IMG/VR virus record: IMGVR_UViG_3300017917_001562
Coordinates: 44,582 to 108,581 of that record
From: a virus
Length of the DNA stretch: 64,000 nt
Strand: one strand, 5' to 3'
Part shown: positions 1 to 64,000 of the stretch, one piece after another
How the letters are laid out: each line of letters begins with the position of its first letter
Numbering within the stretch: position 1 is the first letter of the stretch
Notes under the pieces: generated by a model
What the model was told of the DNA's origin: nothing
Database searches by the model: none
What the model saw: the letters and a program-made list of their open reading frames with translations, nothing else
Program-made: the position numbers and the translations under genes

Positions 1-85
1 GTGCTGGGCTTGTGTCGTCAGACATTTATTCTCCGAATAATGTACAGTTATTTAATACTGTAATTGTTCGAAGAAATATTTTTTC

Positions 86-382
86 TTAGCTTAAATTGTT
101 TTCCCAAGTATTCAATTTGTCCAAAATCAGCGCAAAATGACTGGCTTCGCCGGGAATTTCAAAAGCCACACACTGTTGCATAGCGATGTGTTTATTTTCT
201 GGATTTTCAACATAAGCATCTCCAGCAAAAAATCTTCCGTCGCAGTTTTCATTGACCCAGTCTGTAATTTTTTTAACATTGCATCTGAGATCAAATTGAA
301 CTTTAGTAAAATGTGGCGGGCAATGATCTAGCTGTCTAAGCCCAAACACATTTAAAGGATTAACTTCACCGTACTTTAACAT
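86..382 (-). CDS. hypothetical phage protein; possible distant member of the small LRW-type family
   Basis: 98-aa ORF with W-V-x-E-N core and C-terminal 'VAFEIPGEASHFAL', similar to the array proteins. Confidence 0.6.
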   Translation of the reverse strand: MLKYGEVNPLNVFGLRQLDHCPPHFTKVQFDLRCNVKKITDWVNENCDGRFFAGDAYVENPENKHIAMQQCVAFEIPGEASHFALILDKLNTWENNLS

Positions 383-465
383 ATTTGATTTTATTCTTAA
401 GTTGTTGCATATACCATTTTACATAGGCCCAACGCTCGGGACCAAGTTTCAAAAATTTTTTAATA

Positions 466-936
466 TCAAATTTCATCTTGTTTCTTGCAAAGTTCGCAAA
501 CAGTTAAAAATTGTTCGTAGGCATTACGAACTGCGGGATGAGTCATCAGCTTATCTGCTTCTTGTTCTAACGCCTTAATACCAGCTTCGGCAATATCACG
601 GATGCTGTTGTAATGTACATAACGACCTCGTTCGCCCATTACTTTCTTAAAGTGTTCCCATGCGTCATATTGTTCGTTAGTTAGTACTCTATTATTTTCT
701 TCATCACGCTTCATGTCTGAAGCATCACCTATTGCCTTACACATTTTATCAGCTGCAACACGACCTGCGGCAATCATGGCTGCATAGTTTGGATTAATGT
801 TGTAGAAGGTGCTTTGCCCACCCGGATAACTCACGATCAAATGTGTACCTTTTGGAAGGGCATCCATTAGTGTTTGATCATATTCTGAAACAGGCTTATA
901 CCGTCGACCTACTTTTTCATAGAATATCTTCTTCAT
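466..936 (-). CDS. hypothetical phage protein
   Basis: 156-aa ORF, coupled to the upstream gene; ends in an 'HPAVRNAYEQF..L' helix. Confidence 0.7.
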   Translation of the reverse strand: MKKIFYEKVGRRYKPVSEYDQTLMDALPKGTHLIVSYPGGQSTFYNINPNYAAMIAAGRVAADKMCKAIGDASDMKRDEENNRVLTNEQYDAWEHFKKVMGERGRYVHYNSIRDIAEAGIKALEQEADKLMTHPAVRNAYEQFLTVCELCKKQDEI

Positions 937-1213
937 TGTCTTTACCGTTGCTGTGAGTGTTACGATGGTTGTCTATGTCTTGAAACAGTTTCTTTTCTTG
1001 GGCTGTTGGTTCTTTAAATGTTTTTCTGGGATTACTACACATTACACATTTAGGATCTCCACAGTTCATAGCGTGGTGTTTGGCAAATCTGTGTCCTTGA
1101 TGTTGATGTTCAGGTGCACCATGCGACTTGGCAATTTTTTGTTGTTTATGAATAGCAGTTTCTTCTTGATGTAGTCGCTTGCTGTGTTTGAACTTGTCGT
1201 TGGGATCACTCAT
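917..1213 (-). CDS. small Cys/His-rich putative zinc-binding protein
   Basis: HxxxCxxxxCxxC (HAMNCGDPKCVMC); AAGGA RBS and consensus promoter upstream. Confidence 0.7.
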   Translation of the reverse strand: MSDPNDKFKHSKRLHQEETAIHKQQKIAKSHGAPEHQHQGHRFAKHHAMNCGDPKCVMCSNPRKTFKEPTAQEKKLFQDIDNHRNTHSNGKDNEEDIL

Positions 1214-1230
1214 ATTTTGTCCTTGTATTA

Positions 1231-1259
1231 ATTATATAGCCAAAACGGTTTTATGTCAA
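1231..1259 (-). promoter_or_regulatory. consensus sigma70 (early) promoter
   Basis: - strand TTGACA-17 nt-TATAAT directly upstream of 917..1213. Confidence 0.85.
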
Positions 1260-1261
1260 TG

Positions 1262-1549
1262 TTACATCCATTTTAATCTAAACCAATTGGCATCTTCTGG
1301 AGATTCAAAAGCTATTTTTACGCCTTGAATTTTATATTCACTTTGGCAATTTTCTTTTAACCAATCTCTTTTTTGTTGACATAAATTATCTGTGACCATA
1401 TGATTGGTAACATGAACAACATATCCGGACCCAAGAGCATTGTTTACCAATGTCCACCCCGATACTTCTACCCAAACACTAAAGTCTATTTCGTATTGAA
1501 CCTGCTCAGCTAGTTGATTTAGAATGTGTTCTTGTATATTATTGTTCAT
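1262..1549 (-). CDS. LRW-family small protein
   Basis: WLKEN core; ends FESPEDANWFRLKWM. Confidence 0.75.
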   Translation of the reverse strand: MNNNIQEHILNQLAEQVQYEIDFSVWVEVSGWTLVNNALGSGYVVHVTNHMVTDNLCQQKRDWLKENCQSEYKIQGVKIAFESPEDANWFRLKWM

Positions 1550-1551
1550 TG

Positions 1552-1773
1552 TTAACTCCATCTAAGACAAAAAGCTGTCAGTGTCGGTTTATCGGGCAAC
1601 ACCACAGTCATACCTTGGACCTTACTTTTATTTTGTTTACACCACACTTGTAGATCATCGTAGTGTATATTCCAGTATGCTATGTCTGACAGCACAATCA
1701 ACAATTCGCCGCCTGTTACTAGCGTATCAGGAATAATGAATCTTCGTCGGTGACCGTTGTCAAGTAAACTCAT
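1552..1773 (-). CDS. LRW-family small protein
   Basis: WCKQN core; ends TAFCLRWS. Confidence 0.75.
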   Translation of the reverse strand: MSLLDNGHRRRFIIPDTLVTGGELLIVLSDIAYWNIHYDDLQVWCKQNKSKVQGMTVVLPDKPTLTAFCLRWS

Positions 1774-2129
1774 CTTACTAAGTTTAACATGGTTTGATAT
1801 TGTTGCCAAAGATCTTGAAGTCCGGGATGTTGATGTCTAAGCCTAGTTTCTTCTTCTTGCTTATATACAATTTCTTGAATATCTCGCTTTAGGTCTACTG
1901 CATGTTGCTTTTCTTCCAACCATTGATCGTGTTCCATTAAAGCACGAAAACGATCTTCAGGCATGTGAATTTCTACACAAGTAAGATCCTCATATGGATT
2001 ATTGTTATAAATGTTTGGATCACTGGCCCATATTTTATAATCAACTCGTCTTACTCGTCTATGCATTTTTGTACTAGGCACTACATAAGCATCATATTTG
2101 TAACAAAACTCTGTAAAATCTTTTGTCAT
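1770..2129 (-). CDS. hypothetical phage protein (not LRW family)
   Basis: 119-aa ORF; ends HPGLQDLWQQYQTMLNL. Confidence 0.7.
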   Translation of the reverse strand: MTKDFTEFCYKYDAYVVPSTKMHRRVRRVDYKIWASDPNIYNNNPYEDLTCVEIHMPEDRFRALMEHDQWLEEKQHAVDLKRDIQEIVYKQEEETRLRHQHPGLQDLWQQYQTMLNLVR

Positions 2130-2130
2130 T

Positions 2131-2415
2131 TTAACTCCATTTTAATAACCATAAAGCTATATCGTCTTTATGTGTAAATCCCCACCATTCTTGTTGATTA
2201 TGAAAGTCGGAACTGTAAGACAGAATTTGGCCGCGGCAATGCAAATTACACCAAGTCCAGTATTCGTTGGAAAATTTAACAGGTTTAACACAAACAAACC
2301 ATTTACTGGGCTTGTGCGGTTTAACTTGTTCTGGCACCCAAAGTCCACTATCATCGTCACCAAGTCCTGGGCGAATATCGTTCCAAAATTCTTTGAACTG
2401 CTTTCGATTTATCAT
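2131..2415 (-). CDS. LRW-family small protein
   Basis: WC core; ends DDIALWLLKWS; start overlaps the upstream stop (ATGA). Confidence 0.75.
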   Translation of the reverse strand: MINRKQFKEFWNDIRPGLGDDDSGLWVPEQVKPHKPSKWFVCVKPVKFSNEYWTWCNLHCRGQILSYSSDFHNQQEWWGFTHKDDIALWLLKWS

Positions 2416-2624
2416 GACCACTTCAACAATGTTAACAAGGCTTTTTTCTCGTCTGCGAAATGCCAAGTAGTACCATAAGTGGGGCTCCTTAGATTCATAT
2501 CATATGTACGCCACCAGTCTTGTTTAAACTCACCTACATAAGTTTCTAACCACTCATTAAATGATACATCTGGTACTAATGAACGATGAAGACCCTTGAG
2601 TTGACTTTGATGTATTTTATTCAT
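2412..2624 (-). CDS. LRW-family small protein
   Basis: WLETYVG core; ends FADEKKALLTLLKWS. Confidence 0.75.
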   Translation of the reverse strand: MNKIHQSQLKGLHRSLVPDVSFNEWLETYVGEFKQDWWRTYDMNLRSPTYGTTWHFADEKKALLTLLKWS

Positions 2625-2626
2625 AC

Positions 2627-2857
2627 TTACGCCCATCGCAGTTTCCATATTACATATAGTTCTGGAGTCAAGTATAAAGCAGTATTACTGTCGGGATCAT
2701 CTCGCATTGGTCGCCATAAATCAGGATCTTGCACTCGGATCCACTCAAACATACCCTCGGGGGTCCTAAATCCTTCAAAGCTTGGATCATCAAAACAATA
2801 TGTTTTGTATCCGTGTGTAAAAAGTTCGTAACGACCGTTGCGTGGCAAATGACTCAT
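2627..2857 (-). CDS. LRW-family small protein
   Basis: ends YVIWKLRWA. Confidence 0.75.
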   Translation of the reverse strand: MSHLPRNGRYELFTHGYKTYCFDDPSFEGFRTPEGMFEWIRVQDPDLWRPMRDDPDSNTALYLTPELYVIWKLRWA

Positions 2858-3066
2858 CGGTTTCCTTTTAAAATAAACCACACAGCATCCTGCTCACGCT
2901 CAAACCACACTGTTCGACTACCGTAGTAGAGATAGAACTTACCAGGCGAATCCATTAACTGCAATTCACGCTTGAGTTGGGCATAGTTCCAATTTAGGTT
3001 GATTGTGCGTAGAACAGGATGCCAGTGCTGTTGCCGAACCTTTTTATCTTTGTTCCAATATTTCAT
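2854..3066 (-). CDS. LRW-family small protein (variant end)
   Basis: ends WFEREQDAVWFILKGNR. Confidence 0.75.
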   Translation of the reverse strand: MKYWNKDKKVRQQHWHPVLRTINLNWNYAQLKRELQLMDSPGKFYLYYGSRTVWFEREQDAVWFILKGNR

Positions 3067-3290
3067 GACCACCTTAATATAAACCAACTCATATCTTTAC
3101 GAGCATCCGGATAATCTAAAAAATAAAAATTAATTAAATCGTGTGTAATAGTATTACCATCACTGTGATATTGATTAGTAATGTAATGTGGACAGTTTTT
3201 CTTTGCCCATTGAATAGCACTATACAAATCAAGTTTACTACGGTCTACTGTTATGTAGTTATCAGTAATCTTCATATGCCAGTTGTCCAT
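3063..3290 (-). CDS. LRW-family small protein
   Basis: WAKKNC core; ends DMSWFILRWS. Confidence 0.75.
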   Translation of the reverse strand: MDNWHMKITDNYITVDRSKLDLYSAIQWAKKNCPHYITNQYHSDGNTITHDLINFYFLDYPDARKDMSWFILRWS

Positions 3291-3502
3291 CAACTCCACC
3301 TTAACAAAAATGCTGTATAATCTTCTTCATGCTCAAATACCGCAGTAACAAACTTGTTGTCTTTGTCCTCGACCATTTTGCAGCCAAACTCCTGTAACCA
3401 TTTTTTTCGGCTTTCTTCTAGTCCCAACGACTGAACACCAAGTGTTTCACGCCACGCACGACGAAACATTGAATGATGCTTTTTTAAATCTACTTCAATC
3501 AT
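3290..3502 (-). CDS. LRW-family small protein
   Basis: ends FEHEEDYTAFLLRWS. Confidence 0.75.
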   Translation of the reverse strand: MIEVDLKKHHSMFRRAWRETLGVQSLGLEESRKKWLQEFGCKMVEDKDNKFVTAVFEHEEDYTAFLLRWS

Positions 3503-3558
3503 GACCACCTCAATGCTAGCATTGTAGCATGATTTGCATATTTTCGTCTAACAAATTG

Positions 3559-3639
3559 ATAAATAAAAATGCGAGTCGCGATGCGTCAACATCCACCCGC
3601 CCTAACAGTTGAAAAGGAACTATCAGCATGAATATTTAT
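3559..3639 (+). promoter_or_regulatory. structured leader of the GIY-YIG gene (TAAATA, bulged hairpin, RBS-occluding hairpin, opposing TAAATA)
   Basis: same architecture with compensatory stem changes at 37259-37336. Confidence 0.65.
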
Positions 3640-4002
3640 TCCCCGGCACGACCCCCATCTGGGTATTATGTTTACGCATATATAAGATCAAAAGATTCGA
3701 AAACAGGTAAAGCAGGGACTCCGTATTACATTGGTAAAGGCAAGGGCAATCGAGCCACTCGACGTCACGGAAAAAACCCTATTCCAGATTTTGATTTCAT
3801 AGCAATATGTGAAGAAAATTTAACTGAAATTGGTGCATTAGCGATTGAACGATTCCTTATACGTGTTTGGGGGAGAAAAGATATCGGTACCGGAATTTTG
3901 TTAAACAGAACAGACGGCGGGGATGGGACATCGGGTAGATCAGCAGAGTCAATCTGCACCCAAACTGCGCCACCAAGGTCTACCCATCTTGGATCATTAT
4001 GA
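3628..4002 (+). CDS. GIY-YIG homing endonuclease, truncated after the catalytic domain
   Basis: YVYAY...YYIGKG...R...E...[10 protein letters not shown] motifs; the last ~20 aa are antisense of the interrupted gene. Confidence 0.8.
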
Positions 4003-4150
4003 TCTACAATTAAAGGGCCCACAGGCCACCTTACTTTGATAACAACACCAGGAACAAACCTCCACCAAAGTTTTTGCCAAATGTTTAATCCGCAAGGCAA
4101 ATATCTGCCAGACGGCAATTGAAATAAACTTTTAATTTCCCACTTAGCCA

Positions 4151-4552
4151 TTATGAATATTTCAATGCTATCATTACGGCATCTTGCTCATTGTTAGTTG
4201 CTACAAACACTTTATCCTCACCGCCTAGTTCGTTTACTGTCCATTCCCAATCAGTAGAAGGCTCACACATAACACGATGAAACTCCCAAACAGCATTTTC
4301 ACCTAAAGCACGAGCAGGCCAAAAATAATGTTTTGTATCTTCTCGCACGGTCCACCCAAACGGTTGTTCTAAGTTAAAAAACTTGTTAGGATCAACGATA
4401 ACAATATGTTTAAAATTTCTAAAAATATCTTTGATACGAGTAGCACGGACATTAACGGTTTGTTCATACCATGCCTTATACTCACGCTCTGCTTTTGTAT
4501 AACCAGTTGTGCGAGTAAGATACCAATCTTTGATATTGTCGAATAAAATCAT
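4151..4552 (-). CDS. LRW-family protein (longer variant)
   Basis: ends NNEQDAVMIALKYS. Confidence 0.75.
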   Translation of the reverse strand: MILFDNIKDWYLTRTTGYTKAEREYKAWYEQTVNVRATRIKDIFRNFKHIVIVDPNKFFNLEQPFGWTVREDTKHYFWPARALGENAVWEFHRVMCEPSTDWEWTVNELGGEDKVFVATNNEQDAVMIALKYS

Positions 4553-4555
4553 GGT

Positions 4556-4795
4556 TTATTCTGCTAATACTTCAAACAGTTCAGCATACTGTGTTTCGGG
4601 TTCATCAACGAATCCAGTATAGACCCATACTCTGCGACAATAAACTTTTTTAAGCCACACCCAACGGTTGTTAATAGTTTTATGCGGCAACAACACAAAT
4701 GTTTCAACCCAGTCGTGTTCTACCGCGGTTATGTCGCCTATGTTTGGGATAAACATTGCTCCTCTAACTATTTCTTTAAATAGGGAAAAACTCAT
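4556..4795 (-). CDS. hypothetical phage protein (not LRW family)
   Basis: W...F.LLP.KT...WVWLKKVY pattern, loosely like 16283..16540. Confidence 0.65.
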   Translation of the reverse strand: MSFSLFKEIVRGAMFIPNIGDITAVEHDWVETFVLLPHKTINNRWVWLKKVYCRRVWVYTGFVDEPETQYAELFEVLAE

Positions 4796-5013
4796 GCCCA
4801 CCTTAACGCTAATAAAATGTAAATTTTTTCATGAACATCAAATACATTATAGTTGATATGCCATTTTTCGTCAATGTTTTGAAACCATTGTTTATCTTCC
4901 TGCTCACAGAAAGATGTTCTTAACCAAATACTAACTTCTTTTTTACAAGATATAGTATACCAAGATTCATTATTAACTATAGCCTTAGTCCTTACTTTGA
5001 AGTTAGATTTCAT
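4792..5013 (-). CDS. LRW-family small protein
   Basis: ends YILLALRWA. Confidence 0.75.
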   Translation of the reverse strand: MKSNFKVRTKAIVNNESWYTISCKKEVSIWLRTSFCEQEDKQWFQNIDEKWHINYNVFDVHEKIYILLALRWA

Positions 5014-5258
5014 ACCCACCTCAACGCAAACATAGTATATTTTTTCTCATCTACCACTGCAACCTGCACAACTTCGTATCCGTGCCTACCATATATATCT
5101 TGTTTAGGACATAGATCTAATCTGAGCCCGGCTGTTTGTTCAATATGATACTTAAACCCAAGCATACGGTCCTCTCCAGAACTGGGCCAATCTGGGTCAT
5201 ATTCCATATAACATTTGTTTAGCAAACGATTTACGGATTTTGTATCTATAAATCTCAT
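5010..5258 (-). CDS. LRW-family small protein
   Basis: ends VDEKKYTMFALRWV. Confidence 0.75.
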   Translation of the reverse strand: MRFIDTKSVNRLLNKCYMEYDPDWPSSGEDRMLGFKYHIEQTAGLRLDLCPKQDIYGRHGYEVVQVAVVDEKKYTMFALRWV

Positions 5259-5467
5259 GAGCTCCACCTCAATGCAAACATAGTTGCATCCTTGCTATTG
5301 CGGAAGTAATAATCCACACCCTTCATTGAGGGCACTCGATTCCAGCGACCTTTAAACGGGCCCATGTTTTCGCCTAGCCATTCCTCAATCTTGTAATGCC
5401 CGGCGTGATCCATGGGCATAGAGATAGGAATCTTTGCTGGCCAAATTTCTTTCTTTAGTTGTCTCAT
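5255..5467 (-). CDS. LRW-family small protein
   Basis: WLGENMG core; ends FRNSKDATMFALRWSS. Confidence 0.75.
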   Translation of the reverse strand: MRQLKKEIWPAKIPISMPMDHAGHYKIEEWLGENMGPFKGRWNRVPSMKGVDYYFRNSKDATMFALRWSS

Positions 5468-5754
5468 GACCACCTCAACTCTAAGAATGTTACCATTTCC
5501 GGAGGAACTAAGAATACACTTTCAAACCATAGGTACCATGTGAACTTTTCTCGTGAGAAATGTTCGTTCATCCACACAACCTCTGGACCTAATACATCTA
5601 CGCAAACATAATCTTCATATCCCATGGGAGGGGCACGGCCAGTATCAACACGCGGCGGAATCAGGAATGTTGATTCATATTCGGCCAACCATTTAGCGTG
5701 AGCGGCTAGTTCGTTATCCGGTATCAGAGCAACACTTTGGAAATTTACTTTCAC
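5464..5754 (-). CDS. LRW-family small protein
   Basis: GTG start in a GTGA overlap; ends VTFLELRWS. Confidence 0.75.
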   Translation of the reverse strand: MKVNFQSVALIPDNELAAHAKWLAEYESTFLIPPRVDTGRAPPMGYEDYVCVDVLGPEVVWMNEHFSREKFTWYLWFESVFLVPPEMVTFLELRWS

Positions 5755-5984
5755 GACCACCTCAACATAAACCAAGTATACGCTTGTTCATCATAAAAGT
5801 CAATATACCTATCACCGTAACCGCTTAACGGATTTATGGGTTTGGCTATCCAAAAGTTTGCCGACCAGTCCATGAGAGCATGATTGATTTCTTCCTCGCC
5901 AAAACTATCTGGTAAAAAGTTATACCACCATCTTGGGATTTCAGATGGATGGCGATCTTCTTCAAATATCTTTATTCTAATCAT
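5751..5984 (-). CDS. LRW-family small protein
   Basis: ends FYDEQAYTWFMLRWS. Confidence 0.75.
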   Translation of the reverse strand: MIRIKIFEEDRHPSEIPRWWYNFLPDSFGEEEINHALMDWSANFWIAKPINPLSGYGDRYIDFYDEQAYTWFMLRWS

Positions 5985-6190
5985 GACCACCTCAACACAA
6001 ACATCATATAATCATCTACACGGCGAAATTCAAATACACCTTCACTAACATAACGCCAGTTCTGTTCCTTGAATCGTCCTCTACACCATTCCATCGCAGG
6101 CAACCAGCCCCAGTGCTCATACTCCTTGTGTGCAGGTTGAGGCACACTTGCAATAATCCAACTGTTGATAGGATTTCTTGGCAATTTCAT
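5981..6190 (-). CDS. LRW-family small protein
   Basis: EWC core; ends FRRVDDYMMFVLRWS. Confidence 0.75.
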   Translation of the reverse strand: MKLPRNPINSWIIASVPQPAHKEYEHWGWLPAMEWCRGRFKEQNWRYVSEGVFEFRRVDDYMMFVLRWS

Positions 6191-6441
6191 GACCACCTCA
6201 GAATAAACATACTAGCGTCTTTTTCTTTTTCAAACATCCAGATGCTACCTCGACCTTGATGGTTACCTTGTAAGTTTTCTCTGCACCATTTTTTGATTTC
6301 GTATATCTGCGTCTCGTGCATCCTTGCGGGCCACTTTATCTCAACCTTTGTATAGCCTAGTTTAATCATCATGTCGCACATGATTTCCCAGTCTGTTTCT
6401 TCCTGGAGGGTTTTTGCAAGGTCTTGTTTTATTATTGTCAT
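6187..6441 (-). CDS. LRW-family small protein
   Basis: WCREN core; ends FEKEKDASMFILRWS; 'ETDWEI' resembles 'EIDFSV' of 1262..1549. Confidence 0.75.
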   Translation of the reverse strand: MTIIKQDLAKTLQEETDWEIMCDMMIKLGYTKVEIKWPARMHETQIYEIKKWCRENLQGNHQGRGSIWMFEKEKDASMFILRWS

Positions 6442-6659
6442 GACCACCTCAACATAAACAAAGTAGCATGTGCGGGATCAGAAAACCACATTACATATCC
6501 AGAGCCGGGTTCTAGTCGCCAGTAGTGTTCGCTAGCTGGTTTTCCATATTGACAGTTATTAGGACTACCAAAAGTTTTTAAACACCATGCCCACCAAACA
6601 GGCAGGCCTTGTTGATTATATACATGTCTATGTTTCATGGGTACAATTACAATATTCAT
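6438..6659 (-). CDS. LRW-family small protein
   Basis: WCLKTFG core; ends FSDPAHATLFMLRWS. Confidence 0.75.
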   Translation of the reverse strand: MNIVIVPMKHRHVYNQQGLPVWWAWCLKTFGSPNNCQYGKPASEHYWRLEPGSGYVMWFSDPAHATLFMLRWS

Positions 6660-6901
6660 GACCACCTCAACGCAAATAACATAGCCTTTTTTTCGTCTAC
6701 GATAGAGATCATAGTATCACCTAACCTTGCGCTATACACTCCCCACTCATCGCCCGCTTCAGGCTCAATATCAATGCCGTCAGGCCAACTATTTTTTAAC
6801 CAACGGCCACCGGGTCCTACATTGTTGTATAACCAATGTTCTAACTCTACAAACTGTATCCGGTGTTTGCTCATAATGGTAGTAGCATCAAAGTTAATCA
6901 T
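6656..6901 (-). CDS. LRW-family small protein
   Basis: WLYNNVG core; ends DEKKAMLFALRWS. Confidence 0.75.
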   Translation of the reverse strand: MINFDATTIMSKHRIQFVELEHWLYNNVGPGGRWLKNSWPDGIDIEPEAGDEWGVYSARLGDTMISIVDEKKAMLFALRWS

Positions 6902-7146
6902 GACCACCTCAGCGTTGTAAGCATCATGTCTTGCTCAAATTCAAAATAAAATCGGCCGGTTGATTCACAAAAACTATATCGGCCATGGCTGGGATAATTG
7001 TTACACCAGTTTACAATAGCTGCTTCTTTAACGAGCCATTCTAAAGTACCAGTATCGTAACTATCGAACTCTTCCTTATTCCAAAAGTTAGTAGAGTCTA
7101 CAACATATTTGAAATTTTCTATGTCTAAGTTGGCTATTTTCTTCAC
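6898..7146 (-). CDS. LRW-family small protein
   Basis: GTG start; ends FEFEQDMMLTTLRWS. Confidence 0.75.
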   Translation of the reverse strand: MKKIANLDIENFKYVVDSTNFWNKEEFDSYDTGTLEWLVKEAAIVNWCNNYPSHGRYSFCESTGRFYFEFEQDMMLTTLRWS

Positions 7147-7355
7147 ACCCACCTCAACAGTGCAAACATTCTATCTTTTTCATTTGTAATATACCACAAG
7201 TCAACACCATTAAGTGTGCCCTGGTATTCTGTTTCTATAGAATTTTTTTCACACCACTTATGAAAGTTTATTCTTTGCTGTGAGCTAACAGTAAAGCCCC
7301 GCGGATCACCTACTAATTTTACTCTGCCCTTTTCTGCAAAAACTTTAGTGGTCAT
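7143..7355 (-). CDS. LRW-family small protein
   Basis: WCEKN core; ends NEKDRMFALLRWV. Confidence 0.75.
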   Translation of the reverse strand: MTTKVFAEKGRVKLVGDPRGFTVSSQQRINFHKWCEKNSIETEYQGTLNGVDLWYITNEKDRMFALLRWV

Positions 7356-7555
7356 GCCCACCTCAGTGCAAACCACTCTTTGTTTTCTCTAACTTGAAAT
7401 ATGTATCCGTTAGAGCCTGAACTTAGAAGAAAGTATTCTACTTTGTTTTCGCGCATCCAACCGTAGATGTCAAGCCACTCCTGAAATGTGCGAACAAGGT
7501 AAGTAGGGTAACCTGCCCAACCTGGGTAGCTAGTAGATTCGACTTTCATATTCAT
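7352..7555 (-). CDS. LRW-family small protein
   Basis: WMREN core; ends EWFALRWA. Confidence 0.75.
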   Translation of the reverse strand: MNMKVESTSYPGWAGYPTYLVRTFQEWLDIYGWMRENKVEYFLLSSGSNGYIFQVRENKEWFALRWA

Positions 7556-7562
7556 TGTGTTA

Positions 7563-7901
7563 TCAATCATGAAAATCGTAATCGTAGCAGTGTCTAATTT
7601 CGTGTCCTAAATTTGAAGTGCTGGTGTTGGTACCTGTAATTACAGTACACTGATCACCTCGCCAAACAGCACAACCAACAATTCTATTTTTACCAAATCT
7701 ACCATTGGTGCTTTTATCACAGATTTGTTGCAGCTCTTGGTCAGACACTTGACGCCAAGTAATAGTTCTTACTCTTGTTTGTGATTTAGCAGTACTGATG
7801 TGTTCGGCGTTGTATTCCCATGCCTTAACGGGGTTGACAGGTTGAGCACTACAACCAGATACTGCTGCAACAATCGCAAAAACTAAAGACATTTTTTTCA
7901 T
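7563..7901 (-). CDS. lipoprotein with HExxH zinc-peptidase-like motif
   Basis: signal peptide with lipobox VSGC; LGHEIRHC near the C-terminus. Confidence 0.7.
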   Translation of the reverse strand: MKKMSLVFAIVAAVSGCSAQPVNPVKAWEYNAEHISTAKSQTRVRTITWRQVSDQELQQICDKSTNGRFGKNRIVGCAVWRGDQCTVITGTNTSTSNLGHEIRHCYDYDFHD

Positions 7902-7902
7902 G

Positions 7903-8127
7903 TTAATTCCACCTTAACAAAAACATTGTCAAATCTTTTTGATTTTTAAATTCAAACATATCGTAGGCAATCCTGTAACCACAATGATTTTCCCTGCACC
8001 ATTCTACCATTTCAGCTATAGGATAGCCTAAATAATGACCTTCTTGATCAAGTATAAATTCATCCACCGAAATTTTTACAGCAAGCCTAAGCCTTGGATC
8101 TGGTTCAATGGCGTAGGCTTTGCTCAT
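7903..8127 (-). CDS. LRW-family small protein
   Basis: EWCREN core; ends FKNQKDLTMFLLRWN. Confidence 0.75.
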   Translation of the reverse strand: MSKAYAIEPDPRLRLAVKISVDEFILDQEGHYLGYPIAEMVEWCRENHCGYRIAYDMFEFKNQKDLTMFLLRWN

Positions 8128-9404
8128 TATGCTTTGGCCAATTCCTTGGCTCGTTCATAAATTGCCCAAACACCAAAGGGAGGTTCTGCTTGCTCGTTGC
8201 CTTTGATAATGAATACAGTATCGCAGTATTCGCTGTCACCCCACTCACCAAAAGGCATACCGTCAGTGAACATGATAAACTTCTTAGGTTGAATATCATT
8301 TTCCTTCATGTATTCCCAATTAGCCATAAAGTCAGTACCACCACCACCTTGGGGCTCATAGGTAAGAATGTCCTCTAGTGATTCTGAACTGTAAACTTGG
8401 TGATTATACACTGCGGTGTCAAAACTCCACACTTGAATCTTGTACTCGTCATAGGCTTCCATAATGCCTTTGATCTCAGCCATAAAAGCCTTGATGTCTT
8501 CCTCGCCAATAGAACCCGAAGTGTCAATGGCAATACAAACATCAATCTGTTGACCCGGGATCATACCAGGCATAACAGCATCCAAGTGCCAGCTACGGCG
8601 TGAAGGGCGCAACCAAGTAAAGTCGTTTTTAACGGTGCTTTGGATTTGTTGTTCCAACAGCTCACGCCAGTTAACTACAGGCCTAGTCAAGTCTTTGATC
8701 AGACGCTTAACACCTGACGGCAAATTGCTGGCGCCTGTGGCCTGTGCGGCCTGTAGCAGTGCTTCGCGGATTTCGTCTTTGATGGCCTGTCGTTCTTCTT
8801 TGCTGAGACGGGGACGACCTTTGCCTTCTTTCTCGTCACCATCTTCGTCGCTACTGCCGTTGTCACCATCACCGTCCAAGTGCTCGTCTAACAGTTGATC
8901 CATCAAATCGCTGATGTCAATTTTTTCTGCATTTTCATAAAGGTCGTCGTAGACTTCTTCAGCACTCCAACCTTTGTATTTGACATCATACAGGCAAGGG
9001 GTAATTTTGTCACCAATCCGTTGCTCAATCAAATCACTGTTAACACAATAGTCAGCGGCACAATTAAACAAACGGCGATCGCGGTCGCCATTACGACCCA
9101 TATGGTCATAGACATTGTGCAGAACTTCGTGGCCAAACAAGAACTCAAGTTCTTTGGGTTTCAGTTTATTAACGAACTCAGTGTTGTAATAAAATTTACG
9201 ACCATCGGTTGCAGCAGTACCAAGCCAACTGTCTGCATTAACCAATTGCAGTCTGGTAGCAAGGTTACCAAAGAATGGTGCCTTAAGCAAGAGACCGATA
9301 CGAGCAGTAGTCAATTTTTCACGCACTGCACGATCCAAAGCAGGATCGGTATTGTCAGTGAGACGACCTGCGATGTCTTTTTGTTTACTGTCTGATGTAG
9401 CCAT
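8127..9404 (-). CDS. metallopeptidase-like + VWA domain protein (DUF2201-type)
   Basis: TAATDG, HEVLH (HExxH), MIDAS DTSGS, GGGTDF, FTDG. Confidence 0.9.
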   Translation of the reverse strand: MATSDSKQKDIAGRLTDNTDPALDRAVREKLTTARIGLLLKAPFFGNLATRLQLVNADSWLGTAATDGRKFYYNTEFVNKLKPKELEFLFGHEVLHNVYDHMGRNGDRDRRLFNCAADYCVNSDLIEQRIGDKITPCLYDVKYKGWSAEEVYDDLYENAEKIDISDLMDQLLDEHLDGDGDNGSSDEDGDEKEGKGRPRLSKEERQAIKDEIREALLQAAQATGASNLPSGVKRLIKDLTRPVVNWRELLEQQIQSTVKNDFTWLRPSRRSWHLDAVMPGMIPGQQIDVCIAIDTSGSIGEEDIKAFMAEIKGIMEAYDEYKIQVWSFDTAVYNHQVYSSESLEDILTYEPQGGGGTDFMANWEYMKENDIQPKKFIMFTDGMPFGEWGDSEYCDTVFIIKGNEQAEPPFGVWAIYERAKELAKA

Positions 9405-9429
9405 TTATCTGCTCCTTGTTAATGTATAT

Positions 9430-9458
9430 ATTATAACACACTTGCGAATTTTTGTCAT
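9430..9458 (-). promoter_or_regulatory. sigma70-type promoter
   Basis: ATGACA-17 nt-TATAAT upstream of the VWA gene; AAGGAG RBS. Confidence 0.6.
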
Positions 9459-9471
9459 TAATACCAAAGTA

Positions 9472-9765
9472 TTACAACCATTTAAGTGTAAACAGTTCTA
9501 GTTCTTGATTTGTTTTAAGATAAATTAATGGAGTATCGTATTTAATATCCTCTAATCTATAAGACCAAGATTGGTTCCTAGTAAATTTTGCATGACTTAA
9601 ATGAAGGTTGAGTTGGACACCCATACCCCATATTTCATTGCACCAATGACACCATTCTACAAATTTAGGAATTCTAGAGTCAAAGGGTTCGTGCAGTTCA
9701 ATCCTGTATGCAAAATGCCCATATCCTCCATGACGGCGATCTAATTTTACAACCTTGGCGGGCAT
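9472..9765 (-). CDS. LRW-family small protein (outlier copy)
   Basis: WCNEIWG core; ends ELELFTLKWL. Confidence 0.7.
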   Translation of the reverse strand: MPAKVVKLDRRHGGYGHFAYRIELHEPFDSRIPKFVEWCHWCNEIWGMGVQLNLHLSHAKFTRNQSWSYRLEDIKYDTPLIYLKTNQELELFTLKWL

Positions 9766-9784
9766 GATTGTTACTAGTAATTGG

Positions 9785-9828
9785 GGACTTACGGGAGAAA
9801 GGAGTTGGAAAGCCCTGCCCCGTAGTCC
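9785..9828 (-). other. GC-rich stem-loop after the AAA gene (terminator or processing site)
   Basis: GGAC-TACGGG ... CCCGTA-A-GTCC arms. Confidence 0.5.
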
Positions 9829-10938
9829 TTACTTGCTGTTGGCGGCTACAATGTATTTGCCAAATCGCTTATGGAACTCGTCGAAATGTTTCAACTTGCC
9901 AGGAATGAAAGGCAGATTGTAGGTAGTCAGTGCAACACGAGCACCCATAACAGTCAATTCGGTAGTGAAATTGTCCATCATGTAACGGAAGAAGAAATCT
10001 GCCATACTGTTAAATTTCTCGTCAGGCTTGCCGTTATTTTTTAGCACATGATCCTGAAGTTCATAGCAGAGGTTCACAGTTAGTGAGTACATGGCTGAAA
10101 TTTCTTTGACCTTAAGATCAGTGACTTTGCCGTCAAGAATGTCAATAGGCTTAGGCAACTGACCTGCAACCTTGCGGTGCGCCATAAACTTAACTGCAAC
10201 ACCTTCGCCCACAGCACCTGAAATCAAGTCAGTAAGTTCGCTGTCAGTGCAGTCATTGTCCTCCAACAGTTCACTGACAAAAGTCCACGAACGAGGAGTA
10301 GCGAACGCACGGCTTGAACTACGGGGGTCAAAGTCGTAAAGGTCTTGTTTAGCAAAACCAATATAACCAATCACATCTGAACTGATGCGGTTAATGGTAG
10401 CCCATTGCTCCCACGATTCGTGATCAACTCGCATCTCCAAGTGAACGAAGCGGTTAGCCAACGGAGCAGGCATACGATAAGTAACGCCTTTATCAGTTTC
10501 ACGGTTACCTGCGGCAATCACAACCACATTGTCAGGCAGTGTATACTTGCCAATACGGCGGTTCAAAACCAGCTGATAAGCTGCGGCCTGGATGCTGGGT
10601 GCAGCACTGTTCATTTCATCAAGGAACAAAACAACCACAGGATACTGTTTGGCCAGTTCTTCACTGGGCAAGTCGATTGGGGGAGCCCAATCCATCAAAC
10701 CATTGTCTTTGTTGTAATAAGGAATACCACGCAGGTCAGTGGGTTCCATCTGTGCCAAACGAAGGTCAATCATAAGACCGCCCATTTCTTCAGCAATACT
10801 AGCAACCAGTTCGGACTTGCCGATGCCTGGAGGACCCCACAGGAACAGGGGTCGTTTTTTCTTAAAACACTTGGTAATGGCACGACGAGCGGTCAGTGCG
10901 GTTACAGTGCGATTTTCAGTAATTGAGTCTTTCGACAT
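9829..10938 (-). CDS. MoxR-like AAA+ ATPase
   Basis: Walker A GPPGIGKS, Walker B LFLDE, AAGN, NRF; adjacent to the VWA partner. Confidence 0.9.
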   Translation of the reverse strand: MSKDSITENRTVTALTARRAITKCFKKKRPLFLWGPPGIGKSELVASIAEEMGGLMIDLRLAQMEPTDLRGIPYYNKDNGLMDWAPPIDLPSEELAKQYPVVVLFLDEMNSAAPSIQAAAYQLVLNRRIGKYTLPDNVVVIAAGNRETDKGVTYRMPAPLANRFVHLEMRVDHESWEQWATINRISSDVIGYIGFAKQDLYDFDPRSSSRAFATPRSWTFVSELLEDNDCTDSELTDLISGAVGEGVAVKFMAHRKVAGQLPKPIDILDGKVTDLKVKEISAMYSLTVNLCYELQDHVLKNNGKPDEKFNSMADFFFRYMMDNFTTELTVMGARVALTTYNLPFIPGKLKHFDEFHKRFGKYIVAANSK

Positions 10939-11000
10939 CGTCTTCTCCTTTGCTTTAAAAAGTATATTATACCTAATCTGCGAATTATTGTCTGTAGTTA

Positions 11001-11273
11001 TTATACCACAGTCAACATATTAGCAGGAACTCGCCACAGACCTGCCACAGTGCGAACAGTGACATATTTCTGTGCAATTTTGACCACTGTACCAGTGTAA
11101 TCACGGCCTTGTTTGGAATTGTGAAAGTTAACATTGTCGCCCAACATCAAACTGGCTTTGGTTCGCTTGGTCAGCTGAGCCCTAGCATATTTTAAAGCTT
11201 CTGTAATTTTACTAAGGTCTTCGTTGGTAAAATTACCGGCCACCAATTCACGGACGATATCGTTTGTGTTCAT
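11001..11273 (-). CDS. small early protein, SH3/KOW-like C-terminus
   Basis: GDNVNF...GTVVKI.QKYVTV...WRVPANML; own promoter. Confidence 0.7.
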   Translation of the reverse strand: MNTNDIVRELVAGNFTNEDLSKITEALKYARAQLTKRTKASLMLGDNVNFHNSKQGRDYTGTVVKIAQKYVTVRTVAGLWRVPANMLTVV

Positions 11274-11281
11274 GTTAGTTC

Positions 11282-11339
11282 AACTCCTGTTTTGTTACTG
11301 TATGCCATTATTATAGCAAAATTGGGAATTTCGGACAAG
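11282..11339 (-). promoter_or_regulatory. early promoter/leader repeat, copy 1
   Basis: TTGTCC-17 nt-TATAAT with TGn extension, then ATGGCATA..TAACAAAACAGGAGTT; near-identical to 11976-12032. Confidence 0.75.
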
Positions 11340-11352
11340 TACTACTTGAGTA

Positions 11353-11778
11353 TTACTTTTCTAGGGCGTAGGGTTTGTCCCAACGGCCAATGTTGACATC
11401 AATATACCAACCCACATCAAAATAGTCAGTCATTGCATCGCTATTGTCGTGATTGCCGTTATTCATTGCAGGAATAACTTCCTTCAAAAAGTTAAGGGCC
11501 CGGCCACTGAAATGCTCTTTGTACCAATAAGGATTAACATCCAGGCTACGGTTCTTGCGGATGTAGTCAATTTGATCTTGACCCATCTTTTTACCAGACA
11601 GACCATTGGTGTCAGTTTCAATGAAATTTTCAATGAAGTCAATGCGACCCTGCTTGATGTTCAGAACCAAGGTGCTGTGATTGCGAACTGCAATACTGGC
11701 CTTGACACCATACTTCTTGCAGATTGCTTTGATGGCAGGTGCCAGCATAGCCTTCTTTTCTTGCGACATATAAGCCAT
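11353..11778 (-). CDS. conserved phage early protein
   Basis: MAYMSQE... DNSDAMTDYFDVGWY pattern; AGGAG RBS. Confidence 0.75.
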   Translation of the reverse strand: MAYMSQEKKAMLAPAIKAICKKYGVKASIAVRNHSTLVLNIKQGRIDFIENFIETDTNGLSGKKMGQDQIDYIRKNRSLDVNPYWYKEHFSGRALNFLKEVIPAMNNGNHDNSDAMTDYFDVGWYIDVNIGRWDKPYALEK

Positions 11779-11791
11779 TTTTATCTCCTAA

Positions 11792-11971
11792 TTAAACAGC
11801 AAGCGCGAACAGTTTCGCCATATTAGAAAACACCACACGATAAGCACGGACTTCACGATCCGTCAAGTCTTCTATGCTGTCTTGCATTTCTTCAAGAGTT
11901 TCCAGCAGGCCCGGAAGAGCCCAGTTTTGCTGATAATCTTGGACAATTTCCATGGCTTGTTCAAAGTTCAT
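11792..11971 (-). CDS. 59-aa hypothetical protein (below the ORF-track cutoff)
   Basis: MNFEQAMEIVQDYQQNWALPG...KLFALAV*; promoter and AGGAG RBS upstream. Confidence 0.7.
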   Translation of the reverse strand: MNFEQAMEIVQDYQQNWALPGLLETLEEMQDSIEDLTDREVRAYRVVFSNMAKLFALAV

Positions 11972-11975
11972 TTCA

Positions 11976-12032
11976 AACTCCTGTTTTGTTAACCTATGCC
12001 ATAATTATAGCAAATTCAGGAATTTCGAGCAA
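11976..12032 (-). promoter_or_regulatory. early promoter/leader repeat, copy 2
   Basis: TTGCTC-17 nt-TATAAT with TGn extension, ATGGCATA..TAACAAAACAGGAGTT. Confidence 0.75.
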
Positions 12033-12048
12033 CCAAAAAAATGTATAC

Positions 12049-12420
12049 TTAGGTATTACTTTCTAAGTTGTCTAAGTAAGTGGCAAGGTCTCCGCCCATT
12101 AATTGCAACCAACTAGCATCCTGCTCATCTAAGACAATAAATTTTGCAGTACGGCTCCAATAGTAATATGGACCAGGAAACAATCTTTCAAGTTGCAGTA
12201 AGTTCTTGTTGGTCAAGGGCTTGGGCAATTCAAAAGAGAAAATTTCTAATTTTAATTCTTTGACTACAAACTGATAACCAGTCATGCTTAATCTAATGCT
12301 GGCATCGTCAGTATGGTTGTGCCACATAAATTTCAAATCAGCTGTGGGCCTGCCAACTTGATGTGCAAATATTTTTGTAAGTTGGCTTTGTGTAAATCGC
12401 TTAAGGGAAGATTTGATCAC
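12049..12420 (-). CDS. hypothetical phage protein
   Basis: 123-aa ORF; C-terminal 'DEQDASWLQL' echoes the LRW-family helix. Confidence 0.65.
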   Translation of the reverse strand: MIKSSLKRFTQSQLTKIFAHQVGRPTADLKFMWHNHTDDASIRLSMTGYQFVVKELKLEIFSFELPKPLTNKNLLQLERLFPGPYYYWSRTAKFIVLDEQDASWLQLMGGDLATYLDNLESNT

Positions 12421-12688
12421 CGCTTTTCAACAGTACTACAGTGAACTTGTCGGTCTTGAACAGTGTGTTTAACTTTTTGCAAAGATTAATAGCATGTCCT
12501 GGATTGCTGAAACTGGTCTTTTTATATTTAGGTCCAGGATAGTTGACCAACATATTGTGGCTTTTTAAATTGATTGGTTGATTATCGTAGAACACTGCCC
12601 AGATGCCTTCACTGCTGAGAATCTGTTCTGTTTTGTAAGTCTGTTTGTCGACATAATCGATTAAGACTGTGGGCTTGGGTCTACTCAT
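12401..12688 (-). CDS. conserved hypothetical phage protein
   Basis: MSRPKP...YKKTSFSNPGHA; TAAATA upstream. Confidence 0.75.
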   Translation of the reverse strand: MSRPKPTVLIDYVDKQTYKTEQILSSEGIWAVFYDNQPINLKSHNMLVNYPGPKYKKTSFSNPGHAINLCKKLNTLFKTDKFTVVLLKSGDQIFP

Positions 12689-12730
12689 AATATTTGATCT
12701 TACTGTATATTTATGCCTTAATATACGCAG

Positions 12731-12952
12731 TTAAAAAGTACCACCATCCATGTTTACAGTAACATCACTACTTTGACCAGTGGTGGATAATTTCCTAGTC
12801 AAAACTGCACAAAAATTAAGTATTTCAAACAATTCTGCTTGAATATCTCGTGCTTCTTGAGCCGAAAGGATCAGTTGTTTACTGTTGCTTTGATTCATGA
12901 CTTTTACTTTGTCATTGAACATTTTTAAGTGCAGACTAAGATTATTCTCCAT
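12731..12952 (-). CDS. hypothetical phage protein
   Basis: ORF from MENNLS; ends MDGGTF. Confidence 0.65.
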   Translation of the reverse strand: MENNLSLHLKMFNDKVKVMNQSNSKQLILSAQEARDIQAELFEILNFCAVLTRKLSTTGQSSDVTVNMDGGTF

Positions 12953-13418
12953 TTGCTGCCTTAAGTGCTTCACTCATTTCTTCTTTGGTCATAAAAGGAC
13001 CTTGAAATGGATATCTGTTTAATGTGATTAATTTTGGGCAAAAACTTTTGACCCAACCATTGTTGAATTTAATTATGTAATGGCCAGCACAATAATAGCT
13101 TTTGCTTTTACTGGTCTTAGTATAAACACCAAACTGATGTTTAACATCCCATAGAATATTCCAAGGCTTATTGGTTACTGGATATCCATATACTAAATGT
13201 TCAGGCGCCGGCTTAGTTTTGGCTTTTGAATCTTTGTCAAAAGTAATATTGTATTCTTTAGACAATAACTTAATTGTTGGAAATTTAGTTCTGCTGTTAG
13301 TGTCTGCGTAGACAAACCCCCCATTGTCTACAGCTTGGATCGTAGCAACTTGATTGCCATGATCTTCTACTACCCAGAATTTATTCTTTAGAATCGGTTT
13401 GGCTATCAGTTCCGTCAT
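12942..13418 (-). CDS. conserved hypothetical phage protein
   Basis: ORF from MTELIAKP; SFCPKLITL.RYPFQGPF. Confidence 0.7.
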   Translation of the reverse strand: MTELIAKPILKNKFWVVEDHGNQVATIQAVDNGGFVYADTNSRTKFPTIKLLSKEYNITFDKDSKAKTKPAPEHLVYGYPVTNKPWNILWDVKHQFGVYTKTSKSKSYYCAGHYIIKFNNGWVKSFCPKLITLNRYPFQGPFMTKEEMSEALKAANGE

Positions 13419-13575
13419 TGTTTTTTTGACCTTTCGTATATTGCTCATTGAGCCACTCGTGATACCGTTCGTAGTATTCTGCAGCATCATACATTGGCAT
13501 TTGTTTATACCACTCAAAATATTCATCGCAGTGGCTTTGCCACATTTCATATAACCAGTGTTGAAATTTTAACAT
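13381..13575 (-). CDS. hypothetical protein
   Basis: 64-aa aromatic-rich ORF in operon context. Confidence 0.5.
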   Translation of the reverse strand: MLKFQHWLYEMWQSHCDEYFEWYKQMPMYDAAEYYERYHEWLNEQYTKGQKNNDGTDSQTDSKE

Positions 13576-13585
13576 AATAATTCTG

Positions 13586-13828
13586 TTATTCGTTTTGTAA
13601 ACTTAATTTTTCCCACATAAGTTCTTTATCATAGACATACGCCACAGGTTTTAGCCAACCTTGGTTAATGCATTCAGCAATAATTTCTTTGTAGTTACTA
13701 GGACACCCAGATGAAATTTCAAACCCTGCTCGGGGAGTTATGGTATATCCATTGGTAATCATAAAGTCGTCGTCGCGATGACGAACTGTACGAATACAAG
13801 CAGTGAATTTTTCGTTATTAATAAACAT
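13586..13828 (-). CDS. hypothetical phage protein
   Basis: 80-aa ORF in operon context. Confidence 0.65.
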   Translation of the reverse strand: MFINNEKFTACIRTVRHRDDDFMITNGYTITPRAGFEISSGCPSNYKEIIAECINQGWLKPVAYVYDKELMWEKLSLQNE

Positions 13829-14051
13829 CGAATTTTTGTTTAATTTGTTTTACAATTCGCTCTTTGACACCGCGAGCAAAGTCAGCTTGATAAGTAGTCA
13901 TGACCATGTCTTGCAACTGTGCATTTTCAACAAGGCCTATACAGTATTTAACAATCTCTCGTGCAAAATGTTCTTGCTGTTCGGGATTGATGCCAGGATA
14001 ATGGCTTCCGCCTGCTTGTAATTGAAATTCTTTAAGTAGTTCTTTGTTCAT
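13818..14051 (-). CDS. small paralogous 'QAG...FA..IV..C' family protein
   Basis: shares pattern with 63674..63877 and 63396..63677. Confidence 0.65.
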   Translation of the reverse strand: MNKELLKEFQLQAGGSHYPGINPEQQEHFAREIVKYCIGLVENAQLQDMVMTTYQADFARGVKERIVKQIKQKFDVY

Positions 14052-14054
14052 AGT

Positions 14055-15026
14055 TTAATCCGGATAACTTGCAGATAAAAATTCTGCAAAACTGGTATTG
14101 CTTTCGCTTAGTTTAATAAGGTCGTACTTGCCGCAAAATTTAAGAAACTGTGCGCCAATCATTGGTTTGTTTTTCTGAACAGCATTTTCCTGAATAGTCT
14201 CAATGATTTTAAGTTTGATATCGTCAGGCTGTGCAGACAAATCAACTAGTACACGATTACGATTATAATCGTCTAGGACTTTGTGCTCAATATCATTGTG
14301 ATCGGTCCAACGCTGTAGCATTAAATTATTCCAAGCAAAGCCTTTGTTGTCTCTGTCATTGTATGCTTCTAGGAGTTTTGTTTTACGAACGCCAGGATAA
14401 GCACTAAACACATTGTCAGTGGGATCACCACGGATGCATTTTTCAAACAAGATCCATTCTGGGTCGGGGATAGTCTTAGGCTCTTTGGTTTTCTTATCAA
14501 TTACAGGCCGACCTTTTTTATCAAAGATACCTTCAATGGTATGAAGCTCGTCTGCAATGCCATTGTACTGATTAACATTTTCAGCCAACAGTTGATGAAA
14601 GTCAGTGTCTGAGCTTACGATTGTGTGGTGATCTTCAGGGTGACTTTGAATCCATCCTGCCACCAAGTCATCTGCTTCCAAGCAGTCGTGCCGGAGAACA
14701 GTACAATTTGTCTTGTCGATGAGATATGTTTTGAGTGCGTCAAAAGTCTCCCAAAATAGTCGATCTTCTTCTTGTTCGGCTTCTGTCTGCGCTGATCTTG
14801 CGACTGCACGGTTTTTCTTGTAGGGTTCATAGTAATCTTTGCGCCACGAACGGCCCTCTAAACAAAATACTACATGGTCTGCTTTTTGATCTCGCCATGC
14901 TTTATTAACGCTGCCTAGCGTAACATGCATGGCAAAACCTAGTCGATCCCAAGTATCGGCTTGACGATGTGCTGCGTGGCGAGCACGGAAGAATGTATTG
15001 GCTGTGTCAACAATAAGATATCGCAT
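14055..15026 (-). CDS. rnh: T4 RNase H-like 5'-3' exonuclease (FEN/PIN fold)
   Basis: LIVD, YKKNR, EADD, SSDTDF.QL, GDPTDNV motifs; TTGACT-type promoter upstream. Confidence 0.9.
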   Translation of the reverse strand: MRYLIVDTANTFFRARHAAHRQADTWDRLGFAMHVTLGSVNKAWRDQKADHVVFCLEGRSWRKDYYEPYKKNRAVARSAQTEAEQEEDRLFWETFDALKTYLIDKTNCTVLRHDCLEADDLVAGWIQSHPEDHHTIVSSDTDFHQLLAENVNQYNGIADELHTIEGIFDKKGRPVIDKKTKEPKTIPDPEWILFEKCIRGDPTDNVFSAYPGVRKTKLLEAYNDRDNKGFAWNNLMLQRWTDHNDIEHKVLDDYNRNRVLVDLSAQPDDIKLKIIETIQENAVQKNKPMIGAQFLKFCGKYDLIKLSESNTSFAEFLSASYPD

Positions 15027-15043
15027 AGGATTATAATAGCATA

Positions 15044-15694
15044 TTATTCATTTGTAGTCAATATGCTTTTAACTTTTGGTAAAATGAAATCTGCCCAAGC
15101 TAGATGTGCCTCTGCACCATAATGATAATATTTTGGATTAGCAGGTTTAAATCCTGCATTTTCCAACCAAAAATAATAGGTAAAATTTTTGTCGTAAGGG
15201 TCGATGTAACTTTTACCCCAATCATATTTAGATTTATTTTGTCTTATTGTATAAAAGAAATGACTATAGCAGTTAAAAAACAAGTGAGGAATATGTTTTA
15301 TTTTTTGATGAAATTCCCAAATTTTATCGTGTGCTGTAAATTCATTGAGCCATTGTTGTTCAGGAACACTTTGGTCAATTACCCATTGTTTATACTTGTA
15401 TTGTAATTCTAAAGGAACAGTATCATACCCACTAGCAGTAATATTGTAAGCCTCATCGTTCCAATACCAAGTTTCTCGCTCCCAAGTGCTCCACCCAATG
15501 ATTAGAAAATCTGGTGTGTTGGATTCTAAATAACTTAAAGTTCTTTGTATAATGCTGTCATTGCTACAGCCTTGAACAGCTGCACACACATATTCATAAC
15601 CTAATGCATCTGCTATGTGTTTACCATAGGCAAAATTTGGACCACCGGCATCATGCCCTGCACTGTGGCTGTCACCGTCTACATATAGTTTCAT
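15044..15694 (-). CDS. SGNH/GDSL-like hydrolase
   Basis: GDSHSAG, G.SN, HYGAEAH. Confidence 0.75.
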   Translation of the reverse strand: MKLYVDGDSHSAGHDAGGPNFAYGKHIADALGYEYVCAAVQGCSNDSIIQRTLSYLESNTPDFLIIGWSTWERETWYWNDEAYNITASGYDTVPLELQYKYKQWVIDQSVPEQQWLNEFTAHDKIWEFHQKIKHIPHLFFNCYSHFFYTIRQNKSKYDWGKSYIDPYDKNFTYYFWLENAGFKPANPKYYHYGAEAHLAWADFILPKVKSILTTNE

Positions 15695-15921
15695 ACATAT
15701 TTCAGTGTTATAAATGAAGCAAGACTTTCGTCGTCTAGACTTATATTAATATTGCCGCTATAAAAGCCACGATCAATGGCCCAATGCTTGCCACCTACCC
15801 TAGAGTGTAAATAGTAAGTTCTTACACCAACATTTTGTTCTAAATAACATTGAACTTCGCGTTCGTGCTTTGACGGAATAGTAAATGTTACTTTGAATTT
15901 TTGTTCAAGTACACTAGGCAT
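15691..15921 (-). CDS. LRW-family-like small protein (outlier copy)
   Basis: YLEQNVG core; ends DDESLASFITLKYV. Confidence 0.65.
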   Translation of the reverse strand: MPSVLEQKFKVTFTIPSKHEREVQCYLEQNVGVRTYYLHSRVGGKHWAIDRGFYSGNINISLDDESLASFITLKYV

Positions 15922-16286
15922 TAACTTACCTCTGTGCGGCCGCCACCCAAATCAGTTTTCTTCACACCACTGGTCGGCCTAGGATTGTTTGCTTCATATT
16001 GTTCAAATGTTTCAAGCACAACATTACGACAAACATCTTGGAACCAACGGTCCACAATGTCTGCATCTGTTTTGCCTTGGTATCCTGCACGAAGTAGTTT
16101 GGTAATGAATTGATCATTCCAATCAAGCTCAAACGCACCTTGCCCTACATTTTCGGGATCTAAATCAATGCTGAGAATATTAACATAAGGCTCATTACGC
16201 TTGGTTGCTTCTGCCTTGGGATCTTTTACTTTTACTGTTAATTTACCTGCTGTCTTTTTAGCAGGAGTCTTTGCTGTTGCCATTAA
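15921..16286 (-). CDS. conserved hypothetical phage protein
   Basis: EPYV...GAFELDWN..FI..L..AGY...IVDRWF. Confidence 0.7.
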   Translation of the reverse strand, partial: LMATAKTPAKKTAGKLTVKVKDPKAEATKRNEPYVNILSIDLDPENVGQGAFELDWNDQFITKLLRAGYQGKTDADIVDRWFQDVCRNVVLETFEQYEANNPRPTSGVKKTDLGGGRTEVS

Positions 16287-16540
16287 TGATTCCTTTTTAA
16301 CTGCCATATTATGTATTCGGTCTTTTCAATCCAGTAGTGTTTTACTATTGGTTCACCTGGACCGGTAATCCATCTTTCGCCATGGTACGCATACTTACCC
16401 CACAATGGTTTTCCTGTTAAATAACACCGCTGTGGACGCCAACATAGTTTTAAATCCCAGTATCCTGCTTGTTTCAATCCCCAGTCTTCACTAGGTGGTG
16501 ATGCTTGTGGACTCATATCTAACATACGCATAATCTCCAT
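16283..16540 (-). CDS. hypothetical phage protein
   Basis: 85-aa Trp-rich ORF coupled to queE. Confidence 0.65.
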   Translation of the reverse strand: MEIMRMLDMSPQASPPSEDWGLKQAGYWDLKLCWRPQRCYLTGKPLWGKYAYHGERWITGPGEPIVKHYWIEKTEYIIWQLKRNH

Positions 16541-17415
16541 TAAGCTAAACTGGCATATAAATGTTGTTGCAAGTTCAATCGCAACCCATGTTGAATACAG
16601 TATTGTCCTGTGTACTCATGATTGGCTTGATTGTCTCGCAAGTTCAACAAACCTGGTTCCCAAAAACTAATAACTTCATCTACTGTACTGCGTTCAGCCA
16701 TTGTGATTTGACCTTTTTCTGCGCGAAGTAATTTAATCTTTTGTGGGAAACTATTATAGACATTCATTGGACTGCAATAAATTTCTTTGTCTGGATTATT
16801 CCGTTTCCATTCTAGTGCCCAGTCTGGAATACTGTTATATGGACTGTCTGGGTCTGCACTCATAACAAACTTTAAACAGTCTGCACGGTCTAGAATAGTT
16901 TTACTTGGTGCTAGATATTTAACAGCTCTGCCGTTCTTTTCCATACACTTAGGACTGCATACAAGAGTAACGCCATCCGGTACATGAGTATCAGGAATGC
17001 CATTGCTTTCAACTTGTACTGCCTTAAAATGGTTCAACTGCCTAGCCATCCATGGTGTAATGTTATCCTGTAGCAGTGGTTCTCCACCGGTCATTACCAA
17101 CACAACGCCCGGATAATCATTGCGGCCACGAACTGCCCACGCAGGAACTTCTTGTCCTTGGCTGACCCAAAAGTCACGAATAGTATCATACATCTTTGCT
17201 TCAATGTCAGCAAAGGTCAACCAATCACCGTCATCAAAGAAAGTGTCACAGAAACTACAATCTAAATTACACTTGGCTAATCTAATAAAGAACGCAGGCA
17301 TACCAGCATAAGGACCTTCACCCTGTAGCGTAAAAAACATACTGGTTACAAATAATTGATTTTCTGGTGCGTCTTTAAAGTATTTCTTACCAATGATAGC
17401 GTTAGTTCCAAACAT
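16540..17415 (-). CDS. queE: 7-carboxy-7-deazaguanine synthase (radical SAM)
   Basis: F.TLQGEG..AG.PA.FIRLAKCNLDCSFCDT, TGGEP, ESNG, SPK, LQQH. Confidence 0.9.
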   Translation of the reverse strand: MFGTNAIIGKKYFKDAPENQLFVTSMFFTLQGEGPYAGMPAFFIRLAKCNLDCSFCDTFFDDGDWLTFADIEAKMYDTIRDFWVSQGQEVPAWAVRGRNDYPGVVLVMTGGEPLLQDNITPWMARQLNHFKAVQVESNGIPDTHVPDGVTLVCSPKCMEKNGRAVKYLAPSKTILDRADCLKFVMSADPDSPYNSIPDWALEWKRNNPDKEIYCSPMNVYNSFPQKIKLLRAEKGQITMAERSTVDEVISFWEPGLLNLRDNQANHEYTGQYCIQHGLRLNLQQHLYASLA

Positions 17416-17441
17416 TTTATTCCTTGCTGATAATTTTTATT

Positions 17442-18290
17442 TTATGATCCGCAGTTATTAACACATACAGGATGTGTTAAATCTAACTCATTATAAAGTA
17501 ATTCTGCGACATTGTCAACATCATCTATTGTTGATTTGTAACAGCATGTGCTAAATTTGCCGTTAGCAGCCAAATAGATGCCGGGCTGAGTCAAATGCAT
17601 ACAATTTTCTGTCAAAACCTTTTTGTTATTTAGATTAAATTTTATAAGAGGTAAAATAGTTTTTGGTGGAAATAACTTATAATCATTTCCTGTGCGATAA
17701 TGTTTTACATTTTCTATATTTCTTGACGATTTTACAAGTTTAAATTTTTTAAAACCTAATTTTTGACTTAGCTTTAAGCAATCTTTAATTTGATGTTCGT
17801 TGTGTTCAAAAGGAATAAATTGCCATGTAGCTGTACCACCCGATTGTATAAATGCTGTTGCGTTATTAATGATTTTTTCATATGAAGTGCCTTGACGATA
17901 TATTTCATGAATTTTTTCTAATCCATCAATGCCAAACCATACATCGTGTTCGATATCAGATAATTGTTTAGCGAAATCAGACCACCACTTAACAGACCTT
18001 AAACTACCATTGGTATGGATTTGTATTTTTTTAACATACTTTTTTGCAATATCTATAAATTGGTTTATTTTACTTGCAGCAATAGGATCTCCAAAATTTC
18101 CACACAGTTGAATTGCATAAAGATTTTTAAGTTGTTGTAAAGTGTCTTCAAAGATCTTTGTATCTAAATCTTGTTCAGTAATAAAATCAGAAAGACCAAA
18201 ACCGTTATTGTTTCTGGGGCATTGTGGACACCATGCATTACATTTACTTGTTGGTTCTACATGCAACCATTTTACATCATTGAGAGTCAT
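17442..18290 (-). CDS. radical SAM protein
   Basis: CxxxCxxC (CNAWCPQC), GNFGDP, HTNG, C-terminal Cys cluster. Confidence 0.85.
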   Translation of the reverse strand: MTLNDVKWLHVEPTSKCNAWCPQCPRNNNGFGLSDFITEQDLDTKIFEDTLQQLKNLYAIQLCGNFGDPIAASKINQFIDIAKKYVKKIQIHTNGSLRSVKWWSDFAKQLSDIEHDVWFGIDGLEKIHEIYRQGTSYEKIINNATAFIQSGGTATWQFIPFEHNEHQIKDCLKLSQKLGFKKFKLVKSSRNIENVKHYRTGNDYKLFPPKTILPLIKFNLNNKKVLTENCMHLTQPGIYLAANGKFSTCCYKSTIDDVDNVAELLYNELDLTHPVCVNNCGS

Positions 18291-18558
18291 TATACAAATT
18301 TGACCAAACTTTTAGTTTTTCAATCTTATTATACTTTGCTTTATTTAGGTTGTCAAGGTCAAGTATGCCTTTTTCTATTAAGATATCAACTAAGGCCAAC
18401 ATGTCACCAATTTCCAATTCTAGCATTTCTTTGTGCAGCTGACCTGTTTTATAGTGTTTGGTATCTAAACCAAATCGTCGTATCTTACTGACTTCCACAA
18501 TAACTTCAGCACATTCTTCTTGCAGAATGCCCAATGCTTCTTCGACTTGTTTGTTCAT
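18277..18558 (-). CDS. MazG-like NTP pyrophosphohydrolase
   Basis: EECAE...EIGD acidic motif. Confidence 0.75.
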   Translation of the reverse strand: MNKQVEEALGILQEECAEVIVEVSKIRRFGLDTKHYKTGQLHKEMLELEIGDMLALVDILIEKGILDLDNLNKAKYNKIEKLKVWSNLYNDSQ

Positions 18559-19175
18559 TTTTTAACTTTACAATTATCTAAATGCCATCTAACCATAGCG
18601 CCTTTCGGACCTTGTTTGCCACAATGTGGACAAATGACAGGAGGCATACTATTCATATGAGTTGTGCGAGCATAAGGATTTGATTTTCCTTTATTCCACG
18701 GCTCTCTGCCTTTACAAGATTCGCTTATTTTTTTGCCCCATGTGATTTCTCTCCCTTTTAATCTATTAGAAATTTTCTGACGAATTTCGGGAAGTTTGGC
18801 ATAGTTACTATCCCCAACATATCTATTAGGTTCTTGTTCGTAACCAAATCTATTGCCGTGTGTTTTGCGGTGACTAGCCGGGCCCGCACCGCCCTGGCCG
18901 TCTTCTGGAACTAAATTAGCAAAATCTTTGCTCTCTACTATATTCCATTTTTCACTGTAATGCAATCCGAGTGTTCTTGCTTCTTCTATCGTTGCACATT
19001 TTGCAATTATTTCTGTAGTTATGTCATCACCATATTTTTCTAAATGGCTTGTCCAATATACCCCGCTACCTTTATATCTATAGCAAGAATCTTCGTATTC
19101 AGTAATATGACGACATAGATACTTTAGACCTGTTTTATTGTGAGTTTTTAATAATAAATATATTTTTTTGTCCAT
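18555..19175 (-). CDS. GIY-YIG-like homing endonuclease
   Basis: IYLLLKTHNKTGLKYL, YKGSG.YW, ANL..E.G.GG, PWNKG, CPHC..WH..NC; TAAATA just upstream. Confidence 0.8.
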   Translation of the reverse strand: MDKKIYLLLKTHNKTGLKYLCRHITEYEDSCYRYKGSGVYWTSHLEKYGDDITTEIIAKCATIEEARTLGLHYSEKWNIVESKDFANLVPEDGQGGAGPASHRKTHGNRFGYEQEPNRYVGDSNYAKLPEIRQKISNRLKGREITWGKKISESCKGREPWNKGKSNPYARTTHMNSMPPVICPHCGKQGPKGAMVRWHLDNCKVKK

Positions 19176-19221
19176 CAAGTATACCCCCAATGTATTTAGC
19201 TTTTGGCGGTATATTTGCTGG

Positions 19222-20256
19222 TTATTTACTGATAGTATCTCGCTCATGAATGGTATTATATTGAGTGTTAACGCGAACAAATGTGGTGCATTTTGGCAAT
19301 TGTTTAAGGGTTTCGGCGCCTACATACGAGCAGGTACTCCGAATGCCACCTAAAATATTTTGAACTACAGTACCTACGTCTCCTTTATGGGGGATACTAA
19401 CTGTTCGGCCTTCGCTCGATCTATAATCTTTTAATCCGCCGAAATGTTTTTCATTTGCAGTATCACTGCTCATCCCATAAAATATAACCTTACCATCTAA
19501 AATTTCGCCCCCGCCTTGGTTTGTTCCTGCTAACATTGAACCAAGCATGACAAAGTCCGCGCCTGCGCCAAATGCTTTAGCCACATCGCCTGGGCAAGTG
19601 CAACCGCCATCAGCAATAATATGGGCATTGAGGCCATGAGCCGCATCAGCGCACTCAATAATCGCACTAAGTTGCGGGTAGCCAACCCCAGTTTGTATCC
19701 TAGTTGTACATACCGATCCCGGCCCGATTCCGACTTTAACAATGTCTGCTCCTCGTAAAATAAGTTCTTGTGTCATGTCTGCGGTAACAACATTACCAGC
19801 AATGATAGTTTTATCTGGAAAGGCTTCACGCACTGTTGCTACATAGTCGGCAAATCTTTCCTGATAACCGTTGGCAACATCAATACAAATAAATTTAACT
19901 TCGGGGTAGGTATTAACAATCAACTTTAACCGAGTAAAATCACTATCACTGGTACCAGTACTGACAGCAAAGTATTTTCCACCAAACTGACCTACTAGAT
20001 CATATAAATCAGTTTCGTTATAATTTTTAACAAGGCATGTAAACATTTGATGCTTATACAATGCCTTGGCCATATCAAGGGTTCCTACCCCGTCCATGTT
20101 ACTGGCCATGATAGGAACTCCCTGCCACTCATATCGACTGTGTTTAAATCGATAAATTTTGGTTAGATCAACTTGTTTCCTGCTGTGTAGAGTACTGCGC
20201 TTGGGCCGTATCAGCACATCGCGAAAATCAAGTTTAACTTCGTCTTCAATTCTCAT
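19222..20256 (-). CDS. guaC: GMP reductase
   Basis: [49 protein letters not shown]. Confidence 0.92.
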
Positions 20257-21431
20257 AATTTTTCTTTTATTAATTCCACTATCTGTTTGGCAGTAACAGC
20301 ACCTAAAGTCCATCCTAGGTGACCGTGTCCTGTATTATAAAATATTTTTTGATTTTTGTCACTCTGTTTAACAACAGGCATCATATTCGGAGTCATTGGC
20401 CTCAAACAAGTCCATTGACTGTAGTCATGCGTGTTCATTTCTGGAAAGTTTGTATGTACCCAGTTTAACAAAGGTTCTATTCTTTCTCTTTTAATGTCGT
20501 AGTTTTCGCCAGCCAGTTCGGCTGTGCCTGCAACTCTAAATCTATTACCTAAACTACTAGTAACGATTTTAGCTTCGTCATCTAGTAAACTTACTTGTGG
20601 ACAGTTTACATTGTTGATAGTAATGCTGTAACCTTTTACTGGATAAACATCTAACCTATCACCTATACTTCTTGCTAGTCGTTCGCTACCAACACCTGCT
20701 GAAACAATTACAGCGTCAAAACTTTTGGCGTATGCAGGTAAAGAATTAGCTTCCACATTATTAGAAAATGTAACTTGATACTTATTTTTAAGGATATCCA
20801 TAAGTTCGTAACAAAATTTATGAATGTCCCCAGTCCAGTCACTGGCTGTAAAAGTCGCACCTACGCAACCTTGTATATTTTTTAAAGTTGGATCGTATAT
20901 TGTAATAGATTCAACAGGTATAATTTCCCGATCTAATCCGTGTTTGTTATATAATTGTGTAGTTTCTTTTGCATTTTGATAATAACTAAGTGATTTATAA
21001 AAATGTAAAATACCACAATTGCTTCTATCAAAATTTATTTGTTCTTCATTGCAGATTTCATCATAAAGTTTTCTAGACTCTAACCCTAACTCTACAGTTT
21101 TAACTGTGTTAGCTTTGTATGCACCTGTGTAAGTATAATAAAGAAATTTAACAATCCATCGCCACATTGACCAATCTAGTCTCCAGGGTTTAAATAACAA
21201 AGGAGCGTCTTTTTTGAACATCCATTTAATGCCTTTAAGGACATTGCTGTGTGTTGTCCATACTTCACTGTTACTTACACTAATCTGACCGCCATTTGCA
21301 AAACTGGTACGCATACCAGCATATCGTTCTTGATCGATTACTGTTACTGCGTACCCTTGTTTTGCGGCGTAGTAAGCAGACAAAACTCCCGTAATGCCTG
21401 CCCCTATAACTAACACCCGTTTTGACATCAA
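20253..21431 (-). CDS. FAD-dependent D-amino acid dehydrogenase-like oxidoreductase (DadA family)
   Basis: [36 protein letters not shown]. Confidence 0.88.
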
Positions 21432-22054
21432 ATTGCCTGTTCTTGATTGCCTAGTCGTTTTTGCAAATAGTTTAACAACATGCCATAAGCAGGAAGAATA
21501 ACCAACAGGCTTACGATAATTTTACTGATTGAATTATTGGTTGCAACAATGTGCCAGTTAGCAGCCATGAACTCATTGGCACCGTAAGCAAATGCTGTAA
21601 AGAAGAACACATAAGTGTCAAAGAATGTACTGACAATAGCACTTAGCGTTGGAGCAATGTACCATGTGTTAACATACTTTTCACGGAAGTATTGGAATAC
21701 ATAAACATCCAACAAGTTACTCAGGAAGTAAGCAACACCCGAACCTAAACCGATTCGCAATGCTACGCTTTCTGGTGCACCACCTGCTAGCACTACAAGA
21801 ATACTAACAATGATAGCAGGAATAAACGCCAAGCTGATTACAGCACGACCTGTTTCCTTACCAATCAAACGAACAGTCAAGTCCGTAAGTACAACTACCA
21901 ATGGGAATGTAAAGGCCGCCGCGGCCAATGGGTACCCAAATACGCTCAATTTAAATTGAACAAGATAGTTTGAAATTGCGATAATAATGATGTGAGCCAA
22001 CATCAACTTTGTCGCTAGTGCGCGGTCTACACCGGCTAATAGTTTGTCTAACAT
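21428..22054 (-). CDS. yhhQ: queuosine-precursor (preQ0/preQ1) transporter, YhhQ/VUT family
   Basis: multi-TM; ISNYLVQ, FTFP....TDLTVR..G, LDVYVF, DT..FF..AF, LPAYG. Confidence 0.85.
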   Translation of the reverse strand: MLDKLLAGVDRALATKLMLAHIIIIAISNYLVQFKLSVFGYPLAAAAFTFPLVVVLTDLTVRLIGKETGRAVISLAFIPAIIVSILVVLAGGAPESVALRIGLGSGVAYFLSNLLDVYVFQYFREKYVNTWYIAPTLSAIVSTFFDTYVFFFTAFAYGANEFMAANWHIVATNNSISKIIVSLLVILPAYGMLLNYLQKRLGNQEQAI

Positions 22055-22063
22055 AGTTTCTCC

Positions 22064-22396
22064 TTAATGGTTTCGTTTGCCATCAAACACACATACAAAG
22101 TATAATGTTGAGGCTTGGCTTAAGTTATGAACACGATGAAATACACCGTCTTCTATTAGAACGACATCGCCACCTTGTACAGTGAATCGCTTGTCATCTA
22201 ATTCCATTTCACCCATGCCACTTACAAAGTAATAGACTTCTTCCTGGCCTGGGTGTTTGTGACCTCTTGTGCTTTGGTTTGGTTTCAACTCAGTTGAACT
22301 CAGCACAAGATTTTTTAGTGTTTTGTTGTCTTTAAGAACATAGGTTTCGTTGTCTTTTACAACTTCACCACCGATATCGTATAAACTGTGTTTCAT
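22064..22396 (-). CDS. cupin domain protein
   Basis: GHKH..QEEVY.F.SG.G, GD.V.I..G.FHRV.N. Confidence 0.85.
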   Translation of the reverse strand: MKHSLYDIGGEVVKDNETYVLKDNKTLKNLVLSSTELKPNQSTRGHKHPGQEEVYYFVSGMGEMELDDKRFTVQGGDVVLIEDGVFHRVHNLSQASTLYFVCVFDGKRNH

Positions 22397-22563
22397 TTGT
22401 TTTTTAGGTCTCCGCCTGTACAGCTACCGTCTTCAAACCATTGCTCCATGGCCTGTCGACGATATTCTTCCAGCGCCTTTTGCCTTTGTCGTTCTGCTTC
22501 CAAAAAAGCAGGATCAGTTAAAGGCACTGTTTCGAATTCGTCTTTTGGTTTTGTTGTATTCAT
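22393..22563 (-). CDS. 56-aa hypothetical protein (below the ORF-track cutoff)
   Basis: MNTTKPKDEF...; ATGA overlaps at both ends. Confidence 0.55.
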   Translation of the reverse strand: MNTTKPKDEFETVPLTDPAFLEAERQRQKALEEYRRQAMEQWFEDGSCTGGDLKNK

Positions 22564-23066
22564 TCGAATAAATTTTCATTCCATTCGCGATAACCTTCGC
22601 GGAATGCCATATTGCTTTGTGTTTCGCGAACTTCAACACGATAGCACCAAAGTCTATTAGCTTCACCTTCACCTAGCAAGTCTGGAATATAAACGCCATT
22701 GACATACTTGTATAGCATGTCAGCAAGACCTTCACAGCCCAGTCTGGGCAGGATAGTTAACTTGGCCATTTTCTTTTCTTGCAGTACTTTGTATGTTTCC
22801 ATCTCTGGATCATCTGCCGCAACTAACAGTGTATGATCAAATTGATCTTCAAGAATCTTTTTTAATTCTTTAAGGCCACCATAGTCCATGGCCCAATTAC
22901 GAACATCTAGTTCGTTAGTGCCAAAGTAAAATTTCATACTGAAACTGTAACCGTGAATAGTGTTACAGTGACTGTCAGCACGCCATTGTCTATACGCACA
23001 GGGGAAAGCATCGTGATATTCTTTTGTACTTACATATTTGTAATGTACAGGTTGTAGATTTGCCAT
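22560..23066 (-). CDS. queD: 6-carboxy-5,6,7,8-tetrahydropterin synthase
   Basis: CxxxHGY, MDYGGLK, FDH, E.LA, VRET motifs; AAGGAG RBS. Confidence 0.88.
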   Translation of the reverse strand: MANLQPVHYKYVSTKEYHDAFPCAYRQWRADSHCNTIHGYSFSMKFYFGTNELDVRNWAMDYGGLKELKKILEDQFDHTLLVAADDPEMETYKVLQEKKMAKLTILPRLGCEGLADMLYKYVNGVYIPDLLGEGEANRLWCYRVEVRETQSNMAFREGYREWNENLFE

Positions 23067-23099
23067 CTCTAGTCTCCTTTTATAAAGTAGCAAGGTTGA

Positions 23100-23143
23100 T
23101 GACACGCAGAGTATTTAAAGAGGGATGAGCGTCAAGACCTCTT
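23100..23143 (-). ncRNA. preQ1-I-like riboswitch candidate in the queD leader
   Basis: AAGAGG-UCUUGACGCUCAUC-CCUCUU-UAAAUACUCUGC-GUGUCA: stem, A-rich tail and loop/tail pseudoknot upstream of queD. Confidence 0.55.
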
Positions 23144-23153
23144 AAGCAAGTAT

Positions 23154-23696
23154 TTATCTTACTAGTTCCTCATAGTTTTCAAAGATGTTACTTAGAGTTT
23201 CTTTTTTGATATGGGCTTTTTCCATATACCATGCTTCATCGTTGATATTACCGATTGGTTTTTGACCTACAACAGATTCATAGTTGTTGATTAGTTCTGC
23301 TTCCATGGCCAATATTTCGTCTCTACTGTTTATAGATTCAAATGGATAGTTTGTAACGTCCCATACTGTTATTTTACAGTCTGTAACAGAAATGTCAATG
23401 CCGTATGTTAGTTTAAAATCTTCTTCAATTACACGCCAGTCTGCACCGCTATGACCTCTTAGTCTTAGACTATTTGACCAACTGGCACTATGCCCTATTT
23501 GTCTATATAACCTATCACCATAATTACGAGAATTATCAGCACTCATTCCAAATTTAATAACTATGCCTTTGTAAACTATCCTATATAGATATTTGTCTAT
23601 GTTGTAGTGTGCAAGAATATTACAAATTAAACTAGGATTGGATAATTTGGCGCCGTCAATATGATACTTAGGAATAATACTCCAATTAACCTTCAT
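23154..23696 (-). CDS. GIY-YIG-like protein
   Basis: YLYRI...IKFGMS...R...E.ELI...P.GN pattern. Confidence 0.5.
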   Translation of the reverse strand: MKVNWSIIPKYHIDGAKLSNPSLICNILAHYNIDKYLYRIVYKGIVIKFGMSADNSRNYGDRLYRQIGHSASWSNSLRLRGHSGADWRVIEEDFKLTYGIDISVTDCKITVWDVTNYPFESINSRDEILAMEAELINNYESVVGQKPIGNINDEAWYMEKAHIKKETLSNIFENYEELVR

Positions 23697-24238
23697 ACTG
23701 CCCACCATTCTTCCCAGGGAAAAACAATCCATTCAGGCGTTTCTTGTTTGTTAATTTCTTTACCAGCAAAGTCCATTTTTACACTGCATTTACTGGCCAG
23801 ATTATCAATGGTAACAGCAAATTTAACATTGTTGTTCCAAACATCAGACCAAGCAGGGTCATTGGGCCTGCAACTATCCTGCCAATCCTTCATAATCCAA
23901 TTGAAAGTTTCGCCGCTGTCATTGATATCATCTACTAGCAGAATATTTTTCCTTAGTGCAGGATTAGAATGACCAACCATGTCATCTACTCTGTGGTAAC
24001 CGAACGCATCTTCAGCCATCCATAAATTACTTTCAGGACCCATTGTGCTGTCACGCAACTGCACACTCAGCGTCTGCATAGGTGCATTTAGATAATGACT
24101 TAGTAACAGTGCAGGATAAAGTCCGCCTCTGGTGATGCCTACAATATAGTCGGGACGCCAATTGCTAGTAGCAATCTTGCGACCAATTTGGCTAACAAGA
24201 CTTACATAATCTTTGTGTTTGTAATATGTTTTTTGCAT
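23693..24238 (-). CDS. purine phosphoribosyltransferase-like protein
   Basis: GITRGG, LLVDDINDSGET PRPP loop, WIVFPWE. Confidence 0.88.
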   Translation of the reverse strand: MQKTYYKHKDYVSLVSQIGRKIATSNWRPDYIVGITRGGLYPALLLSHYLNAPMQTLSVQLRDSTMGPESNLWMAEDAFGYHRVDDMVGHSNPALRKNILLVDDINDSGETFNWIMKDWQDSCRPNDPAWSDVWNNNVKFAVTIDNLASKCSVKMDFAGKEINKQETPEWIVFPWEEWWAV

Positions 24239-24240
24239 GG

Positions 24241-24702
24241 TTATTTGTTATTTTCTAAGACTCTTTGAGTAAGGTATTGTTCGTGTTGCACCCAACCTTT
24301 GCGTGTAGCAAAACCCCAATCTCGTTGTTGAGGACCAGGCATGAACAAGGTCCAACATTCGATACCGGGGTCTAATTCAATTCTATGAAAACTTTTGGAA
24401 TTAGAGATTCTAAAGTGACCGGGACCACGCCACTTTTGCATCTCGCCGATCTTTTTACCTCTAAAGTCAAACATAGGCACCCATTCCCAATAACCACCTT
24501 TGAGAATTACAGTAGCATAAGGCCAAGGATGATCGTGTAAGTCGTCTGGATCACTTTTTAAAAACTTGTGTAGAAACACATTAAAGGGAAAGTGTTTGCG
24601 ATCTTTGAGAAAAAGATAATATCGTTCCAAATAAGGTTCATTGTTGACCCTATCCATAACAATGCGTTTACGGCCCAGGCGTTCCAAAAGTTTTAAAAAC
24701 AT
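24241..24702 (-). CDS. cupin-like protein
   Basis: DLHDHPW...ILKGGYWE...FHRIEL; TTGACT-17-TATAAT promoter at 24722-24750. Confidence 0.7.
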   Translation of the reverse strand: MFLKLLERLGRKRIVMDRVNNEPYLERYYLFLKDRKHFPFNVFLHKFLKSDPDDLHDHPWPYATVILKGGYWEWVPMFDFRGKKIGEMQKWRGPGHFRISNSKSFHRIELDPGIECWTLFMPGPQQRDWGFATRKGWVQHEQYLTQRVLENNK

Positions 24703-24746
24703 ATTTTTCTCCTTATAGCCAATTATACTATAATGTAGAATTATAG

Positions 24747-25037
24747 TCAATGACGCAGTAGTTCCATAGCCACAATTTGGCCTACTCGTTCAGCAACATC
24801 GTCACCATCGGGAATAAGGTAAGTGTTATAAAGATGGTGATCAGTTTTGTTATTGTATGTTCTAGTTTGGAGAATTGCGCCACCATGTGCCGCCATCATG
24901 GTAAACCTAATACCTTCGATATCAACAGAATCTGATTCACGAACGGTGCCGCCAATTGCGCTAGCCTTTGTAATGTTATTTGCATTTGCCCAATCTTCTC
25001 TAACCCATTTTACTACCAATTTTTTAAACCAATTCAT
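24747..25037 (-). CDS. hypothetical phage protein
   Basis: 96-aa ORF with ATGA overlap. Confidence 0.65.
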   Translation of the reverse strand: MNWFKKLVVKWVREDWANANNITKASAIGGTVRESDSVDIEGIRFTMMAAHGGAILQTRTYNNKTDHHLYNTYLIPDGDDVAERVGQIVAMELLRH

Positions 25038-25240
25038 GATTGTTCTCCCAAATATTTCATAGCTTTGTCTGTGGCTTCTTCCAAAGTTACTGCGTGAATT
25101 TTTAATGTAATTTTATCGCCATTGATAACGGTATCATAGGGTACTGCTCCACGAAACTCAAATGTTTCGGGTAAGTCTGTAGTCACAGAAAACTCCTGCA
25201 AGTTTTTGATTCTATCTATAATGTCTTTTACTTGTGTCAT
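25034..25240 (-). CDS. hypothetical phage protein
   Basis: 68-aa ORF with ATGA overlaps. Confidence 0.65.
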   Translation of the reverse strand: MTQVKDIIDRIKNLQEFSVTTDLPETFEFRGAVPYDTVINGDKITLKIHAVTLEEATDKAMKYLGEQS

Positions 25241-25956
25241 CTTGGGGCAAACTCCTGTTGTAGTTTAATATTGTCCATAAACTCTTTTTTAGTGCCTTGA
25301 TCTTCTTTAAAAGCACCTTTAAGCACTGTGGTTTGAGTCAACGAACTATGCGCCATAATGCCTCTGTTTTCGCAGCAGCCATGCGTGGCCTGTATGTAAA
25401 CACCAACATCCTTACTGCCTGTTGCTGACATAATTTCCCTAGCAATGTCCATAGCCAATTCTTCTTGCAGTGTTCCTCTACGAGCACACCACTGTGCAAT
25501 TCTAGTATACTTGCTGAGTCCAATTAATTTGTTAGCAGCCAAAATACCAATATAAGCAACACCTGTTACTGGTTGGTGATGATGACTGCACATGCTTTTG
25601 AGTTCACTGCGTACTACCAACATACCATCATAGGGTTCATCGGTTTCATTGGGAAATGAAGTAGCATCCGGCTTTGCTTCATATCTACCTGCCATGATCT
25701 CATTGTAATACATTTTAGCCAATCGTCTAGCAGTGCCATGACTGTTGGGATCAGTTTCGCGATCAATAAGTAGTGCATCTAGTACTTGTTCAAATGCTGA
25801 TGTTGCTTCGTTGATTAGATTGTCTTTTTCAACATCGCTAATGTATTCGCTAATGTTATCACCTGCCCAAAAGCGTTTATTGCCTTGTCTAAGTCTTTCC
25901 CTGATAACTTGATTCAAGGGTCGACCATCTTCTTCCCTGTAATGTAGTTGTGTCAT
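25237..25956 (-). CDS. folE: GTP cyclohydrolase I
   Basis: T..R.AKMY, SMCSHH..P..G, GLSK..RI, LQE, H.C...RG. Confidence 0.93.
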   Translation of the reverse strand: MTQLHYREEDGRPLNQVIRERLRQGNKRFWAGDNISEYISDVEKDNLINEATSAFEQVLDALLIDRETDPNSHGTARRLAKMYYNEIMAGRYEAKPDATSFPNETDEPYDGMLVVRSELKSMCSHHHQPVTGVAYIGILAANKLIGLSKYTRIAQWCARRGTLQEELAMDIAREIMSATGSKDVGVYIQATHGCCENRGIMAHSSLTQTTVLKGAFKEDQGTKKEFMDNIKLQQEFAPR

Positions 25957-25997
25957 ATATTCTCCTGCCTAAATTATAAGATTATTTAGGTCTTGTG

Positions 25998-26594
25998 TCA
26001 ATGGATAATTGTAATTTTTCTTAAGTCTGGATATTCTACATATACAGGCTCAGTGCTTTGATATTTGGCCAACAATTCGATTCCTCGTTCAGCTTCTTCT
26101 ATGGTAGGTCTATAATGATAACCAATTCGGAATGTTTGCTGTTGTGGCCAGGGTGTAATGTTTAAATCTCTTCCATCGTAACGCATTTGTCTTAAATGAT
26201 CGTATTCTTCTACATCATCTAATAAAATAGCACCACCACGACCAATGTTTAGAGGCTTACCGTGTCCGAAACTCAAACACATTAACGAACCTGGCCTATA
26301 CATATCTTGCTCCAGTCGTCTAGCAGTATCTAAAATTCTAGTGCCATAAAAGTAGTATTCGCCCTTCCAAGTTTGTTGCCTTTCTTCCACAAACTGATAT
26401 TCAATACCAAGTTTGTGCATGGTCATAGGAATACTTAGATAAGTGTAGGGAGTAAATCTACATTCTTTAACTTGATCATAGCGTAAGCAAAGCTCAATGG
26501 CATGGGTACAACAGTCAGTCATTACCGCATATGGTGCGCCTGTAAATTTAGCTAACTGTTGTTCGAACTCAGCAATTTTATCGAATGTTGTCAA
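25998..26594 (-). CDS. short DegT/DnrJ-type PLP aminotransferase
   Basis: FEQQLA..TGAPYAV..CCTHAI.L, DTA, SFGHGKPL.IGRGG; about half the usual length. Confidence 0.75.
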   Translation of the reverse strand: MTTFDKIAEFEQQLAKFTGAPYAVMTDCCTHAIELCLRYDQVKECRFTPYTYLSIPMTMHKLGIEYQFVEERQQTWKGEYYFYGTRILDTARRLEQDMYRPGSLMCLSFGHGKPLNIGRGGAILLDDVEEYDHLRQMRYDGRDLNITPWPQQQTFRIGYHYRPTIEEAERGIELLAKYQSTEPVYVEYPDLRKITIIH

Positions 26595-27642
26595 GCAATC
26601 GTCCTGCACTAAAAAAGTTGTCAGTTAAGTCCTGAGTAAGTTTGGCTACCTTGGGCAACAACTGTTTATAGTTGGTCATAGTGTGCCTAATCAAATCCAT
26701 TAGTTTAGATTTGTTTGCTATGTATGTAGGATAGTCTTTGGTCCAATCGCTGGGATATTTGAATTCGCTGTCATACATTTCTGTATAACTTAGTCTGTCG
26801 GGTACCAAAGGAACTGCATCAACAATAGCACCTTCATAACAACCAATGCCCAGTGTTTCCTGCAAACTACAACTAAACACAATTTTTGCTTGTCCAAGAA
26901 TATTATGATATTCTGTTTTGGTCAGTGTTTGATCCTGACAAACAATAAACTCATATTGTGGCATACTAGCTGCCAAGTCTCTAAAAATTTCAACTTGTTT
27001 TTCAGGAGCAATACGATGCGGAAATACAATTAAATCACGCTTGGCCATACCAACAAACGGAGCTAATGTATTTTGCATATACTCCATTGGCCAACCACTG
27101 CGTATAACTTTTTCTTTGTTATAAGAACGGTCTCCGAATGGAAGCAATAAGTTTTCACAAAACATGTCTATATGAAACTCTGTAGCAAAGTAGTTATAAT
27201 CAATAGCTTCGTAGAAACTCTTTTCGGCATGTCTAACCCAAGGAGCATCTCCGATTAAACGACCTAAAAAGTCTTGTGGATCATAACTGCCGGCGTGCCA
27301 TAATGCGTGAATCTTAACTTTAATATCAAGAAGCTCGCTCATGTATTTTAAGTTTATGATGCCAGGATGCCAAGCATCAGTAAAAAGAAAATGATCGCCA
27401 GGCCTAACTGCTCCGGAGCAAAATAAACGGCCCATTCCTTCAACTTGACTAGACTTATAGATATTAGTCCCACCAAAATTAAGAAAAGCGCCAGGAGTGG
27501 TTGAATCAGGAATGTCCTTAGGACCAGATAAAATTTGAACATGGTGCCCTGCCTTTCTTAGTAATTCAGGTACATGGGTTTTCCACTGCGCCGTATAGCG
27601 AGTTTCAACCGGTTCGAGATCAACTAAAAATACATTAGCCAT
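26578..27642 (-). CDS. GT-B glycosyltransferase
   Basis: HAGSYD, FPHRIAPEKQ, QETLGI..YEG, P...SY.E motifs. Confidence 0.8.
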   Translation of the reverse strand: MANVFLVDLEPVETRYTAQWKTHVPELLRKAGHHVQILSGPKDIPDSTTPGAFLNFGGTNIYKSSQVEGMGRLFCSGAVRPGDHFLFTDAWHPGIINLKYMSELLDIKVKIHALWHAGSYDPQDFLGRLIGDAPWVRHAEKSFYEAIDYNYFATEFHIDMFCENLLLPFGDRSYNKEKVIRSGWPMEYMQNTLAPFVGMAKRDLIVFPHRIAPEKQVEIFRDLAASMPQYEFIVCQDQTLTKTEYHNILGQAKIVFSCSLQETLGIGCYEGAIVDAVPLVPDRLSYTEMYDSEFKYPSDWTKDYPTYIANKSKLMDLIRHTMTNYKQLLPKVAKLTQDLTDNFFSAGRLLDNIR

Positions 27643-27830
27643 TATTGTTTTTCTGCACGACGGCGATCGCGCTCAAATCTACGATATTGATCACTGCGAT
27701 ACAGATCCCGTTCATTATATTTCAAACCATTGAATCTGCAATAATCCTTATATCCTTCTAGATCTTCAAAGATCTGTGTAACTTCAGGAGTCATGCGTAG
27801 ATATTTTTCAATGTATTTAGGCTGTGCCAT
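27642..27830 (-). CDS. small hypothetical phage protein
   Basis: IFEDLE.YKDYCRF.G..YNE.DLY; AAGGA RBS. Confidence 0.7.
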   Translation of the reverse strand: MAQPKYIEKYLRMTPEVTQIFEDLEGYKDYCRFNGLKYNERDLYRSDQYRRFERDRRRAEKQ

Positions 27831-27868
27831 TGTTTTTCCTTTAAAGTAAAGTAATTATAAAAAGAATT

Positions 27869-28780
27869 TTAAAAAGAGTCAAGGTTAAAGTCTGCCAAAT
27901 GTTTGACTACATTTTCATATGCTAACTCTGAATTAAATTTAATAGATGAGTTTTCAAAAAAAAGTTTTGATTCAAAGTAATTTGGTATAATTTTAACTTT
28001 ATCATATTGTAGTTTTTGTTGATTAGAACTAAATTGTTTCGTGATATATTCTGTAGTAGTGTGAAAAGTTGGAATCTTTAATATATATTTAGAAAACATA
28101 GCAGAATCTAAAGTTATTTTAATTTGATTTGCCCAACTATTAATTATCCAACTTTTGTCTATAGGTTCTACAATTTTTTCAAACACAACAGGTTTTTGGT
28201 CTGCATATTGATGGGAATATTTATAGTTAGTGCATACAGCAATCCAATTGCTGGTTAAACACTCCCATTGATTTTCTCGCCACAATAAAATATTTTTTGT
28301 TGATGTCAAAAAGTCACTATCTAATGTTTTAGATGATTCTTTCGCATCAATATTTTTTTGTCTAAGAACTTGTTGAAGATGTGTGTTGGCAGTTCTTCCT
28401 GTAGTTATAATAATAGTCTGATGTTGTTTTGTATCAAATTCTGTTAGGTCTGAAATTATTTCGTCAGACCAACTTAAGTTATGCAATACTGTTTGATTCA
28501 ACCATTGTTCTTTTGATGTTTTAACAACTTCAGGCATTAAATTGTTTAAGTCATCTTCGTAAGTAGATATATGGCGGATAATTTTAATATTATGGTTTCT
28601 TGCTTTTAGTAACAACTCGTCGGATGCATCTGCATGACAAATTTCCCACAAGCAACCTGTGTTAGGAGGAGTATTGCCCGCCAATATCCAATTTTCAGAA
28701 AATTTCAAATTCGGAAACTTTTCAATATAGTTTGCAACTATTTGTTTGTTTCCGTTATGAAATAAACAAATGCTTTGCAT
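27869..28780 (-). CDS. AT-rich hypothetical protein, possible sulfotransferase-like/P-loop domain
   Basis: IIITTGRTANT and L.R...E...S..IA patterns; weak. Confidence 0.5.
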   Translation of the reverse strand: MQSICLFHNGNKQIVANYIEKFPNLKFSENWILAGNTPPNTGCLWEICHADASDELLLKARNHNIKIIRHISTYEDDLNNLMPEVVKTSKEQWLNQTVLHNLSWSDEIISDLTEFDTKQHQTIIITTGRTANTHLQQVLRQKNIDAKESSKTLDSDFLTSTKNILLWRENQWECLTSNWIAVCTNYKYSHQYADQKPVVFEKIVEPIDKSWIINSWANQIKITLDSAMFSKYILKIPTFHTTTEYITKQFSSNQQKLQYDKVKIIPNYFESKLFFENSSIKFNSELAYENVVKHLADFNLDSF

Positions 28781-29232
28781 TAAACTTTGACAGTTAAATT
28801 AGCTCGGTGAGTTTCATATTTTATCAGTGCGCCGTTCTCACCATCTTCGGCTACTTCAATCCATACAGCTCTGTCAGGATATCTTTGTGCAATTTGATCA
28901 TACAGATCATCAGCAATCATTTCACAGCTCTTATAGTCCAAACTCAGAGTGGAATCGCGATACAGATTCTCCAGCCATCTTTTGAATTGGATGAATTCGA
29001 TGTCCCTGTCGTTATGCCACACATCGATCCACACCCTGAAATGGAAAATGTGACGATGAGGAACACCAAGAAACGAAACATCATATTCATCACCAGTAGC
29101 TAGTGCAGGGTCTGTGGCCGCTGCCGGGTATTTATGAATACCTTCCTTGCGAAAAGTTACCCAGATTTTTCGTTCAGCCTGATCTTTAATTCGTTGCCTT
29201 TGTTCTTGTAGTGCTTGTTGTCTTTGTTCCAT
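28780..29232 (-). CDS. QueD-paralogous T-fold protein, DpdL-like (putative CDG decarboxylase)
   Basis: LxxxHRHxF (LGVPHRHIF), SCEMIA, EDGENG; located in the deazaguanine cluster. Confidence 0.7.
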   Translation of the reverse strand: MEQRQQALQEQRQRIKDQAERKIWVTFRKEGIHKYPAAATDPALATGDEYDVSFLGVPHRHIFHFRVWIDVWHNDRDIEFIQFKRWLENLYRDSTLSLDYKSCEMIADDLYDQIAQRYPDRAVWIEVAEDGENGALIKYETHRANLTVKV

Positions 29233-29243
29233 GTTAATTCCTA

Positions 29244-29783
29244 TTATAAAGGTTGATCATTTTTGTACTGTGACCAGTCTGTAAATTTACTACGATCCAT
29301 TAGTGTATGCAAACTGTGCGACCATACACCTGGGTTAGTTGCTTTAAAATCTTTGTCATCTATTTTAAGCATTGTATTATAATTCCAAAGTTTTACATAA
29401 GGAATTGGCACTCTAATTTGCGGAATAAAATTATTATATTCGCAAAGACCACTTTCGTGAAATTCTTCAACTTGATTAATAGGAATATCAAGACTACACA
29501 GATAATCTTTATCAAGGAAAAATCGAATCATAGTCTCCCAATCATTGTGCTCTTTAGGAATACTAGGGTTATAACTATGATTAGCACCAAAGAAAATATG
29601 CTTAAAATGTTTTTTGATGTCGTTGTAAGCATTTTGATCGACAAGGATACTGTTAATTATATTAGTCGACTGAACTCCTACTACAAAGAGTGTGTTCATC
29701 CCATAAGCAGGAGTATGCTCTACTTCTCGACCAGTGAAGAAAACTGCACGGTCTGATGTACCAGATATATAATCTCTTTTCAT
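29244..29783 (-). CDS. conserved hypothetical protein of the modification cluster
   Basis: FFTG.EVEHTP..G..TLFVVG, HIFFGANHS, KIDD.DF.ATNPGVW. Confidence 0.7.
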   Translation of the reverse strand: MKRDYISGTSDRAVFFTGREVEHTPAYGMNTLFVVGVQSTNIINSILVDQNAYNDIKKHFKHIFFGANHSYNPSIPKEHNDWETMIRFFLDKDYLCSLDIPINQVEEFHESGLCEYNNFIPQIRVPIPYVKLWNYNTMLKIDDKDFKATNPGVWSHSLHTLMDRSKFTDWSQYKNDQPL

Positions 29784-30106
29784 TCAGATTCTTTCGTTTT
29801 AAGAAAGCTAATTATTAGCCATGCAACTAATCCAATATAGGGAAAAAGTGTTGTCGCCGTCCATGCAGTATTAATGCCAGCATCTCTGCATCGTTTTATA
29901 ACTGACATTAAGTTACCCCAAAACATTAGCACAAACCCTACACCCATAATAAACAATGTTTTAGGACTGCCTTCTCCAGCAGTGCCTGCAAAAAATAGTG
30001 ACACTGCAAATATAGCAAAAAATCCAATCAACAACATTAACTGCGTATGCCAAAACTCTTTGATTGACAGTTTGCCCTTGGGTAAAAAAATATTTAGATA
30101 ATTCAT
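29780..30106 (-). CDS. DUF805-like membrane protein
   Basis: F.PKG.L...EFW, KRCRDAG, three hydrophobic helices. Confidence 0.7.
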   Translation of the reverse strand: MNYLNIFLPKGKLSIKEFWHTQLMLLIGFFAIFAVSLFFAGTAGEGSPKTLFIMGVGFVLMFWGNLMSVIKRCRDAGINTAWTATTLFPYIGLVAWLIISFLKTKESE

Positions 30107-30387
30107 TTGTCCAGCTTGGGTTCGATTTTAGGTGGAGGATCTTCGCGATCTCTAATCGCCATCATTTTTTGATATTCAGCAAATTCTTCTTCAGTCATAA
30201 AACGCCTAGGTTTTTTATCGTCATAGGCTTCTTTGATAACATTAGGAGCCCAATATCCGATATTAACGGGTCGCCAATACTTGTAAAAAATGTAGTTCAA
30301 GAATACTAATAGTACACCAATTACAGCCAAAGCCAAACTGATTAAAATTGAACCAATAAAAAAGGTTGCATAGCCTTCTAAGGTCAT
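30103..30387 (-). CDS. single-TM membrane protein
   Basis: N-terminal hydrophobic helix, YKYWRPV. Confidence 0.65.
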   Translation of the reverse strand: MTLEGYATFFIGSILISLALAVIGVLLVFLNYIFYKYWRPVNIGYWAPNVIKEAYDDKKPRRFMTEEEFAEYQKMMAIRDREDPPPKIEPKLDK

Positions 30388-30420
30388 AGTGTCTTTCGTT
30401 TGTTATGTGTTATTATATTA

Positions 30421-30630
30421 TCAGTGATCGTCAAAGTCAACTACTTCGTGATCATGTTGCCACTGCAATCGTTCCAAACGACGAATTTCGTCTTTAAATT
30501 GGAGCTTTTGCTTTTTCCATTCTACCACTTGCGTATGTTCTGCGCCGGGGTGTTGCTTTTCGTGATTGGCAATTTTCTCATCCAAAACGCGATGCATTTC
30601 TTTCAAATGTTTGATTCTATTTTCATACAT
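30421..30630 (-). CDS. DUF465/YdcH-like coiled-coil protein
   Basis: L.E.H..LD..I...KKQKL..KDEI. Confidence 0.75.
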   Translation of the reverse strand: MYENRIKHLKEMHRVLDEKIANHEKQHPGAEHTQVVEWKKQKLQFKDEIRRLERLQWQHDHEVVDFDDH

Positions 30631-32203
30631 TTTGTGCCTCCAGTTCATCTAGTTTTGCTTCATTTAGACCTGAATCGTCTATATGATGCTCTTCAGTTTC
30701 TTCAACTTCAAACAATGTGTTAAACATGGTGTTGGCGTTAACAGTTTTCTTACCTGTATAACCGCGAGTACCAACAATACTTAGCCAATATCTGTTGTAA
30801 TGTTCTACTAGCTGTTCTGCCTTGCCCCTATCCGAAGTAGCAAAAATGTCGTTAACAATATCTCTAAAGTATGTGCGGTCATACAGTCTAGTATTACGGC
30901 GATCTGTACTGGTAGCTACTAACATATCTGGATATAGACCAGCATCACACTGTCTATTAGCTTCTTGAACTGCATGAATGTGTGTCCATACATTATGACC
31001 CATTTGTAGCGTATAGCTAAAACTGTCCCACGAAGTTTTGCCTTCTTTACCTATTTTATTTAGGTCGCCGGGCTTGTAGTAACAAACATCGTTGATTTTT
31101 AAACGCTCACTGACGGGACTTTCTAAGAAACTGTCAAAGATTTTATCCTGCAGAACAGCGTCCCTAAATGGCCTGGTATCTGTAGAATACTTCTTGTTAT
31201 CAACACTGGGTTGCATTTGATAACTCCACTTGGCACGATCTGGAGTAACTACATCATAGTAGATTTGTCCGTTGGCAGTTGCTAGGAAAGGACTGGCACA
31301 ATCAAAACTGATAGTAAAGTTTTCGTTATGATATCTACGAACTGCTCGTTGGATGTCTGTTAATAACAATGCCCATTCTAGTTTACTGGTACCAAGAAAA
31401 TGCATCCAATCATGTAGCCCTGGTTCTAATAATCCGTCGAACCTTAAGGCCACAATTCTTTTTAAGGTTAAATGTACATCACACATGTTCTGGCCGCCCA
31501 TAGCCCAACCATTAAAGTGATCGTTGGGATATTGTTTTGGGTCACAGTATTTTTTCATTTGATCATACCAAATGTCTGCTTCAGTATGATTTTCACCTTG
31601 TAAAACATTTAAGAATTTACACTTACCTGTACGATTACGCATAAAGTAATCGTTGTTAATATAAGTGCCTTCTACTGCTTCTGCAAAAGTGGTAATACCA
31701 GTGGCTTTTTGTCCTGCGGCACTACGAGCAACCCACGCAGGAATATCAAGAATCATGCCCCGATCCATGTAAGCATCCATCCACTTAAGAACTTGCTCAC
31801 GCTTCTTTTGTGCTTTGGGACAATTGGGATCTTTCCAATTACCTTCCCATACACCCTTACCAATTTGGAATCCGCCACTATCTCCTAATACAAAACTATT
31901 TGGATCACGATTACGAACCATGTCCTCTTTGGCGTCAAACTTGTTTGTATCTAAGTTAGCATGGCCAGCACTGTACAGTGCCCACTTATATGGAAAGTAC
32001 GCTTCGTTAGGATTAAGCCAGTTAAGGCCTTCCATGCCACGATCAAACAGTTTAGGCATACGATTTGCATCAATATAGCTTGGATCGTGTCGTTGCTTGC
32101 CTACATAGGTAGCATAGAAACCACTGAGTGCCGGCAAAAAGACTGCCCATTGACTTTGCCCGTCTTTACCGAGTTGTTTCTCTGTCAGATTATCTCTTTT
32201 CAT
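30623..32203 (-). CDS. tRNA-guanine transglycosylase-like protein (DpdA-type deazaguanine DNA insertase candidate)
   Basis: TGT motifs DSGGFQ, MILD.P, VLQG, GWAMGG, HFLG, SFDCASP. Confidence 0.8.
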   Translation of the reverse strand: MKRDNLTEKQLGKDGQSQWAVFLPALSGFYATYVGKQRHDPSYIDANRMPKLFDRGMEGLNWLNPNEAYFPYKWALYSAGHANLDTNKFDAKEDMVRNRDPNSFVLGDSGGFQIGKGVWEGNWKDPNCPKAQKKREQVLKWMDAYMDRGMILDIPAWVARSAAGQKATGITTFAEAVEGTYINNDYFMRNRTGKCKFLNVLQGENHTEADIWYDQMKKYCDPKQYPNDHFNGWAMGGQNMCDVHLTLKRIVALRFDGLLEPGLHDWMHFLGTSKLEWALLLTDIQRAVRRYHNENFTISFDCASPFLATANGQIYYDVVTPDRAKWSYQMQPSVDNKKYSTDTRPFRDAVLQDKIFDSFLESPVSERLKINDVCYYKPGDLNKIGKEGKTSWDSFSYTLQMGHNVWTHIHAVQEANRQCDAGLYPDMLVATSTDRRNTRLYDRTYFRDIVNDIFATSDRGKAEQLVEHYNRYWLSIVGTRGYTGKKTVNANTMFNTLFEVEETEEHHIDDSGLNEAKLDELEAQNV

Positions 32204-32218
32204 TGCGTTATCTACATA

Positions 32219-32950
32219 TTACTTAGTCTGTGCTGGAAGAATATAGTTGTATTCGGCAATGCCACTGTCTACGGTAATCATTGCTGCACCTTCATCACTG
32301 ATTTTAAATGTCTTGTCTCCAGGCAAGCTCAAAATGCTGATAACTACACCAACAGGCCAAGCCCAAGATTTAGTTAGTTTACCACTTACACCTTGTGCAA
32401 ACACAAAATTACCTGCGTGACTGCTATGGTCACCAAAGTAAAACTTCAAATCGCCATTTTCAGTTTTGGCAATAAAGTTATTTTCTTCACTGTTGGCACT
32501 GGCCTGAAACTTCAAACGCTGAATGTTTGCGGCCGCTGGAACAATGTCCACATTCCAGTTAACTGCTTTCATTTTAACAGTCTTAAGTTTGTCATTGACA
32601 ATTTCAGCGGCCATAAAACGATAGTCGTTTTTAAAGTCGCCGGCTTTGTTTTCAAAGTGTACTCCTACTGGTACAGACTCGCCTTCTTTGTCTTGACGAT
32701 TAACGGTAATAGCTGCTTCTTCTTTGTATTCGGGAATATTAAGAATGGTATTGAGTTTGCCCAAGTTAGGCATACCAAAAGTGCCTACAAATTCTCCTAC
32801 AGTGCCTTTGAATTTAGCCTGTAGAATAACACTGCGGTCTTCAGCAATTGCTTCAAGTTTAGTTTCTGTGTCACTGCCTACAATTTTTACTAGGTCAATA
32901 ACGCCTAAGCCATGAGTATGTTGTACGATGTCTAATAGATGGTCTTTCAT
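32219..32950 (-). CDS. probable sliding clamp (gp45/PCNA-like)
   Basis: 243 aa, two-domain beta-rich pattern ending YNYILPA; near DNA polymerase; clamp loader present in the window. Confidence 0.6.
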   Translation of the reverse strand: MKDHLLDIVQHTHGLGVIDLVKIVGSDTETKLEAIAEDRSVILQAKFKGTVGEFVGTFGMPNLGKLNTILNIPEYKEEAAITVNRQDKEGESVPVGVHFENKAGDFKNDYRFMAAEIVNDKLKTVKMKAVNWNVDIVPAAANIQRLKFQASANSEENNFIAKTENGDLKFYFGDHSSHAGNFVFAQGVSGKLTKSWAWPVGVVISILSLPGDKTFKISDEGAAMITVDSGIAEYNYILPAQTK

Positions 32951-32995
32951 ATTTTCTCCAATGATTGTTAATTTTATATGGTTTATTTAGGTTTG

Positions 32996-33952
32996 TCAAG
33001 CATTAACTGCACAAATTTTACCCAATGCTTGATGTCGCTTAGTAGTTGTTAGTATACCGGGTTTTTTGATTTCTACCCAGTGTACATTAGTGCTTGTAGA
33101 ACGGTATTGAATAATCTCAAAACCTAGTTTGTCGAAGATACTGTTTAATAATTTTTGAGTAAGATAGCTTTTGTAGCCAGACTCTGCAGCTTCTGCACAC
33201 TGTACTACATCGCAGTTATTGTAACTAAACATCATTACACCCCCAGGTCTTAGTAAATCATAACACTGTTTGAGAGTATGTTTAGTTTCTTTAAAAGGCC
33301 AAAAGTTTACAACATTCCAAGCAAATATAAAACCAAATTGGCCTTGTGGTAGCGCACTATAATCAAATTCTTTAACCCCGTGGGTACCGACAAAGTAAGG
33401 TCTAACTCGTCTTCTATAAATTTCATTAAATTTACTCAAAGTTGAATCTATAAATTCTTGATGTCTATCCACAATATATAATGGATCACCTGCAACTAAA
33501 CTTTCGGTCCATTCACCATCCCCTGGCCCTATTTCTAAAGTAGGATATTGCCAACTAGTGTAAGATCTTACAACTGTGCCAATCTCTCCCCGCTCGTCAC
33601 GTGATAAATCTAAAACACGATCAGATCTTTCTACAATGTAATTACTCAAACACGGAACCATTGGATTTTTATATGTGTAATCCAATTCCATCATTGTAGC
33701 TGTAACTTCAGAAATTTCGTTATCTATTTCTTTGATTAACTGTAAAATTTGCTCTTGTTGATTTTCAATTTGGTTTTCTATTAGACTTAGAAATTTTATA
33801 ATTTCATTTAATGATGATTTATAATTTTCGTGCAATTGTAAATTAAGATTTTTACTAACAGCTGCATCTACACTATTAAGTTCGTGATTTAATGCACCAA
33901 ATGAAATATTTTGCAAATTATTTCTTAAATTAATTAATTCACTTAATTTCAT
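32996..33952 (-). CDS. class I SAM-dependent methyltransferase with N-terminal coiled coil
   Basis: LEIGPGDG, YIVD, LLRPGG. Confidence 0.8.
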   Translation of the reverse strand: MKLSELINLRNNLQNISFGALNHELNSVDAAVSKNLNLQLHENYKSSLNEIIKFLSLIENQIENQQEQILQLIKEIDNEISEVTATMMELDYTYKNPMVPCLSNYIVERSDRVLDLSRDERGEIGTVVRSYTSWQYPTLEIGPGDGEWTESLVAGDPLYIVDRHQEFIDSTLSKFNEIYRRRVRPYFVGTHGVKEFDYSALPQGQFGFIFAWNVVNFWPFKETKHTLKQCYDLLRPGGVMMFSYNNCDVVQCAEAAESGYKSYLTQKLLNSIFDKLGFEIIQYRSTSTNVHWVEIKKPGILTTTKRHQALGKICAVNA

Positions 33953-33960
33953 TTGTTATT

Positions 33961-36624
33961 TCACTCAAAGCTAAACAGTGTTGTAAAAGTAGATCTAATG
34001 TCAGTGGCTTCGCCTAAGTTCCATTCCAACACACCCAACAAGTTATCTATCTTTTGGTCAACAATGGTATCTTCCATGTTGTTGTCATCAAATGGCAAGT
34101 CTTTAAACCACTGCGGAATGTGTGTTTCATCTGTAGGATATGCTACGCTGGTATAACCTAAAGGATTATCTTTGACTTTACAAACAATAACTTTCATACC
34201 ATCAGTGATAGACAAACTGTAGTTGTCACTGTGCATACGACGCAGGTTGTTCCAGTTCATGGCTGCACGAACATGTCCTGGCATGTTAGCTTTGCCTAGT
34301 CTTACTTCTTCTGCGGTATACTTGGTTAAGTTATTAACACGCTTGGGTGTACCTTTCTCCCACGGCGGCCGCTCTTGGAACTGATATTTAAATTCTTTAA
34401 TTTTTTCTACAACGGTGTCACGATCAATGCCAGTTAGTACATCCAATAAAATTTCACTTAAAAAGTCTTGTACAATCTTTGGTGTATCACTGCGCTTAAG
34501 ATCTAGGCCCATAGCCTTAACTTTACCTGGCTTGCCGTTAACATCCTGTCGCTTGCCTTCTTTATCATAGATAAGAACAGCATAACGCTTTTTCTTAATA
34601 AACAGGCCTTTAGTAGCAATAAGTTCACGGCCACCTTTAATGATAGCACCGTTTTCTCGGGGACAATGACAGGCTCGTTCCATAAATGCAGGAAAGCTTT
34701 CATTGACTTGATCTGCTATGTTGTCATAGACCTGTATGGCAATGTCTTTGTTCCATTCCATACGACCTGCTTCTACATCTGCTCTAACAGCAGGCCACGC
34801 ACTGAAATAAACACTGTCAGTGTCACCGTATATGATTGCATCCCCTACATGGTCATACTTGCCTGTAATTGCTTCATTGACAAAACTGTCCATGTGTTTA
34901 GCAATAGTTCTACCAGTTAGAGTTGTACTTTGACCAATACGCTGATCAAAGAATCTACAGCCTGGATTTAAAATAGCACCATACAAACTGTTCAAGTTAA
35001 TTTTCTTAACTAACTGTCGTTTGTCCCAATATTCTTGATCTTCGGGAGTTGTGGCTTCTTTTAGTTTAGCCTGCATTTGTTTTCGTTCAGCATACCAACG
35101 CTCCAACAAACCTGGCACAATACCTTTCCGTTCGTAAGTAAAGATAGTACCATTGGCACTTAATGTCCATGGTTTATTGCTGTCAAAGATAATGCGCCAA
35201 ACATCTGCTGCACTGACAATGTCACTGGTACCATCCTGTTCCCAGTCTATGGTAATTTCTACACTGGGATCACCACGCATCACTGCTTCATATTCAAGAC
35301 TACCAAACAAACCTTCCCACGCAGCCGCAAAGCTGTCTCCGGAGGCAATTTTATCTTGAATATACTTTTCAGTCATTATAGGTCTTAATTGACCTACGAT
35401 TGTTTCCGGTCCCATGTTAAGGGCTCGAATAGCCGAGGGATAGAGCGAGTTGATGTCAATGGCGCCGATGTACTCGTGCATACCTCTTTTGGGGTAAGCA
35501 ACATAGGCACCTGCTGCCTGCGTTTCTCCATCTTCTTCTCTACCTTTCCTGTTAGGTACGACCAATCCTTGCCTGTGTGCTTCATTGATAATTGCCTGTT
35601 CTGTAGTTGCTACGGCACCCAATGTTGTCTGCAATAACACCGTGTTATCGTGAGCAATGGTATTTGCCAAATCTAAGAAACGAAGTTTCTTATCCAGTTT
35701 CGCTATCAAGCGAGTATCTTGTCTGTTATACACTAAAAACTTTTCAAAGTCTTTGTTGTATAATTGATCTAGTGTACCTTCATAAGGTGTCTTTCTTTCG
35801 TCAAGTTCGTATTCGCCAATGGCATCCAAACTATAACTATGCCGTTCTTCGTATGTATATTTGCGATACAACTGCATATAGTCCATATGCACACGACCAA
35901 TTAAGTCAAAGGTTGTATTAACAGCACCAAATCGTTCAAACTCTCGTTGCTTGGGAAACTGACCCCACAAACACATACGGCGTGTATCGTCTTTACTCAG
36001 CACACGAGTAATACGGCCAATGGTATATGGAATGTCATAGCCTTCACTGTTCCAACCCGTTAAAATGTCTGCGTCATCGATCAAGTTTAAGAATGTGTCC
36101 AGCATATCCTCTTCACGGTCGAAGATATAACAGTTATCAAACTTAGCACAGATTTCTTCAGCAGTGGCCCAGCTCATTGATTTGGGAGGAATGGCCAGCG
36201 TGACTAATTTGTCTAACCAATCTAAATAAACAGATATAGCGGTAATGTTATTGAATGGATCAGTTGTTGGTGCAAAGCCTCGTTCAGGGTCAAAGTTTGC
36301 TTCAATGTCAAAAAACGCTACATTTAGTTTAGGAGGCTCAGCACCTAAATAGTTTTCTTCAAGACACCTGAATACAGGCTTAAAGTCACTTTCCCAAAGC
36401 CTTTTACCGCTTTGTACTCTAAGTTCTTTTTGGAATTCTTTGCCGTTGCGTGTGGCAAATCTAGTTACCGGAGTACCGTAGATGGTACGATGTTTACCTC
36501 GGGGGTCATCATAATAAAACACATAGTTAGCGGGATATTCTTGGTACTGTCTTTGACCGTTTATCCGTTCAACTACATGGATTCTATCACGCTGTTTGTC
36601 AAATAATGCGTCAATGTAGGACAT
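33961..36624 (-). CDS. family B DNA polymerase
   Basis: ExoI FFDIE, ExoII GWNSEGYD, ExoIII YNRQD, DINSLYPS, KINLNSLYG, YGDTDS, KKRY. Confidence 0.97.
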   Translation of the reverse strand: MSYIDALFDKQRDRIHVVERINGQRQYQEYPANYVFYYDDPRGKHRTIYGTPVTRFATRNGKEFQKELRVQSGKRLWESDFKPVFRCLEENYLGAEPPKLNVAFFDIEANFDPERGFAPTTDPFNNITAISVYLDWLDKLVTLAIPPKSMSWATAEEICAKFDNCYIFDREEDMLDTFLNLIDDADILTGWNSEGYDIPYTIGRITRVLSKDDTRRMCLWGQFPKQREFERFGAVNTTFDLIGRVHMDYMQLYRKYTYEERHSYSLDAIGEYELDERKTPYEGTLDQLYNKDFEKFLVYNRQDTRLIAKLDKKLRFLDLANTIAHDNTVLLQTTLGAVATTEQAIINEAHRQGLVVPNRKGREEDGETQAAGAYVAYPKRGMHEYIGAIDINSLYPSAIRALNMGPETIVGQLRPIMTEKYIQDKIASGDSFAAAWEGLFGSLEYEAVMRGDPSVEITIDWEQDGTSDIVSAADVWRIIFDSNKPWTLSANGTIFTYERKGIVPGLLERWYAERKQMQAKLKEATTPEDQEYWDKRQLVKKINLNSLYGAILNPGCRFFDQRIGQSTTLTGRTIAKHMDSFVNEAITGKYDHVGDAIIYGDTDSVYFSAWPAVRADVEAGRMEWNKDIAIQVYDNIADQVNESFPAFMERACHCPRENGAIIKGGRELIATKGLFIKKKRYAVLIYDKEGKRQDVNGKPGKVKAMGLDLKRSDTPKIVQDFLSEILLDVLTGIDRDTVVEKIKEFKYQFQERPPWEKGTPKRVNNLTKYTAEEVRLGKANMPGHVRAAMNWNNLRRMHSDNYSLSITDGMKVIVCKVKDNPLGYTSVAYPTDETHIPQWFKDLPFDDNNMEDTIVDQKIDNLLGVLEWNLGEATDIRSTFTTLFSFE

Positions 36625-36928
36625 AAGTTTGTAATATTAACTTAATTAGGCCAGTACTGTCAATGGTTGCTAACAATACATAATTGCCAAATATACCAAA
36701 ACTACCGCGGCTGTAAGCACAGCCTGCACTGATTGTACAACCAATAATAAAGGCCGCATAAAGTGGGATAAATGGTAAGTTGGGAACTGTGATAGCATAG
36801 GTAAGACTGCAACCAATGCTGATTGCCCATGCTATCATTTCAAACACAAATCTTACTTTATGACTGCGCCAATCATTAACAATAAATTCTTTGGCACCAG
36901 CCCACCAGCTTTTAACGCTTTCGGTCAA
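36611..36928 (-). CDS. small membrane protein
   Basis: three hydrophobic segments. Confidence 0.65.
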   Translation of the reverse strand: MTESVKSWWAGAKEFIVNDWRSHKVRFVFEMIAWAISIGCSLTYAITVPNLPFIPLYAAFIIGCTISAGCAYSRGSFGIFGNYVLLATIDSTGLIKLILQTYVLH

Positions 36929-37197
36929 AGAGTTTTTCCTACAGTTTCAAGAATAGTATTCAATTCATCGTGGTCGCGATTGGTTTCGCCTAGCTTGGCT
37001 TTATGTGCAATCTTAATTGCTTTTTTCAGTGTGGCCGGTTTAATTTCTAGTTCTTCGGCAATGGCCTTAATGGTTTCATTAAGACCCTCGTTAAGGGTAT
37101 CAACTTCTTGAAGCACGGTCATGCCTTCTGTAATTAATTGCGTCAATTTGATTTTGGCTTCGCCGTTGAAGCTGCGTGAGTATCCAGAGTCTGACAT
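36925..37197 (-). CDS. small dsDNA-binding protein (T4 DsbA/GapR-like)
   Basis: helical 90 aa, L.E.IKAIAEELEIKP..LKKAIKIAHK. Confidence 0.55.
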   Translation of the reverse strand: MSDSGYSRSFNGEAKIKLTQLITEGMTVLQEVDTLNEGLNETIKAIAEELEIKPATLKKAIKIAHKAKLGETNRDHDELNTILETVGKTL

Positions 37198-37258
37198 ATT
37201 AGATCCTTTATAAAAATGTTATTGTAAATTATTGAAAAGTAAAAATCAATTTAATTGG

Positions 37259-37336
37259 ATAAATATTAGTGTAGTTCGCGGAGCGGGAACTCCCAACTAC
37301 TCTATGATTGAAAGGAATCACAGCATGAATATTTAT
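37259..37336 (+). promoter_or_regulatory. structured leader of the GIY-YIG gene, copy 2
   Basis: ATAAATATT...AATATTTAT inverted repeat enclosing GTAGTT-CGC-GGAG-loop-CTCC-C-AACTAC and GATT-GAAAGG-AATC hairpins. Confidence 0.65.
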
Positions 37337-37915
37337 TTTAAACCCACCTACCTGTATATTAAACAACACAACATAACAGGATTGAAATACTTTGGGAAAA
37401 CAGTTAAACTTGATGTGTTTAAGTATAAAGGATCGGGTAAACATTGGTCGAGACATTTAAAGAAATACGGTAATGATGTTACTACTGTTTGGCACCAACT
37501 TTTTCACAATAAAGAAGAATTAGTTGAATTTGCTACTAAGTTTTCTATAGATAACGACATTGTGAATTCCCCGCAGTGGGCCAACTTAAAAATAGAAGAT
37601 GGGTTATGGGGTGGTGGGGTAAAAGGTATAAAACTAAAGCCCATGTCTCTGGAACATAAAGCAAAGTTATCAGAGTCGGTTAAAAATGCATACGAGAAAA
37701 AAGGTTGCAAAATAAAAGACAGAACTCCCCTTGTTATCAAAACTAAAGTTAAAAAAGTAGGATGGACTTGGGAAAAGGAAAGTAAAGAAAGGCACTCATT
37801 GCGTCAATTGGGAATTCCAAAAAGACGAATGTGTTGTGTACATTGCAAAAAAGAAGGTAGCATAGCTAATATTCTTCAATGGCACGGTGATAAATGTAAA
37901 ATGAACCCTGTTTAG
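37325..37915 (+). CDS. GIY-YIG-like homing endonuclease
   Basis: YLYIKQH..TGLKYFGKT, YKGSG.HW, WANL..EDG..GG, NUMOD3-like SLEHKAKLS, C-terminal CxxC..WH..KC; paralogue of 18555..19175. Confidence 0.85.
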   Translation: MNIYFKPTYLYIKQHNITGLKYFGKTVKLDVFKYKGSGKHWSRHLKKYGNDVTTVWHQLFHNKEELVEFATKFSIDNDIVNSPQWANLKIEDGLWGGGVKGIKLKPMSLEHKAKLSESVKNAYEKKGCKIKDRTPLVIKTKVKKVGWTWEKESKERHSLRQLGIPKRRMCCVHCKKEGSIANILQWHGDKCKMNPV

Positions 37916-37980
37916 TATAACAAGTAGCGAATTTGTTATACTAGGCGCGGGTTCCCGCCTACCCGGTCCTAAGGCCAAGG
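37911..37980. ncRNA. GC-rich structured intergenic element (candidate ncRNA/terminator)
   Basis: TAGTATAACAA/TTGTTATACTA hairpin plus AGGCG/CGCCT and CGGGT/ACCCG pairings. Confidence 0.45.
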
Positions 37981-37981
37981 T

Positions 37982-39097
37982 CTATTTGCTCAATAATATA
38001 TTTAATTCAGGCCAAAGTTCTTGAAAACTATATTTTGGTATAATGACCTGTTCCATTTGTTGTATCCAATCTAAAAATCGTTTTGATTTAGTGGAGTCTT
38101 CAATATCATCTAATAAACTTTGTTTTACACCAGTTAAAAAAATATCATCAAATCCCAAACTATCTATTTCTTGTACAGCTAAATCTCTTATTGGTTTACT
38201 GTGTCCAAATGATAAAAAACTATCTGTAGATAAATTATATGGATCATTGCTAGCAAGTCCTAATTGCCAATTAACTCTTAAATTGCCTTTGCTGTCAGCA
38301 AATTCATATAATTCTTTTAATCTTGTTGCATTGAAAATAGTATATACTGGGTGTAAAGTAACATTGTTGGTTGTAAAATCTATTTTAAGTTGCTGGATAT
38401 TTTTACATAGTAAATCCCAATCACCGCCTGCCCTTACATATTCAAATCGATCTTCTATATTATCAAAACTTAAATTCCAATAAGTTTTTGGAAAGTTTAA
38501 AAGTTTTTCATAGATTTTGTTTTTTGTCAAATCAACACTACCGTTTGTAAGTACATCAATTTTAACATGTTTAGGCAACATATCTAACAATCGTATATTG
38601 TTTTTTTGCAGTAAGGGCTCGCCACCTAACAAATAAACACATTCAATTGTATCTAAGTTTTCTTCTATTAGGTCAAATAATGATTCTGTGTAATCTCTAT
38701 TAACAGATTCTATAGGTAAGTTTCTTATTTTTCGCCATTCGCTGCTGTCATGTGTGTTACAATACCTGCAAGTTAAATTGCAGACATTGCTCCAGCGGAT
38801 ATCAATTAGTTTTAATTTTCTATATTCTTGTCGAGGAAATTGATCATTGAATGCTGACCATTGGCTACTGCCTGGTGCTGTTGATTCTATGCTATAACAA
38901 CCTGAACAATAGTTATTTGCTTTACCATTCTTTAGATCATGTTGTAGTTGAATAAATTTGCTTTTTTGAAAAATTTGCTGTACAGGTTCTTGCCTTACAC
39001 TACCCAAAGGCACCGACCCACTACAGCATAAACCAACATAGCCGTTCACAGACACGAACAGCCCTGTGTCTACAGCACTACAGTAATAATCTTTCAT
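37982..39097 (-). CDS. radical SAM protein with SPASM/twitch-like N-terminal domain
   Basis: N-terminal C..G.V.LCC...CSGC; CNLTCRYC; GGEP; TNG. Confidence 0.85.
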   Translation of the reverse strand: MKDYYCSAVDTGLFVSVNGYVGLCCSGSVPLGSVRQEPVQQIFQKSKFIQLQHDLKNGKANNYCSGCYSIESTAPGSSQWSAFNDQFPRQEYRKLKLIDIRWSNVCNLTCRYCNTHDSSEWRKIRNLPIESVNRDYTESLFDLIEENLDTIECVYLLGGEPLLQKNNIRLLDMLPKHVKIDVLTNGSVDLTKNKIYEKLLNFPKTYWNLSFDNIEDRFEYVRAGGDWDLLCKNIQQLKIDFTTNNVTLHPVYTIFNATRLKELYEFADSKGNLRVNWQLGLASNDPYNLSTDSFLSFGHSKPIRDLAVQEIDSLGFDDIFLTGVKQSLLDDIEDSTKSKRFLDWIQQMEQVIIPKYSFQELWPELNILLSK

Positions 39098-39100
39098 TAA

Positions 39101-39535
39101 TTATTTAAGACTGGCTCTCAGCATCCAACCATGTTTTTGGTGTGCGTCTAGTCTTTCAGCTAAAAAGTTGCTGAGACCGTGTTGACCTTCGCGTTCTGCT
39201 AGGTCGTAGACCAATTTGATTACCTTAAGAATCTTATCGTTGTCAGCAAGTAATTCTGCAACCATTTGATCCTTGGGCAACACATCAGTTTCATCTTCAA
39301 TTTGGGTAAGCATACTTAAGCGTGTATAACTACCGGGAGTATAGCTGCCTAGTTTACGAATGTTTTCAGCAAAAGAATCAATACTGCCATACACTTCTTC
39401 GTAAATTTTACCAAACAAGTCATGATACTCTAAAAAGTCTGAACCTTCTACATTCCAATGAAAGTAGTGTGCTTTTAGATAAAAACTAAATTCTGTGCTG
39501 AATGCAATTTTCATTGCTTTTACTAATTCGTCCAT
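39101..39535 (-). CDS. dps: Dps family ferritin-like DNA-protection protein
   Basis: HYFHWNVEG..F...H.LF..IYEE...D.FAE.IR, KHGWML. Confidence 0.92.
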   Translation of the reverse strand: MDELVKAMKIAFSTEFSFYLKAHYFHWNVEGSDFLEYHDLFGKIYEEVYGSIDSFAENIRKLGSYTPGSYTRLSMLTQIEDETDVLPKDQMVAELLADNDKILKVIKLVYDLAEREGQHGLSNFLAERLDAHQKHGWMLRASLK

Positions 39536-39536
39536 T

Positions 39537-39965
39537 TTATTCTGCCTTTTTATTCTTGTCTTTTTCAGTTATGGGTCCGCCTGTGATCCAAGCTCTACAA
39601 CTTCTTGCACCTGCACATTTGAAGTGCAAAAAGTTACAATAACCAATGTCAGCAATATTTATGCTGGCATTAGCATCTATGTTTGGTTCATCACCTTTGA
39701 TACCATTGGCTATGCATTCGCGCATACTGTCGCTGACATCAAAGGCCGCACAGTTTGCACACTGCATGGTTTTTGCAATAGCTTCTGTAACTTTAAATCC
39801 TTTTGCAGCTTTTTTCCAATAGTCGCCGGGATTATCAGGGTTAGCAGGACCATAATTATATTCATCTATGGCCTTTTGTCTATTTTTAAGATTAATATCT
39901 ATGTTATGAGTAGCTACAGGACAATTCTTTGTAGCTGCTTCCATGATCTGTATATAATTACGCAT
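39537..39965 (-). CDS. Cys-rich hypothetical (probable virion) protein
   Basis: CANCAAF, GYC..LHFKC...RSC.AW. Confidence 0.7.
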
Positions 39966-42900
39966 ATTTACGACCTTTGCGAGGTAAACTACCAATTGGA
40001 CTGGTAGCGTTTTCGTCACCAATGGTACTAGCACGACCAGTAAAGTCACTTATCCTAACTTCTTTTAATTTAACTTCCTTAATCTTAGGAATGCCAAATG
40101 CTCGTTGTGCTTCTAATACAGCAGCAGGACCTTGCGATTCTGTTATGTACCAGCCTTGGCTATCTTGTGTCATTTTAAAATCATTGCGTAAACTTGCAGT
40201 GTCTGTGGCTTTGGGTGTAAAATAAAATCTTGTTTCTACTACACCTTGTGGTGCTTGTTGTGCTTGAACAGCCTGTTGAGGATTTTGACGGAGCATTTGT
40301 GGGGCCATTGTAGCTATGTTTTGAGCATTAGGATTAGGTGCAGTTACTGCATTTACAACTTGGTTAATTAAACTATCATGTTGTTCTAGCTCTTGATAAA
40401 CATGTTCGTTTTCTTGATCAAGTTGATCTAATTTTGGTTTTACACTATTAGCTAAAGCTGAATTTAAATTATCAATCTCTGCATTTAATTTTTCAATTTG
40501 TGCTGTATAATCTTTAACTTGACCAACTCGAGCCTGTGCTGTTTTTGCAGCCGCTTCTGCATCTTTAAACTGTTGTTCTAATTTTTCAATTGCTTTAGCA
40601 TCAACAGTTTCACCTTGCTGAACAGCCGCAATGGCCTTTTCTAGTTCTGCAATTTTATCAGCTGATACACCGGTGCCCTGTTTGTTTTGCATACGCTGTT
40701 CTAAGTCAGCGATCTGACGCTCTAGTGTAGCAGTAGCTTCGGGATCAATGTCAGGTGTGGCCTTAAGTTGATCCAGTTGTTGAGCTAGTGTTTGTAACTG
40801 AGCTTTACTGGCCTGTTGCTTTACTTTTTCTTTTTCTAATTCGCCGCGATGCTTGGTAAGTTCCTTGCTAGTAATTTCACCTTGTTCAGCACCAATGTCT
40901 GCTCGTTCACCTGCAGCCTGCAACTCTGATTTTAATTCTTTATTATAAGCCTTGGTCTTTTCTAATTCTTTGAACAATGCCACAGCCACTTGTTGTTCGG
41001 GAGGTACACCACTCAGTCTTTGTCCTTGTACAAAATTCATCATCTTTTGATAATCTTGTGAAGGGGAAGCTTTGGCTTCGTTGGTTTTCTTTTTATTGCC
41101 CCAGTTTGCTGCACCTTTTTTACGGCACTGTACTAAGGCACCTGATGCATAAGCACTTGGCCATACTTTGTAACGGCTTTTAACTTTGTGATAGCAAGCG
41201 TCTTGTTTTTCAGCTAAGATTAAATTACTAAATGCTGGACCACCACACTCTGGACAAGTTTGTTGAGCTTCTGCCACATCTTGTTGTCTACGATGAAGTG
41301 TAACTTTATGTTCACCAGGCGTTTCTTTCCTCCATTTTTGTGCGGCACCTAAACTATCAAACTTCGGACCTGGTTGAAACTCTCCGTTTTTGTCTTTGGT
41401 ATGACCACGATAGTAATGTTCTTCATCGTATGCATCTGCGTTAAATCCTTCCGCTACACCTTGCTGACCTGTTACAGCCTGCAATAGTGCTCTTGCAACT
41501 ACACGATCTTTTTCCTGTTCGTCGTTGTCTAGTTCAGAATAACTAATTTTCATTAGTTTAGCTCTTTGCTGTAGTTTAGCTTCAAGTTTTCCCGCTTGAC
41601 GAAGTTTTTCGGTATCGTCAAATTGATCAGGGTCTTGAACAAATCTCAGTGCTGTGGTATTCCAACCTTTGTGAATTGCGTCTGCAATAGCTTCAATGTC
41701 TGTTACACCAGCATCAATCATTTTTTTAGCATAAGCAGCAGATTGAAGATTGGCTTGCCATCCAAAATTGTTGCCAGGTGTGCTACGACCATAACCATAT
41801 GCTTGGTCCAAGGCTGCATCGCTGACAGCAGCTAACTGCTGTATAGATAAACTATTAGCGTTTTCTGTCATTGGGCTTTCTACTGGTTCTGCTGAAGTAA
41901 CTGATATAATTATTCCACGCCTCTTAAACTTCTTTATTGTTTTGGCTATTGCTTCTTCTTTTGAATCTGCTTTAGTTTTGGTAGAACTATGAATTGGTTG
42001 TCCAACCTGTGTATTCCATTGAAAGTTAACTTTCCAAATTGGGGCAGTGTCTACAGCCACAGTGGGTTTAGCTTGAAGCAATGCATCTTGTTGTTTTGGT
42101 GGCAACGATAAAAACTCAGTTAGTTTCATCTTCTTGCCATTAATTGTTACAAGGTTCTGTCCACCACCCGCAGTGCCACCTTCGTATTTGATCCACTCCA
42201 GTGCAGGGCTTTTTACAATAAAACTGGTTAAGAAGAATGGTTTTGGATCGTTTCGGTTAGGCGCAAGATAAGATCTTCTGGCAGGATATGTCATTGCGTC
42301 AATATGTGTAAACTTCATGCCGTTTCGTGCAAGAATGCTTGATAGTGTATCGTAGTGGTTTTGTTGGACTTTACTAAAAGTATATGTGTCAGGTTTGCCA
42401 GAATACTGTGTTGCACCAGGACTGTATATGCTGCCTTCCGCCACACCTTGCTCGAACGATTTGAACACAGAACGAGCAACTGCTTTAACCTGTTCTGGAG
42501 AAAGTTTTTTACCTAGTTGCTCCTGGGCTTGTTGATAGATGTCTTTGATATCTGGATTGTTGAAATCGTCTTCGTAGTCCCAATATGTAAAGGACACTTT
42601 GTTACCATCTACATCAAGCACATACACCATTTGATCTAAATCGTAATCTTGCTTGACAATGGCAACGCCTTCCGCCACACCTTGCGTCAGGAATGATTGC
42701 AAAGCGTCGGATCTGCTAGGATGTTTTAGTTTTCGAAGTGCCTTTGCTTCAATCTGTCTAATTCTTTCGTTAGATACTCCTAATTTTCTGGCAACATCGG
42801 CTAATGACATATCATCATAGAATCTCATGTCGATGACTGTTTTTTCAGTATCAGTTAAAGTGGACATCTGTTTGGCCATCACACGCTGCAATTCTGCTTG

Positions 42901-43605
42901 GTCATACTTGTCGTTGGGATCATAAGGTTCGTCGTATTTTGTATCATATCGATCGGCATTGTGCACCGGATCTTGCGGGTCCAGTGTAGGCATCTTATTT
43001 TTTGCACCCTTATATGTTGCGCCGTTTGGATTGTATCGTGATATCTGTTGATTAGGATTTGCTTCCGCCACACCTTCATTGGATTTTTTCTTTGTAGCAA
43101 CATTGATCGCCGCACCACTACGCTCAGGATTTGGGTCTTCTCTGCGCTTTTTAGCAGCCGCATACTTACGGCCTTTTTTGCCTAGTGCATGTGCCTTGGC
43201 CTGTGGTAAACATTTTGGTTTACCTTCACTGCTATCGCCTCTAGCACAACTACCACGAATTTCGCCATCAGGTCCAAAACGAACCCACTTTTCTTTAAAC
43301 CACTTGCGTAGATTTTCTGTAACAGGTGCTGACGAGTCTGGTTCTAAATCATTTGTACGGTCACCGCGGTAGTTTTCTAAATTGTTGACAATTTCATCAA
43401 CAGCCATATCAACATCACTCATGCTGTGAATGTCATCTGCTTCCTCAGCATAATCAATAATAGCATCACCCACTACTTCATGCCCATAACGAGTAATTGC
43501 TTCGGGATATTTTTGTTGTAAGCCGTTAAACAATATCTCAGCCAAATCAATGGGACTGATATTTTCAAATAGTTTATTGTTATTATATAAATCGTTTAAA
43601 AACAT
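39958..43605 (-). CDS. modular polyprotein-like protein (sigma70 region-4 module, RyR-like module, coiled coil); probable internal head protein
   Basis: 1215 aa; five (Q)GVAE-type linkers; [30 protein letters not shown]; IH.GW...YSEL...EQEKDR. Confidence 0.75.
41268..43076 (-). repeat. in-frame linker repeat CAAGGTGTGGCGGAAGG (QGVAEG)
   Basis: 19-bp exact copies at 42433-42451 and 42667-42685; near copies at 43062-43076, 41447-41464, 41268-41283. Confidence 0.85.
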
Positions 43606-43609
43606 CTCG

Positions 43610-46600
43610 TTACTTTCCTTGTTTAGCTAAAATGCCTGCTTGTTGTAGTGCTGTCTTAAGTGGGCCCGCCGCGGTTGGAGTTTCTGCAGCTTTTAGAACC
43701 AATGGAGTTATTGTACCCATTGCTCGTTGTTGATCTCTTGTTAAAGGCTTACCGTCATTGGCATTAACAATTGCCTGCGCCAATGCATCAGTGTTTGTTC
43801 CCGGAGGAGCAACACTGCCAATTGTATCTGCTACACCTCTTGCTGTGCTGGCATCAATGGCTTGATCTCTTTTTTGCTGTTGTTGCTGTGGTGTACCTGC
43901 TTGACTTGTTGCTTGTGTGCCCGCTGTTGTATCTTGTGCATAAGGATTGGTAGCTTGTCTTGCTGGGCTAGTTGCTTGCATTGTTGGGTTAGTTGCCAAA
44001 CTAGGAGGTTCTTCTTCCTTGATGGGCTTGTCATCTTTATCTTCAATGTCGCGCAATCTTTGCATTAATTTTCCAAGATCAACAGGACCTTGTTTCTTTT
44101 CCTGTGCTTTGGCTTTGGCTCGCAATCTATCAACTAAATCGTCAAACTCATCATAGCTGTAGCGTCCTGCAACTTTTTTATCATCGCGATTTTCTCTCAT
44201 AGCTATTTGTGTTTGTTGTGATTGTGCTTGTAATTTATCGTTATATTTTTTATCCATAGAAGCTATCCAATTACCTGCAGTAGTTGATGCTAATGCAGGA
44301 TTATTTTTGCTAAGGTATGCCATGCGTTCTTCGTGTGCAGGGGTGCCTGGAGCTCCTGCTTTTCTTGCTAATATATCTGCAACAGTTGCATTTGGCTCAG
44401 TTTTGGCAGCATTTAGTACCTGATTAGTTCCGGCAGGACCTATAAAGTGTGCGCTGTATACAGTGGCAGGGCTTACTGGAATTTTGTTTCTTTGCAATTC
44501 TGCTAAATTATTATTTAATAATTGATTTTGCATTGCTTCCTGAGTTTTAGCATCAAACACTGCATTGTCTGGTATGTCTAGTTGTTTTTTAAGGGCATCA
44601 AGAGTCGTACCTGTAAAACCGTACATACCGACAGCATTGGCTTGCCCGCCTCTGGCCTTTTGAAATTGTTGAACTTCAGACATGGTCATTTGATCTAAAG
44701 GTTTTGATTGACCTAGATTCTGTTGTGACCATTCTTCAGGAGTAATATAAGGTCTTCCTGCATTATCTTTAGCTCGCATCTTGCCACCAAAGAATCCATA
44801 GTGTCCGCTATAACTTTGACCTTCAAGCCCGCCTACTACTTTATTAAGGTTTGATCGATCTTGATATGAAAGATCGTATTCTGCAGGATTAGCAGCTTTG
44901 GCTCTAGAAACAATAATAGAATCAGTTGGATCTGCCATTCCTACATAAGCCTGTTGGCGAGGTGTAAGCTTAGACCAAGCTTCAGCTTTGGCAGGATCTT
45001 TACCAGTCCAAGGATTAACACCCGGGGCTGGTTTTGTTGGTGCAGGTGTTTGTCCTGATGTCCATGGTTCACCGGAACCACTAAGCCATGGCTGACCAGT
45101 TGTAGGTGATGTAACGGCATTGGGCGGGAGTTCAACTTTACCTGAGGATCCTGCAGGCACAGTAGGCTGTTGCGGTTTTTGTACTGGCGGTTTGGTCGTC
45201 GGAGGTTTAGCACCAGCAGTAAATCCCATTTGTTGGTTCCAATTTGCCGCAATCTTACTTAAAGTGTCACCTTTTTGTACAGTATAAATGTCACCATTGG
45301 GTGCTGTAATTTGTTGGCCTACATAAATCAAATTAGGATTTTTAATCTGCGGATTTAATTTAGCTAACTCTTGCCAAGAAGTAGATTTTAATTTACTGCT
45401 ATCTCCGTAGGTTGTAGATCTTGGATCAGTGTCACTGGTTTTTCTGCCAGATGGATCTAATCCTGTTGAACTTGGCTCCATTTGTTGTGGAAGTTCGTCA
45501 GCATCAATTTCTGGTTCCGGTGTTGTGTCGGGTTGAGTTTTTGCTGAACTGCCTGTGGGGGTAGAAATTCCTGATAGTTGTTGCAGTCTTGCAGTATTAT
45601 CATCTGTACTAGCTATTGGTTTAGCCGCTGGTTGTTTAACCAATGGACCTGCAGCTGTTGCTGGTCGTGTAGTATCAGGTTTAACAGGTGTGCTTTGAAT
45701 TTGTTTTTCTATTTCAGCTTTTTGTTTTTCTGCCTGTTGTGCTATTTGTTGATCAATTTGACGAATTACAGCTTTATGGTCCGCTGCAGTTGGCGGTTTG
45801 TATTCAATACCCGCTTCTGCACGTTGTTTAGCAAGCCATTCTGCTTCACTTTTGTTTAATTCACCTGAGTATGTACCTAATGCACCTGTCACTCCTATAA
45901 CACCAGGAATCAATCCTAAAATGTTTGCAGGTTCTGAATCTGTCCCTTTATAAATTGGTGATGGGTCTCTTTTAGGAAATGCTTTCGGATAAATGCCAAA
46001 AGGTGTGCCACCCGGTCCTTCGATAGGTTTAGTTTCTACGCCTTTATTCCAACCTGGCTTTCCAGGAACCATCTGATCAGATGTTGCACTGGGCGGTGTT
46101 GTTGTTGCTGTAGTTGTTGGTTTTGCGGCGCTAGTATCAGTTGTCTGATTAGGCTCTGCTGCCCAATTGTCTTCTTTAAACTCTTTATATTTTTCTTGTA
46201 GCTTACGCTGTATAGCAGTGTCTTTAGCTGTTTTATCTAATTCACCTAGGACACTTTCTTGTTGTTCTTCACTGCCGCCAACCATTTTATGTTTTGCATC
46301 ACTGGCCGGATCTGTGCCCATCCAGTAACCGGGAAATTTAGGACCAGTAGGATTTTTTGTAGCAGATGACATTGATTCAACAATGTACAAACTTTTTTGT
46401 ATATCAGTCATTTGTTCAAATTCTTTTAAATCTTTTAACGGTTTAAAGTCTGGTATGCCTTTAGGAGGAGTAGGTCCGCCAAAGCGCCAAAAGTCTAATC
46501 CACTGCCAATGTTATTGCCACCGGGAATAGGTATAGGCAACGGAACAGTTGGCGAAGGTTTAGTTTCACCTGGCTTAGTTGACTCCGGTTTAGATGGTGT

Positions 46601-46969
46601 TGGCTCTTGCCTGGGCCCCGGCGTTGGTTCTTGTTCTGGTCCGGGTATTGGTATAGGAGTTGGTGTAGGTATTGGCTTAACCTCTGGCCCTGGTGTTGGA
46701 GCAGGTTGTGGTTTAGGCGCAGGTGTTGGTTTTACATCGGGCCCAGGAGCAGGCTCTGGTGTGCTTGGGCGTGAAGGTGCTTCACCTGGTTTGGGTTGAT
46801 CTATCTTTGGTTGGGGTTCGGGTCTTGGTGTAGGTCTTGGCTCTGGTCTAGGAACCGGTTTTGGCGCTGGCCTAGGCTTTGGTATAGGGAGTTTAGGCAG
46901 TGCTAGCTCTGCTAATTTTTTAGCCTCAACTTCATTTAAAAAGTCCTGAAAACTTTTTTTATCGCTCAT
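43610..46969 (-). CDS. large Pro-rich virion-associated protein with LysM and lysozyme-like domains
   Basis: PEP/PTP repeats; [20 protein letters not shown] and [13 protein letters not shown]; E...Y...MT..EV...AVGMYGF..TL...FD..TQ...Y.AHF.G. Confidence 0.75.
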
Positions 46970-47547
46970 TACTTTTTAGCCTTAGGTTGCTTGTAAGTGC
47001 CGCCAAATAGTGTGCCTGTTTTGGCTTTGTTTTTAGGTGTAGGATTAACTACTGTAGCAACACTACCTGAAGACATTTCTTTTACTTGCTGATGGCCTTT
47101 GTTTGTGCCCAACAACTGTTGTTGTTTTTGTTTCAATTCCTTAAACAATTCTCCAGCTCTGGTGCTGTAACCTTCAACTTCAAGCGCATACTGGCCGATT
47201 TGTGCATCTGTGGCAGTCTTTAACCATTCATCGCTTTCTCTTTCCATTGGAGCGTTTTCTGCTATGGCCATTACATCAACTTGTTCCGGTTGCGCGGCCG
47301 CAGTCATTAACTCATATTCCATGTATTCTAACACGGTTTTTAAATAGTCATTTGCCAGTGTAATCTTACTGCTGACCCAGCCTTCTAAACCTTGGCGCTC
47401 GTCAACATTGCGTAATAATTTGTGTAGTTTCAGTGCGTACTCGGCAGCGTGGTATAGTTCTTCACGAGCCATTTGTACTTCGTGGTCTTGATGCACTGAA
47501 CTTGCATCTTCAACAAAGTTTTCGCCTAAAAAATGTGAACTTTTCAT
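46969..47547 (-). CDS. conserved hypothetical (probable internal head) protein
   Basis: DHEVQMAR.ELY...LEGWVSSKITLA.DYL; TAAATA upstream. Confidence 0.7.
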   Translation of the reverse strand: MKSSHFLGENFVEDASSVHQDHEVQMAREELYHAAEYALKLHKLLRNVDERQGLEGWVSSKITLANDYLKTVLEYMEYELMTAAAQPEQVDVMAIAENAPMERESDEWLKTATDAQIGQYALEVEGYSTRAGELFKELKQKQQQLLGTNKGHQQVKEMSSGSVATVVNPTPKNKAKTGTLFGGTYKQPKAKK

Positions 47548-47576
47548 AGTTTTATCCTGGATATTGTATATTTAGT

Positions 47577-47888
47577 TTAGATAATAAACTTACCGCAGTC
47601 TCTGTGTTTTATTGTATCATTGAAAGAAAGTGGATAAAATTTATTGTTTATGGCAAAATTTGCCATTCTGAATATACTAGTGTTTATACTTTTGTTAACG
47701 GATTCTATTTTTATTGTGTGTTCGCCTGGTTCTAGTTCTGCTACCAGTATTTCTCTAACCCAATTATGTGGATTGCGCCATATGTATGTTCGTTCAGTAT
47801 ATAAATCGTTGTCTATATAAAGTCTATATGCTTCGGGTTCAGTTTGCCATTCGCAATAAACATCAACTTCAATTCTTAGATCCTGCAT
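47577..47888 (-). CDS. hypothetical beta-sandwich protein
   Basis: YRLYIDNDLYTERT...L.PGEH.IKIE; distantly like the 49911/50358 pair. Confidence 0.65.
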   Translation of the reverse strand: MQDLRIEVDVYCEWQTEPEAYRLYIDNDLYTERTYIWRNPHNWVREILVAELEPGEHTIKIESVNKSINTSIFRMANFAINNKFYPLSFNDTIKHRDCGKFII

Positions 47889-48405
47889 TTTCCTTACCTC
47901 GACGCATGTTAAGCTGCCAGCGAGCCATGCGACCTTTTTCGCCTTCGGCATGTTTGAATTTTTCAAGTTGTGCTATTGTAGCATTTTTAGGAATGCCCAT
48001 TCTTTGGCTGAGACCTTTACGACCTGGGTTTTTACCATCAGCAAAGTTTTCTCCTACATTATAAGTAGGATCTAACTTTTGTCTAGGCCCTTTTACAGTA
48101 CTAGGGGGATCTATGTCAGTAGTTTTAAGGCCTGTTTTTTCTAGGTCTTTAATATATTTGTGTTCTTCTTCTTCACTGCCAAATGCCATAATGGTACTTG
48201 GTGGCCCTTGTCCAAAATCATGATGGCCTAGTCCTTTTAAGTTACTGATATGTTGTCCTAATTTATACCAGTCGTAGACATCGCTGACATCTACTCGCAC
48301 TGTACCTTGGGGCATAGTTGGTTTAAATTCGGGACCTGGGGGAGTATCATTTGGGTGATAATCTTCATCAAAATCCCTATGTTTAATAAACTCTTTTGCT
48401 CGCAT
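47869..48405 (-). CDS. hypothetical (probable internal head) protein
   Basis: MRAKEFI start; basic C-terminal module ENFADGKNPGRKG. Confidence 0.7.
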   Translation of the reverse strand: MRAKEFIKHRDFDEDYHPNDTPPGPEFKPTMPQGTVRVDVSDVYDWYKLGQHISNLKGLGHHDFGQGPPSTIMAFGSEEEEHKYIKDLEKTGLKTTDIDPPSTVKGPRQKLDPTYNVGENFADGKNPGRKGLSQRMGIPKNATIAQLEKFKHAEGEKGRMARWQLNMRRGKENAGSKN

Positions 48406-49880
48406 TATAGATCCAATGGCTTACTTTGAATAGCTTCCGGGTGTTCTTTGTTAAAGTGTCGCATAATAATGCCTGCTTCGGCATTAGCTTCATTTTCAAT
48501 TGGAGTGCCGGTCTCGCCGGCGCCTGCGTACATTTCACCATCTAAGTATTGTTTAAAATGTACTAGTTCATGCGCTAATGTACGCAGTATATCTACAGGG
48601 TGTCTATTTGCAATACCTAAATAAATTTTTAATTCATCATTAACAAAACGACCAAATGTTGCTTGACCGTCGTGTGCTTTTAAATGTTTTTGAATTTTAA
48701 TGTGAGGTAATTTATCGAGTTCTAAGTGTTTAGCTGCCAACGGCAAAAAATCAGCCAGCATCTTAGATATTTCTTCATAGCTTGCCCCGGTACCCTGATC
48801 TTCAGTCACTGATTTACTTTTTGTACTGTGTCCTGCTTGTCTTGCACGACGGCCAGCACAGTGAGCTCGTTGACTAAAACCTTTTGGATTGCTACAGTTG
48901 ATGCTTTTCTTATATTTCTTAGTCCACTTTTCCTCAAGCTCTTCTTCACCGTAACCTAACTGTGCCGCAGCTTGTTGTTGTGGACTAGCAATACCCGGTG
49001 GAGTAACTAAAGGCATACGAGGCTGTTCAGCTAATTTAAAGGCTTTAAGATTTTTTTGTATTGCGCCAGGTCTTATGTCCTGTGTCAAGCTCATGCTGTA
49101 TCTAGGATCTTTAGCTTGTTTCTTGCTGGCGATAACACCAACCCCGCCCATTTCCTCAAGGTGTCCGGGAATAGGACTGGCAGTGCCTGCACCGTCAGGC
49201 ATGATGTCTTCATTGGAAGTTGCGGGAATTTTATCAAAGATTGCAGCTAATTCTTGACTGGGTTTTGAATACATTTGTGTAAGGAATTCAGCACGGGCTT
49301 TAGCGTCTTTACGAATCTGATTCCATAAATTACGGCATTCTGTTCCGTGACTTACATCGTAATCCTTGCCTTTAATTTTAATTGTTTTGTGTATTTCAGG
49401 AATTACAATAACATAACCGTGTTGGTCAGCAGTAGCAGGATTTTTGTTTGTAGGATCCCATACTTTATAATAACTGGGACTGCCGGCGGGTTTTGTTATG
49501 TTACCATCTTTATCTTTTTGATCCCGTTTAGTGAATGTATCTGGATTTAATCTGTCTGCATCTGGCGCACCAACTGCTGTAATTAAAATTGTTGTAGTGG
49601 GATCAAAAGCTTCTGGTAATACATACATCTTGTTGGTTTCAACAATATGATTTCCGGGAACACCTGCAGCTGTGATTAATTGGTACTTGTCGTTAAAGTT
49701 AAATGGGCTTTTAGCACTACTGGTATCATTGCTAGTTAAAATGAAAACATTTTCATTGCCAAACTTCTTTTGTAGTTGTGCAAAAACCCCTGCATGTCCT
49801 TGATGGAAAGGCTGAAAACGGCCGGGGTAAGTGACAACGACACGGGGTTTATTTTGTTCGTATAATTCGTGGGCAAACAT
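48405..49880 (-). CDS. cytidyltransferase-like (HxGH) domain fused to a HExxH peptidase-like module
   Basis: YPGRFQPFHQGH; KKSINCSNPKGFSQRAHC; LRTLAHELVH..Q...ENEANA. Confidence 0.8.
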   Translation of the reverse strand: MFAHELYEQNKPRVVVTYPGRFQPFHQGHAGVFAQLQKKFGNENVFILTSNDTSSAKSPFNFNDKYQLITAAGVPGNHIVETNKMYVLPEAFDPTTTILITAVGAPDADRLNPDTFTKRDQKDKDGNITKPAGSPSYYKVWDPTNKNPATADQHGYVIVIPEIHKTIKIKGKDYDVSHGTECRNLWNQIRKDAKARAEFLTQMYSKPSQELAAIFDKIPATSNEDIMPDGAGTASPIPGHLEEMGGVGVIASKKQAKDPRYSMSLTQDIRPGAIQKNLKAFKLAEQPRMPLVTPPGIASPQQQAAAQLGYGEEELEEKWTKKYKKSINCSNPKGFSQRAHCAGRRARQAGHSTKSKSVTEDQGTGASYEEISKMLADFLPLAAKHLELDKLPHIKIQKHLKAHDGQATFGRFVNDELKIYLGIANRHPVDILRTLAHELVHFKQYLDGEMYAGAGETGTPIENEANAEAGIIMRHFNKEHPEAIQSKPLDL

Positions 49881-49910
49881 ACTGTACTATTTCTATTACA
49901 GTATTTAGCT

Positions 49911-50354
49911 TCATGTATTTTTTAAGAACCAAAGATAAAACGGACTAGTAAACTTTAATCTATAACTGCCGTTCCAACCTAAGTTGAGGCATCCCTCAAT
50001 AGTAGAGTTTTCTGGATTATCTGCTACAAATTCACTGTGCGACCATTTCAAATATTTTAATTCAATGTCATCAATTTCGATACTTTCGATGTTTAATAAC
50101 ATATCTTGAACGATCTCTGAGGTAACCTCATTTGTGATAGTATCCCCTGCTTCTTTATTTTCTAGTCTTATTTCTAATAAATGCTCTTGATCTTCGTCGA
50201 GTTCACATGTAAATCTATAAAGTTCAGTATCTTGCTTGGCATAGCCTGAAACCATTTCTTGTCCATCGAGTCTAATAGAAAATTTAGGTAATTTCTCCCA
50301 AAAAGTTCCATTTAATCCTATACAAAAAGAAATTTTTTCTTTATATTGAGTCAT
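49911..50354 (-). CDS. hypothetical protein, tandem paralogue A
   Basis: shares QEHLLEIRLENK, DMLL.I.SI.ID.I.L, LG.NGS..LKF..PFYLW with 50358..50801. Confidence 0.75.
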   Translation of the reverse strand: MTQYKEKISFCIGLNGTFWEKLPKFSIRLDGQEMVSGYAKQDTELYRFTCELDEDQEHLLEIRLENKEAGDTITNEVTSEIVQDMLLNIESIEIDDIELKYLKWSHSEFVADNPENSTIEGCLNLGWNGSYRLKFTSPFYLWFLKNT

Positions 50355-50357
50355 TTA

Positions 50358-50801
50358 TTAACCATTTTCCATCATCCATAGATAAAATGGAACAGAAAAT
50401 TTAAGCTGAAAACTACCATTATAACCCAAATCTGTACAATTTAATTGTGGTTCTATATTAGGATTATCGGGCAAATATTTTCCCTTATCAGCAATTAAAT
50501 AGTCTAGATCTATTTCATCTATTTTAATGCTGTGTATATGTAACAGCATGTCTTTTATAATATTCTTTTTTTCACTGTCTAATAAAGTATCTTTTTTGTT
50601 TTTATTCTCTAACCTTATTTCTAATAGATGTTCTTGGTCTTTTTCTAAATCCGCTGTAAATTCATATATACATGGCGTAGTGTCTGCAAACCCGGACAAA
50701 TATTTTTTACCATCTATTAGAATTCTGAACTGTGGCGGCTTAAACCAATAGTCGCCACTTAGTTCTATATCAAATCTAATAGATTCTTTAAGCTGACTCA
50801 T
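50358..50801 (-). CDS. hypothetical protein, tandem paralogue B
   Basis: see paralogue A; start at MSQLKES. Confidence 0.75.
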   Translation of the reverse strand: MSQLKESIRFDIELSGDYWFKPPQFRILIDGKKYLSGFADTTPCIYEFTADLEKDQEHLLEIRLENKNKKDTLLDSEKKNIIKDMLLHIHSIKIDEIDLDYLIADKGKYLPDNPNIEPQLNCTDLGYNGSFQLKFSVPFYLWMMENG

Positions 50802-51723
50802 TGGCTGTTTCTTGAGCCCTAGCCAATGCTTCTGCAGCTGCAGCTTTTTGTGCTTCGATAGCTGCTTGGCCTTCAGGACTGTCAGCGGAAACACGCTTCA
50901 AGCCTTTACGCTCCAATGCCGCCAAGTCGCCCTTGAATTCATAATGTCCAATGTGGTTCAACAGTACACGGCTGTCTGCCCAAATGTCACCACCCATTGC
51001 TTGCCAGCGACGGCAGAATGTCCAGTCTTCGCTCAAGTAGTGTCCACGCTCGTCAATAACAGTATCAAAAATACTGTACATGAAAGGCTCGTATTGCTTG
51101 CCTAGACCGATGTCATCGACATATTTGCACTCTGGATGAGCTTTAATTAATTGCTCATACACAGATTTTCTAAACAACAAGAAACCTGTACCTTGCGTGT
51201 CAACTTGGAAGATAGGACCTTCAATGCGGCCACCGTTTTTCAAGTTAATAACATAGTCAATGGGCAATGACTTCTTAGGATACAATCCACCGATAACATC
51301 TTTGTCTGCAGCAATCATACCAAAGATAGCTTCTGGTTCAAAACGAATGTCTGCGTCAATGAACATAAAGTGAGTAGCCGCTGCATTGGTCATCATTTTA
51401 GCGCACAGGTTATTTCGTGCTCTAGTAACCAATGATTCGTTAACCATAGTATCTAGGCTCCAGTTTAGGCCTACTCGTTGTGCCAATAGCGTAAAACGCA
51501 AGAAGCTGGTCATAGTTGGTTCGCTGACCATACCACCATAGCATGGAACTGCAAAGTGTACATGAACCTTGCTAAAATCAAATTGATTACCTTGAGGCAT
51601 TTGAGGTGAAGTTTTTGCTAGTTCGGGCACAGGCATAATTGCTTTTGTTAGTTTAGGCACTGGGGTAGCAGTAGCTTTGCCGGTGATTTCTTTAGCTTCG
51701 ACTGGTTTTTTTGAATCGCTCAT
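50788..51723 (-). CDS. GT-A fold glycosyltransferase-like protein
   Basis: PCYGG, ESLVTRARN, FMFIDADI (DxD), GTGFLL, YLSEDWTFC. Confidence 0.8.
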   Translation of the reverse strand: MSDSKKPVEAKEITGKATATPVPKLTKAIMPVPELAKTSPQMPQGNQFDFSKVHVHFAVPCYGGMVSEPTMTSFLRFTLLAQRVGLNWSLDTMVNESLVTRARNNLCAKMMTNAAATHFMFIDADIRFEPEAIFGMIAADKDVIGGLYPKKSLPIDYVINLKNGGRIEGPIFQVDTQGTGFLLFRKSVYEQLIKAHPECKYVDDIGLGKQYEPFMYSIFDTVIDERGHYLSEDWTFCRRWQAMGGDIWADSRVLLNHIGHYEFKGDLAALERKGLKRVSADSPEGQAAIEAQKAAAAEALARAQETANESA

Positions 51724-51746
51724 GAGTTTCTTTCTTAAGTAATTGA

Positions 51747-51911
51747 TTATGCTATATTAACTTCGACAACAAAACCGTTGCCAAGTAATTCTTCTGCTAC
51801 GGATGCTAGTGCATCTGTAACTTCTTGTGTGATTTCCATTTTGTCAGCTGTGTCATCTTTAACTAGTCGACTAACAGTAATCACAATGTTCTGTTCTTGG
51901 ATTTTAGCCAT
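51747..51911 (-). CDS. 54-aa hypothetical protein (below the ORF-track cutoff)
   Basis: MAKIQEQNIVITVSRLVKD...VVEVNIA*; TAAATA and AAGGA upstream. Confidence 0.65.
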   Translation of the reverse strand: MAKIQEQNIVITVSRLVKDDTADKMEITQEVTDALASVAEELLGNGFVVEVNIA

Positions 51912-51941
51912 TATACCATCCTTGGGTTATACGGATATTTA

Positions 51942-52673
51942 TTAGGGTATATAGACCTGTTTAAAAATTTGTGATACAATTCCCGGAGCCATTAAGCCCA
52001 AATATGTTAAAATTTTATCATCTTTAGCATAGATATAACAGCCCCTAAACCATAATCTTCTGTTTTCAAAGTTATATTTGGCTCCTTGTGGTACTTTGAC
52101 TTCGTCGCCTAAATTTTCCAAATATTGTCCTATGCTGACTCTAATGTCAGTATCTATGTTGTAATTTTCCTTAAAATATATTTTATATTGATATTCAGTA
52201 GGCTTTTTAACAACAATCTGATTAGACTCCAAAGTCAATTTGGCAAGTTCACTTTGCGGTCTAAAAATCTCTCTTAATGCAGCACTGTCGCCACCGGACA
52301 ATTCATAAAGCAGTTGTTCGTCATTGGTATATACAGATAGGTGTGGTTCTTCAACTCTGTATTTTACTGTGCTTTTGTTTTCAGTTAATACCTTAGTCCA
52401 ATATTCTAACTGTTCAACCGTGGCCGCTAAGTAGTCCTTTTTTCTTTGCGTTATGTAAGGAGTATGATTGTGCCCATGCCATTTGAAAAAATTGTATTTT
52501 CTTTGTTCAACAAAGCTTTCTATACTAAGCACATCGGGCTGAGTTCTTATAATTAACCCCATGGGCACATACAGTATGGCTTTATACACATACTGATTAA
52601 AAAACCTTTTATTAGTAGCTTTTACTTTACAGGTTGGATTTAACTTCGTCCAAGACAACGTATCCATTTTCAT
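51942..52673 (-). CDS. hypothetical phage protein
   Basis: 243-aa ORF downstream of clpA. Confidence 0.65.
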   Translation of the reverse strand: MKMDTLSWTKLNPTCKVKATNKRFFNQYVYKAILYVPMGLIIRTQPDVLSIESFVEQRKYNFFKWHGHNHTPYITQRKKDYLAATVEQLEYWTKVLTENKSTVKYRVEEPHLSVYTNDEQLLYELSGGDSAALREIFRPQSELAKLTLESNQIVVKKPTEYQYKIYFKENYNIDTDIRVSIGQYLENLGDEVKVPQGAKYNFENRRLWFRGCYIYAKDDKILTYLGLMAPGIVSQIFKQVYIP

Positions 52674-54921
52674 CTATGGCCTTATTAGTAGGGTAAAGGA
52701 TGTATTCGTTTTCACGAACATCAAAATCAAACTGGCCGTTGATAAAATCAACATACACAGTACAATTTTGTAAGTTTTCAAACAAAATCTTTTTACTCAA
52801 AGGTACTTTGATCAATTCATTTATCTTACGAGCAAGCGGTCTGGCACCCATCTTGCTGTCGTAACCTTTGTCAATAATTTCGTCGACAGCATCATCACGA
52901 ACTCTAACACTGATGTGTTTGTCACTTAGCAAGTCATTGATGTCTTTAATGAACTTGTCGACAATTCGTTCAATGTGTTGCTTGCTGAGTTTATTAAACT
53001 TGACCACACCGTCAAGTCTGTTTCTAAATTCGGGCTTAAAAAAGTCCTTAACAGCTCGGTCATCTTCGCCTTCGCGGTCTAGGCTAGTAAATCCAATGCT
53101 GTTACGCTCACTGTCTTGTGCGCCCAAGTTACTGGTTAAAATAACAATGCTGTTGCGGCAGTCTGCTTTTTTACCGTTACTGCTGGTAATGACACCTTCG
53201 TCCATCAAACTCAACAACAAGTTACTGACATCAGGGTGTGCTTTTTCAATTTCATCAAACAAGATGATACTGTTGGGATTCTTTTCAACTTCACTAATTA
53301 ATAAACCGCCACCTAAGTTGCCATCGTCATAGCCTACATACCCGGGGGGAGCACCAATCAATTTGGCTACACTGTGCTTTTCTTGATACTCGCTCATATC
53401 ATATCTTAATAGTTTCATACCAAGATTTTCAGCTAACAACTTAGCAAGTTCTGTTTTACCTGTGCCTGTGGGTCCTAAGAACAAGAATGAACCAACAGGC
53501 TTGTTCAATGCTTTTAGACCAGCACGGCTAACATAAATCTTTTCCAATACATTTTCAACTGCGGCATCTTGTCCAAACAGTTTTGATTTAATGTTAGGCT
53601 CAAGGCTTTCAAGATTTTTTGTAGTTTCATTGTCTAATTGGTGTACTGGAATCTTAGTAAACTTACTGAGACTGTCGATAATATGACTTTTACGCAGTAC
53701 AAAATTGAGCTGTGCAATTTTTAATCTTGCCATACTGGCATCAATTAAATCAATGGCTTTGTCAGGTAACCTTTTATCTGTTTGATATCTAACACTCAAA
53801 TCAACTGCGGCGTCAATGGCTTCATCGCTGACAGTGCCGTTATGGAATTCTTCAAAGTATTCTTTAAGTCCATGCAGAATGTCTTTGGCCACTGCGGGAG
53901 TTGGTTCTTCCACAGTCATGCGATAAAAGCGACGCATTAATGCACGGTCTTTTTCAAAACTCTGACTGTATTCTTCCCAGGTGGTGCTGGCAATGACTTT
54001 AATGTTGCCTTTGGTCAGCGCAGGCTTAATCATATTACTAAAGTCCAAGCTACTGCTGCTGCCTGACCCTGCACCACGCATGGTATGTGCTTCATCAATA
54101 AACAAAATACATCGGCCTTTTGTGGCCAGTGCTTTCATTACATCTTTAAACTTTTCTTCAAACTCGCCACGATATTTACTGCCGGCCAACAAACTGCCAA
54201 TGTCTAGATTATAAACAGTGTAGTCTAGCAAATAATCAGGCACTTCTTGTTCAAAAATGCATCTGGCAAGACCTTCGGCAATGGCAGTTTTACCTACACC
54301 GGGATCGCCTACCATTAGAATGTTGCTTTTATTTCTTTTTGCCAGTACTTCAACAATTTCTTGGATTTCTGTAGCTCTACCAATGACAGGATCGATTTCA
54401 CCTTTTTCAGCTTTGGCATTTAAGTTAGTACAATATTCGTTAAGAATAGCATCTGCTTGATTAGCAGGCTTTTTCTTTGTGTTCTTACTGAAATTCTTAT
54501 TCCAATAAGTGATTAATTTGTCTTTTTCAAACCCATACTTTCTAAGAAAGTAACTAGCATGGCTGGCTTCTTCATCTAAGATACTTAGAAATAAGTCAAT
54601 GACTTGCAATGTTGCACGACCGCTGAATAGAACCTGTGTAAATGCACGATTAAAAACACGCTCCAGCGTTCTTGTTTTCTTAGGAGTACCAGACTGACTT
54701 TTGTCAGTTAAGACCTGTGTTTGATTTGTAAGGTGTTGATCTAAGTCTTGTACCAGACTGTCTACATCAACACCATAGTCTCTGCAGAATTGACCGAATG
54801 TCTCGTCCTGAACAATAGCCAAAGCCAAATGTTCCAATGTGCTGTATTGATGATTTTTTTCTACTGCAATGGCTGTGGCCGCAGCAACGATTTTGTCAAT
54901 TTCTGGGGAAGATTCAAGCAT
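52627..54921 (-). CDS. clpA: ATP-dependent Clp protease ATP-binding subunit, ClpA-like
   Basis: Clp N-domain, DPVIGR, GDPGVGKT, FIDEAH, LPDKAIDL, GPTGTGKT, DEIEKAHP, MGARPL; no ClpB M-domain. Confidence 0.93.
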   Translation of the reverse strand: MLESSPEIDKIVAAATAIAVEKNHQYSTLEHLALAIVQDETFGQFCRDYGVDVDSLVQDLDQHLTNQTQVLTDKSQSGTPKKTRTLERVFNRAFTQVLFSGRATLQVIDLFLSILDEEASHASYFLRKYGFEKDKLITYWNKNFSKNTKKKPANQADAILNEYCTNLNAKAEKGEIDPVIGRATEIQEIVEVLAKRNKSNILMVGDPGVGKTAIAEGLARCIFEQEVPDYLLDYTVYNLDIGSLLAGSKYRGEFEEKFKDVMKALATKGRCILFIDEAHTMRGAGSGSSSSLDFSNMIKPALTKGNIKVIASTTWEEYSQSFEKDRALMRRFYRMTVEEPTPAVAKDILHGLKEYFEEFHNGTVSDEAIDAAVDLSVRYQTDKRLPDKAIDLIDASMARLKIAQLNFVLRKSHIIDSLSKFTKIPVHQLDNETTKNLESLEPNIKSKLFGQDAAVENVLEKIYVSRAGLKALNKPVGSFLFLGPTGTGKTELAKLLAENLGMKLLRYDMSEYQEKHSVAKLIGAPPGYVGYDDGNLGGGLLISEVEKNPNSIILFDEIEKAHPDVSNLLLSLMDEGVITSSNGKKADCRNSIVILTSNLGAQDSERNSIGFTSLDREGEDDRAVKDFFKPEFRNRLDGVVKFNKLSKQHIERIVDKFIKDINDLLSDKHISVRVRDDAVDEIIDKGYDSKMGARPLARKINELIKVPLSKKILFENLQNCTVYVDFINGQFDFDVRENEYILYPTNKAIDENGYVVLDEVKSNL

Positions 54922-54929
54922 AAAAATAT

Positions 54930-55760
54930 TTAGTGGTTGTATTTCAGTTTTTGAATTTGTTCAAGAGCATCATTGCTTAGATCAGTTGGAATAGTAACTT
55001 TGATTTTAACATACAAGTTGCCTTTGATATCTTTTTGAAACGCCGGTAATCCTTCACCTGCAATTTTCAATTTGGTATCTGGTTGACAACCTGGATGGAT
55101 CCTAATCAAAAATTGTTTACCATCTAGTCCCACAACTGTTTGCTCACAGCCTAGTATAGCATCAAAGCACGATATAGTCAAGTTAGTTAATAGATCTAAT
55201 CCGCTGATTTCAAAATCTGTGTCGTTAACAACTCGTATGTTGATATACAAATCACCCCGTTGCAGATTGGTAAACATACTGTCACCCAATTGCGGGTATT
55301 TAATTGTAGTTCCACTGGTTACGCCTGCAGGTATAGTAATATCCACAGTATATATTTGATCGTTACTGGTTCTTATTCTTAATGTTTTGGGCTGTGCAGT
55401 TAATGTTTCGGTTAACATAACTTGAACATCTGCTCTAATGTCTTTGTTACGGCGTTCTGGTTGTCTAAAATTTGGGTGATTACCAAAGGGATTACCGAAC
55501 CCAAACCTACTAAAAATCTCATCTAGATTAATATCTTGGCCTTGTCCAAAATTGAAATGAATATTATTGGGCTGTGGGTTATCATACTGTGCCCGTTTTT
55601 CGGGATCACTAAGTACACGGTACGCTTCTTCTACTTGTTGGAATTTGGCCGTATCTCCTCCCTTGTCGGGATGGTGCTGACTGGCCAGTTTTCTATATGC
55701 TCGTTTAATTTCTTCAGGTGTGGCAGTTTTTGCAATGCCTAAAGTGTCGTAATGACTCAT
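54930..55760 (-). CDS. DnaJ-class (CbpA-like) co-chaperone
   Basis: J-domain with HPD, G/F region, C-terminal domain, no zinc finger. Confidence 0.92.
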
Positions 55761-55766
55761 AGGTTA

Positions 55767-55806
55767 ATTATAAATGAAAATCCGGACAGAGTCAAACAGT
55801 CCGGAT
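55767..55806 (-). promoter_or_regulatory. sigma70 promoter for dnaJ-clpA overlapping an inverted repeat
   Basis: TTGACT-17 nt-TATAAT; the -35 lies in the loop of ATCCGGAC/GTCCGGAT. Confidence 0.65.
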
Positions 55807-55820
55807 CTCAATGCACCCAA

Positions 55821-56039
55821 TTACTTCTTTTTGCCGTCGGGTACTTTTTCACCTTCGACTTTTTTGTGTACTTTGATTTTGCTACACTTTTGGACTGGAT
55901 TGCCTTTGTTGTCTTTCATTGGCTTGCCGTCTTTGCCTACGACATCTTTACATACTTCTTTTACTTCTGCTTCTGCCTGCGCCGGAGCAGTAAATCCAAA
56001 TGCTAGTGCTAGGCTGACAATAATTGCTTGTAGTTTCAT
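55821..56039 (-). CDS. small secreted protein
   Basis: signal peptide ending AQA, two Cys, Lys-rich. Confidence 0.7.
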   Translation of the reverse strand: MKLQAIIVSLALAFGFTAPAQAEAEVKEVCKDVVGKDGKPMKDNKGNPVQKCSKIKVHKKVEGEKVPDGKKK

Positions 56040-56211
56040 AGTTTTGTTTCCTTATGGTTGTGGTTTAGTTGATTCTTACGAAGGTGAGCTTCTAAAGCCG
56101 CTTGTAATAATGCCGCTTGATGCGGATTGCTTGAATCTTTTTTGAGGTAATGTTGTATTACTTGTGCCAAATCGTGGGCTTTGGCCTGTTGTAGGTATGC
56201 TAGACGATAAT

Positions 56212-56469
56212 TCATTTTTGCATTCCTGCTAATTTTTCTTCACTTCTTTTCCATGCAGTAACACCTATTATACCGCCCATAGCCATATGGAATAGGCCTG
56301 CACCTTTCAGTGTCAATGGCTCCCACTGGCTAGTAACTTGTCCCGAATAATGTGCTTGAAGTACGCTCCACAACACAGGAAAAATCGCAAAGTCTAAAAT
56401 ACAGACAACCATGTACATCCATGCCATGTATGGTCGCCATTTACGATCTGTCCAATGTTCAGTTTTCAT
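56212..56469 (-). CDS. holin-like membrane protein
   Basis: WRP.MAW.Y...DF.IFP...G...G.....RS.EK, like 3TM/GTA holins; in the lysis cluster. Confidence 0.7.
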   Translation of the reverse strand: MKTEHWTDRKWRPYMAWMYMVVCILDFAIFPVLWSVLQAHYSGQVTSQWEPLTLKGAGLFHMAMGGIIGVTAWKRSEEKLAGMQK

Positions 56470-56660
56470 TATACTACTGCCATTGCTACATTACAACACT
56501 GTACAATATATCTAAACATTTCTTCATTGCCGGCACATTCTTGTGCGGCCCTAATGTCTCTGATTTCTTGTAACAAATAATTTTTTTCCTCGGCACTGAT
56601 ATTGCCCAATTGGTACTGTTCAGTGATTGCTGTGATTTCGTGTTCTAATAAATGCATCAT
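56469..56660 (-). CDS. hypothetical protein
   Basis: ORF coupled on both sides. Confidence 0.6.
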   Translation of the reverse strand: MMHLLEHEITAITEQYQLGNISAEEKNYLLQEIRDIRAAQECAGNEEMFRYIVQCCNVAMAVV

Positions 56661-57022
56661 CTTCCTTTCCATGCAGACAAAGCTGCTTCGATTCTTTGTT
56701 TACCTGTTTTTTTACCTAGATCACAAAATACTGGATTTTTATTTGAGCTCAACTTTTCTAGATGTTTATTGAGACCTTGTAGGTTTTCTTTTTGCGGATC
56801 ATCACGCAGTGTGGCATAACGATCTAACTTCTTGGCTTGATACTGTACCCGAGTCCAGTCTGGATTCTTACAGTCTACAGCATCAAGTTCTTGTTCAATA
56901 ACTACTAATGTTTCAAACATAACAGGATCGTGATCTCTAGGCCAATATTGTTTAACTGTAGCAACTACGCTACAGCCAGATAATAATACAGCAACTGTTA
57001 TGGCTGATAAAAATTTAATCAT
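56657..57022 (-). CDS. lipoprotein
   Basis: lipobox LLSGC. Confidence 0.75.
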   Translation of the reverse strand: MIKFLSAITVAVLLSGCSVVATVKQYWPRDHDPVMFETLVVIEQELDAVDCKNPDWTRVQYQAKKLDRYATLRDDPQKENLQGLNKHLEKLSSNKNPVFCDLGKKTGKQRIEAALSAWKGR

Positions 57023-57324
57023 TTGTAAGTACCTTCATAAATTGATTTTTGTACATGATACCACTCAATCCATGCATCATTTCTGACTGCACATTCATAA
57101 TAGGTGCTGTAGTTCATAGTAATAGTTTTAGAAACATCACTTAGTTGAGCACCTGGTTGTAGCTTTTCTAATTGGGGACACGCTGTGTTAGAAAACTTAG
57201 GAGCATCAGGCCACTTTTGTCTGACAGGTGGAGTAGTACAGCCTGTGCAAGTTGCTAATAGTACCAAAGCAAATAGCAAACATATGATTAGTGTACTACG
57301 AGAATTTTGATCTTCGTCGGTCAT
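57019..57324 (-). CDS. o-spanin-like lipoprotein
   Basis: hydrophobic segment and CTGC, Pro-rich, CP.L, NY..YYEC; follows the i-spanin. Confidence 0.7.
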   Translation of the reverse strand: MTDEDQNSRSTLIICLLFALVLLATCTGCTTPPVRQKWPDAPKFSNTACPQLEKLQPGAQLSDVSKTITMNYSTYYECAVRNDAWIEWYHVQKSIYEGTYK

Positions 57325-57794
57325 TTTGATTCCTTAGCGGGAAAAGGATTTTCTGCAGCTTGATTATGTAATTCAATAAACTTGTCAGGAATAACACAAG
57401 TATTGTTATACCTGACTACTTCTTTTTCAATGTCTCTATAGATAGTATTTGCTTTTTGTTTAATAACTTTTGTTTTTTCTACTACTTTAGTTTCTATTTT
57501 GCTGGTAGCTTCTGCGGCCTGTTGTTCGGCAATCTTGACCTTTTCTTCTGCTTCTTTTACTTTTGCACGCCACTCTGCTTCTGTTTGATAACTGCCTTTA
57601 AAATAAACACCACCCAATAACAGTACAGCACTTACTAACTGTAACAAATGATAGTAAGGGCTCATACCAGGCCAACGGTTTAGTATTTTGTTAATAACAA
57701 AGAAACTGAGGAAAGTCATAACAGCTCCAGTGATCAATATAAAATTGACCACCGTGTTCAAAAAGCTGTCAGGTACAAAACTCAGTAAAAACAT
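57321..57794 (-). CDS. i-spanin-like protein
   Basis: N-terminal TM helices, coiled coil, C.IP..FI..HN.AA. Confidence 0.7.
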   Translation of the reverse strand: MFLLSFVPDSFLNTVVNFILITGAVMTFLSFFVINKILNRWPGMSPYYHLLQLVSAVLLLGGVYFKGSYQTEAEWRAKVKEAEEKVKIAEQQAAEATSKIETKVVEKTKVIKQKANTIYRDIEKEVVRYNNTCVIPDKFIELHNQAAENPFPAKESK

Positions 57795-58426
57795 TATCCA
57801 CCAAACACTTCCATAGCATGTTTATAGTGCTTGATACGATCTTCTAAACCAAGTGTACCGCCGTTAATGCGTTTTGTTAGTGTCAACATATCACCTTTAT
57901 CGGCCCACTGGTTCAAATTGTTTGCTTCCCAGAACCAGGCAGCACTTTGTACGCAACCTTCAAAAGTTAGCAAATGTTCTGCTGCTTCTTCTACGCTGAT
58001 TTCTAAACTTTCAGCATAGCGAGTATAATTGTCCTTGCCAGTTAACTGGATAAGCCCTTTACCACGATACTTCCAGCCATCACCGGATTCTTCGGGCCCA
58101 TTGCCCATTCTACCACCATAAGCACGGTTAGCAATCATTTCTGGTTTGTTAGCATATCTTGCAGCTGTAGCATCATCGGGGAAATACTTGGGCCATACCT
58201 TACGCAAGCTGGCAGCTTTGTAGTTAAGGTTTTCGCTAATAAATTTAAATCCGCCACTTTCATGTGCTGTTTGTGCTACAAATGCAGCTACTCTTGGTAT
58301 TGTGTGAATTTCGTAATCGGGTAATATTTTGCAAAATGCGCTGTACCACTGTTGAATATAAGGGTTACCGTGTACGCATTCGTTTAGTTTGTCTACTGTA
58401 AAATCAAATTGGAATCCATCAGCCAT
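57794..58426 (-). CDS. glycoside hydrolase family 19 endolysin
   Basis: AAFVAQTAHESGGF, ENLNY, YRGKGLIQLTG..NY, SAAWFW, TKRINGG..GL.DR. Confidence 0.93.
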   Translation of the reverse strand: MADGFQFDFTVDKLNECVHGNPYIQQWYSAFCKILPDYEIHTIPRVAAFVAQTAHESGGFKFISENLNYKAASLRKVWPKYFPDDATAARYANKPEMIANRAYGGRMGNGPEESGDGWKYRGKGLIQLTGKDNYTRYAESLEISVEEAAEHLLTFEGCVQSAAWFWEANNLNQWADKGDMLTLTKRINGGTLGLEDRIKHYKHAMEVFGG

Positions 58427-58489
58427 TGCTTTGTCCTTGAAAAGTTATCTCAAAGTATTTAGCTTTTTGGAAGGGGTTTTAAGTAGGTA

Positions 58490-59050
58490 TTATTTAAGTC
58501 CAGCTGCTACTCGAAGTTGCTCGGTCCATGAATTGACAGGGGCAGTTTTATTGATAGGCACCCTAGCGGCTTCTTGCATTGCAGTGATTTCGTCATCTGC
58601 ATCTTTGTACTGTTTGCTGTAAAACTCTGGTGTTAATGGTATAACATTTGCAAGATTATCCATGGTCAAATCATGCTGTTTAGAATTTTTACGATATTGA
58701 AAATTCCAATCAGCAATGTCTTGGTCTGTTAAATTAAGCATACCATCTACTAATTCCATGATTTGTTCTGGGGCATCTATACTGCGCTCTAATTCAACGA
58801 ACAACATATAATTACCGTTGTCCATTACACCCGCACTAACATCACTGTCTAATACAAATTTGTAACCTGTTTCAAAGAACTGCATCAATGCCCCAGCCGG
58901 CTCTTTTTCTTTTACTTCAAAGCTAAGAACTATGATATCAGCATCTGTGCCCATCTTGCTTTTGAATTCGTCAATATGCAGTTCAGGAACAACTAATCTT
59001 TTTAAGTCACCTTGCTCCAAGCCTTCAAAAATATTAGATTGCTGGTGCAT
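58490..59050 (-). CDS. conserved hypothetical phage protein
   Basis: EGL..GDL..LV....HIDEFKSKMG; ends VAAGLK. Confidence 0.7.
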   Translation of the reverse strand: MHQQSNIFEGLEQGDLKRLVVPELHIDEFKSKMGTDADIIVLSFEVKEKEPAGALMQFFETGYKFVLDSDVSAGVMDNGNYMLFVELERSIDAPEQIMELVDGMLNLTDQDIADWNFQYRKNSKQHDLTMDNLANVIPLTPEFYSKQYKDADDEITAMQEAARVPINKTAPVNSWTEQLRVAAGLK

Positions 59051-59564
59051 TTTGTTGCTCCATGTCTTGTTGGAATACATCATCAGTTTGGCCTTCTTCT
59101 GCGGCTTGTTCAATGTCTTCTTGATCTAGTAATCCGTTTTCTAATTCAATACTGCCTTGCTCAATATCGTTCATTAACTGTTTAGGCATGGTTATGGTAA
59201 CTAACCAAATTGGTTTGTTGACCATGCGGGGCATTTTGGTACCAGGTTTAAAATCGTCGTAGCTTTTAACTTTAATAGGATACTCAAGATTATCCTTTTT
59301 GTAAGAAATTTCGCAGCCGTAGTTTAGTAGTCTTTCACCACCTGCAGGATCAGGCATATTTTTGTAATCGTACATAAATGTGCAGGTTACAAAATACTTT
59401 TCGTAAACTGGACCTTCAACTAATTCGCCTTTTTTCCAGTTATCAAAAGCATAAAGATCTAAATCAGCTAATACACGCTCAAAATCCAACAGAGTTTCTA
59501 AACTACTGTCAGTCATATAAATTTCTTTAGTATTGTCTAATATTTTCTTAATGTTAGCGGCCAT
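59034..59564 (-). CDS. conserved hypothetical phage protein
   Basis: LLDFERVL..LDLYAF.NW..GELVEGP, MPDP.GG.RL; TAAATA upstream. Confidence 0.7.
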   Translation of the reverse strand: MAANIKKILDNTKEIYMTDSSLETLLDFERVLADLDLYAFDNWKKGELVEGPVYEKYFVTCTFMYDYKNMPDPAGGERLLNYGCEISYKKDNLEYPIKVKSYDDFKPGTKMPRMVNKPIWLVTITMPKQLMNDIEQGSIELENGLLDQEDIEQAAEEGQTDDVFQQDMEQQNAPAI

Positions 59565-59607
59565 ATTGTTATTTATGCTTGTTATCTAAGTTTTGTGCAG
59601 AGAATTT

Positions 59608-60249
59608 TTAGTTGATCAATTGTGCAACTAAATCCTGCAAAAGTTTATGATGCCGCCCTTGATGCCAGTGGGGTTTTATGTAATCTTGTGTATACCAGCT
59701 TTCTAAACTATCTGGGCAAGCCCCCATAACGCCAATTTTTCCTTGTACAATACACATAGGATCGCCGTTAGCATAAGTTGCTGTTACAGAACAATTATTT
59801 AAATTTCCCACAAAAGTACAACCGTCCCTGAAAAACATTCGTTCTAGTTGCCCTTGCCAAGTAACTTTTGCAACGGTGTCATAGCACTTACGAATATCTG
59901 CTGTGGGTTGTTTAATGTATTGTACCGCATCAATTTGATCTAAAATATCAAAGTAATATTTGCCGGCCCAATATGCTCCTACACAAATACCTAAATAAGC
60001 GCCGCCTTGTGCTACAAAGTCTGCTACAGCATTTGCTCTTTTTCTTAAAAATATACCATCATAGTCATCTGCGTCTCCTACTCCTCCAGGAAACGCGACC
60101 ATGTCTACATCTTTAAAAGTTTCCGCGGTGCATTGTTCATCTGTGAATATTTTTATGTTGTAAAAAGGGCTTAGTGCAGCTAATATACCGTCGCCACATT
60201 CAGCGGCTTCTTGAGATGAAGTATCTTTAAATAGCGCAATAGTTTTCAT
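59608..60249 (-). CDS. class I glutamine-amidotransferase-like (BPL_N-type) protein
   Basis: FPGG.G, GGAYLGICVGAY nucleophile elbow. Confidence 0.75.
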   Translation of the reverse strand: MKTIALFKDTSSQEAAECGDGILAALSPFYNIKIFTDEQCTAETFKDVDMVAFPGGVGDADDYDGIFLRKRANAVADFVAQGGAYLGICVGAYWAGKYYFDILDQIDAVQYIKQPTADIRKCYDTVAKVTWQGQLERMFFRDGCTFVGNLNNCSVTATYANGDPMCIVQGKIGVMGACPDSLESWYTQDYIKPHWHQGRHHKLLQDLVAQLIN

Positions 60250-60416
60250 GTTTGTTGAATTGTTTTGTATTTAAAGAAAGTTAGCCTAATACTTAGCCAA
60301 TTTGGTAGAAAAATTATAACTGTGGTTTGTTGGTTTAATGTGGTTTTAAATAGTATTGTGGACGCTGAGTTTAGTGTCCGCTGCTCAAGTCCACACTTAT
60401 ACATTTGGAGGACATA

Positions 60417-61157
60417 TTGTCGAAGCGTAAGAGTAGGTTGCTCTACCAACCTGAACAAAAAGTAGAAAACAACATAGTTAGTATTAACACTTACTACAAT
60501 ACAAAAAAGCGAGCTGTTCAACTACTACCTAAAACACTAAATCAAGAAACTTACATCAACCTTTTAACAGATACCAACAAACTAATTATTTTTGCCACAG
60601 GCCCTGCTGGCACTGGCAAAACCATGTTGGCCATGTTAGCAGGCATAAGAGCTTTGAGAGAGGGCAGTGTAACTAAAATAGTTTTAACTAGACCCGCTGT
60701 TGGGGTAGATGATGAACAGCATGGATTTTTGCCCGGGGATCTAAATCAAAAAATGGAACCTTGGACAAGACCCTTGTTTGATGTATTGCTTGAATACTAT
60801 GATAAAAAAGAAGTAGCCCGAATGCTAGACGAACAAATTATAGAGATATCTCCACTGGCATTCATGCGAGGACGGACATTTAAAAATGCGTGGATAATTG
60901 CAGACGAAATGCAGAACGCAACACCAAATCAAATGAAAATGCTGTTAACTCGTTTAGGTGAAAATAGTAAAATGATTGTCACCGGTGACACTCGACAAGC
61001 GGACCGCACAGACCCCGACAATGGTTTGCTAGACTTTAAAGCACTGGTCGAGGATTATAAAAATTGTCAGTATATAGCAGGAGTAGAACTTACCGGAAGA
61101 GATATCCAAAGACATCCTGCTGTTAAAGAAGTGCTGCGAGTATATCGGGAGATATAA
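60417..61157 (+). CDS. phoH: PhoH-like ATPase
   Basis: GPAGTGKT, LTRPAV, GFLPG, PLAFMRGRTF, DEMQN, TGD..Q.D, I.RHP.V; TTG start after GGAGG. Confidence 0.95.
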   Translation: MSKRKSRLLYQPEQKVENNIVSINTYYNTKKRAVQLLPKTLNQETYINLLTDTNKLIIFATGPAGTGKTMLAMLAGIRALREGSVTKIVLTRPAVGVDDEQHGFLPGDLNQKMEPWTRPLFDVLLEYYDKKEVARMLDEQIIEISPLAFMRGRTFKNAWIIADEMQNATPNQMKMLLTRLGENSKMIVTGDTRQADRTDPDNGLLDFKALVEDYKNCQYIAGVELTGRDIQRHPAVKEVLRVYREI

Positions 61158-61165
61158 TCGCTTGG

Positions 61166-61195
61166 GTAGTCGGTTTCGGCCGACTACTTTATTTT
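61166..61195 (+). terminator. intrinsic terminator with UUCG loop
   Basis: GTAGTCGGT-TTCG-GCCGACTAC-TTTATTTT between convergent genes. Confidence 0.85.
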
Positions 61196-61778
61196 AGTTT
61201 TTTACGATAATATCGTAAATTTCACGCCAATTTTTAACTTTAGGAAACACAACATCAGCATCCATATTGTGTCCGTGTTCCATTAAAATGCTGTTAAGTC
61301 CAAGACTGTAACCAACTTTGGCATTTGTGATCTTATCTTCAATCCAGTAATAACCACTATTTCTATATGGTTCTAATGCATCATCTTTGTCTGCACCTGT
61401 ATCTAAAAAGATAAACTTTTCAAATGCTGTTTCGCCGAATAGTTTTTTAAGATTCATACGACGAAGTTCTTGTGCATTTTCATCGGTGGTTAATGAAGTA
61501 ATGCAGTGAAATACATACCCGTGTTCTTCATGCAATCTTTTAACATAGTACATGGCGTCACGCAAGGGAGGCAAGAAACCCATGTGTGCAGACTCGTTGA
61601 AAATTTTGATAAGTTTTCGTCCCTGTTCGGCGTCTATACCGTATCTAGTGCCAATATTGTATTTTAGATTGCCGCCATCAACTTTGTTAAATCCATGCTG
61701 TCGCATCCAAACATCAAAACTATACTCCCAATCTAACAAAACGCCATCGGCGTCAGTTAGAATAATTCGATTTTTCAT
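61194..61778 (-). CDS. HAD-family 5'(3')-deoxyribonucleotidase-like protein
   Basis: DADGVL, ITS, K, WIEDK..N, HN, WREIY. Confidence 0.85.
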   Translation of the reverse strand: MKNRIILTDADGVLLDWEYSFDVWMRQHGFNKVDGGNLKYNIGTRYGIDAEQGRKLIKIFNESAHMGFLPPLRDAMYYVKRLHEEHGYVFHCITSLTTDENAQELRRMNLKKLFGETAFEKFIFLDTGADKDDALEPYRNSGYYWIEDKITNAKVGYSLGLNSILMEHGHNMDADVVFPKVKNWREIYDIIVKN

Positions 61779-61781
61779 AAT

Positions 61782-62027
61782 TTATTTTCTTTGTTGAAGT
61801 CTTTGTACAACGCCAATTGTCGCTTCAAGTTGGCTTTCAAGTCTGTTTAGTTTTCTACGGAGAAAAGCTATTTCCATGGCCTGTTCTGTATTAGTTTGTG
61901 CAAGTTTACCAAACTGTTCACGCCAAGTTTTCATTTCTTTTTCGTGTCCCAATAGTGTGGGACGAGGAGGTGCGTTAGGATCCACTTCCTTCTTTTTCTT
62001 GGGTTTGAACATTCCTGGAATCATACA
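61782..62027 (-). CDS. hypothetical coiled-coil protein
   Basis: KKKKEVDPNAPPRP..L.HEK. Confidence 0.6.
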   Translation of the reverse strand, partial: CMIPGMFKPKKKKEVDPNAPPRPTLLGHEKEMKTWREQFGKLAQTNTEQAMEIAFLRRKLNRLESQLEATIGVVQRLQQRK

Positions 62028-62031
62028 GTAT

Positions 62032-62955
62032 TTAGTGCTGAATACCTGCAAGTTCAGTTATAGTAGCACTTAAATTAATTTCTGGATCACCGCATTGACT
62101 ATGCCATACAATGCCTTTACGAATAATCATAATAGCTTCGTCGCGACCTTCTTCAGTCTTGGACCAAAGATCTAAGTTGTCATACATCCAGCGAAAGATT
62201 TCTTCCATTTCTTCAGGACGAGCCTGTTCACACAACAGTTTTCTTGCTTCACGAATCCTGCGCTGTTTGAACAAATCTACCATGGTCAGTCGGTAGTCAG
62301 CGGTACTGCTTTGTTCTTCTCGGGGACTGATTAACTTACCTGTACTGCTGTTCTGTTGAATTAGTTTTAAACAGTTGCGAAGATCTGGATAAGTTGCTTT
62401 GACATAACTGTCAAGAGTATCTAAGTCAAACTCGATATCTTCAGTTACCAACACAGTGGCTGCACGAGCAGTAAACTCAGTTGGGTCTGTTTTGTTAATC
62501 TGCAGGTCTACACAACGACTTTTAATTGGAGTAATGATCTTATGCACCAAGTTACAAGTAAGAATAAATCTAGCCTGTGCTTGATAAGTTTCCATTAAGC
62601 CACGCAGTAGTCCTTGTGCGTTTGGACTCAAATAGTCTGCTTCGTCTAAGAGTACAATCTTAATGTGTCCAAATGGCAGTGTACTGACAAAACCTTCAAT
62701 TTTAGTTTTAAGAAAGTCTACACCGTTATCACGACTGGCGTTGACTTGTAAAAAGTCATAGTCATCAATGCCCAATTGATTAACCAATACCTTGGCCAGT
62801 GTAGTCTTGCCTGTGCCTGCAGGACCATGTAACAGTAAATGTGGGCAAGCACCTTCTTCAATCCAACCCTGTACTTGTTCTTTTACTGCTTGATCAGTAA
62901 ACACATATTCTTCGACTGTTTTGGGTCTGTATTTTTCTGTCCAAAGTTCTTTCAT
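62032..62955 (-). CDS. clamp loader ATPase subunit (RFC small subunit/gp44-like)
   Basis: LWTEKYRP, GPAGTGKTT, NAS, LDEAD, SRC, YPDLR. Confidence 0.92.
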   Translation of the reverse strand: MKELWTEKYRPKTVEEYVFTDQAVKEQVQGWIEEGACPHLLLHGPAGTGKTTLAKVLVNQLGIDDYDFLQVNASRDNGVDFLKTKIEGFVSTLPFGHIKIVLLDEADYLSPNAQGLLRGLMETYQAQARFILTCNLVHKIITPIKSRCVDLQINKTDPTEFTARAATVLVTEDIEFDLDTLDSYVKATYPDLRNCLKLIQQNSSTGKLISPREEQSSTADYRLTMVDLFKQRRIREARKLLCEQARPEEMEEIFRWMYDNLDLWSKTEEGRDEAIMIIRKGIVWHSQCGDPEINLSATITELAGIQH

Positions 62956-63137
62956 GCTGCTTCCTTAAACAATGGCATACCTTCACTCAAGTGTCGGATA
63001 TATTCTAAGTTGGGAAATGTATCTAGTGTACCTTTGTGACTTTTTACTTCGACCCGTGTTTGGTCTGCATTTTCAAGTGCGTAGAAAAACATTTCTCTAG
63101 CACCTTGTTCAACTTGTTTTGTAAAGTGTTCTTTCAT
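62952..63137 (-). CDS. hypothetical protein
   Basis: 61-aa ORF with ATGA overlaps. Confidence 0.55.
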   Translation of the reverse strand: MKEHFTKQVEQGAREMFFYALENADQTRVEVKSHKGTLDTFPNLEYIRHLSEGMPLFKEAA

Positions 63138-63277
63138 TCCGTATCTTCTATTCTCTCTATCTTAACTGAGCTGGCTGTCATGTGTAATTGCTCATAGATA
63201 AATTCTTCACAGGCCGCTGCCATTTCTTCTTCGGTTTCGTAACCGTCTAACCATAGATCAACAACAAATTTAGGCAT
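63134..63277 (-). CDS. 47-aa hypothetical protein (below the ORF-track cutoff)
   Basis: MPKFVVDLWLDGYETEEEM...; GGAG RBS, TAATG overlap. Confidence 0.55.
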   Translation of the reverse strand: MPKFVVDLWLDGYETEEEMAAACEEFIYEQLHMTASSVKIERIEDTE

Positions 63278-63399
63278 TATTCAACTCCAAAATAATTTTT
63301 TAATAAAACTAAAAACGATCGCAAAAATTGTAAAGTAAGTGGCCGCACCTACCATTAACAGATATACAACAACCCACCAATGTGCTCGTTCACCTTCAG
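63277..63399 (-). CDS. 40-aa membrane peptide (below the ORF-track cutoff)
   Basis: MTEGERAHWWVVVYLLMVG...IKNYFGVE*. Confidence 0.5.
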
Positions 63400-63677
63400 T
63401 CATTCTTTACACCTAACAACTCTTTGATTAAGGTCTTTTTATCTTCCATAGACATGCCAACAATTCCAAAATGTTCCTTGATATCACTAACACAATGTAA
63501 TCTACCAGTATTGTAATCACTATTACCTACACGGCTCTTACATACATCGATACAATCGTAGACAGCAGCGTTGACAAAGTGATTGGCCATTCGAGCCAAC
63601 GCATCGCTCATACCAGCAATACCTTCTGGATGTTCCTCGACATAGGCTCGAATATCTTCTGGTTTAATATAGTTCAT
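63396..63677 (-). CDS. small paralogous family protein
   Basis: DCIDVC...IKEHFGI. Confidence 0.6.
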   Translation of the reverse strand: MNYIKPEDIRAYVEEHPEGIAGMSDALARMANHFVNAAVYDCIDVCKSRVGNSDYNTGRLHCVSDIKEHFGIVGMSMEDKKTLIKELLGVKND

Positions 63678-63877
63678 ACGTTTCTTAATCCAATTCTGCT
63701 GTAACCTAAACTGCTTTTTACTTCTCTGCGACTTTCTTTAAGTTCTTTATTGTACTGTTCAATGACAAGTTTTGCAAACTTTTCGGCATTGTCTACGCTC
63801 ATCCATTTACCACTAGTGTCTGTGCCAGCTTGTTGAATGAGTTTTTTAATCTGGTCATTCATTTGTGGGTTTTTCAT
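63674..63877 (-). CDS. small paralogous 'QAG...EKFA.L' family protein
   Basis: MNDQIKKLIQQAG...AEKFAKLVIE. Confidence 0.65.
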   Translation of the reverse strand: MKNPQMNDQIKKLIQQAGTDTSGKWMSVDNAEKFAKLVIEQYNKELKESRREVKSSLGYSRIGLRNV

Positions 63878-64000
63878 CGGTATTAACTTTCTTTTCGATT
63901 TTAGTTTCGGTTGTATCTAAATGAGTTTTTACAAACTTATCGCCGTAGTGCCAACCTATGGCTGTAAAAAAACCAGCAACAATCAAAGAAACAATCATTA

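Follow-up and report, generated by a model that had tools for sequence, protein, structure and literature searches.

A tandem array of old mini-protein paralogues in a jumbo phage fragment, with a conserved tail that may serve both protein and mRNA

What keeps one short ending on a long row of small phage genes that otherwise look so different? In the window, by which we mean the whole 64-kb stretch of DNA analysed here, 26 small minus-strand genes lie within 1262-8127; the record carrying them is about 31% complete. The initial annotation described a tandem array of about 23 small paralogues with a shared tail, and this was borne out. A regular expression for ORF ends (a hydrophobic residue, R or K, W or Y, then up to two residues) matched 22 minus-strand ORFs in 1262-8154, plus those at 9472 and 15691; the rest of the 64 kb held one unrelated match only, and the plus strand none. 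The 15-mer TTGAGGTGGTCATGA occurs 13 times with up to two mismatches, always on the minus strand within 2412-7366, against an expected 0.12. Judged from the sequences, the array holds about 23 old paralogues on a fragment of an uncultured jumbo phage; the mini-protein family they belong to is unnamed and confined to viruses.

Members of the array and of the wider family

The family comprises 616 representative clusters (50% identity, E <= 1e-3), all viral, and its domain sits at the C-terminal end of proteins of 52-200 aa. The consensus reads WCxEN ... FxxExDAxxFxLRW, and W52 and W83 do not vary among 136 sequences, so that the W-[CLM]-x-[EK]-N core and the F..E.DA..F.L[RK]W segment first noticed in the array are both those of the wider family. 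Conserved positions are core and capping residues, and the remainder varies. That this is no characterised family, as first suggested, agrees with our searches: no Pfam or PHROG model matches it, and tblastn against GenBank phages gave no match. Distant copies in the cultured Agrobacterium phage Atu_ph07 end in LRF or LRY, carry extensions and show no coupling.

A profile HMM built from foreign sequences only recovers 19 window ORFs at E <= 1.5e-3, 18 of them array genes; E values below are from this search. All genes are on the minus strand unless stated. The array's first gene (7903..8127, 74 aa, ending FLLRWN, E 4.4e-12; orthologue P0007, 86%) starts with an ATG that shares bases (TAATG) with the stop of VWA/DUF2201, the gene upstream. 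Behind it lies a non-member of 112 aa (7563..7901), lipoprotein-like in sequence (signal peptide plus Cys, HEIRH near the C-terminal end) and without a Pfam match. Members then follow at 7352..7570 (72 aa, FALRWA, E 1.9e-7; orthologue in locus L046, 66%), 7143..7355 (70 aa, LLRWV, E 1.4e-6), 6898..7146 (82 aa, GTG start in a GTGA overlap, TLRWS, E 5.1e-7; P0006, 89%), 6656..6901 (81 aa, FALRWS, E 4.7e-7), 6438..6659 (73 aa, FMLRWS, E 1.3e-6; L110, 68%), 6187..6441 (84 aa, the top-scoring copy and modelled protein, E 2.2e-23; homologues P0002-P0005), 5981..6190 (69 aa, FVLRWS, E 8.6e-9) and 5751..5984 (77 aa, a single-gene cassette, E 5.9e-5). The 'GTG MVM' starts of the ORF listing are artefacts; the true start is the ATG (or GTG) overlapping the upstream stop.

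The middle of the array is more mixed. A tail-only candidate at 5464..5754 (96 aa, GTG start, LELRWS; orthologue in L044, 48%) gives no match to the foreign-only HMM with the tail and E 4.3 without it. Two members, at 5255..5467 (70 aa, FALRWSS, E 3.9e-16) and, weakly, at 5010..5258 (82 aa, a single-gene cassette, E 1e-3), precede a tail-sharing subfamily member at 4792..5013 (73 aa, LALRWA, E 0.2; 13 orthologues). The small gene at 4556..4795, with orthologues in 15 loci, travels with such arrays and is a non-member, giving no match to the foreign-only HMM. The gene at 4151..4552 (133 aa, IALKYS, E 1.1; orthologues in 14 loci) forms its own subfamily and is a doubtful member. At 3929..4151 we find a broken member: blastp matches in ten or more loci (40-71% identity, N-terminal part only) identify it as what is left of a subfamily of 125-150 aa proteins, namely their conserved N-terminal ~75 aa; elsewhere these proteins end ..TIAALRWS. 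At the break lies a plus-strand GIY-YIG homing-endonuclease fragment (3628..4002, 124 aa, by sequence motif) with homologues in L074, L016 and L072; its relatives are 233-234 aa long. An orphan tail remnant, MLALRWS-stop (3500..3520), keeps its junction intact and feeds the next gene's ATG.

That next gene is a member (3290..3502, 70 aa, FLLRWS, E 3.1e-6), as are 3063..3290 (75 aa, a single-gene cassette, E 2.1e-6) and 2854..3066 (E 4.4e-6), which lacks the RW end (..WFILKGNR) and has the junction AAAGGAAACCGATGA. A tail-only candidate at 2627..2857 (76 aa, KLRWA with Arg as CGA, TAA stop, E 1.1; orthologues in four loci, 53-62%) is followed by members at 2412..2624 (70 aa, LLKWS, E 3.7e-5) and 2131..2415 (94 aa, LLKWS encoded AAA TGG AGT TAA, E 5.9e-5). 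By family HMM and synteny, 1770..2129 (119 aa) is a non-member, syntenic with its neighbours in L110. The array closes with 1552..1773 (73 aa, CLRWS with AGA, E 1.5e-3) and 1262..1549 (95 aa, RLKWM-TAA, E 6.3e-14), after which no coupled gene follows. Of the two outliers proposed initially, both have the tail, but membership is weak for 9472..9765 (97 aa, FTLKWL, E 0.07; orthologues in eight loci, the syntenic L046 among them) and 15691..15921 (ITLKYV, E 0.89) is a candidate only. An extra member at 86..382 (98 aa, E 1.6e-5 with the tail, 8e-5 without) has a W-x-x-E-N core but carries a C-terminal extension where the RW end would be, and outside the window, 3.5 kb upstream, lies a further weak copy (E 0.027).

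A tail read by ribosome and fold

The last codons, TTG AGG TGG TCA TGA, contain a Shine-Dalgarno (SD) sequence and an ATGA stop/start overlap. If the host rRNA is of E. coli type, as we assume, this SD can pair 9/9 with the 3' end of 16S rRNA. Stop and start overlap at 19 of the 25 junctions listed, with the SD in the upstream gene's last codons. Translational coupling may carry ribosomes from each gene to the next. Of 17 tail Arg codons 15 are AGG, compared with 13/74 (18%) in gene bodies and 12/271 in long genes; such codon choice indicates that it is the nucleotides of AGG and of the last codon, NNA, that are fixed. None of the 30 other window genes has a GAGGTG or AGGTGG SD; these use AAGGA(G) or nothing. 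Since many genes of this phage lack any SD, its weight in the host is uncertain.

Overlapping genes coupled in translation (ATGA, TAATG) share with the array the stop/start overlap and an SD inside the upstream gene. What sets the array apart from such genes is that Arg-Trp (AGG TGG), two conserved residues that the predicted structure needs, spell out its SD; with about 20 repeats one after another, this signal belongs to the family signature.

Could the shared ending be a mere by-product of this embedded signal, on genes that are otherwise unrelated ORFans? Several observations point that way. The AGG and TCA codons are fixed as nucleotides, pairwise BLAST is weak once the last six residues are removed (a best E of 3e-4, the database being tiny), and in a tail-less leave-one-out 11 of 23 array genes rank no better than decoys. 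For five genes (5464, 4792, 2627, 4151 and the broken 3929-4151) the family link, by these comparisons, runs almost only through the tail; in hhalign the 4792 subfamily falls from a probability of 77% with the tail to 2% without. Against this, when the tail is removed from both sides the foreign-only profile still finds 14 array genes at E <= 0.04, and its top 18 matches are all array or outlier genes. Conservation extends upstream of the SD to W52, F70, D75 and F79, the other genes of the phage have a different SD type, uncoupled ends keep R/K-W, and the Atu_ph07 copies keep L-R-[FY] without any coupling.

The wider family bears on the same point. Among 364 unselected members from 100 other loci, the residue before W is R in 75% and K in 15%; NTGA overlaps occur in 69%, and a stop/start overlap with SD in 81%. 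AGG makes up 62-94% of the Arg codons if the gene is coupled and 39% if it is not, yet uncoupled genes still have R or K before W in 84%. The initial annotation had named a by-product of ribosome-binding sites among the outcomes that would refute its reading, and part of this idea stands: near-invariance within the array is largely nucleotide-level, because of the SD and the ATGA overlap. The homology nevertheless reaches beyond the tail, and since R/K-W is kept in copies with no gene behind them, protein and mRNA signal both constrain it. As a full account, a by-product is very improbable.

In the AlphaFold model of 6187..6441 (pLDDT 85.5), strands at 31-34, 61-64 and 67-70 and helices at 43-56 (W52) and 73-83 (F79, L81, W83) are predicted, the tail being placed at pLDDT 88-94. 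Each protein is predicted to have a variable N-terminus and then a beta-alpha-beta-beta-alpha domain of 55 residues, with F-x-L-R-W as the buried end of the last helix. The model for 4792..5013 (pLDDT 87.6) has the same element order and a last helix at 62-72, although the two models have no Foldseek match in common. In BFVD the same fold appears in uncultured phages, Atu_ph07 and BcepSauron. With at least 14 genes matching the tail-less profile, the early idea of one small alpha/beta scaffold, expanded many times, holds up well.

Element order and size recall split beta-alpha-beta domains of the ferredoxin-like, ACT, RRM or HPr type. VIA-align to ACT, RRM, HPr and YajQ chains gave Z 5.5-6.2 and rmsd 1.9-2.4 A over 52-56 residues, scores in the tool's 'common arrangement' range (Z under 8); unlike those domains, the family has no sequence signal, final strand, or ligand or RNA-binding motifs.

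The predicted position of F-x-L-R-W within the last helix argues against the initial suggestion of a docking tag, in which the invariant aromatic C-terminus would be exposed and would bring all members to one common partner. Such a tag would fit the maintenance of R/K-W even without a following gene and the protein end one residue past W in 82% of the 364 members. In both models, however, the motif belongs to the last helix, distant copies extend beyond it, and 2854-3066 scores as a member without RW. We regard a docking tag as quite unlikely.

Old paralogues and exchanged cassettes

The array was first called hypervariable and read as an arms-race repertoire of putative anti-defence or host-takeover adaptors. 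Such a repertoire could be fast-evolving, with diversifying selection and recent local duplications bringing rapid sequence change. Neighbours are indeed very dissimilar (15% mean column identity), and relatives differ in copy number and order. The term misleads, however: every copy has a closest orthologue elsewhere (45-92% identity) that is much nearer than any array paralogue. The best internal identity is 41%, over 39 aa, and no neighbour pair looks recently duplicated. For two close orthologue pairs, those of 5751..5984 and 3063..3290, dN/dS is 0.21 and 0.15 (17-19 differences each), which indicates purifying selection. From such comparisons, turnover appears to lie in the gene repertoire and not in the sequences, and we consider a fast-evolving repertoire unlikely.

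How the repertoire turns over is suggested by three DNA matches of at least 90%, each spanning exactly one gene and ending 0-20 nt from its borders: 5751..5984 (93%, contig L002), 5010..5258 (93%, L008) and 3063..3290 (91%, L002). Beyond these cassettes the sharing contigs show no other DNA match. The genes are also ordered differently in L110, L002 and L008. Comparison between relatives, as proposed at the outset, shows that copy number is not fixed: five other records hold 8, 13, 6, 20 and 17 copies, where the syntenic jumbo record with 8 is 97% complete and the 20 lie in a 31-kb fragment. The 119 loci compared were picked by the junction 15-mer and are a biased sample of arrays. Because the tail doubles as predicted last helix and as the next gene's ribosome-binding site and start, single genes could be swapped between phages like cassettes. 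To judge by the breakpoints, the 15-25 bp junction may be the crossover site at which cassettes are gained, lost and reordered with expression unbroken.

In T4-type phages, hyperplastic regions undergo modular shuffling through PeSL cassettes, which carry promoter-early and stem-loop motifs (PMC2839356, PMC4122927). There as here, a variable region with small early ORFs has a short conserved sequence where genes meet, and this sequence bounds insertions, deletions and replacements. Unlike PeSL, the array junction is part of the coding sequence and contains SD, stop and start but neither promoter nor terminator; most of the units shuffled come from a single protein family.

Cassettes at 90-93% DNA identity in otherwise unmatched contigs, and a broken copy beside a homing-endonuclease fragment, might also suggest selfish or neutral passengers spread via the junction repeat with no gain for the phage. 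The proteins are nevertheless under purifying selection, reading frames are intact in all copies but one, and the family persists, with no fewer than 616 clusters and with copies in 97%-complete jumbo genomes; mere passengers are thus rather improbable.

Operon setting and possible role

The array adjoins replication and early-type genes, and the stretch is probably one long, early operon of a jumbo phage. Its probable start is a sigma-70-like site before the VWA gene and the array (9430..9458, minus strand, 11/12 with TG), a consensus match only, in a region where promoter-like sites are no commoner than in shuffled sequence (30 vs 28.2). A perfect consensus promoter, TTGACA-17-TATAAT (12/12), lies directly after the array (1231..1259, minus strand).

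One subfamily's N-terminal piece resembles the T4-type major capsid protein, and for this reason an action on the capsid of the phage itself, or on capsid assembly, has to be weighed. Pfam Gp23 is matched by 11 of 136 aligned members (P0028 at 29.2 bits, cut-off 24.4), and there is also a match to PHROG 138, major head protein. The piece is found only in relatives of one window gene, 6187-6441, however, and the window copy lacks most of it and has no Pfam match. With the array beside replication and early-type genes and behind sigma-70-like promoters, a capsid role is highly unlikely.

Diversified small immunity or binder proteins are also known to occur in tandem arrays, such as the SUKH-type immunity arrays in polymorphic toxin loci. 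These too line up highly divergent paralogues that share one small fold, in which the core is conserved and the surfaces vary. We found no sequence or fold link to them, and the phage array differs in lying in an early operon, not a toxin locus, with no toxin partner nearby. Taken whole, we think it probable that the locus is an operon of old paralogues with a dual-use tail, junction-bounded cassettes and putative early binders. As to what is bound, we suggest tentatively that the proteins could be early-made binders of host or defence proteins, in which one stable core would present diversified surfaces.

Small genes with a common ending

The array is a minus-strand row of small genes (1262-8127), each named here by its first coordinate. 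By ORF listing and a regular-expression scan, 22 minus-strand ORFs at 1262-8154 end in [hydrophobic]-[RK]-[WY]-x, and the ORFs at 9472 and 15691 share this ending. Elsewhere in the 64 kb one unrelated ORF fits the pattern, and the plus strand has none. With up to 2 mismatches allowed, the 15-mer TTGAGGTGGTCATGA occurs 13 times, where 0.12 occurrences would be expected. These counts lie far beyond chance, and the array of small ORFs with a common ending reported in the initial annotation is therefore real. The 'GTG MVM...' starts are artefacts of mechanical ORF calling; the genes begin instead at an ATG (twice a GTG) that overlaps the upstream stop.

Evidence from within the window that these genes form one family is thin. 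Pairwise BLAST among the copies is weak once the last six residues are removed, and when each copy is left out of the profile in turn, no more than 8 of the 23 rank first among about 315 decoys. Wider sequence searches settle the matter. The HMM search of metagenomic proteins that had been proposed, with a profile of the 23 copies against 1.84 billion proteins, returned 616 representative clusters at E <= 1e-3, nearly all 52-200 aa long, carrying the domain at the extreme C-terminus and with the consensus W-C-x-E-N-C-x-G ... F-x-F-x-x-E-x-D-A-x-x-F-x-L-R-W-x. We also built an HMM from 128 sequences foreign to the window and searched every one of the 904 ORFs in the 108.6-kb record with it. Its top matches are 19 window genes, 18 from the array plus 86-382, with E from 2e-23 to 1.5e-3; genes 4792, 2627 and 4151 score E 0.2-1.1, and 5464 goes undetected. 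When both model and targets lack the C-terminal F-x-L-R-W tail, E <= 0.04 is still reached by 14 genes, and array or outlier genes make up all of the top 18 matches, in line with the proposed expansion of a single scaffold; the tail-less match is not kept for 5464, 5751, 5010, 4792 and 2627. The two genes first listed as outlying copies, 9472 and 15691, have the ending yet not clear membership (E 0.07 and 0.89), and 86-382 outscores both in the same HMM search. Three array genes, at 7563-7901, 4556-4795 and 1770-2129, are not members.

Searches for known relatives of this LRW domain were negative. Pfam and PHROGs gave no family for it in 10 window and 10 foreign members, and Pfam run on all 136 members of the family alignment found Gp23 alone, on N-terminal extensions. 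A PDB sequence-profile search gave nothing below E 0.5, GenBank phages gave no match to megablast of the array or tblastn of three members (E up to 1), and an IMG/VR peptide-pattern search with a single protein gave none. The ESM Atlas gave unnamed virus clusters only, and nothing relevant turned up when the literature was searched for accounts of such arrays. The view that no characterised family carries this signature thus stands for Pfam, PHROGs, PDB, GenBank phages and the literature. As regards SUKH-type immunity arrays, Pfam gave no match and no SUKH chain appears among the listed fold matches.

The junction as protein end and mRNA signal

At the junction, where the tail codons, the stop and the next start meet, the sequence reads ...TTG AGG TGG TCA TGA, with the ATG of the next gene sitting within TC-ATG-A. 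Stop and start overlap at most of the array junctions, and a Shine-Dalgarno (SD) sequence lies 5-9 nt upstream of the start, inside the preceding gene. The element GAGGTGGTC can pair at 9/9 positions, one G-U included, with GAUCACCUC, which we take to be the 3' end of an E. coli-type 16S rRNA. Arginine is encoded by AGG in 15/17 tails, against 13/74 in the remainder of these genes and 12/271 in the long genes of the window, and the last residue (S, A or V) is merely the NNA or NNG that precedes TGA. Neither GAGGTG nor AGGTGG stands before any of 30 other window genes, which carry AAGGA(G) or no SD, so the flavour of the SD is set by the Arg-Trp codons and not the reverse. About half of these 30 genes have no recognisable SD before the first ATG, the rest having AAGGA(G); the missing sites may reflect the host of the phage or wrong start assignments in some genes.

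Ends without a coupled gene retain [RK]-W with other codons, as in 1262 (AAA TGG ATG TAA), 9472 (AAA TGG TTG TAA) and 2627 (CGA TGG GCG TAA). At least 119 IMG/VR loci carry the exact 15-mer; 101 of them contain family members, with 515 family ORFs in same-strand runs of up to 17. Among the 364 members not selected by the 15-mer, our sample for tail statistics, the residue before W is R in 75% and K in 15%, and overlaps are of NTGA type in 69% and TAATG type in 12%. AGG makes up 62-94% of the arginine codons in coupled members versus 39% in those without a nearby start, and uncoupled members still have R or K before W in 84%. The cultured Agrobacterium phage Atu_ph07 has eight scattered copies at HMM E <= 0.01 (six places in one search, eight distinct ORFs in another), often extended, uncoupled and ending in LRF, LRY or similar; the tail motif is therefore older than its use as an SD.

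Judged from these sequence patterns, the tail is under a double constraint, as protein and as mRNA signal. A motif that is purely an artefact of ribosome binding, an idea to which the AGG bias might lend itself, is very improbable beside the uncoupled members and the 14 genes recognised with the tail removed. The junction offers a clean natural case in which one 15-base sequence serves three or four constraints.

Old lineages and single-gene exchange

The record is rated 31% complete by CheckV and is thus a fragment of a jumbo phage. A 97%-complete IMG/VR record of 338.5 kb is syntenic with positions 8136-14792 (DNA identity 70-75%) and shares the VWA/DUF2201, MoxR-type ATPase and flap endonuclease genes with them, and this synteny likewise assigns the window to a jumbo phage. 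The array is preceded by the DUF2201 metallopeptidase/VWA gene and the MoxR-type ATPase. A sigma-70-like promoter (11/12 consensus match) lies at 9458-9430 and a perfect one just after the array at 1259-1231; no convincing terminators were found inside the array. Promoter-like sites are not enriched as a class, so the single operon read from this arrangement is a putative one. Farther along, a 1215-aa ORF at 39958-43605 (minus strand) has a sigma-70 region 4 domain (Pfam E 1.2e-17), and 52627-54921 (minus strand) encodes a 764-aa ClpB-type double AAA+ ATPase.

Each paralogue has its nearest relative in another viral contig, at 45-92% identity, versus at most 41% over 39 residues within the array, and dN/dS is 0.15 and 0.21 in two close pairs with few differences. 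The paralogues, initially described as hypervariable, are instead old conserved lineages. One array gene is broken: its conserved N-terminal 75 aa remain at 3929-4151 (minus strand) and its orphan tail, MLALRWS-stop, at 3500-3520, and at the break sits a plus-strand GIY-YIG homing-endonuclease fragment (3628-4002), 124 aa long against 233-234 aa in relatives. Endonuclease and target gene both look decayed. Among the non-members, 4556-4795 and 1770-2129 (both minus strand) travel with LRW arrays, having orthologues in 15 and 4 loci; one of these loci, L110, keeps 4556 beside 4151, and 1770 between 2131 and 1552. The third, 7563-7901 (minus strand), encodes a 112-aa lipoprotein-like product with a signal peptide (..AAVSGC), HEIRH near its C-terminal end and no Pfam match; it could be a lipoprotein of the superinfection-exclusion type or a small metallopeptidase.

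Compared at the DNA level with the loci that carry the 15-mer, the array has three matches at or above 90% identity, each exactly one gene long. On either side, identity falls away sharply inside the junction, the blocks ending 0-20 nt from gene borders. The 14.6-kb locus L002 has no further DNA-level match to the whole 108.6-kb record. L110 has orthologues of 17 listed genes (16 array genes plus 86-382) in permuted order, save for the small blocks 4556-4151 and 2131-1770-1552. Copy number is 8 in the 338.5-kb, 97%-complete record and 20 in a 31-kb fragment, so that array content, once compared between related phages as had been suggested, is fixed in neither number nor order. We infer that the junction is a crossover site. 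Selfish cassettes, which single-gene blocks might bring to mind, are an unlikely reading of lineages with dN/dS ratios this low.

Shuffling at border motifs is of a known kind, represented by PeSLs (PMC2839356, PMC4122927). As in PeSL cassettes, homology blocks between genomes end at a border motif, here as three single-gene blocks; the PeSL border, however, consists of an early promoter and a stem-loop terminator, and neither pattern was found at the junctions. Translational coupling and border-motif shuffling are already known, and what is new is that the border motif is coding. The junction suggests a simple rule by which phages swap single genes without breaking operon expression.

Predicted fold and possible role

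AlphaFold2 with the 136-sequence alignment predicts 6187-6441 at pLDDT 85.5, with a long N-terminal helix followed by E31-34, H43-56, E61-64, E67-70 and H73-83. W52-C-R-E-N falls within H43-56, and the last helix begins at D75-A76 and contains F79, L81 and W83, which suggests that the conserved positions are core or capping residues. The tail had been proposed as a docking tag; in the model its residues lie in the predicted last helix, not in a free peptide. A second model, of 4792-5013 with its own 12 orthologues, has pLDDT 87.6 and, as far as the element orders of two models can be compared, the same beta-alpha-beta-beta-alpha order. The probability that hhalign gives for a link between the 4792 subfamily and the main family is 77% when the tail is included and 2% when it is cut off.

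Foldseek of the first model against the PDB gave nothing at E <= 1e-3. The best Z of the wide VIA-align search is 6.2 for the first model and 5.7 for the second, indicating only a common arrangement: the PDB matches are a generic split beta-alpha-beta (Z <= 6.2) with many unrelated folds tied, and the ACT/ferredoxin-like fold, at 6.2, is one among these ties. In BFVD the first model has numerous matches among uncharacterised proteins from uncultured phages, as well as matches in Atu_ph07 and Burkholderia phage BcepSauron, and its match list does not overlap with that of the second.

Five homologues related to 6187-6441 (P0002-P0004, P0008 and P0028) have an N-terminal extension, ..RKLKAKWT..EL...L.EEIDWEI.., that matches Pfam Gp23, the major capsid protein (PF07068). 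Such matches occur in 11 of the 136 aligned members, all foreign and on N-terminal extensions only, P0028 scoring 29.2 bits, above the cut-off. The extension has the appearance of a piece of capsid protein joined to the LRW domain. A capsid-related role for the family, hinted at by this one subfamily, is nonetheless improbable: no window member matches PF07068. A search for Gp23 in the record itself was also negative, in a record only 31% complete and with control genomes likewise giving no match.

The reading that fits best, which we hold tentatively, is that the proteins are small binders with host or defence proteins as their targets; the conserved core with free surfaces, variable N-terminal part, early-type position, purifying selection and turnover of the repertoire all point this way. 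More speculatively, the LRW mini-genes may form a cassette system. The junction would encode at once a structural helix end, a ribosome-binding site, a stop and the next start; pooled single-gene modules would move between jumbo phages by recombination at it; and each phage would receive a shuffled set of small binders with which to disarm the defences of the host or commandeer its machinery. Such a system would work like an integron, but without an integrase.

Small genes of no known function abound in jumbo phages. With about 20 genes within 7 kb of the window and at least 616 metagenome clusters in one family, the role of the LRW proteins, once found, would annotate thousands of genes at once. 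If they are binders of defence or host factors, the arrays would be a ready library of scaffolds that are small and stable and whose surfaces are naturally diverse.

Follow-up and report, generated by a model that had tools for sequence, protein, structure and literature searches.

In the gene 'accordions' of poxviruses, tandem gene families evolve by unequal crossing-over, with copy number growing and shrinking through exchange between repeated units that afterwards diverge. Integrons hold arrays of small, mostly promoterless genes in one orientation, whose makeup and order vary in steps of whole units; they carry IntI, attI and attC, and their cassettes are expressed from the Pc promoter. 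In the hyperplastic regions of T4-type phages, the promoter-early stem-loop (PeSL) cassettes carry intergenic transcription signals made of a sigma-70-like promoter and a terminator hairpin; PeSL mini-circles have been shown, and the exchange is proposed to be the work of the phage's general homologous recombination, without a recombinase dedicated to it (Arbiol et al. 2010, PMC2839356; Comeau et al. 2014, PMC4122927). At the level of translation, coupling has been described at ATGA and TGATG overlaps with an intragenic Shine-Dalgarno (SD) sequence, removal of which usually lowered re-initiation (Huber et al. 2019, PMC6728339).

The window analyzed here, a stretch of 64,000 nucleotides from an uncultured giant freshwater phage, contains a hyper-variable minus-strand array in which small proteins of one large, unnamed family are encoded in tandem. 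We put at about 70% the probability that this is a jumbo-phage array whose gene-end codons act at once as protein tail, as the next gene's ribosome site and start, and as short recombination homology. Its closest analogue is the PeSL-type shuffling of T4-type phages: in a T4-related phage, small variable genes are bounded by copies of one short conserved expression signal, indels and replacements that distinguish close relatives end in the repeated motif, and a moved gene stays expressed, as is predicted here. The difference is that the linker is coding and translational, since it lies inside the coding sequence, carries a translation signal (SD, start and stop) in 15-24 nt, and joins genes of a single protein family. 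A PeSL-style intergenic promoter and stem-loop terminator were not found at the joints, which have no intergenic spacer, and positions 1-11500 show no enrichment of either signal (34 promoter-like elements vs 31.4 expected; 11 terminator-like vs 8.8). In poxvirus accordions whole units are alike, whereas here only the 15-24 nt boundary is, the gene bodies being beyond DNA alignment. The array shares with coupled gene pairs (PMC6728339) the 4-nt or 1-nt stop-start overlap and an SD within the upstream gene's final codons, but here the SD comes from a conserved protein motif, is repeated through about 20 consecutive genes, and is made of bases that also mark structural variation.

Results

Source phage and relatives

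The contig, an IMG/VR virus record of 108.6 kb, is 31% complete according to CheckV, so that the whole genome should measure roughly 350 kb, the size of a jumbo phage. Its B-family DNA polymerase is closest to those of the jumbo phages Phosso, Atu_ph07 and SCTP-2. A relative of 338.5 kb, 97% complete, carries the same kind of array and also a RecA/UvsX-like gene. The codon comparison covered seven related arrays; the arrays named below are the window's own (WIN) and those of L002, L004, L005, L006 and L082.

Layout of the array

The array occupies 1262..8127 on the minus strand, to which all features below belong unless stated, and comprises about 23 very diverged paralogous small genes of 70-133 aa, with an outlying member at 9472..9765; membership was drawn from the ORF list, a scan for the C-terminal motif, alignment A1 and profile matches. 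An earlier note, made from the letters of this DNA and its reading frames, had described a repeated junction at 2412-7366, a range that proved too small. Scattered among the family genes are three from outside the family and one ORF on the opposite strand.

The first family gene, 7903..8127, is a conserved anchor in the relatives and has the tail LLRWN, stop TAA and the next ATG 1 nt after the stop. It is followed by a non-family gene (7563..7901) with a lipoprotein-like N-terminus, whose LPAM_1 match (E 0.037) is below the cut-off. A long run of family genes then follows, most of them ending in a joint related to the 15-mer TTGAGGTGGTCATGA: 7352..7570 (tail ALRWA; joint CTGAGGTGGGCATGA, 7352..7366), 7143..7355 (LLRWV, next start GTG; TTGAGGTGGGTGTGA, 7143..7157), 6898..7146 (TLRWS; CTGAGGTGGTCATGA, 6898..6912), 6656..6901 (ALRWS; exact 15-mer, 6656..6670), 6438..6659 (MLRWS; exact, 6438..6452), 6187..6441 (ILRWS; CTGAGGTGGTCATGA, 6187..6201), 5981..6190 (VLRWS; exact, 5981..5995), 5751..5984 (MLRWS, with TCG TGA and next start GTG; TTGAGGTGGTCGTGA, 5751..5765), 5464..5754 (ELRWS; exact, 5464..5478), 5255..5467 (ALRWSS, one codon more, the end still TCATGA; variant AGGTGGAGCTCATGA, 5255..5269, found by comparing gene ends, the other joints coming from the 15-mer search), 5010..5258 (ALRWV; TTGAGGTGGGTATGA, 5010..5024) and 4792..5013 (ALRWA; TTAAGGTGGGCATGA, 4792..4806).

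Beyond a second non-family gene (4556..4795, cluster 7, conserved in relatives) and a divergent family gene (4151..4552; tail ALKYS, stop TAA, TAATG overlap) lies a family-like gene split by the plus-strand ORF 3628..4002. Comparison with relatives identified its 5' part at 3958..4151; the gene is intact in L005 (16190-16573), L004 (10611-10994) and L006 (13314-13694). Its 3' relic, 3499..3543, ends in the codons KYANHATMLALRWS-stop and still gives the next gene an exact 15-mer joint (3499..3513). The intruding ORF has a GIY-YIG-like motif (weak match, E 0.15), matches phrog_15526 (7.7e-16, positions 4-85 of 168) and is about half as long as that profile. The array continues with family genes 3290..3502 (LLRWS as AGG TGG AGT TGA; TGATG overlap), 3063..3293 (ILRWS; TTAAGGTGGTCATGA, 3063..3077), 2854..3066 (altered tail ILKGNR, the end still CGATGA), 2627..2857 (KLRWA, Arg CGA, stop TAA, no overlap), 2412..2648 (LLKWS as AAG TGG TCA TGA; TTGAAGTGGTCATGA, 2412..2426) and 2131..2415 (LLKWS as AAA TGG AGT TAA; GGAG ahead of the next ATG). 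After a third non-family gene (1770..2129, cluster 22, common to L006), it closes with 1552..1773 (CLRWS as AGA TGG AGT TAA), a conserved anchor close to the array end, and 1262..1561 (RLKWM).

A large protein family with a conserved tail

The family is recognized by a central W-C-x-E-N motif and a tail of the form F.F..e.DA..F.LRWS, and its plan runs from a variable N-terminus through a helix bearing W-C-x-E-N and a beta hairpin with F.F to a last helix ending in L-R-W-(S/A/V); W52, L81 and W83 are conserved in alignment A1. The AlphaFold model of gene 6187..6441 (pLDDT 93) shows the order helix-strand-helix-strand-strand-helix. The domain matched no Pfam or PHROG family, and the family has no name. 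Gene bodies had been called unalignable, which holds for DNA, where only 2 of 253 gene pairs gave a short blastn match, but not for the proteins: all 23 genes of the window match the family profile over the C-terminal ~45 residues at 8e-5 to 1e-15. In a library of 1.8 billion proteins the family accounts for 1,216 representative clusters (E<=1e-3); their members mostly have 55-115 aa and end one residue past the Trp.

The codons of the joint encode this conserved protein tail, the first of the uses that had been proposed for it. The LRW tail is conserved across this very large family, even in members without a downstream gene to serve. The outlying gene 9472..9765 (tail TLKWL, Lys AAA, stop TAA) has no downstream start nearby, so that here the L-[RK]-W tail persists where no ribosome-site role is possible.

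The joint and its codons

The joint TTGAGGTGGTCATGA spells gene ends as Leu-Arg-Trp-Ser-stop. Fifteen matches were found at <=3 mismatches, whereas shuffled sequences gave 1.72 on average and never more than 6 (0 of 100 reached 15), so the repetition reported earlier is real. Fourteen of them mark gene ends on the minus strand in the interval 2412-7366, as had been described, although the copy at 3499-3513 belongs to the relic of the split gene; the remainder of the 108.6 kb contig holds no further good copy. The full 15-mer occurs exactly five times (3499, 5464, 5981, 6438 and 6656), and the seven exact 14-mers counted previously agree with our search, because the copies at 6187 and 6898 start with CTG. 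The statement that Arg is nearly always AGG also stands: this codon fills 15 of 17 motif positions vs 8.3% in the contig's long ORFs (binomial p 7e-15). The third base of the Leu codon is G in 62 of 82 instances vs 31% genome-wide.

The LRWS-stop codons very probably also provide the next gene with its ribosome-binding site and start, a reading based on codon choice, reading frames and pairing energy that supports the second proposed use. GAGGTGG sits 5 nt ahead of the ATG, within the 3' end of the upstream gene, and the stop and start overlap on the same strand as ATGA or TGATG. Thirteen joints of the window fit AGGTGG-NN-(A/G)TGA; further overlapping junctions carry AGGTGGAGCTCATGA at 5255, AAGTGGTCATGA at 2412, CGATGA at 2854, TGATG at 3290 and TAATG at 4151. 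Across the seven related arrays, whose rows are phylogenetically non-independent, AGG encodes 51 of 57 Arg where the next start overlaps the stop vs 4 of 12 where it does not (Fisher 1e-4); the rare codons AGG, TTG/CTG and TCA are used only where GAGGTGG-NN-ATGA results. The Ser codon follows the same pattern, being TCA with ATGA overlaps and AGT, which gives GGAG, with stop TAA and a start thereafter. With a 16S tail of E. coli type, which may not be the host's, the canonical joint is predicted to form a 9-bp duplex of -14.1 kcal/mol; with the same caveat, the mean for 19 array junctions is -9.8 kcal/mol vs -3.8 for 36 other overlapping junctions of the contig (p 1e-5). In L004 a copy of the 15-mer stands behind a gene from outside the family, and its reading frame there is not that of LRW; the joint is kept there for the downstream gene alone.

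Gene gain, loss and shuffling

Between the conserved anchor genes the arrays range from 9 genes (L082) to 23 (WIN and L005), and they vary widely in gene content and order. WIN and L005 have 13 gene clusters in common, four of them out of order, and the L004 array contains an internal duplication. Alignment of indel breakpoints across relatives, the check suggested in the earlier note, mapped five gain, loss or replacement events to the base, all from two near-identical pairs (L005/L004 and L002/L006), and nine of their ten ends lie within a few bases of a joint. L005 and L004, about 95% identical, differ by one extra gene between two identical 17-nt joints, by one replacement with both ends at a joint, and by two more events whose left end is sharp at the joint; diverged N-termini make the right-hand ends of events 2 and 4 less sharp. 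L002 and L006 (98.5% identical) differ by a two-gene indel with the crossover inside AGGTGGTCATGA. Two crossovers could be placed inside a joint. These breakpoint maps and the shuffled gene order suggest recombination at the joints, the third proposed use. Mid-gene scars are also present (the chimeric fragment at 12867-13221 of L004 and the split gene at 3499-4151 of the window), so that exchange is not confined to joints. Outside the array, L004 and L005 differ in addition by an ordinary insertion between genes.

Discussion

In this phage clade, the codons at the gene ends have three proposed jobs: they spell the conserved tail, and they would also serve as ribosome site and start and as short homology. 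GAGGTGG with NNATGA would constitute a very strong SD 5 nt ahead of a start that overlaps the stop, and from this arrangement we infer that the genes are translated one after another, by re-initiation, direct ribosome binding or both; a strong SD could equally permit independent initiation of the downstream gene. The phage's general recombination and replication machinery would take the joints of 15-24 nt, the only DNA identity between otherwise unalignable neighbor genes, as short homology, and unequal exchange between two joints would then remove, add, duplicate, replace or move whole genes, all products retaining frame and ribosome site. Homology-guided exchange by a general recombination system is consistent with the data, a RecA/UvsX-like gene being present. 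Selection for the protein tail and the ribosome site suffices to explain the joint sequence, and recombination is most likely a by-product that makes the array evolvable, rather than the reason for a separately selected site.

The strongest competing explanation, to which we give about one chance in five, is selection only: the 15-mer would be kept for the tail and for the next gene's ribosome site and start, with no rise in recombination rate, and of the random illegitimate indels only those with ends right at gene boundaries would survive because the genes overlap. Each base of the 15-mer is indeed explained by the protein motif, anti-SD pairing or the ATGA overlap, and the mid-gene scars and the intergenic insertion indicate that other kinds of event occur. 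Moreover, since the genes overlap, any viable whole-gene indel must end at a joint, and selection alone could give the same breakpoint pattern. Against it, the two crossovers that resolve cleanly fall within identical 12-17 nt repeats on either side of the indel, and identical short repeats in this position are the classic signature of short-homology exchange, as in deletion formation in T4 and E. coli. Furthermore, arrays are largest and vary most in the clade whose joints are uniform, whereas more distant lineages, with the same family and heterogeneous ends, have shorter ones. Both points are correlations.

A quite improbable alternative is concerted evolution, by which gene conversion between neighbors would homogenize the joints and the uniform 15-mer would be a result of recombination, neither its cause nor a product of selection. 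The joints resemble each other far more than the remainder of the genes do, and the rare variant TTGAGATGGGCATGA stands on either side of the extra gene of L005, as conversion would predict. Conversion tracts should nevertheless bring flanking bases with them; the identity instead drops straight downstream of the stop and fades within about 10 nt upstream, and codon choice tracks the overlapping start, which argues for selection.

The earlier note had spoken of an integron-like cassette array without attC sites. Least probable is a site-specific system of this integron-like kind, in which a dedicated recombinase would recognize the joint, excise single genes as circles and re-insert them: the small promoterless genes in one orientation, gained, lost and reordered as whole genes at a fixed short site, recall it, but a search for tyrosine integrases with the profile PF00589 gave no match in the 108.6 kb contig or the 97%-complete relative while controls matched in 14 of 14 genomes, the conserved block of 15-24 nt, judged from its sequence, offers no attC-like imperfect inverted repeat but only the 6-nt palindrome TCATGA, the 4-nt overlaps leave no room between genes for attC, the joint is free to vary wherever protein and ribosome-site constraints permit, and nearly all cassettes come from a single family of paralogues, a sign of duplication in place and divergence. 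The array has no IntI, attI or attC, and its expression would depend on chained translation signals and not on a Pc promoter alone. We therefore reject the integron label; of the earlier interpretation, the three uses of the joint are supported and the mechanism is not.

The fast turnover of these proteins in a variable region hints at a role in host takeover or counter-defence, which is speculation. The orthologues of gene 6187..6441 bear an N-terminal piece that matches Pfam Gp23.

A repeated joint at the ends of the array genes

The array comprises about 23 tandem paralogous small genes on the minus strand (1262-8127, with an outlier at 9472-9765), and the earlier note had reported a repeated 15-mer at their ends. 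This observation was confirmed. With up to three mismatches allowed, TTGAGGTGGTCATGA gave 15 matches where 1.7 were expected, a number that none of 100 shuffles reached; minus-strand matches within 2412-7366 numbered 14, and the remaining 44 kb of the contig held no good copy. A recount of exact copies likewise agreed with the seven 14-mers listed before; the full 15-mer is exact five times. At each copy a small ORF terminates, and the ATG within TCATGA is the start of the following ORF. We refer to this 15-mer, which encodes Leu-Arg-Trp-Ser-stop, as the joint.

The start-stop overlap is kept in all the variants GCATGA, GTATGA, GTGTGA, TCGTGA and AGCTCATGA. Stops TAA and TGA that are followed by a separate ATG go with the Ser codon AGT, and TGG AGT then provides GGAG. 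Conservation around the joint ends directly past the stop codon and decays about 10 nt upstream of the 15-mer. One family member (2854-3066, minus strand) ends in ILKGNR instead of IL[KR]W; CGATGA is still terminal there, which leaves the next gene its overlapping start although the protein motif is lost.

The LRW protein family

A scan for L-[RK]-W tails picked out 22 ORFs inside the window and another upstream in the contig. In the alignment of the 23 window proteins an internal Trp is nearly invariant (W-C-x-E-N) and is followed by F.F..e.DA..F.L-R-W. The gene bodies had been described as unalignable, which holds for the DNA, since only 2 of 253 pairs gave a short blastn match, but not for the proteins: only 13 of the 253 pairs pass BLASTP at 1e-3, yet all members match the profile of this LRW family (E 8e-5 to 1e-15).

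When 1.84 billion representative proteins were searched exhaustively with the profile, 1,216 LRW clusters were found at E<=1e-3, mostly of 55-115 aa and terminating one residue past the Trp. The AlphaFold2 model, made with 126 sequences, is confident (pLDDT 93) and predicts a long helix followed by strand-helix-strand-strand-helix. Pfam and PHROGs, searched with family members, contain no family for the LRW domain. Foldseek against the PDB gave no match at E<=0.001, and BFVD and ESM Atlas returned uncharacterised phage proteins only; VIA-align wide matched generic alpha+beta arrangements only (best Z 6.1), so that no function can be read from them. A literature search found no paper on the family or its arrangement.

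The outlier at 9472-9765 has the tail TLKWL (codons AAA TGG TTG TAA) and, like its orthologues in relatives, no nearby downstream start. The presence of L-[RK]-W in these genes shows that the tail is kept for the sake of the protein itself.

A side observation concerns the gene at 6187-6441 (minus strand). Its orthologues P0003, P0004 and P0024, 56-74% identical, have a longer N-terminus that passes the Pfam threshold for Gp23, the T4 major capsid protein family (profile positions 136-228 of 376; 24.9-29.2 bits, cut-off 24.4). Given this match, the orthologues seem to carry a capsid-protein fragment joined to their LRW domain; the window's gene retains only the last part of the Gp23-like piece.

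Codon choice and the predicted ribosome site

To the reading that the joint is a protein motif and, at the same time, a ribosome site we assign a probability of about 90%. AGG, TTG and TCA account for 8.3% of Arg, 22% of Leu and 13.7% of Ser codons, respectively, in the long ORFs of the contig; the motif itself has AGG for Arg in 15 of 17 window cases (p 7e-15). Aragorn detected no tRNA over the contig, which therefore carries no phage tRNA for AGG. Codon choice was compared over seven related arrays, at 95 distinct ends of family genes, and in these counts, which are not phylogenetically independent, AGG encodes the motif Arg in 51 of 57 ends with an overlapping next start versus 4 of 12 without one (Fisher 1e-4). 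Where no start follows within 12 nt, the codon is mostly AAA, CGA or CGT, and AGG at just 3 of 14 gene ends. G is the last base of the motif's Leu codon in 62 of 82 cases.

The pairing with the 16S 3' end that the earlier note proposed is correct for an E. coli-type tail, from which that of the host may differ: GAGGUGGUC forms nine pairs with it, including one G-U, at a predicted -14.1 kcal/mol. The predicted pairing energy averages -9.8 kcal/mol at 19 array junctions versus -3.8 at the 36 other overlapping pairs of the contig (p 1e-5). Overlaps are thus widespread in this phage, and it is the strong and uniform predicted Shine-Dalgarno (SD) sequence that is special to the array. Intragenic SDs at ATGA/TGATG overlaps usually, not invariably, matter for re-initiation (PMC6728339), and the translation side of the array joint resembles that arrangement. 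In L004, a related phage locus, a joint at 10289-10303 lies behind a non-family gene whose stop is the TGA within TTGAGG; the 15-mer is there outside the LRWS reading, yet it is retained ahead of the next gene. The SD bases have a predicted unpaired probability of 0.31 against a local mean of 0.43, that is, they are slightly more paired; G-rich bases in AT-rich RNA behave in this way anyway, so that accessibility says nothing about coupling.

The array in related phages

The virus record holding the window has 108,581 bases, a CheckV completeness of 31% and a G+C content of 37.8%. Its B-family DNA polymerase is nearest (42-52% identity) to those of the jumbo phages Sinorhizobium Phosso, Agrobacterium Atu_ph07, Vibrio 2.275.O and Salicola SCTP-2, and related contigs, of up to 338-383 kb, come from freshwater lake metagenomes; from this affinity and these relatives, the window is a piece of an uncultured giant freshwater phage. 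Among the neighbouring genes are those of a MoxR-like AAA ATPase, a DUF2201 metallopeptidase/VWA protein, a ClpB-like ATPase and a protein that contains sigma-70 region 4.

With the neighbouring DUF2201 protein and a downstream gene as queries, 240 related loci were gathered. The same array with the same joint is present in a small clade, with DUF2201 proteins 74-91% identical and flanking DNA about 75-84%. Family genes number 23 in the window and in L005, 19 in L004, and nine each in L006, L026 and L082, in the last between the same anchors as in the others; L002/L003, where the contig end falls inside the array, have at least five. The flanks and the family genes at either end of the array serve as conserved anchors, and the interior is variable: the window and L005 have in common 13 of about 27 clusters, four of them in different order. 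All family genes of a 97%-complete relative (338.5 kb) lie within its single array.

Distant lineages (L235, L247, L176, L206 and others) have shorter family arrays with mixed tails (LKWK, LKWR or longer), and the AGGTGG-NN-RTGA form is rare in them. Against cultured phages, megablast of the array matched solely in the neighbouring DUF2201 gene of Salicola phage SCTP-2, and tblastn with one family member found nothing. Profile searches found no family member in SCTP-2 and six scattered ones in Atu_ph07, with LRY/LRF tails and neither a shared joint nor an array.

Breakpoints of gene gain and loss

Breakpoints were mapped at base level in two near-identical pairs, L005/L004 and L002/L006, which provided five events only. 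In the first, L005 has one more gene than L004; identical copies of TTGAGATGGGCATGAAA stand on both sides of it, and L004 shows just one, hybrid, joint. In the second, three genes are added in L005, with the left end precisely at the stop-start overlap and the right end blurred by a diverged N-terminus. The third exchanges two L005 genes for one unrelated L004 gene, both ends lying inside the 15-mer. The fourth is about 1.2 kb of extra sequence in L004, including a duplicated gene, with its left end 5 nt beyond the joint and its right end at the joint's first base. In the fifth, L002 has two more genes than L006 (elsewhere 98.5% identical), and the bases that distinguish the two flanking joints place the crossover inside AGGTGGTCATGA. 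Alignment of arrays, which the earlier note had put forward as a check on exchange between junctions, thus places 9 of 10 ends within -15 to +5 nt of a stop, where the mean gene is about 250 nt.

This pattern is subject to a selection filter, and mappable events are few; the joints might merely mark the sole viable breakpoints. On balance, we favour the reading in which the joint truly raises the exchange rate. The 97%-complete relative encodes a RecA/UvsX-like protein, and no tyrosine integrase was found in it.

Mid-gene scars are a weak point for joint-based exchange. L004 12867-13221 is such a recombination scar inside a related array: a truncated 'MSKFEI...' gene runs, out of frame, into the final 35 codons of a family gene, beside the duplicated gene (cluster 12, present twice). 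The other scar is the split gene at 3499-4151 in the window. Ordinary intergenic insertion outside the array is a further weak point; at L004 5284-5578 a 98-aa non-family ORF, missing from L005 (about 95% identical), is inserted upstream of the promoter-like site of the DUF2201 gene.

The split gene (3499-4151, minus strand) is family-like and intact in relatives, with about 126 aa and the tail ..LQWS or ..LLWA. The ORF that splits it (3628-4002, plus strand) carries a GIY-YIG-like motif and reaches about half the length of the PHROG profile phrog_15526, and the split looks like a decayed homing-endonuclease insertion. Some 14 last codons of the gene remain and still provide the joint of the next gene; a joint standing alone at 3499 without a gene was accordingly rejected, as it is a relic of the split gene.

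Probable mechanism and comparison with known systems

Nearly all bases of the joint would be fixed by selection for the protein tail together with a strong ribosome site and its overlapping start. Joints would then be islands of identity between otherwise diverged neighbours and the sole substrates for short-homology exchange, by unequal crossing-over, slippage or annealing. Each exchange at a joint would give an in-frame, translated product. This would explain the clean gain, loss, duplication, replacement and reordering of whole genes, and the entry of a foreign gene, as in the third event.

The proposal that one junction has three uses is thus largely supported by sequence and comparative evidence (protein tail, codon choice and pairing, breakpoints). 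Its comparison to an integron is not: integrons have IntI and attC, whereas the array has neither and its cassettes are paralogues. The known system that it works most like is the promoter-early stem-loop (PeSL) cassettes of T4-type phages, in which homologous exchange is guided by an expression signal repeated from one gene boundary to the next, and genes that move stay expressed (PMC2839356, PMC4122927). The PeSL signal is an intergenic promoter plus hairpin, whereas the array joint is coding, translational and 15-24 nt long, and small circles have been shown for PeSLs. A bolder idea, which we consider unlikely, is that selection has shaped the coding linker as a plug-and-play device. Exchange from joint to joint, perhaps via small circles as in PeSLs, would let co-infecting giant phages swap single ready-to-express genes and even recruit unrelated ones, such as the L004 non-family gene between two joints; the array would then serve as a cassette library, carried by the phage and free of any recombinase, with which to adapt quickly against host defences.

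The shuffling of modules at repeated expression signals is already known, from the intergenic promoter-terminator motifs of T4-type phages; what is new is its extension to a coding translational joint, in uncultured giant phages, and a large unnamed protein family. The joint is a clear natural case of a 15-base stretch apparently under three constraints together, of protein, translation and genome structure. The family, with more than 1,200 clusters at 50% identity and fast turnover, is a very large one of small phage proteins that is absent from Pfam and PHROGs. In practical terms, the joint offers a ready rule for the design of chains of small genes that all stay translated when genes are inserted or deleted.

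Other features of the contig

Promoter-like and terminator-like sites are not enriched in the array. A perfect sigma-70 consensus (TTGACA, 17 nt, TATAAT) lies at 1231-1259 on the minus strand, directly past the last array gene and before the next genes (917-1213). Upstream of the DUF2201 gene, which itself precedes the array, 9430-9458 holds an 11/12 sigma-70 match with an extended -10. The gene at 39958-43605 (minus strand) encodes a 1,215-aa protein with a sigma-70 region 4 domain at residues 247-295, adjoined by a 1,119-aa protein with a LysM domain; both are unusually large for such domains.

Follow-up and report, generated by a model that had tools for sequence, protein, structure and literature searches.

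Homing endonucleases need enough expression to spread, but not so much that they harm the phage. In the T-even phages and Aeh1, the genes for I-TevI, I-TevII, I-TevIII, segB and mobE combine a late promoter with an mRNA hairpin that sequesters the ribosome-binding site (RBS), which keeps the nuclease low and late (PMC2988022). The controls known so far in T-even phages are gene-specific hairpins and promoters. T4 late promoters are characterised by TATAAATA centred near -10 (PMC2988022, PMC2984593). For marine 'fractured genes', Dassa et al. 2009 describe two families of free-standing endonucleases from uncultured phages (GIY-YIG and Vsr-like) with conserved, mutually complementary motifs in their 5' UTRs; these were read as mRNA hairpins, TATAAATA was present in 10 of 16, and the genes were co-oriented within split host genes (PMC2677866). 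In cyanophage S-PM2, CfrI is an antisense RNA of about 225 nt, seen experimentally, that links psbA to a homing endonuclease gene (PMC2984593). Outside phages, RNA-OUT of IS10 is a 69-nt stem-loop transcribed from pOUT inside the transposase gene, whose pairing to the translation initiation region of RNA-IN blocks ribosome binding (PMC5006887).

A cassette carried by two endonuclease genes and its relatives

The virus record examined here comprises 108,581 bases and is estimated to be about 31% complete; the window, i.e. the whole stretch of 64,000 nucleotides that was analysed, corresponds to its bases 44582-108581. The family-B DNA polymerase encoded on the minus strand at 33961-36624 has its nearest relatives among jumbo T4-core myoviruses (Sinorhizobium phage Phosso, 52%; Agrobacterium phage Atu_ph07, 47%; Rak2-like coliphages, 42%). 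A dsbA-like gene is also present in the window. Most open reading frames (ORFs; 103 of 132) lie on the minus strand, and both endonuclease genes are plus-strand genes sitting among minus-strand genes, as the initial annotation had stated when it called them antisense-oriented. Each of them is preceded by one copy of the same short cassette, located at 3559-3639 (copy A) and 37259-37336 (copy B), and these are the only two copies in the whole 108-kb record. The 16-mer CAGCATGAATATTTAT common to both copies occurs twice in the window against 0.11 occurrences expected, and the 15-mer AGCATGAATATTTAT taken from it occurs twice in the entire record of 108,581 bases. The parts of the two copies and their surroundings are as follows.

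Copy A
3521..3550, minus strand: sigma-70-like promoter of the gene at 3290-3508 (TAGACG-18-TACAAT with TG), outside the cassette and assigned by consensus match only
3559..3565, plus strand: late-promoter-like ATAAATA (sequence GATAAATA from 3558), which would drive the endonuclease gene
3566..3570: spacer of 5 nt; the +1 predicted from T4 late-promoter geometry is G3571
3571..3600, stable on both strands: hairpin 1, GCGAGT/C/G/C/GATG/loop CGTCAA/CATC/C/ACCCGC, with the minus-strand tail AUUUUUAUUUAU
3602..3626, minus strand: hairpin 2, CUGAUAGUU / CCUUUUC / AACUGUUAG, nine pairs including two G.U
3614..3618, plus strand: Shine-Dalgarno AAGGA, to which the loop of hairpin 2 is complementary
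3633..3639, minus strand: facing ATAAATA within codons 2-4; predicted antisense +1 at the complement of C3627
3628..4002, plus strand: endonuclease gene A, 124 aa, a GIY-YIG-like catalytic domain alone

Copy B
37221..37249, minus strand: sigma-70-like promoter of the dsbA-like gene at 36925-37197 (TTGATT-17-TACAAT), resident and outside the cassette
37259..37265, plus strand: late-promoter-like ATAAATA (GATAAATA from 37258)
37266..37270: spacer; predicted +1 at G37271
37271..37300, both strands: hairpin 1, GTAGTT/C/G/C/GGAG/loop CGGGAA/CTCC/C/AACTAC
37302..37323, minus strand: hairpin 2, CUGUGAUU / CCUUUC / AAUCAUAG, eight pairs including one G.U
37312..37316, plus strand: Shine-Dalgarno AAGGA, complementary to the loop of hairpin 2
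37330..37336, minus strand: facing ATAAATA in codons 2-4; predicted antisense +1 at the complement of C37324
37325..37915, plus strand: endonuclease gene B, 196 aa, with an N-terminal part of the GIY-YIG I-TevI/Seg type and a C-terminal part matching phrog_655 (homing endonuclease)
37914..37943, minus strand: degenerate remnant of the ancestral dsbA promoter (TAGTAT-18-TATACT) in the 3' flank of gene B, pointing antisense into the gene

The layout that had been described for the two sites reads as claimed, and every stem named in it pairs; the start of gene B is corrected to the ATG at 37325. Between copies A and B, four pairs differ in stem 1, two in stem 2 and two in the RBS hairpin, and every one of these differences is compensatory except for a single A.C in copy A.

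To place the two copies in a family, a covariance model (R1) was built from 29 regex-selected homologous copies and run against 97 loci, which are viral contigs retrieved by searching with proteins A and B. It found 75 elements in these loci, 62 of them distinct, all on the gene strand and directly upstream of an ORF. The window copies scored 78.4 and 86.5 bits (E ~1e-15 to 1e-17). A pattern scan linking hairpin 1 to CAGC-N5-TATTTA added at least 120 further viral contigs; as these loci were chosen for TATTTA, only the protein-retrieved set is unbiased with regard to this motif.

On the plus strand, the shared layout starts with [ACGT][AC]TAAATA, a purine-rich, C-free spacer of 5 nt and a G, which is the first base of hairpin 1. 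Hairpin 1 consists of six base pairs, a bulged C, one pair (G:C, A:U or A.C), a second bulged C, four base pairs and a variable loop of 6-7 nt. It is followed by YCTA, hairpin 2 holding AGGAG, CAGC, 5 nt and TATTTA. The core TCGCG...CCA with its two bulges is invariant. The earlier description of this core as a CGC/C internal loop was right about what is kept, but the structure is really a C-bulge, a G:C pair and a C-bulge (RNAalifold, 29 homologues). That the stems covary, as first noticed from the two copies, holds for the family at large: 10 of the 11 pairs of hairpin 1 covary, and the G:C pair between the bulges becomes A:U elsewhere.

The cassette is widespread in uncultured T4-like giant phages. 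Among named phages, the covariance model recognised it in two: Variovorax phage V45v66, with one copy at 85989-86080 of its record, and Pseudoalteromonas phage vB_Psh_XG4, whose copy has diverged. When a consensus-like copy was compared with named phages by blastn, the one partial match was again to V45v66, and megablast of both loci against them gave none. Cyanophage homologues of gene A (S-SRM01, B23, S-N03 and ACG-2014f) lack the cassette, and two complete 360-kb relatives gave no model match at E 0.01 (in each, about 150 of the roughly 165 first-look candidates were scored). Comparison with Rfam 15, suggested when the element was first noticed, produced no family match in the window at gathering thresholds, and even at E up to 10 the sole match in 3500-3700 was a 6-bit chance match.

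With regard to the genes, ORFs downstream of pattern matches start with M-x-I-Y, M-I-F or M-S/T-S-x-x-I-Y and continue as unrelated proteins. Their Pfam domains are HNH, HNH_3, GIY-YIG, SegE_GIY-YIG, DUF559, DUF7487 and NUMOD3, and the DUF7487 ORFs carry TnsA-like or MTES_1575 nuclease signatures. Judged by these domains, the cassette heads putative nucleases of at least three unrelated folds, which lends good support to the earlier proposal that the leader is portable and moves independently of the nuclease. Proteins A and B themselves had been assigned to different subfamilies, and this agrees with a BLASTP E value of 0.15 between them, both products being GIY-YIG.

The GIY-YIG assignment comes from fold and motifs; the Pfam GIY-YIG models stayed below threshold for both genes. 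Gene A matches phrog_15526, and the motif YVYAY...YYIGKG...R...E...N is invariant in the alignment A5. The top 11 fold matches in a structure search were all GIY-YIG domains, with weak E values of 0.05-0.2; a sequence profile against the PDB was likewise weak, with E 0.21 for the DNA-binding domain of I-TevI and E 0.9 for a GIY-YIG protein. The relatives of gene A are 184-226 aa long, and five of seven aligned proteins contain NUMOD3. The tblastn alignment of gene A spans only about 105 residues of its homologues, and neither the 124-aa ORF nor any frame downstream contains the NUMOD3 DNA-binding tail. For gene B, residues 10-92 of the model superimpose on the I-TevI catalytic domain 1ln0_A (Z 7.0, rmsd 2.9 A, 81 residues). 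This structure came clearly first in a wide structural search, in which the next rows were GIY-YIG as well; Foldseek with the whole gene B model gave noisy output. By fold and motifs, both products are GIY-YIG nucleases.

Strand of the fold and conservation of the facing motifs

Both strands of the 62 distinct copies were folded. Hairpin 2 has a mean energy of -7.97 kcal/mol (z -2.74) on the minus strand, whereas on the plus strand the mean is -3.02 kcal/mol (z -0.4), which is no better than shuffled sequence; the minus strand gives the more stable hairpin in all 62 copies. The same holds for the whole element, with z -2.34 on the minus strand compared to -0.86 on the plus strand and greater minus-strand stability in all 62. 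For 122 of the 126 distinct segments, the minus-strand minimum-energy fold (MFE) of hairpin 2 closes C-G, U-A and G.U, with 8.7 pairs on average, 20% of them G.U. Pair 4 is A-U in 68 segments, G.U in 24, G-C in 16 and U-A in 12, and pair 5 is U-A in 48, U.G in 29, A-U in 19, C-G in 13 and G-C in 6. Covariation in hairpin 2 runs through wobble intermediates that exist on the minus strand only.

The same picture emerges when 48 minus-strand sequences are aligned with MAFFT (alignment A4). With both hairpins taken together, the minus-strand structure reaches 98.3% pairing, compared to 77% after shuffling and at most 41% with the partners slid, and compensatory changes occur at 14 of 17 pairs; none of 500 shuffles reached any of the five measures used. 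The 75 G.U cells of hairpin 2 become A.C mismatches on the mRNA strand (26% of cells). Hairpin 1 is almost entirely Watson-Crick and consequently forms on either strand; its few exceptions lean towards the minus strand, with 17 A.C against 6 G.U when read on the plus strand. Its middle pair is G:C in 46 sequences, A:U in 9, A.C in 6 and G.U in one. The minus-strand loop of hairpin 2 contains a YUNR motif in 60% of cases, compared to 27% for its complement. Hairpin 2 is selected on the minus strand, i.e. opposite the gene.

Both copies read GATAAATA on the plus strand and AATAAATA on the minus strand, and among the homologues the 8-mers are TATAAATA (17), GATAAATA (13) and ACTAAATA (11). By sequence, these motifs would fall in the T4-type late promoter class (TATAAATA / NATAAATA). 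ATAAATA is depleted in the record, with 17 copies compared to 39-96 for its permutations. Nine of the 17 are intergenic although the record is 93% coding, several lie 5-30 nt ahead of start codons, and four are the facing motifs of the two cassettes. Within this record ATAAATA behaves like a promoter signal.

Both hexamers are kept in sequence and in spacing. Of 46 elements anchored by hairpin 1 alone, 44 have TATTTA 5 nt beyond CAGC. On the plus strand, 5 nt likewise separate TAAATA from the first base of hairpin 1 in 36 of 54, which is the modal spacing. In the two window copies the facing motif is spelled by the codons M-N-I-Y, as had been pointed out (ATAAATA at 3639-3633 and 37336-37330 on the minus strand). 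In the protein-retrieved set, TATTTA is found in frame 2 (x-I-Y) at offsets of 5, 8, 14, 17 and 23 from the start codon, in frame 1 (M-I-F) at 4 and 13, and in frame 0 (M-Y-L) at 3; with an ATG 9 nt upstream (M-S-S-x-N-I-Y), CAGC is itself coding. In the remainder of these ORFs, ATT makes up 43% of the Ile codons and T 32% of the third positions. The use of three frames, together with this low use of ATT and of T, indicates that the facing hexamer is kept as DNA and is placed by hairpin 2 rather than by the start codon. With T4 late-promoter geometry, both RNAs would begin with G at the foot of a hairpin. Conservation of the facing motifs at the nucleotide level makes the overlapping antisense RNAs proposed in the initial annotation plausible.

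Possible roles of the cassette

We favour, with moderate confidence, a reading in which convergent late promoters produce a cis-antisense RNA of 65-70 nt over the 5' UTR of the endonuclease gene and thereby restrain the nuclease. Two T4-type late promoters (TAAATA) would face each other, with about 57 bp between the predicted starts. From the plus-strand promoter, the endonuclease mRNA would begin at the first base of hairpin 1 and so carry a 5'-terminal hairpin. From the minus-strand promoter, located in codons 2-4, the antisense RNA would begin one base before hairpin 2, whose loop would display the anti-Shine-Dalgarno sequence CUCCUU; the RNA would then extend across hairpin 1, probably terminating in the U-rich tail, giving a length of ~65-70 nt and complementarity to the whole mRNA 5' UTR up to the AUG. 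Pairing could nucleate at the complementary loops, which would block the Shine-Dalgarno sequence, and the antisense RNA might limit translation, mRNA stability or both. The convergent promoters might also interfere with each other's transcription. Promoters of the same class would fire simultaneously, and a timing switch is not accounted for by this model.

The predicted end of the antisense RNA follows hairpin 1, which has a mean energy of -11.5 kcal/mol on the minus strand. The tail reads A-Y-U-U-U-U-A-U-U-U-A-U, with a mean of 6.8 U per 12 nt and G nearly absent, and is the complement of the plus-strand promoter and its purine-rich spacer. It resembles an intrinsic terminator, and termination would probably occur there. 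A consensus terminator scan called none in either copy, the stem of hairpin 1 being bulged and the U tract interrupted by A. A terminator would not require the invariant double bulge seen in hairpin 1.

A different reading, which we regard as unlikely, is that the minus-strand structure is part of a longer outward transcript rather than of a discrete small RNA. One possibility is a terminator or insulator, which would halt transcripts of the host operon that have already crossed the inserted gene in antisense; another is a 5' stabiliser or processing site for an RNA continuing into the neighbouring gene. The genomic context has features that fit this. Among the 33 pattern-scan loci with enough flank, the endonuclease gene is inverted relative to both neighbours in 21, co-oriented in seven and mixed in five. 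The hairpin and its U-rich tail stand immediately upstream of the neighbour's own promoter: the next feature on the minus strand in many other cassettes is a strong -35/-10 pair at variable distance, as it is in copy A (3550-3521). For copy B, the empty site is preserved in five relatives without the endonuclease gene (77-80% DNA identity), in the order radical-SAM gene, TTGACT-17-TATAAT, Shine-Dalgarno, dsbA-like gene. Homology to these relatives ends at 37955 in the window, the ancestral promoter remnant (37943-37914) abuts the stop codon of ORF B and is directed antisense into the gene, and a separate sigma-70-like promoter (37249-37221) lies between cassette B and the dsbA-like gene. This gene is preceded by a comparable promoter in most of the 24 relatives listed, whatever the upstream content.

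What speaks against an outward transcript is that the antisense features do not depend on the neighbour. In the protein-retrieved set, TATTTA is present in 29 of 33 loci with a divergent upstream neighbour and hairpin 2 averages -8.4 kcal/mol on the minus strand and -3.0 on the plus strand; where the upstream neighbour is co-oriented, the figures are 23 of 27 loci, -7.5 and -3.1 kcal/mol. The antisense fold and TATTTA are thus equally kept in the 27 co-oriented loci, which have no minus-strand gene downstream. An insulator against read-through would moreover not need a TAAATA of its own, held at a constant 5 nt from hairpin 2. Since the antisense features are equal in both neighbour orientations, the function appears to be aimed at the endonuclease gene itself. 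The suggestion that the cassette supplies a promoter to the minus-strand genes it interrupts becomes doubtful on the same grounds and because both neighbours have kept their own sigma-70-like promoters, which are resident in the relatives lacking the endonuclease gene, so that neither neighbour depends on the internal TAAATA.

Improbable, too, is the model that builds on the initial annotation, in which a 5'-terminal and an RBS hairpin in the mRNA restrain translation; in this version TAAATA and TATTTA would also close a masking helix in read-through transcripts. Hairpin 1, being almost fully Watson-Crick, also forms on the mRNA; pairing between TAAATA and TATTTA is possible, and the minimum-energy fold of copy B has a 9-bp closing helix. 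There is also precedent in T4 I-TevI, gene e and Aeh1 mobE (PMC2988022) and in the marine fractured-gene endonucleases (PMC2677866). Against it stands hairpin 2, which on the plus strand is no better than shuffled sequence (z -0.4), has 26% A.C cells there and is the more stable on the minus strand in every one of the 62 copies; this does not uphold the view that the structure is chiefly an mRNA leader with an RBS-occluding hairpin. Furthermore, the bases flanking the hexamers show no covariation (28 paired where 26.3 were expected, and 31 where 27.6 were), and an inverted insertion leaves little upstream plus-strand transcription to be masked. Two specific arrangements were considered and set aside. 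Long-range pairing of TAAATA with TATTTA is not favoured, as the sole helix containing the promoter is an A-U helix of 6-9 bp with no flanking covariation. An RBS-sequestering hairpin of the I-TevI/mobE type with an embedded promoter does not fit either, as hairpin 2 is weak on the plus strand and the promoter is upstream of hairpin 1.

That the element acts as DNA, its hairpins being extruded in single-stranded or supercoiled DNA for recombination (shuffling of endonuclease cassettes) or for protein recognition, is highly improbable: unrelated genes with the same cassette must have gained it by recombination, G.T is tolerated in DNA hairpins too and the TCGCG...CCA core with two bulges is invariant, but the element sits exactly between the promoter motifs and the start codon with the Shine-Dalgarno sequence inside, its structure starts at the predicted +1 on both strands and the analysis gave no sign of a DNA-binding partner.

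The cis-antisense reading can be taken further, in a form that we offer tentatively and do not expect to hold in full. The cassette may be a self-contained, exchangeable sense/antisense module that recombination has carried across at least three nuclease superfamilies in a large clade of uncultured T4-core phages. Antisense RNAs such as CopA need bulged stems to pair fast and to be protected from RNase III. The double-bulged hairpin might dock a dedicated RNA-binding factor of the phage or its host or form a CopA-like kissing complex, and the fast-covarying stems and loops might keep co-resident copies orthogonal, each throttling its own endonuclease. The invariant bulges may alternatively mark a protein site.

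Relation to known systems

As proposed, the cassette would combine cis-antisense control of a mobile-element gene with late-promoter control of homing endonucleases, both of which are known kinds of regulation. An antisense-selected portable cassette was found neither in the literature searched nor in Rfam. If the proposal is true, one cassette common to GIY-YIG, HNH and PD-(D/E)xK-like nucleases would represent a general solution to the control of their expression, and it would be the first antisense-RNA control proposed for homing endonuclease genes. The sharing of the cassette shows that regulatory modules are shuffled among endonuclease genes in addition to nuclease and DNA-binding domains. 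For metagenomic phage contigs, the covariance model offers a sensitive way of finding free-standing endonuclease genes, and the cassette is a compact candidate for a bidirectional late-promoter unit for T4-type phages.

The closest parallel in logic is RNA-IN/RNA-OUT of IS10/Tn10, whose geometry, size and logic fit by analogy what the cassette would do; at the sequence level, the facing candidate promoter within the 5' end of the gene resembles that of RNA-OUT. IS10 differs in having sigma-70 promoters, a bacterial transposon as its carrier, a single long stem-loop and an RNA that has been observed, whereas the cassette has phage late-type promoters, two hairpins of which one is double-bulged, and unrelated nuclease genes, and is known from sequence alone. 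The endonuclease genes of T-even phages and Aeh1 share with it the T4-type phage hosts, a late promoter immediately upstream and RNA structure around the RBS. In those genes the promoter is inside the masking hairpin, the structure acts in the mRNA, the sequences are gene-specific and no antisense promoter has been described; in the cassette, by contrast, the promoter stands ahead of the structure, selection on the RBS hairpin acts on the opposite strand and all copies form one conserved family. CfrI provides an antisense RNA overlapping a homing endonuclease gene in a T4-like phage but is itself no conserved portable cassette. Finally, the 5' UTR motifs of the marine endonucleases (Dassa et al. 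2009) may represent this cassette or one related to it.

Endonuclease genes A and B

ORF A (endonuclease gene A, window 3628-4002, plus strand) encodes 124 aa and retains only the catalytic domain, and its relatives are 184-226 aa long and carry a NUMOD3 DNA-binding tail. Since this tail is missing from the ORF A locus in all frames of window 3628-4150, the gene appears to be an endonuclease in decay that has so far kept an intact control cassette. For endonuclease gene B (window 37325-37915, plus strand), the site was compared with its empty-site allele as follows.

Window 37914-37981 against 2371-2520 of the related viral contig L235: empty-site comparison, five related contigs

In these five contigs a radical-SAM/SPASM gene and a dsbA-like gene lie side by side, with a perfect TTGACT-17-TATAAT promoter between them. 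The window holds a degenerate copy of this promoter, stranded at the 3' end of gene B and directed antisense into the gene.

ATAAATA in the whole record

The motif ATAAATA is strongly avoided in the 108,581-base record (the window and the preceding 44.5 kb), with 17 copies, where permuted versions of its letters occur 39-96 times. Most of the 17 fall between genes, several of them shortly 5' of a start codon (on the minus strand, e.g. at window 12714, 51942 and 59576). The ATAAATA copies are a likely set of late promoters of this phage.

Neighbouring minus-strand genes

Two unusual auxiliary genes were seen next to the replication module, and a long run of small ORFs was found elsewhere on the same strand.

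Window 37982-39097, minus: radical SAM protein with SPASM domain (Pfam)
Window 39101-39535, minus: adjoining 144-aa ORF; by eye it resembles, and is putatively, a Dps/ferritin-like protein
Window 1262-7950, minus: small overlapping ORFs of about 70-110 aa

Most ORFs of the array end in L-(R/K)-W-S/A. Between ORFs the same junction recurs (TCATGACCACCTCA on the plus strand, TGAGGTGGTCATGA on the coding strand), which runs in coding order from stop through an SD-like GAGGTGG to start. The ORFs have the look of translationally coupled paralogues.

Cassette placement in other contigs

In several contigs a second cassette lies only a few kilobases from the first, and each of the two precedes its own, different endonuclease gene. 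The pair in L119 is split between the two strands.

Contigs with paired cassettes: L057:2589-2681, L038:2478-2573, L013:3140-3242, L119, L120, L113

Among the cassette-bearing contigs whose flanks were inspected (e.g. L014, L023, L133 and L190), some have a canonical G+C-rich hairpin directly 5' of the cassette's plus promoter, flanked on both sides by T/A runs and so a bidirectional terminator, and in others a strong divergent sigma-70-type promoter precedes the plus promoter. The cassettes appear to be located where one operon meets the next.

Follow-up and report, generated by a model that had tools for sequence, protein, structure and literature searches.

An open reading frame on the reverse strand at positions 39958 to 43605 of the window, the 64,000-nucleotide stretch of viral DNA that was analysed, is open for 1215 codons and encodes a product of 1215 residues consisting of about ten mutually unrelated modules. 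The contig from which the window is taken (108,581 bp) is a 31% fragment of an uncultured T4-type jumbo phage, and we interpret the product as a putative head-cargo polyprotein of this phage (probability approximately 0.6). Every module edge takes the form hydrophobic-x-Glu, and five of the edges are a stereotyped junction, Q-G-V-A-E-G. As judged from the comparison of related sequences, shuffling of modules at this junction is very likely, its cleavage by a prohead protease is probable, and the odds that the modules are delivered into the host are about even. The nearest known systems are the internal proteins of T4 and the polyvalent proteins of Iyer et al.; no paper describing the junction was found in a literature search, and the string GVAEG is absent from the relevant papers.

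Junctions and modules of the predicted polyprotein

All features described here lie on the reverse strand. The five junctions follow the pattern [Q/E]-[G/D]-V-A-E-[G/A] and separate unrelated modules between residues 177 and 780, as the original prediction had described them. Junction 1 (43060..43077; residues 177-182) reads EGVAEA and junction 5 (41266..41283; residues 775-780) reads QDVAEA, while QGVAEG is found at junctions 2 (42667..42684; residues 308-313), 3 (42433..42450; residues 386-391) and 4 (41446..41463; residues 715-720), the last with GTA and GGA variants. Junctions 2 and 3 lie within the two copies of a 19-mer, at 42667-42685 and 42433-42451, which are identical as had been noted, and a third copy (41446-41464) has 2 mismatches; no such repeat is expected in 100 shuffles. 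A search for further copies recovered the 15-mer core (≤2 mismatches) at 5 sites in the 108,581-bp contig, all within this reading frame. The reported use of GTG and GCG was likewise borne out, each codon occurring at 4/5 junctions against a genome background of 11.7% of Val codons (GTG) and 6.7% of Ala codons (GCG). The further edges, VTEN (edge after residue 97), MTEN (581), LAEK (799) and TNEA (843), are positioned as proposed, and comparison with homologs backs their status as module edges.

The chain begins with a leader resembling a capsid-targeting sequence (CTS) (43564..43605; residues 1-14) which ends in Leu-Phe-Glu and is predicted to be cleaved. The acidic N-terminal module that follows (43315..43563; residues 15-97; pI: 4.1; ends VTE) is common to the homologs P0002, P0003, P0004, P0037, P0066 and P0069, and in other proteins it is preceded by a different leader with a hydrophobic-x-Glu end at the same place. 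A small basic two-Cys module (43078..43314; residues 98-176; pI: 10.4; phrog_23735) is the most common shared module among the homologs and is directly preceded by [LIVM]-x-E in 56/56 contexts. It is also part of cyanophage T4-GC119 proteins; Sullivan et al. (2010) mention T4-GC119 solely as hypothetical, within a mobile cassette, which lends no proteomic support. The sole hint of presence in virions is the GenBank annotation 'structural protein' given to a cyanophage protein that combines two of these small modules.

Residues 183-307 (42685..43059) form a sigma-70 region 4 module, with a Pfam Sigma70_r4 match at residues 247-295 (e-value: 1.2e-17) and 45-56% identity to RpoD C-termini. Since a Pfam scan of the product detected Sigma70_r4 alone, with regions 2 and 3 missing, identification as a sigma factor was rejected in favour of a lone region-4 module. 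It is followed by an acidic 72-residue module of unassigned function (42451..42666; residues 314-385), found in P0027 and P0069 in different contexts, and by a basic block, also of unassigned function (41863..42432; residues 392-581; ends MTE), which is shared with the close ortholog P0002 only and has no homolog in the homologous loci examined. An all-α module, again without an assigned function (41464..41862; residues 582-714), was modelled as six helices (AlphaFold2; mean pLDDT: 92.4) and is present in ~30 homologs, in some directly after a leader; searches with the model of residues 582-719 in Foldseek and VIA-align gave no clear match to a solved structure (best Z: 6.5, to a helical domain). 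The 54-residue module downstream of it (41284..41445; residues 721-774) has 97% identity to its counterpart in P0002, which is located between different neighbours.

A basic four-Cys module (41077..41265; residues 781-843; ends TNE), comprising a CPxCGG motif followed by a DUF5872-like part, matches phrog_727 and phrog_38880 and is conserved at the DNA level in ~300 cyanophage records; its inner LAE-K edge falls where the module begins in P0114 and in proteins of cyanophages. The Gln/Glu/Lys/Ala-rich region that follows (40237..41076; residues 844-1123; ends VVE) is conserved in P0002 and P0003 and, judged by eye, is probably a coiled coil. The constant C-terminal module (39961..40236; residues 1124-1215), made up of a small α/β domain and a disordered but conserved tail behind it, forms the extreme C-terminus of many family members; in its AlphaFold2 model the pLDDT is about 90 at model residues 8-64 and <50 in the tail, and Foldseek returned no clear solved relative, only weak ferredoxin-like-type matches. 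The ESM Atlas yielded no usable match for residues 391-719 or 1116-1215, and Pfam names only Sigma70_r4 and the weak DUF5872-like match in the entire product.

The neighbouring genes share features with the leader and modules. A downstream gene (39537..39965) overlaps the stop codon of the reading frame and encodes a stand-alone module of 142 residues with a CTS-like start ending in Ile-Met-Glu, the body of which matches the CPPATQD-type module located after the leader in P0017 and P0018. Upstream, in the same operon, a LysM protein (43610..46969; 1119 residues; LysM e-value: 3e-11) has a CTS-like start ending in Phe-Leu-Asn-Glu.

Conservation and module exchange at the junction

The original prediction that the repeat is conserved at the nucleotide level holds far beyond this gene. 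Among 119 homologs (117,385 residues) GVAE occurs 285 times compared with 3.05 expected, and scrambled words occur 0-8 times. Across 182 contexts with unrelated flanks, conservation is confined to the seven residues [KEQ]-Q-G-V-A-E-[GA]. Codon use was compared at 62 junctions whose flanks are unrelated: GGT occurs in 59/62 (background: 0.47), GTG in 48/62 (0.20) and GCG in 47/62 (0.08; p: 1e-38), and the synonymous sites are fixed too, being nearly as conserved as the non-synonymous ones. The exact 18-mer was recovered from at least 120 contigs of IMG/VR; 101/101 copies are in frame, within open frames with a median length of 548 aa. In a complete 352-kb relative, 13/13 near-copies share the coding strand and a single frame, and 11/13 fall within four genes at 183-193 kb. 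When copies were defined by DNA alone (109 copies), P3 was V in 90, M in 10, L in 8 and I in 1, P2 was variable and P1 was E in 100. Since these mutated DNA copies retain [LIVM] at P3 throughout and Glu at P1 in nearly all, selection on the peptide is indicated.

The proposal that cassettes recombine in frame at the repeat was upheld by the orthologs, in which gain, loss, replacement and permutation of modules occur exactly there. A fixed order of modules, which the original prediction had set against itself, was not observed: close orthologs (~92-94% identity) show insertions, replacements or permutations of entire modules, positioned precisely at the junction. The blocks that P0002 shares with the protein described here are 90-97% identical, but P0002 carries four other modules in place of the sigma and 72-residue modules, as well as three additional insertions, all of these bounded by the junction. 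In the loci L006 and L007 (~92% nucleotide identity) two modules occur as A-B and B-A, respectively, L007 contains two more modules than L006, and the alignments on either side have 19 nt in common, which correspond to the junction. Similarly, L030 and L075 differ by the insertion or deletion of one module, the overlap here being 22 nt. The ends of nucleotide homology are 4.6-fold enriched ≤20 nt from junctions, while about three quarters of these ends lie off strict junctions. Together, the sequence comparisons place in-frame insertion, deletion, replacement and permutation of modules between related phages at the 15-18-nt junction DNA. Variants of the junction show no significant excess of similarity within loci over that between loci (1.56 vs. 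1.71 differences; p: 0.10), and ongoing gene conversion within genomes thus receives no support.

Single modules are 70-85% identical to those in hundreds of otherwise different proteins. The payloads of the homologs include Zeta toxin, ParB_N, nucleotidyltransferase, GNAT, methyltransferase, SLT, GH19 and LysM domains, with LysM, SLT or GH19 being present in many of the module-sharing homologs.

Relation to T4-type head targeting and processing

T4-type proteases cut C-terminal to Glu (PMC5694885), and the resemblance of the motif to a hydrophobic-x-Glu site that had been pointed out was confirmed, with V-A-E at all five junctions fitting the hydrophobic P3 and Glu P1 of T4-type processing sites. 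The N-termini of the family (e.g. MRATEFIVE, MIIDELFE) furthermore resemble the T4 CTS, MKTYQEFIAE (PMC8442874). The terminal Glu of the CTS-like leaders aligns with the junction Glu, and the same module is located at an equal distance after either. In a complete relative, a run of genes with CTS-like starts is found beside the junction-bearing proteins. Homologs of the gp21-type protease (Peptidase_S77) and of Gp23 are present in 3/3 relatives that are ≥90% complete and carry junction proteins, and the capsid protein of these relatives has Leu-Ala-Glu at the expected propeptide end; neither the Peptidase_S77 protease nor the gp23 capsid gene is matched in this 31%-complete contig. The interiors of the modules of this protein contain 9 [LIVM]-x-E sequences where 13.4 are expected (z: -1.4), and in 70 dereplicated homologs [LIVM]-x-E is 1.41-fold enriched, as are the controls E-x-[LIVM] and [LIVM]-x-Q. 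The motif is therefore not depleted within modules, and there is no signal of site avoidance.

The operon's first gene is preceded, at a distance of ~30 nt, by a CTAAATA motif (approximately 47576..47582, located by eye), which represents a candidate late promoter. In the relative G001, CTAAATA stands in front of the genes for the scaffold and the prohead core and of two large neighbouring genes in the head-gene block. Candidate late expression with the head genes rests only on this short motif. The T4 late promoter TATAAATA was rejected, with one occurrence in the window, which is below chance.

Taken as a protease site, the junction presents a circumstantial but coherent case. Support for packaging of the chain as a whole, its cutting by the prohead protease and its injection is only circumstantial, and is derived from the CTS-like N-termini, the gp21 and gp23 homologs of complete relatives and the aligned CTS and junction boundaries. 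In the mechanism we propose, a CTS-like leader would be followed by about ten independently folding modules, among them the sigma-70 region-4 copy, the small basic Cys modules and several folds without assignment, and then by the constant coiled-coil and C-terminal part. A T4 gp21-type prohead protease would cut the junction peptide after Glu inside the prohead, a single gene would thereby supply the capsid with small proteins in a variable assortment, and these would exit with the DNA at infection. Tentatively, and at somewhat less than even odds, the junction may serve two purposes, as an optimal prohead-protease cut site and as a fixed 15-18-nt crossover at which giant aquatic phages trade cargo cassettes in frame. 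The traded cassettes would include, for example, anti-defence or host-takeover proteins such as the lone sigma region-4 module.

The product could instead be an uncleaved multidomain protein of the polyvalent type, with the junction a mere spacer and its DNA identity a by-product of modules recombining together with their flanks. The exchange of modules at the junction fits such a protein, as recombination alone can account for nucleotide identity, as does the lack of a site-avoidance signal, and some polyvalent proteins, e.g. the N4 virion RNAP, are packaged unprocessed (PMC5512222). Spacers are, however, usually variable and of low complexity, whereas the seven junction residues are fixed across the 182 unrelated contexts, P3 and P1 are retained in mutated copies (109/109 and 100/109, respectively), and the junction Glu matches in position the Glu at the end of CTS-like leaders; we consider an uncleaved product unlikely. 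Less likely still is cleavage by another enzyme or at another time, whether by a host protease, another phage protease or after injection, with the prohead protease uninvolved. Another enzyme could be at work because the specificity of Q-G-V-A-E-G far exceeds the loose T4 hydrophobic-x-Glu rule, and Iyer et al. propose post-injection processing of polyvalent proteins. Against this, no peptidase domain was detected in the product (Pfam, PHROGs) or in the neighbouring genes scanned, a nearby gene annotated as 'ATP-dependent protease' in fact encodes a ClpA/B-type unfoldase lacking the protease domain, and the leaders and the gp21 homologs of the relatives point to the prohead route.

The conservation of synonymous sites could also mean that the repeat is mainly a DNA or RNA signal (a Chi-like sequence, a Shine-Dalgarno-like pause or a regulatory site) and the peptide a passenger, and the repeat contains AGGTG, which resembles GAGGTGG, a ribosome-binding motif with enrichment ahead of genes in this DNA. 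We regard this as very improbable, as the copies are all on the coding strand, in one frame and in cargo-type genes, with 0 intergenic, antisense or other-frame copies in the 352-kb genome or in this contig, and the peptide class is kept in mutated copies. A Chi-like or genome-wide DNA signal was rejected on this distribution, and an internal translation start was rejected because no start codon follows the AGGTG core at ribosome-binding distance. As GGT and GAA are common codons, a rare-codon pause was rejected as the sole cause.

Comparison with known systems

The head-cargo polyprotein as predicted shares several properties with the T4 internal proteins IPI, IPII, IPIII and Alt, which carry a CTS, are processed by gp21 and are ejected with the DNA (PMC8442874, PMC3012670, PMC5694885). 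These include a short N-terminal leader ending in hydrophobic-x-Glu, the presence of a T4-type protease in the lineage of the phage, and payloads that are small, highly diverse and in many cases basic, with conservation limited to the targeting and cleavage signal. The T4 proteins are encoded by one gene per payload with one to two cuts, whereas here up to a dozen payloads share one frame, the internal site is repeated and conserved also as DNA, and there is no sequence homology to them. In the phiKZ-like phages SPN3US and 201phi2-1, ejection or inner-body proteins are cut by the prohead protease at A/S/G-x-Glu, C-terminal to Glu as predicted here, some at multiple sites before ejection (PMC5694885); they differ in being encoded by separate genes with long propeptides, with no repeated inter-module junction or cassette exchange reported.

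Polyvalent proteins, known from phages and conjugative elements, are large and contain 2-15 domains that are unrelated to one another and heavily shuffled; they have been proposed to be delivered with the DNA, with processing attributed to a built-in zincin-like metallopeptidase (Iyer, Burroughs, Anand, de Souza and Aravind, 2017; PMC5512222); the word 'linker' is absent from that paper. The protein described here similarly joins about ten unrelated domains in one polypeptide with an architecture that varies between relatives, and the payloads overlap (ParB, lysozyme-type, nucleotidyltransferase). It differs in that no zincin-like peptidase was detected by Pfam and PHROGs, several modules having no recognisable fold.

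PeSL cassettes, as reportedly described by Arbiol et al. in 2010, are intergenic promoter and stem-loop units moving whole genes, and their short conserved boundary sequences are said to mediate modular gain, loss and swapping between T4-type genomes. Unlike these, the junction is intragenic and coding, lying inside one ORF and always in the same frame. The polyproteins of RNA viruses are single products cut at repeated protease sites, with a fixed gene order and replicative functions. One translation product with repeated, here predicted, protease sites yielding separate proteins is common to both, but the phage modules have no set order and would yield accessory cargo, and the polyproteins of RNA viruses involve no tailed phage.

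If the junction is dual-purpose, it would represent a phage counterpart of exon shuffling within one gene, and an in-frame crossover site conserved at the DNA level would be a clear case of sequence making domain shuffling safe. If it is cut, tailed phages would employ a polyprotein strategy to pack the capsid with numerous small proteins for injection, and the junction would provide a simple sequence tag by which candidate injected effectors, among them anti-defence proteins and transcription decoys, could be recognised in metagenomes by the hundred. Both the junction and the leader are suited to direct testing in the established T4 CTS packaging system.

A tblastn search of a phage collection identified no cultured phage with this architecture or junction, and returned single-module matches only, mostly from cyanophages. 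The complete relatives have a capsid protein with ~66% identity to its counterparts in PA5oct-type Pseudomonas phages and in a Vibrio phage of 349 kb, and with ~64% identity to that of Escherichia phages of roughly 350 kb.

Modular architecture of the cargo-type ORF

The cargo-type ORF (39958-43605, minus strand; 1215 residues) lies on a source contig of 108,581 bp (IMG/VR; 37.8% G+C; estimated completeness 31%). The original prediction described it as a cassette-built ORF with five linkers, and these are confirmed as junctions at residues 177-182, 308-313, 386-391, 715-720 and 775-780. Two are encoded by an identical 19-mer, as had been claimed, and a third differs from it by two bases, where chance predicts no such repeat. 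When the whole contig was searched for further copies, the 15-mer core (up to two mismatches) was found five times, each within this ORF. The GC-rich codon usage ascribed to the linkers was likewise borne out, with GTG and GCG each at four of the five junctions, while they make up 11.7% of the Val and 6.7% of the Ala codons of the genome, respectively.

The modules alternate in pI, between approximately 4 and 10. A lone sigma-70 region 4 (residues 247-295; Pfam; E 1e-17), sharing 45-56% identity with RpoD C-termini, is the only module with a Pfam name besides a weak DUF5872-like match, while two small basic Cys modules match unnamed PHROGs families. Speculatively, the sigma module, if released in the host, could compete with the host sigma-70 region 4. 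Residues 582-719 are predicted with high confidence to form a six-helix domain (AlphaFold2 pLDDT 92.4), with confidence dropping at the junction, and the C-terminal module is modelled as a small alpha/beta domain with a conserved tail that is disordered; neither model showed a clear solved relative in structure comparison.

When 5.8 billion proteins were searched for homologues, 1297 matches were obtained, nearly all of which align over just 7-15% of the query, with 70-85% identity, as is typical when single modules are shared. Among the best 119 of these 1297 matches GVAE is counted 285 times (3.05 expected by composition), and scrambled versions 0-8 times; the spacing from junction to junction has a median of 110 residues and a mode of 60-80. 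Once contexts with similar flanks were removed, the information content across the remaining 182 junctions was restricted to [KEQ]-Q-G-V-A-E-[GA], between featureless flanks. The homologue payloads include Zeta-toxin/AAA_33, ParB_N, Pol-beta nucleotidyltransferase, GNAT, methyltransferase, SLT, GH19, LysM, PG_binding_1 and additional sigma region-4 modules.

Nucleotide conservation and module exchange

That the linker is conserved at the nucleotide level, as proposed, is evident from 62 junctions in IMG/VR loci that share less than 40% identity over their 24 flanking residues. GGT is used at 59/62 (background in the same ORFs 0.47), GTG at 48/62 (0.20) and GCG at 47/62 (0.08; binomial p 1e-38), and third codon positions are scarcely more variable than first positions. 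At least 120 IMG/VR contigs, drawn from many samples, contain the exact 18-mer encoding the junction, and in 80 loci from these all 101 copies fall inside open frames (median 548 residues). A genome-wide DNA signal or an out-of-frame function is excluded, since every one of the thirteen near-copies in the complete 352-kb relative G001 lies on the coding strand, always in one frame; eleven are found within four genes at 183-193 kb.

Module order is not fixed among orthologues, which differ by whole modules. The 1695-residue homologue P0002 matches this protein at 90-97% identity over blocks 1-181, 391-719, 720-779 and 830-1215, but between the first and third junctions four other modules (82, 62, 65 and 67 residues) replace the sigma and 72-residue modules. 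Three extra modules are inserted at its later junctions, and one more after the TNE edge, a looser boundary at residue 843. Two loci of approximately 92% nucleotide identity, L006 and L007, carry a module pair in opposite order (A-B and B-A), with two further modules in L007, and their flanking alignments overlap by 19 nt, exactly the junction. L030 and L075 differ by a clean indel of one module, with a 22-nt overlap. Overall, 17.9% of 252 internal nucleotide-homology ends fall no more than 20 nt from a strict junction, compared to 3.9% of random positions; many of the remaining ends are at looser hydrophobic-x-Glu edges or reflect plain divergence. In-frame shuffling at the DNA-conserved junction is thus well supported (probability roughly 0.9), presumably by short-homology recombination or copy choice.

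Putative processing by the prohead protease

T4-type prohead proteases cleave C-terminal to Glu (PMC5694885), and the P3/P1 pattern of the junction is that of these enzymes. Among 109 copies identified purely by DNA similarity, P3 is Val in 90, Met in 10, Leu in 8 and Ile in one, with an invariant second codon base, and P1 is Glu in 100; P2 is variable, with Ala, Thr, Ser, Glu, Lys and other residues. Retention of P3 and P1 in copies defined by DNA indicates that selection acts on the peptide as well as on the DNA. Looser module edges obey this rule too, since [LIVM]-x-E precedes the basic two-Cys module in 56/56 contexts, and likewise the CWKGY module. Peptidase_S77 (T4 gp21) and the capsid protein Gp23 are encoded by all three relatives with a completeness of 90% or more, and the capsid protein of the relatives has Leu-Ala-Glu approximately 20 residues ahead of the conserved mature core. 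It is ~66% identical to that of PA5oct-type Pseudomonas phages, a 349-kb Vibrio phage and a Sinorhizobium phage, and ~64% to that of Escherichia phages of roughly 350 kb.

Against this reading, the junction is far stricter than the T4 cleavage rule, module interiors of this protein and its family show no avoidance of [LIVM]-x-E, and no head genes were found in the source contig, which is 31% complete. A further weak point is that late expression of the cargo gene is predicted from the CTAAATA motif only. CTAAATA[C/T] is ~8-fold enriched upstream of genes, with copies in the window at about 47580 and 49910, and in G001 it stands in front of the genes for the scaffold and the prohead core, as well as of two large adjoining genes in the head-gene block. 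The T4 consensus TATAAATA is under-represented in the window (one copy against 5.9 expected), and CTAAATA[C/T] probably serves as late promoter in this clade in its stead. Taken together with the leaders, gene clusters and cyanophage proteins described below, the evidence is circumstantial yet converging, and cleavage of the junction by the prohead protease is plausible and somewhat favored, while the chances that the cargo would be delivered into the host appear about even.

[LIVM]-x-Gln is over-represented in the module interiors of this protein (29 against 17.3 expected; z 3.3), and 1.37-fold in the homologue family compared to 1.09-fold in other phage proteins. Gln could have taken the place of Glu at would-be sites, or the excess could simply reflect secondary-structure periodicity.

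Leaders, neighboring genes and related systems

The capsid-targeting sequence (CTS) of T4 is MKTYQEFIAE (PMC8442874), and nothing else is conserved among the highly diverse payloads of T4 (PMC3012670; PMC12373910). Family members open with similar short leaders, such as MRATEFIVE, MIIDELFE and MSNILKGLNE; in this protein the leader comprises residues 1-14. Its N-terminal module stands behind different leaders in the homologues P0037, P0066 and P0069, with coincident edges, and the same module can follow the Glu of a leader or that of a junction at equal distance. Among the IMG/VR loci with the exact 18-mer (L113-L192), some genes fuse a leader ending in ..FIIE directly to GVAEG, as though the targeting signal could be coupled to any cargo through the junction as a universal adaptor.

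Four of the five neighboring genes, all on the minus strand, have CTS-like starts (39537-39965, 43610-46969, 47869-48405 and 48405-49880), the exception being 46969-47547. This set includes a LysM protein and a cytidylyltransferase-like enzyme, and G001 has a run of genes with CTS-like starts beside its junction proteins at 188-201 kb. In the window, the entire 10-kb block may represent a head-cargo island.

The architecture of this protein matches that of the polyvalent proteins of Iyer et al. (PMC5512222), for which a built-in metallopeptidase was proposed for processing and no linker is mentioned. The literature search found GVAEG in no relevant paper and nothing comparable among jumbo-phage polyproteins. 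Cyanophage proteins of the T4-GC119 cluster, in S-B68 (L092:3539-4162) and S-RIM2 (L093:3530-4597), are concatenations of small basic Cys modules also found in this family (the WF..KW, DUF5872-like and CWKGY modules) and lack the GVAE junction. One protein of this type is labelled 'structural protein', by GenBank annotation alone.

Immediately following the cargo genes on the downstream side, in tight packing, are minus-strand genes for a Dps/ferritin-like 'DNA binding protein' (39101-39535; phrog_3636) and a radical SAM enzyme (37982-39097). A 764-residue ClpA/ClpB-type double AAA+ unfoldase (52627-54921, minus strand; Clp_N, AAA, AAA_2, ClpB_D2-small) carries the PHROGs label 'ATP-dependent protease', yet the domain search found no protease domain in it. 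The lone plus-strand gene (37232-37915) in a long minus-strand block has an N-terminus that, by eye, resembles a GIY-YIG homing endonuclease.
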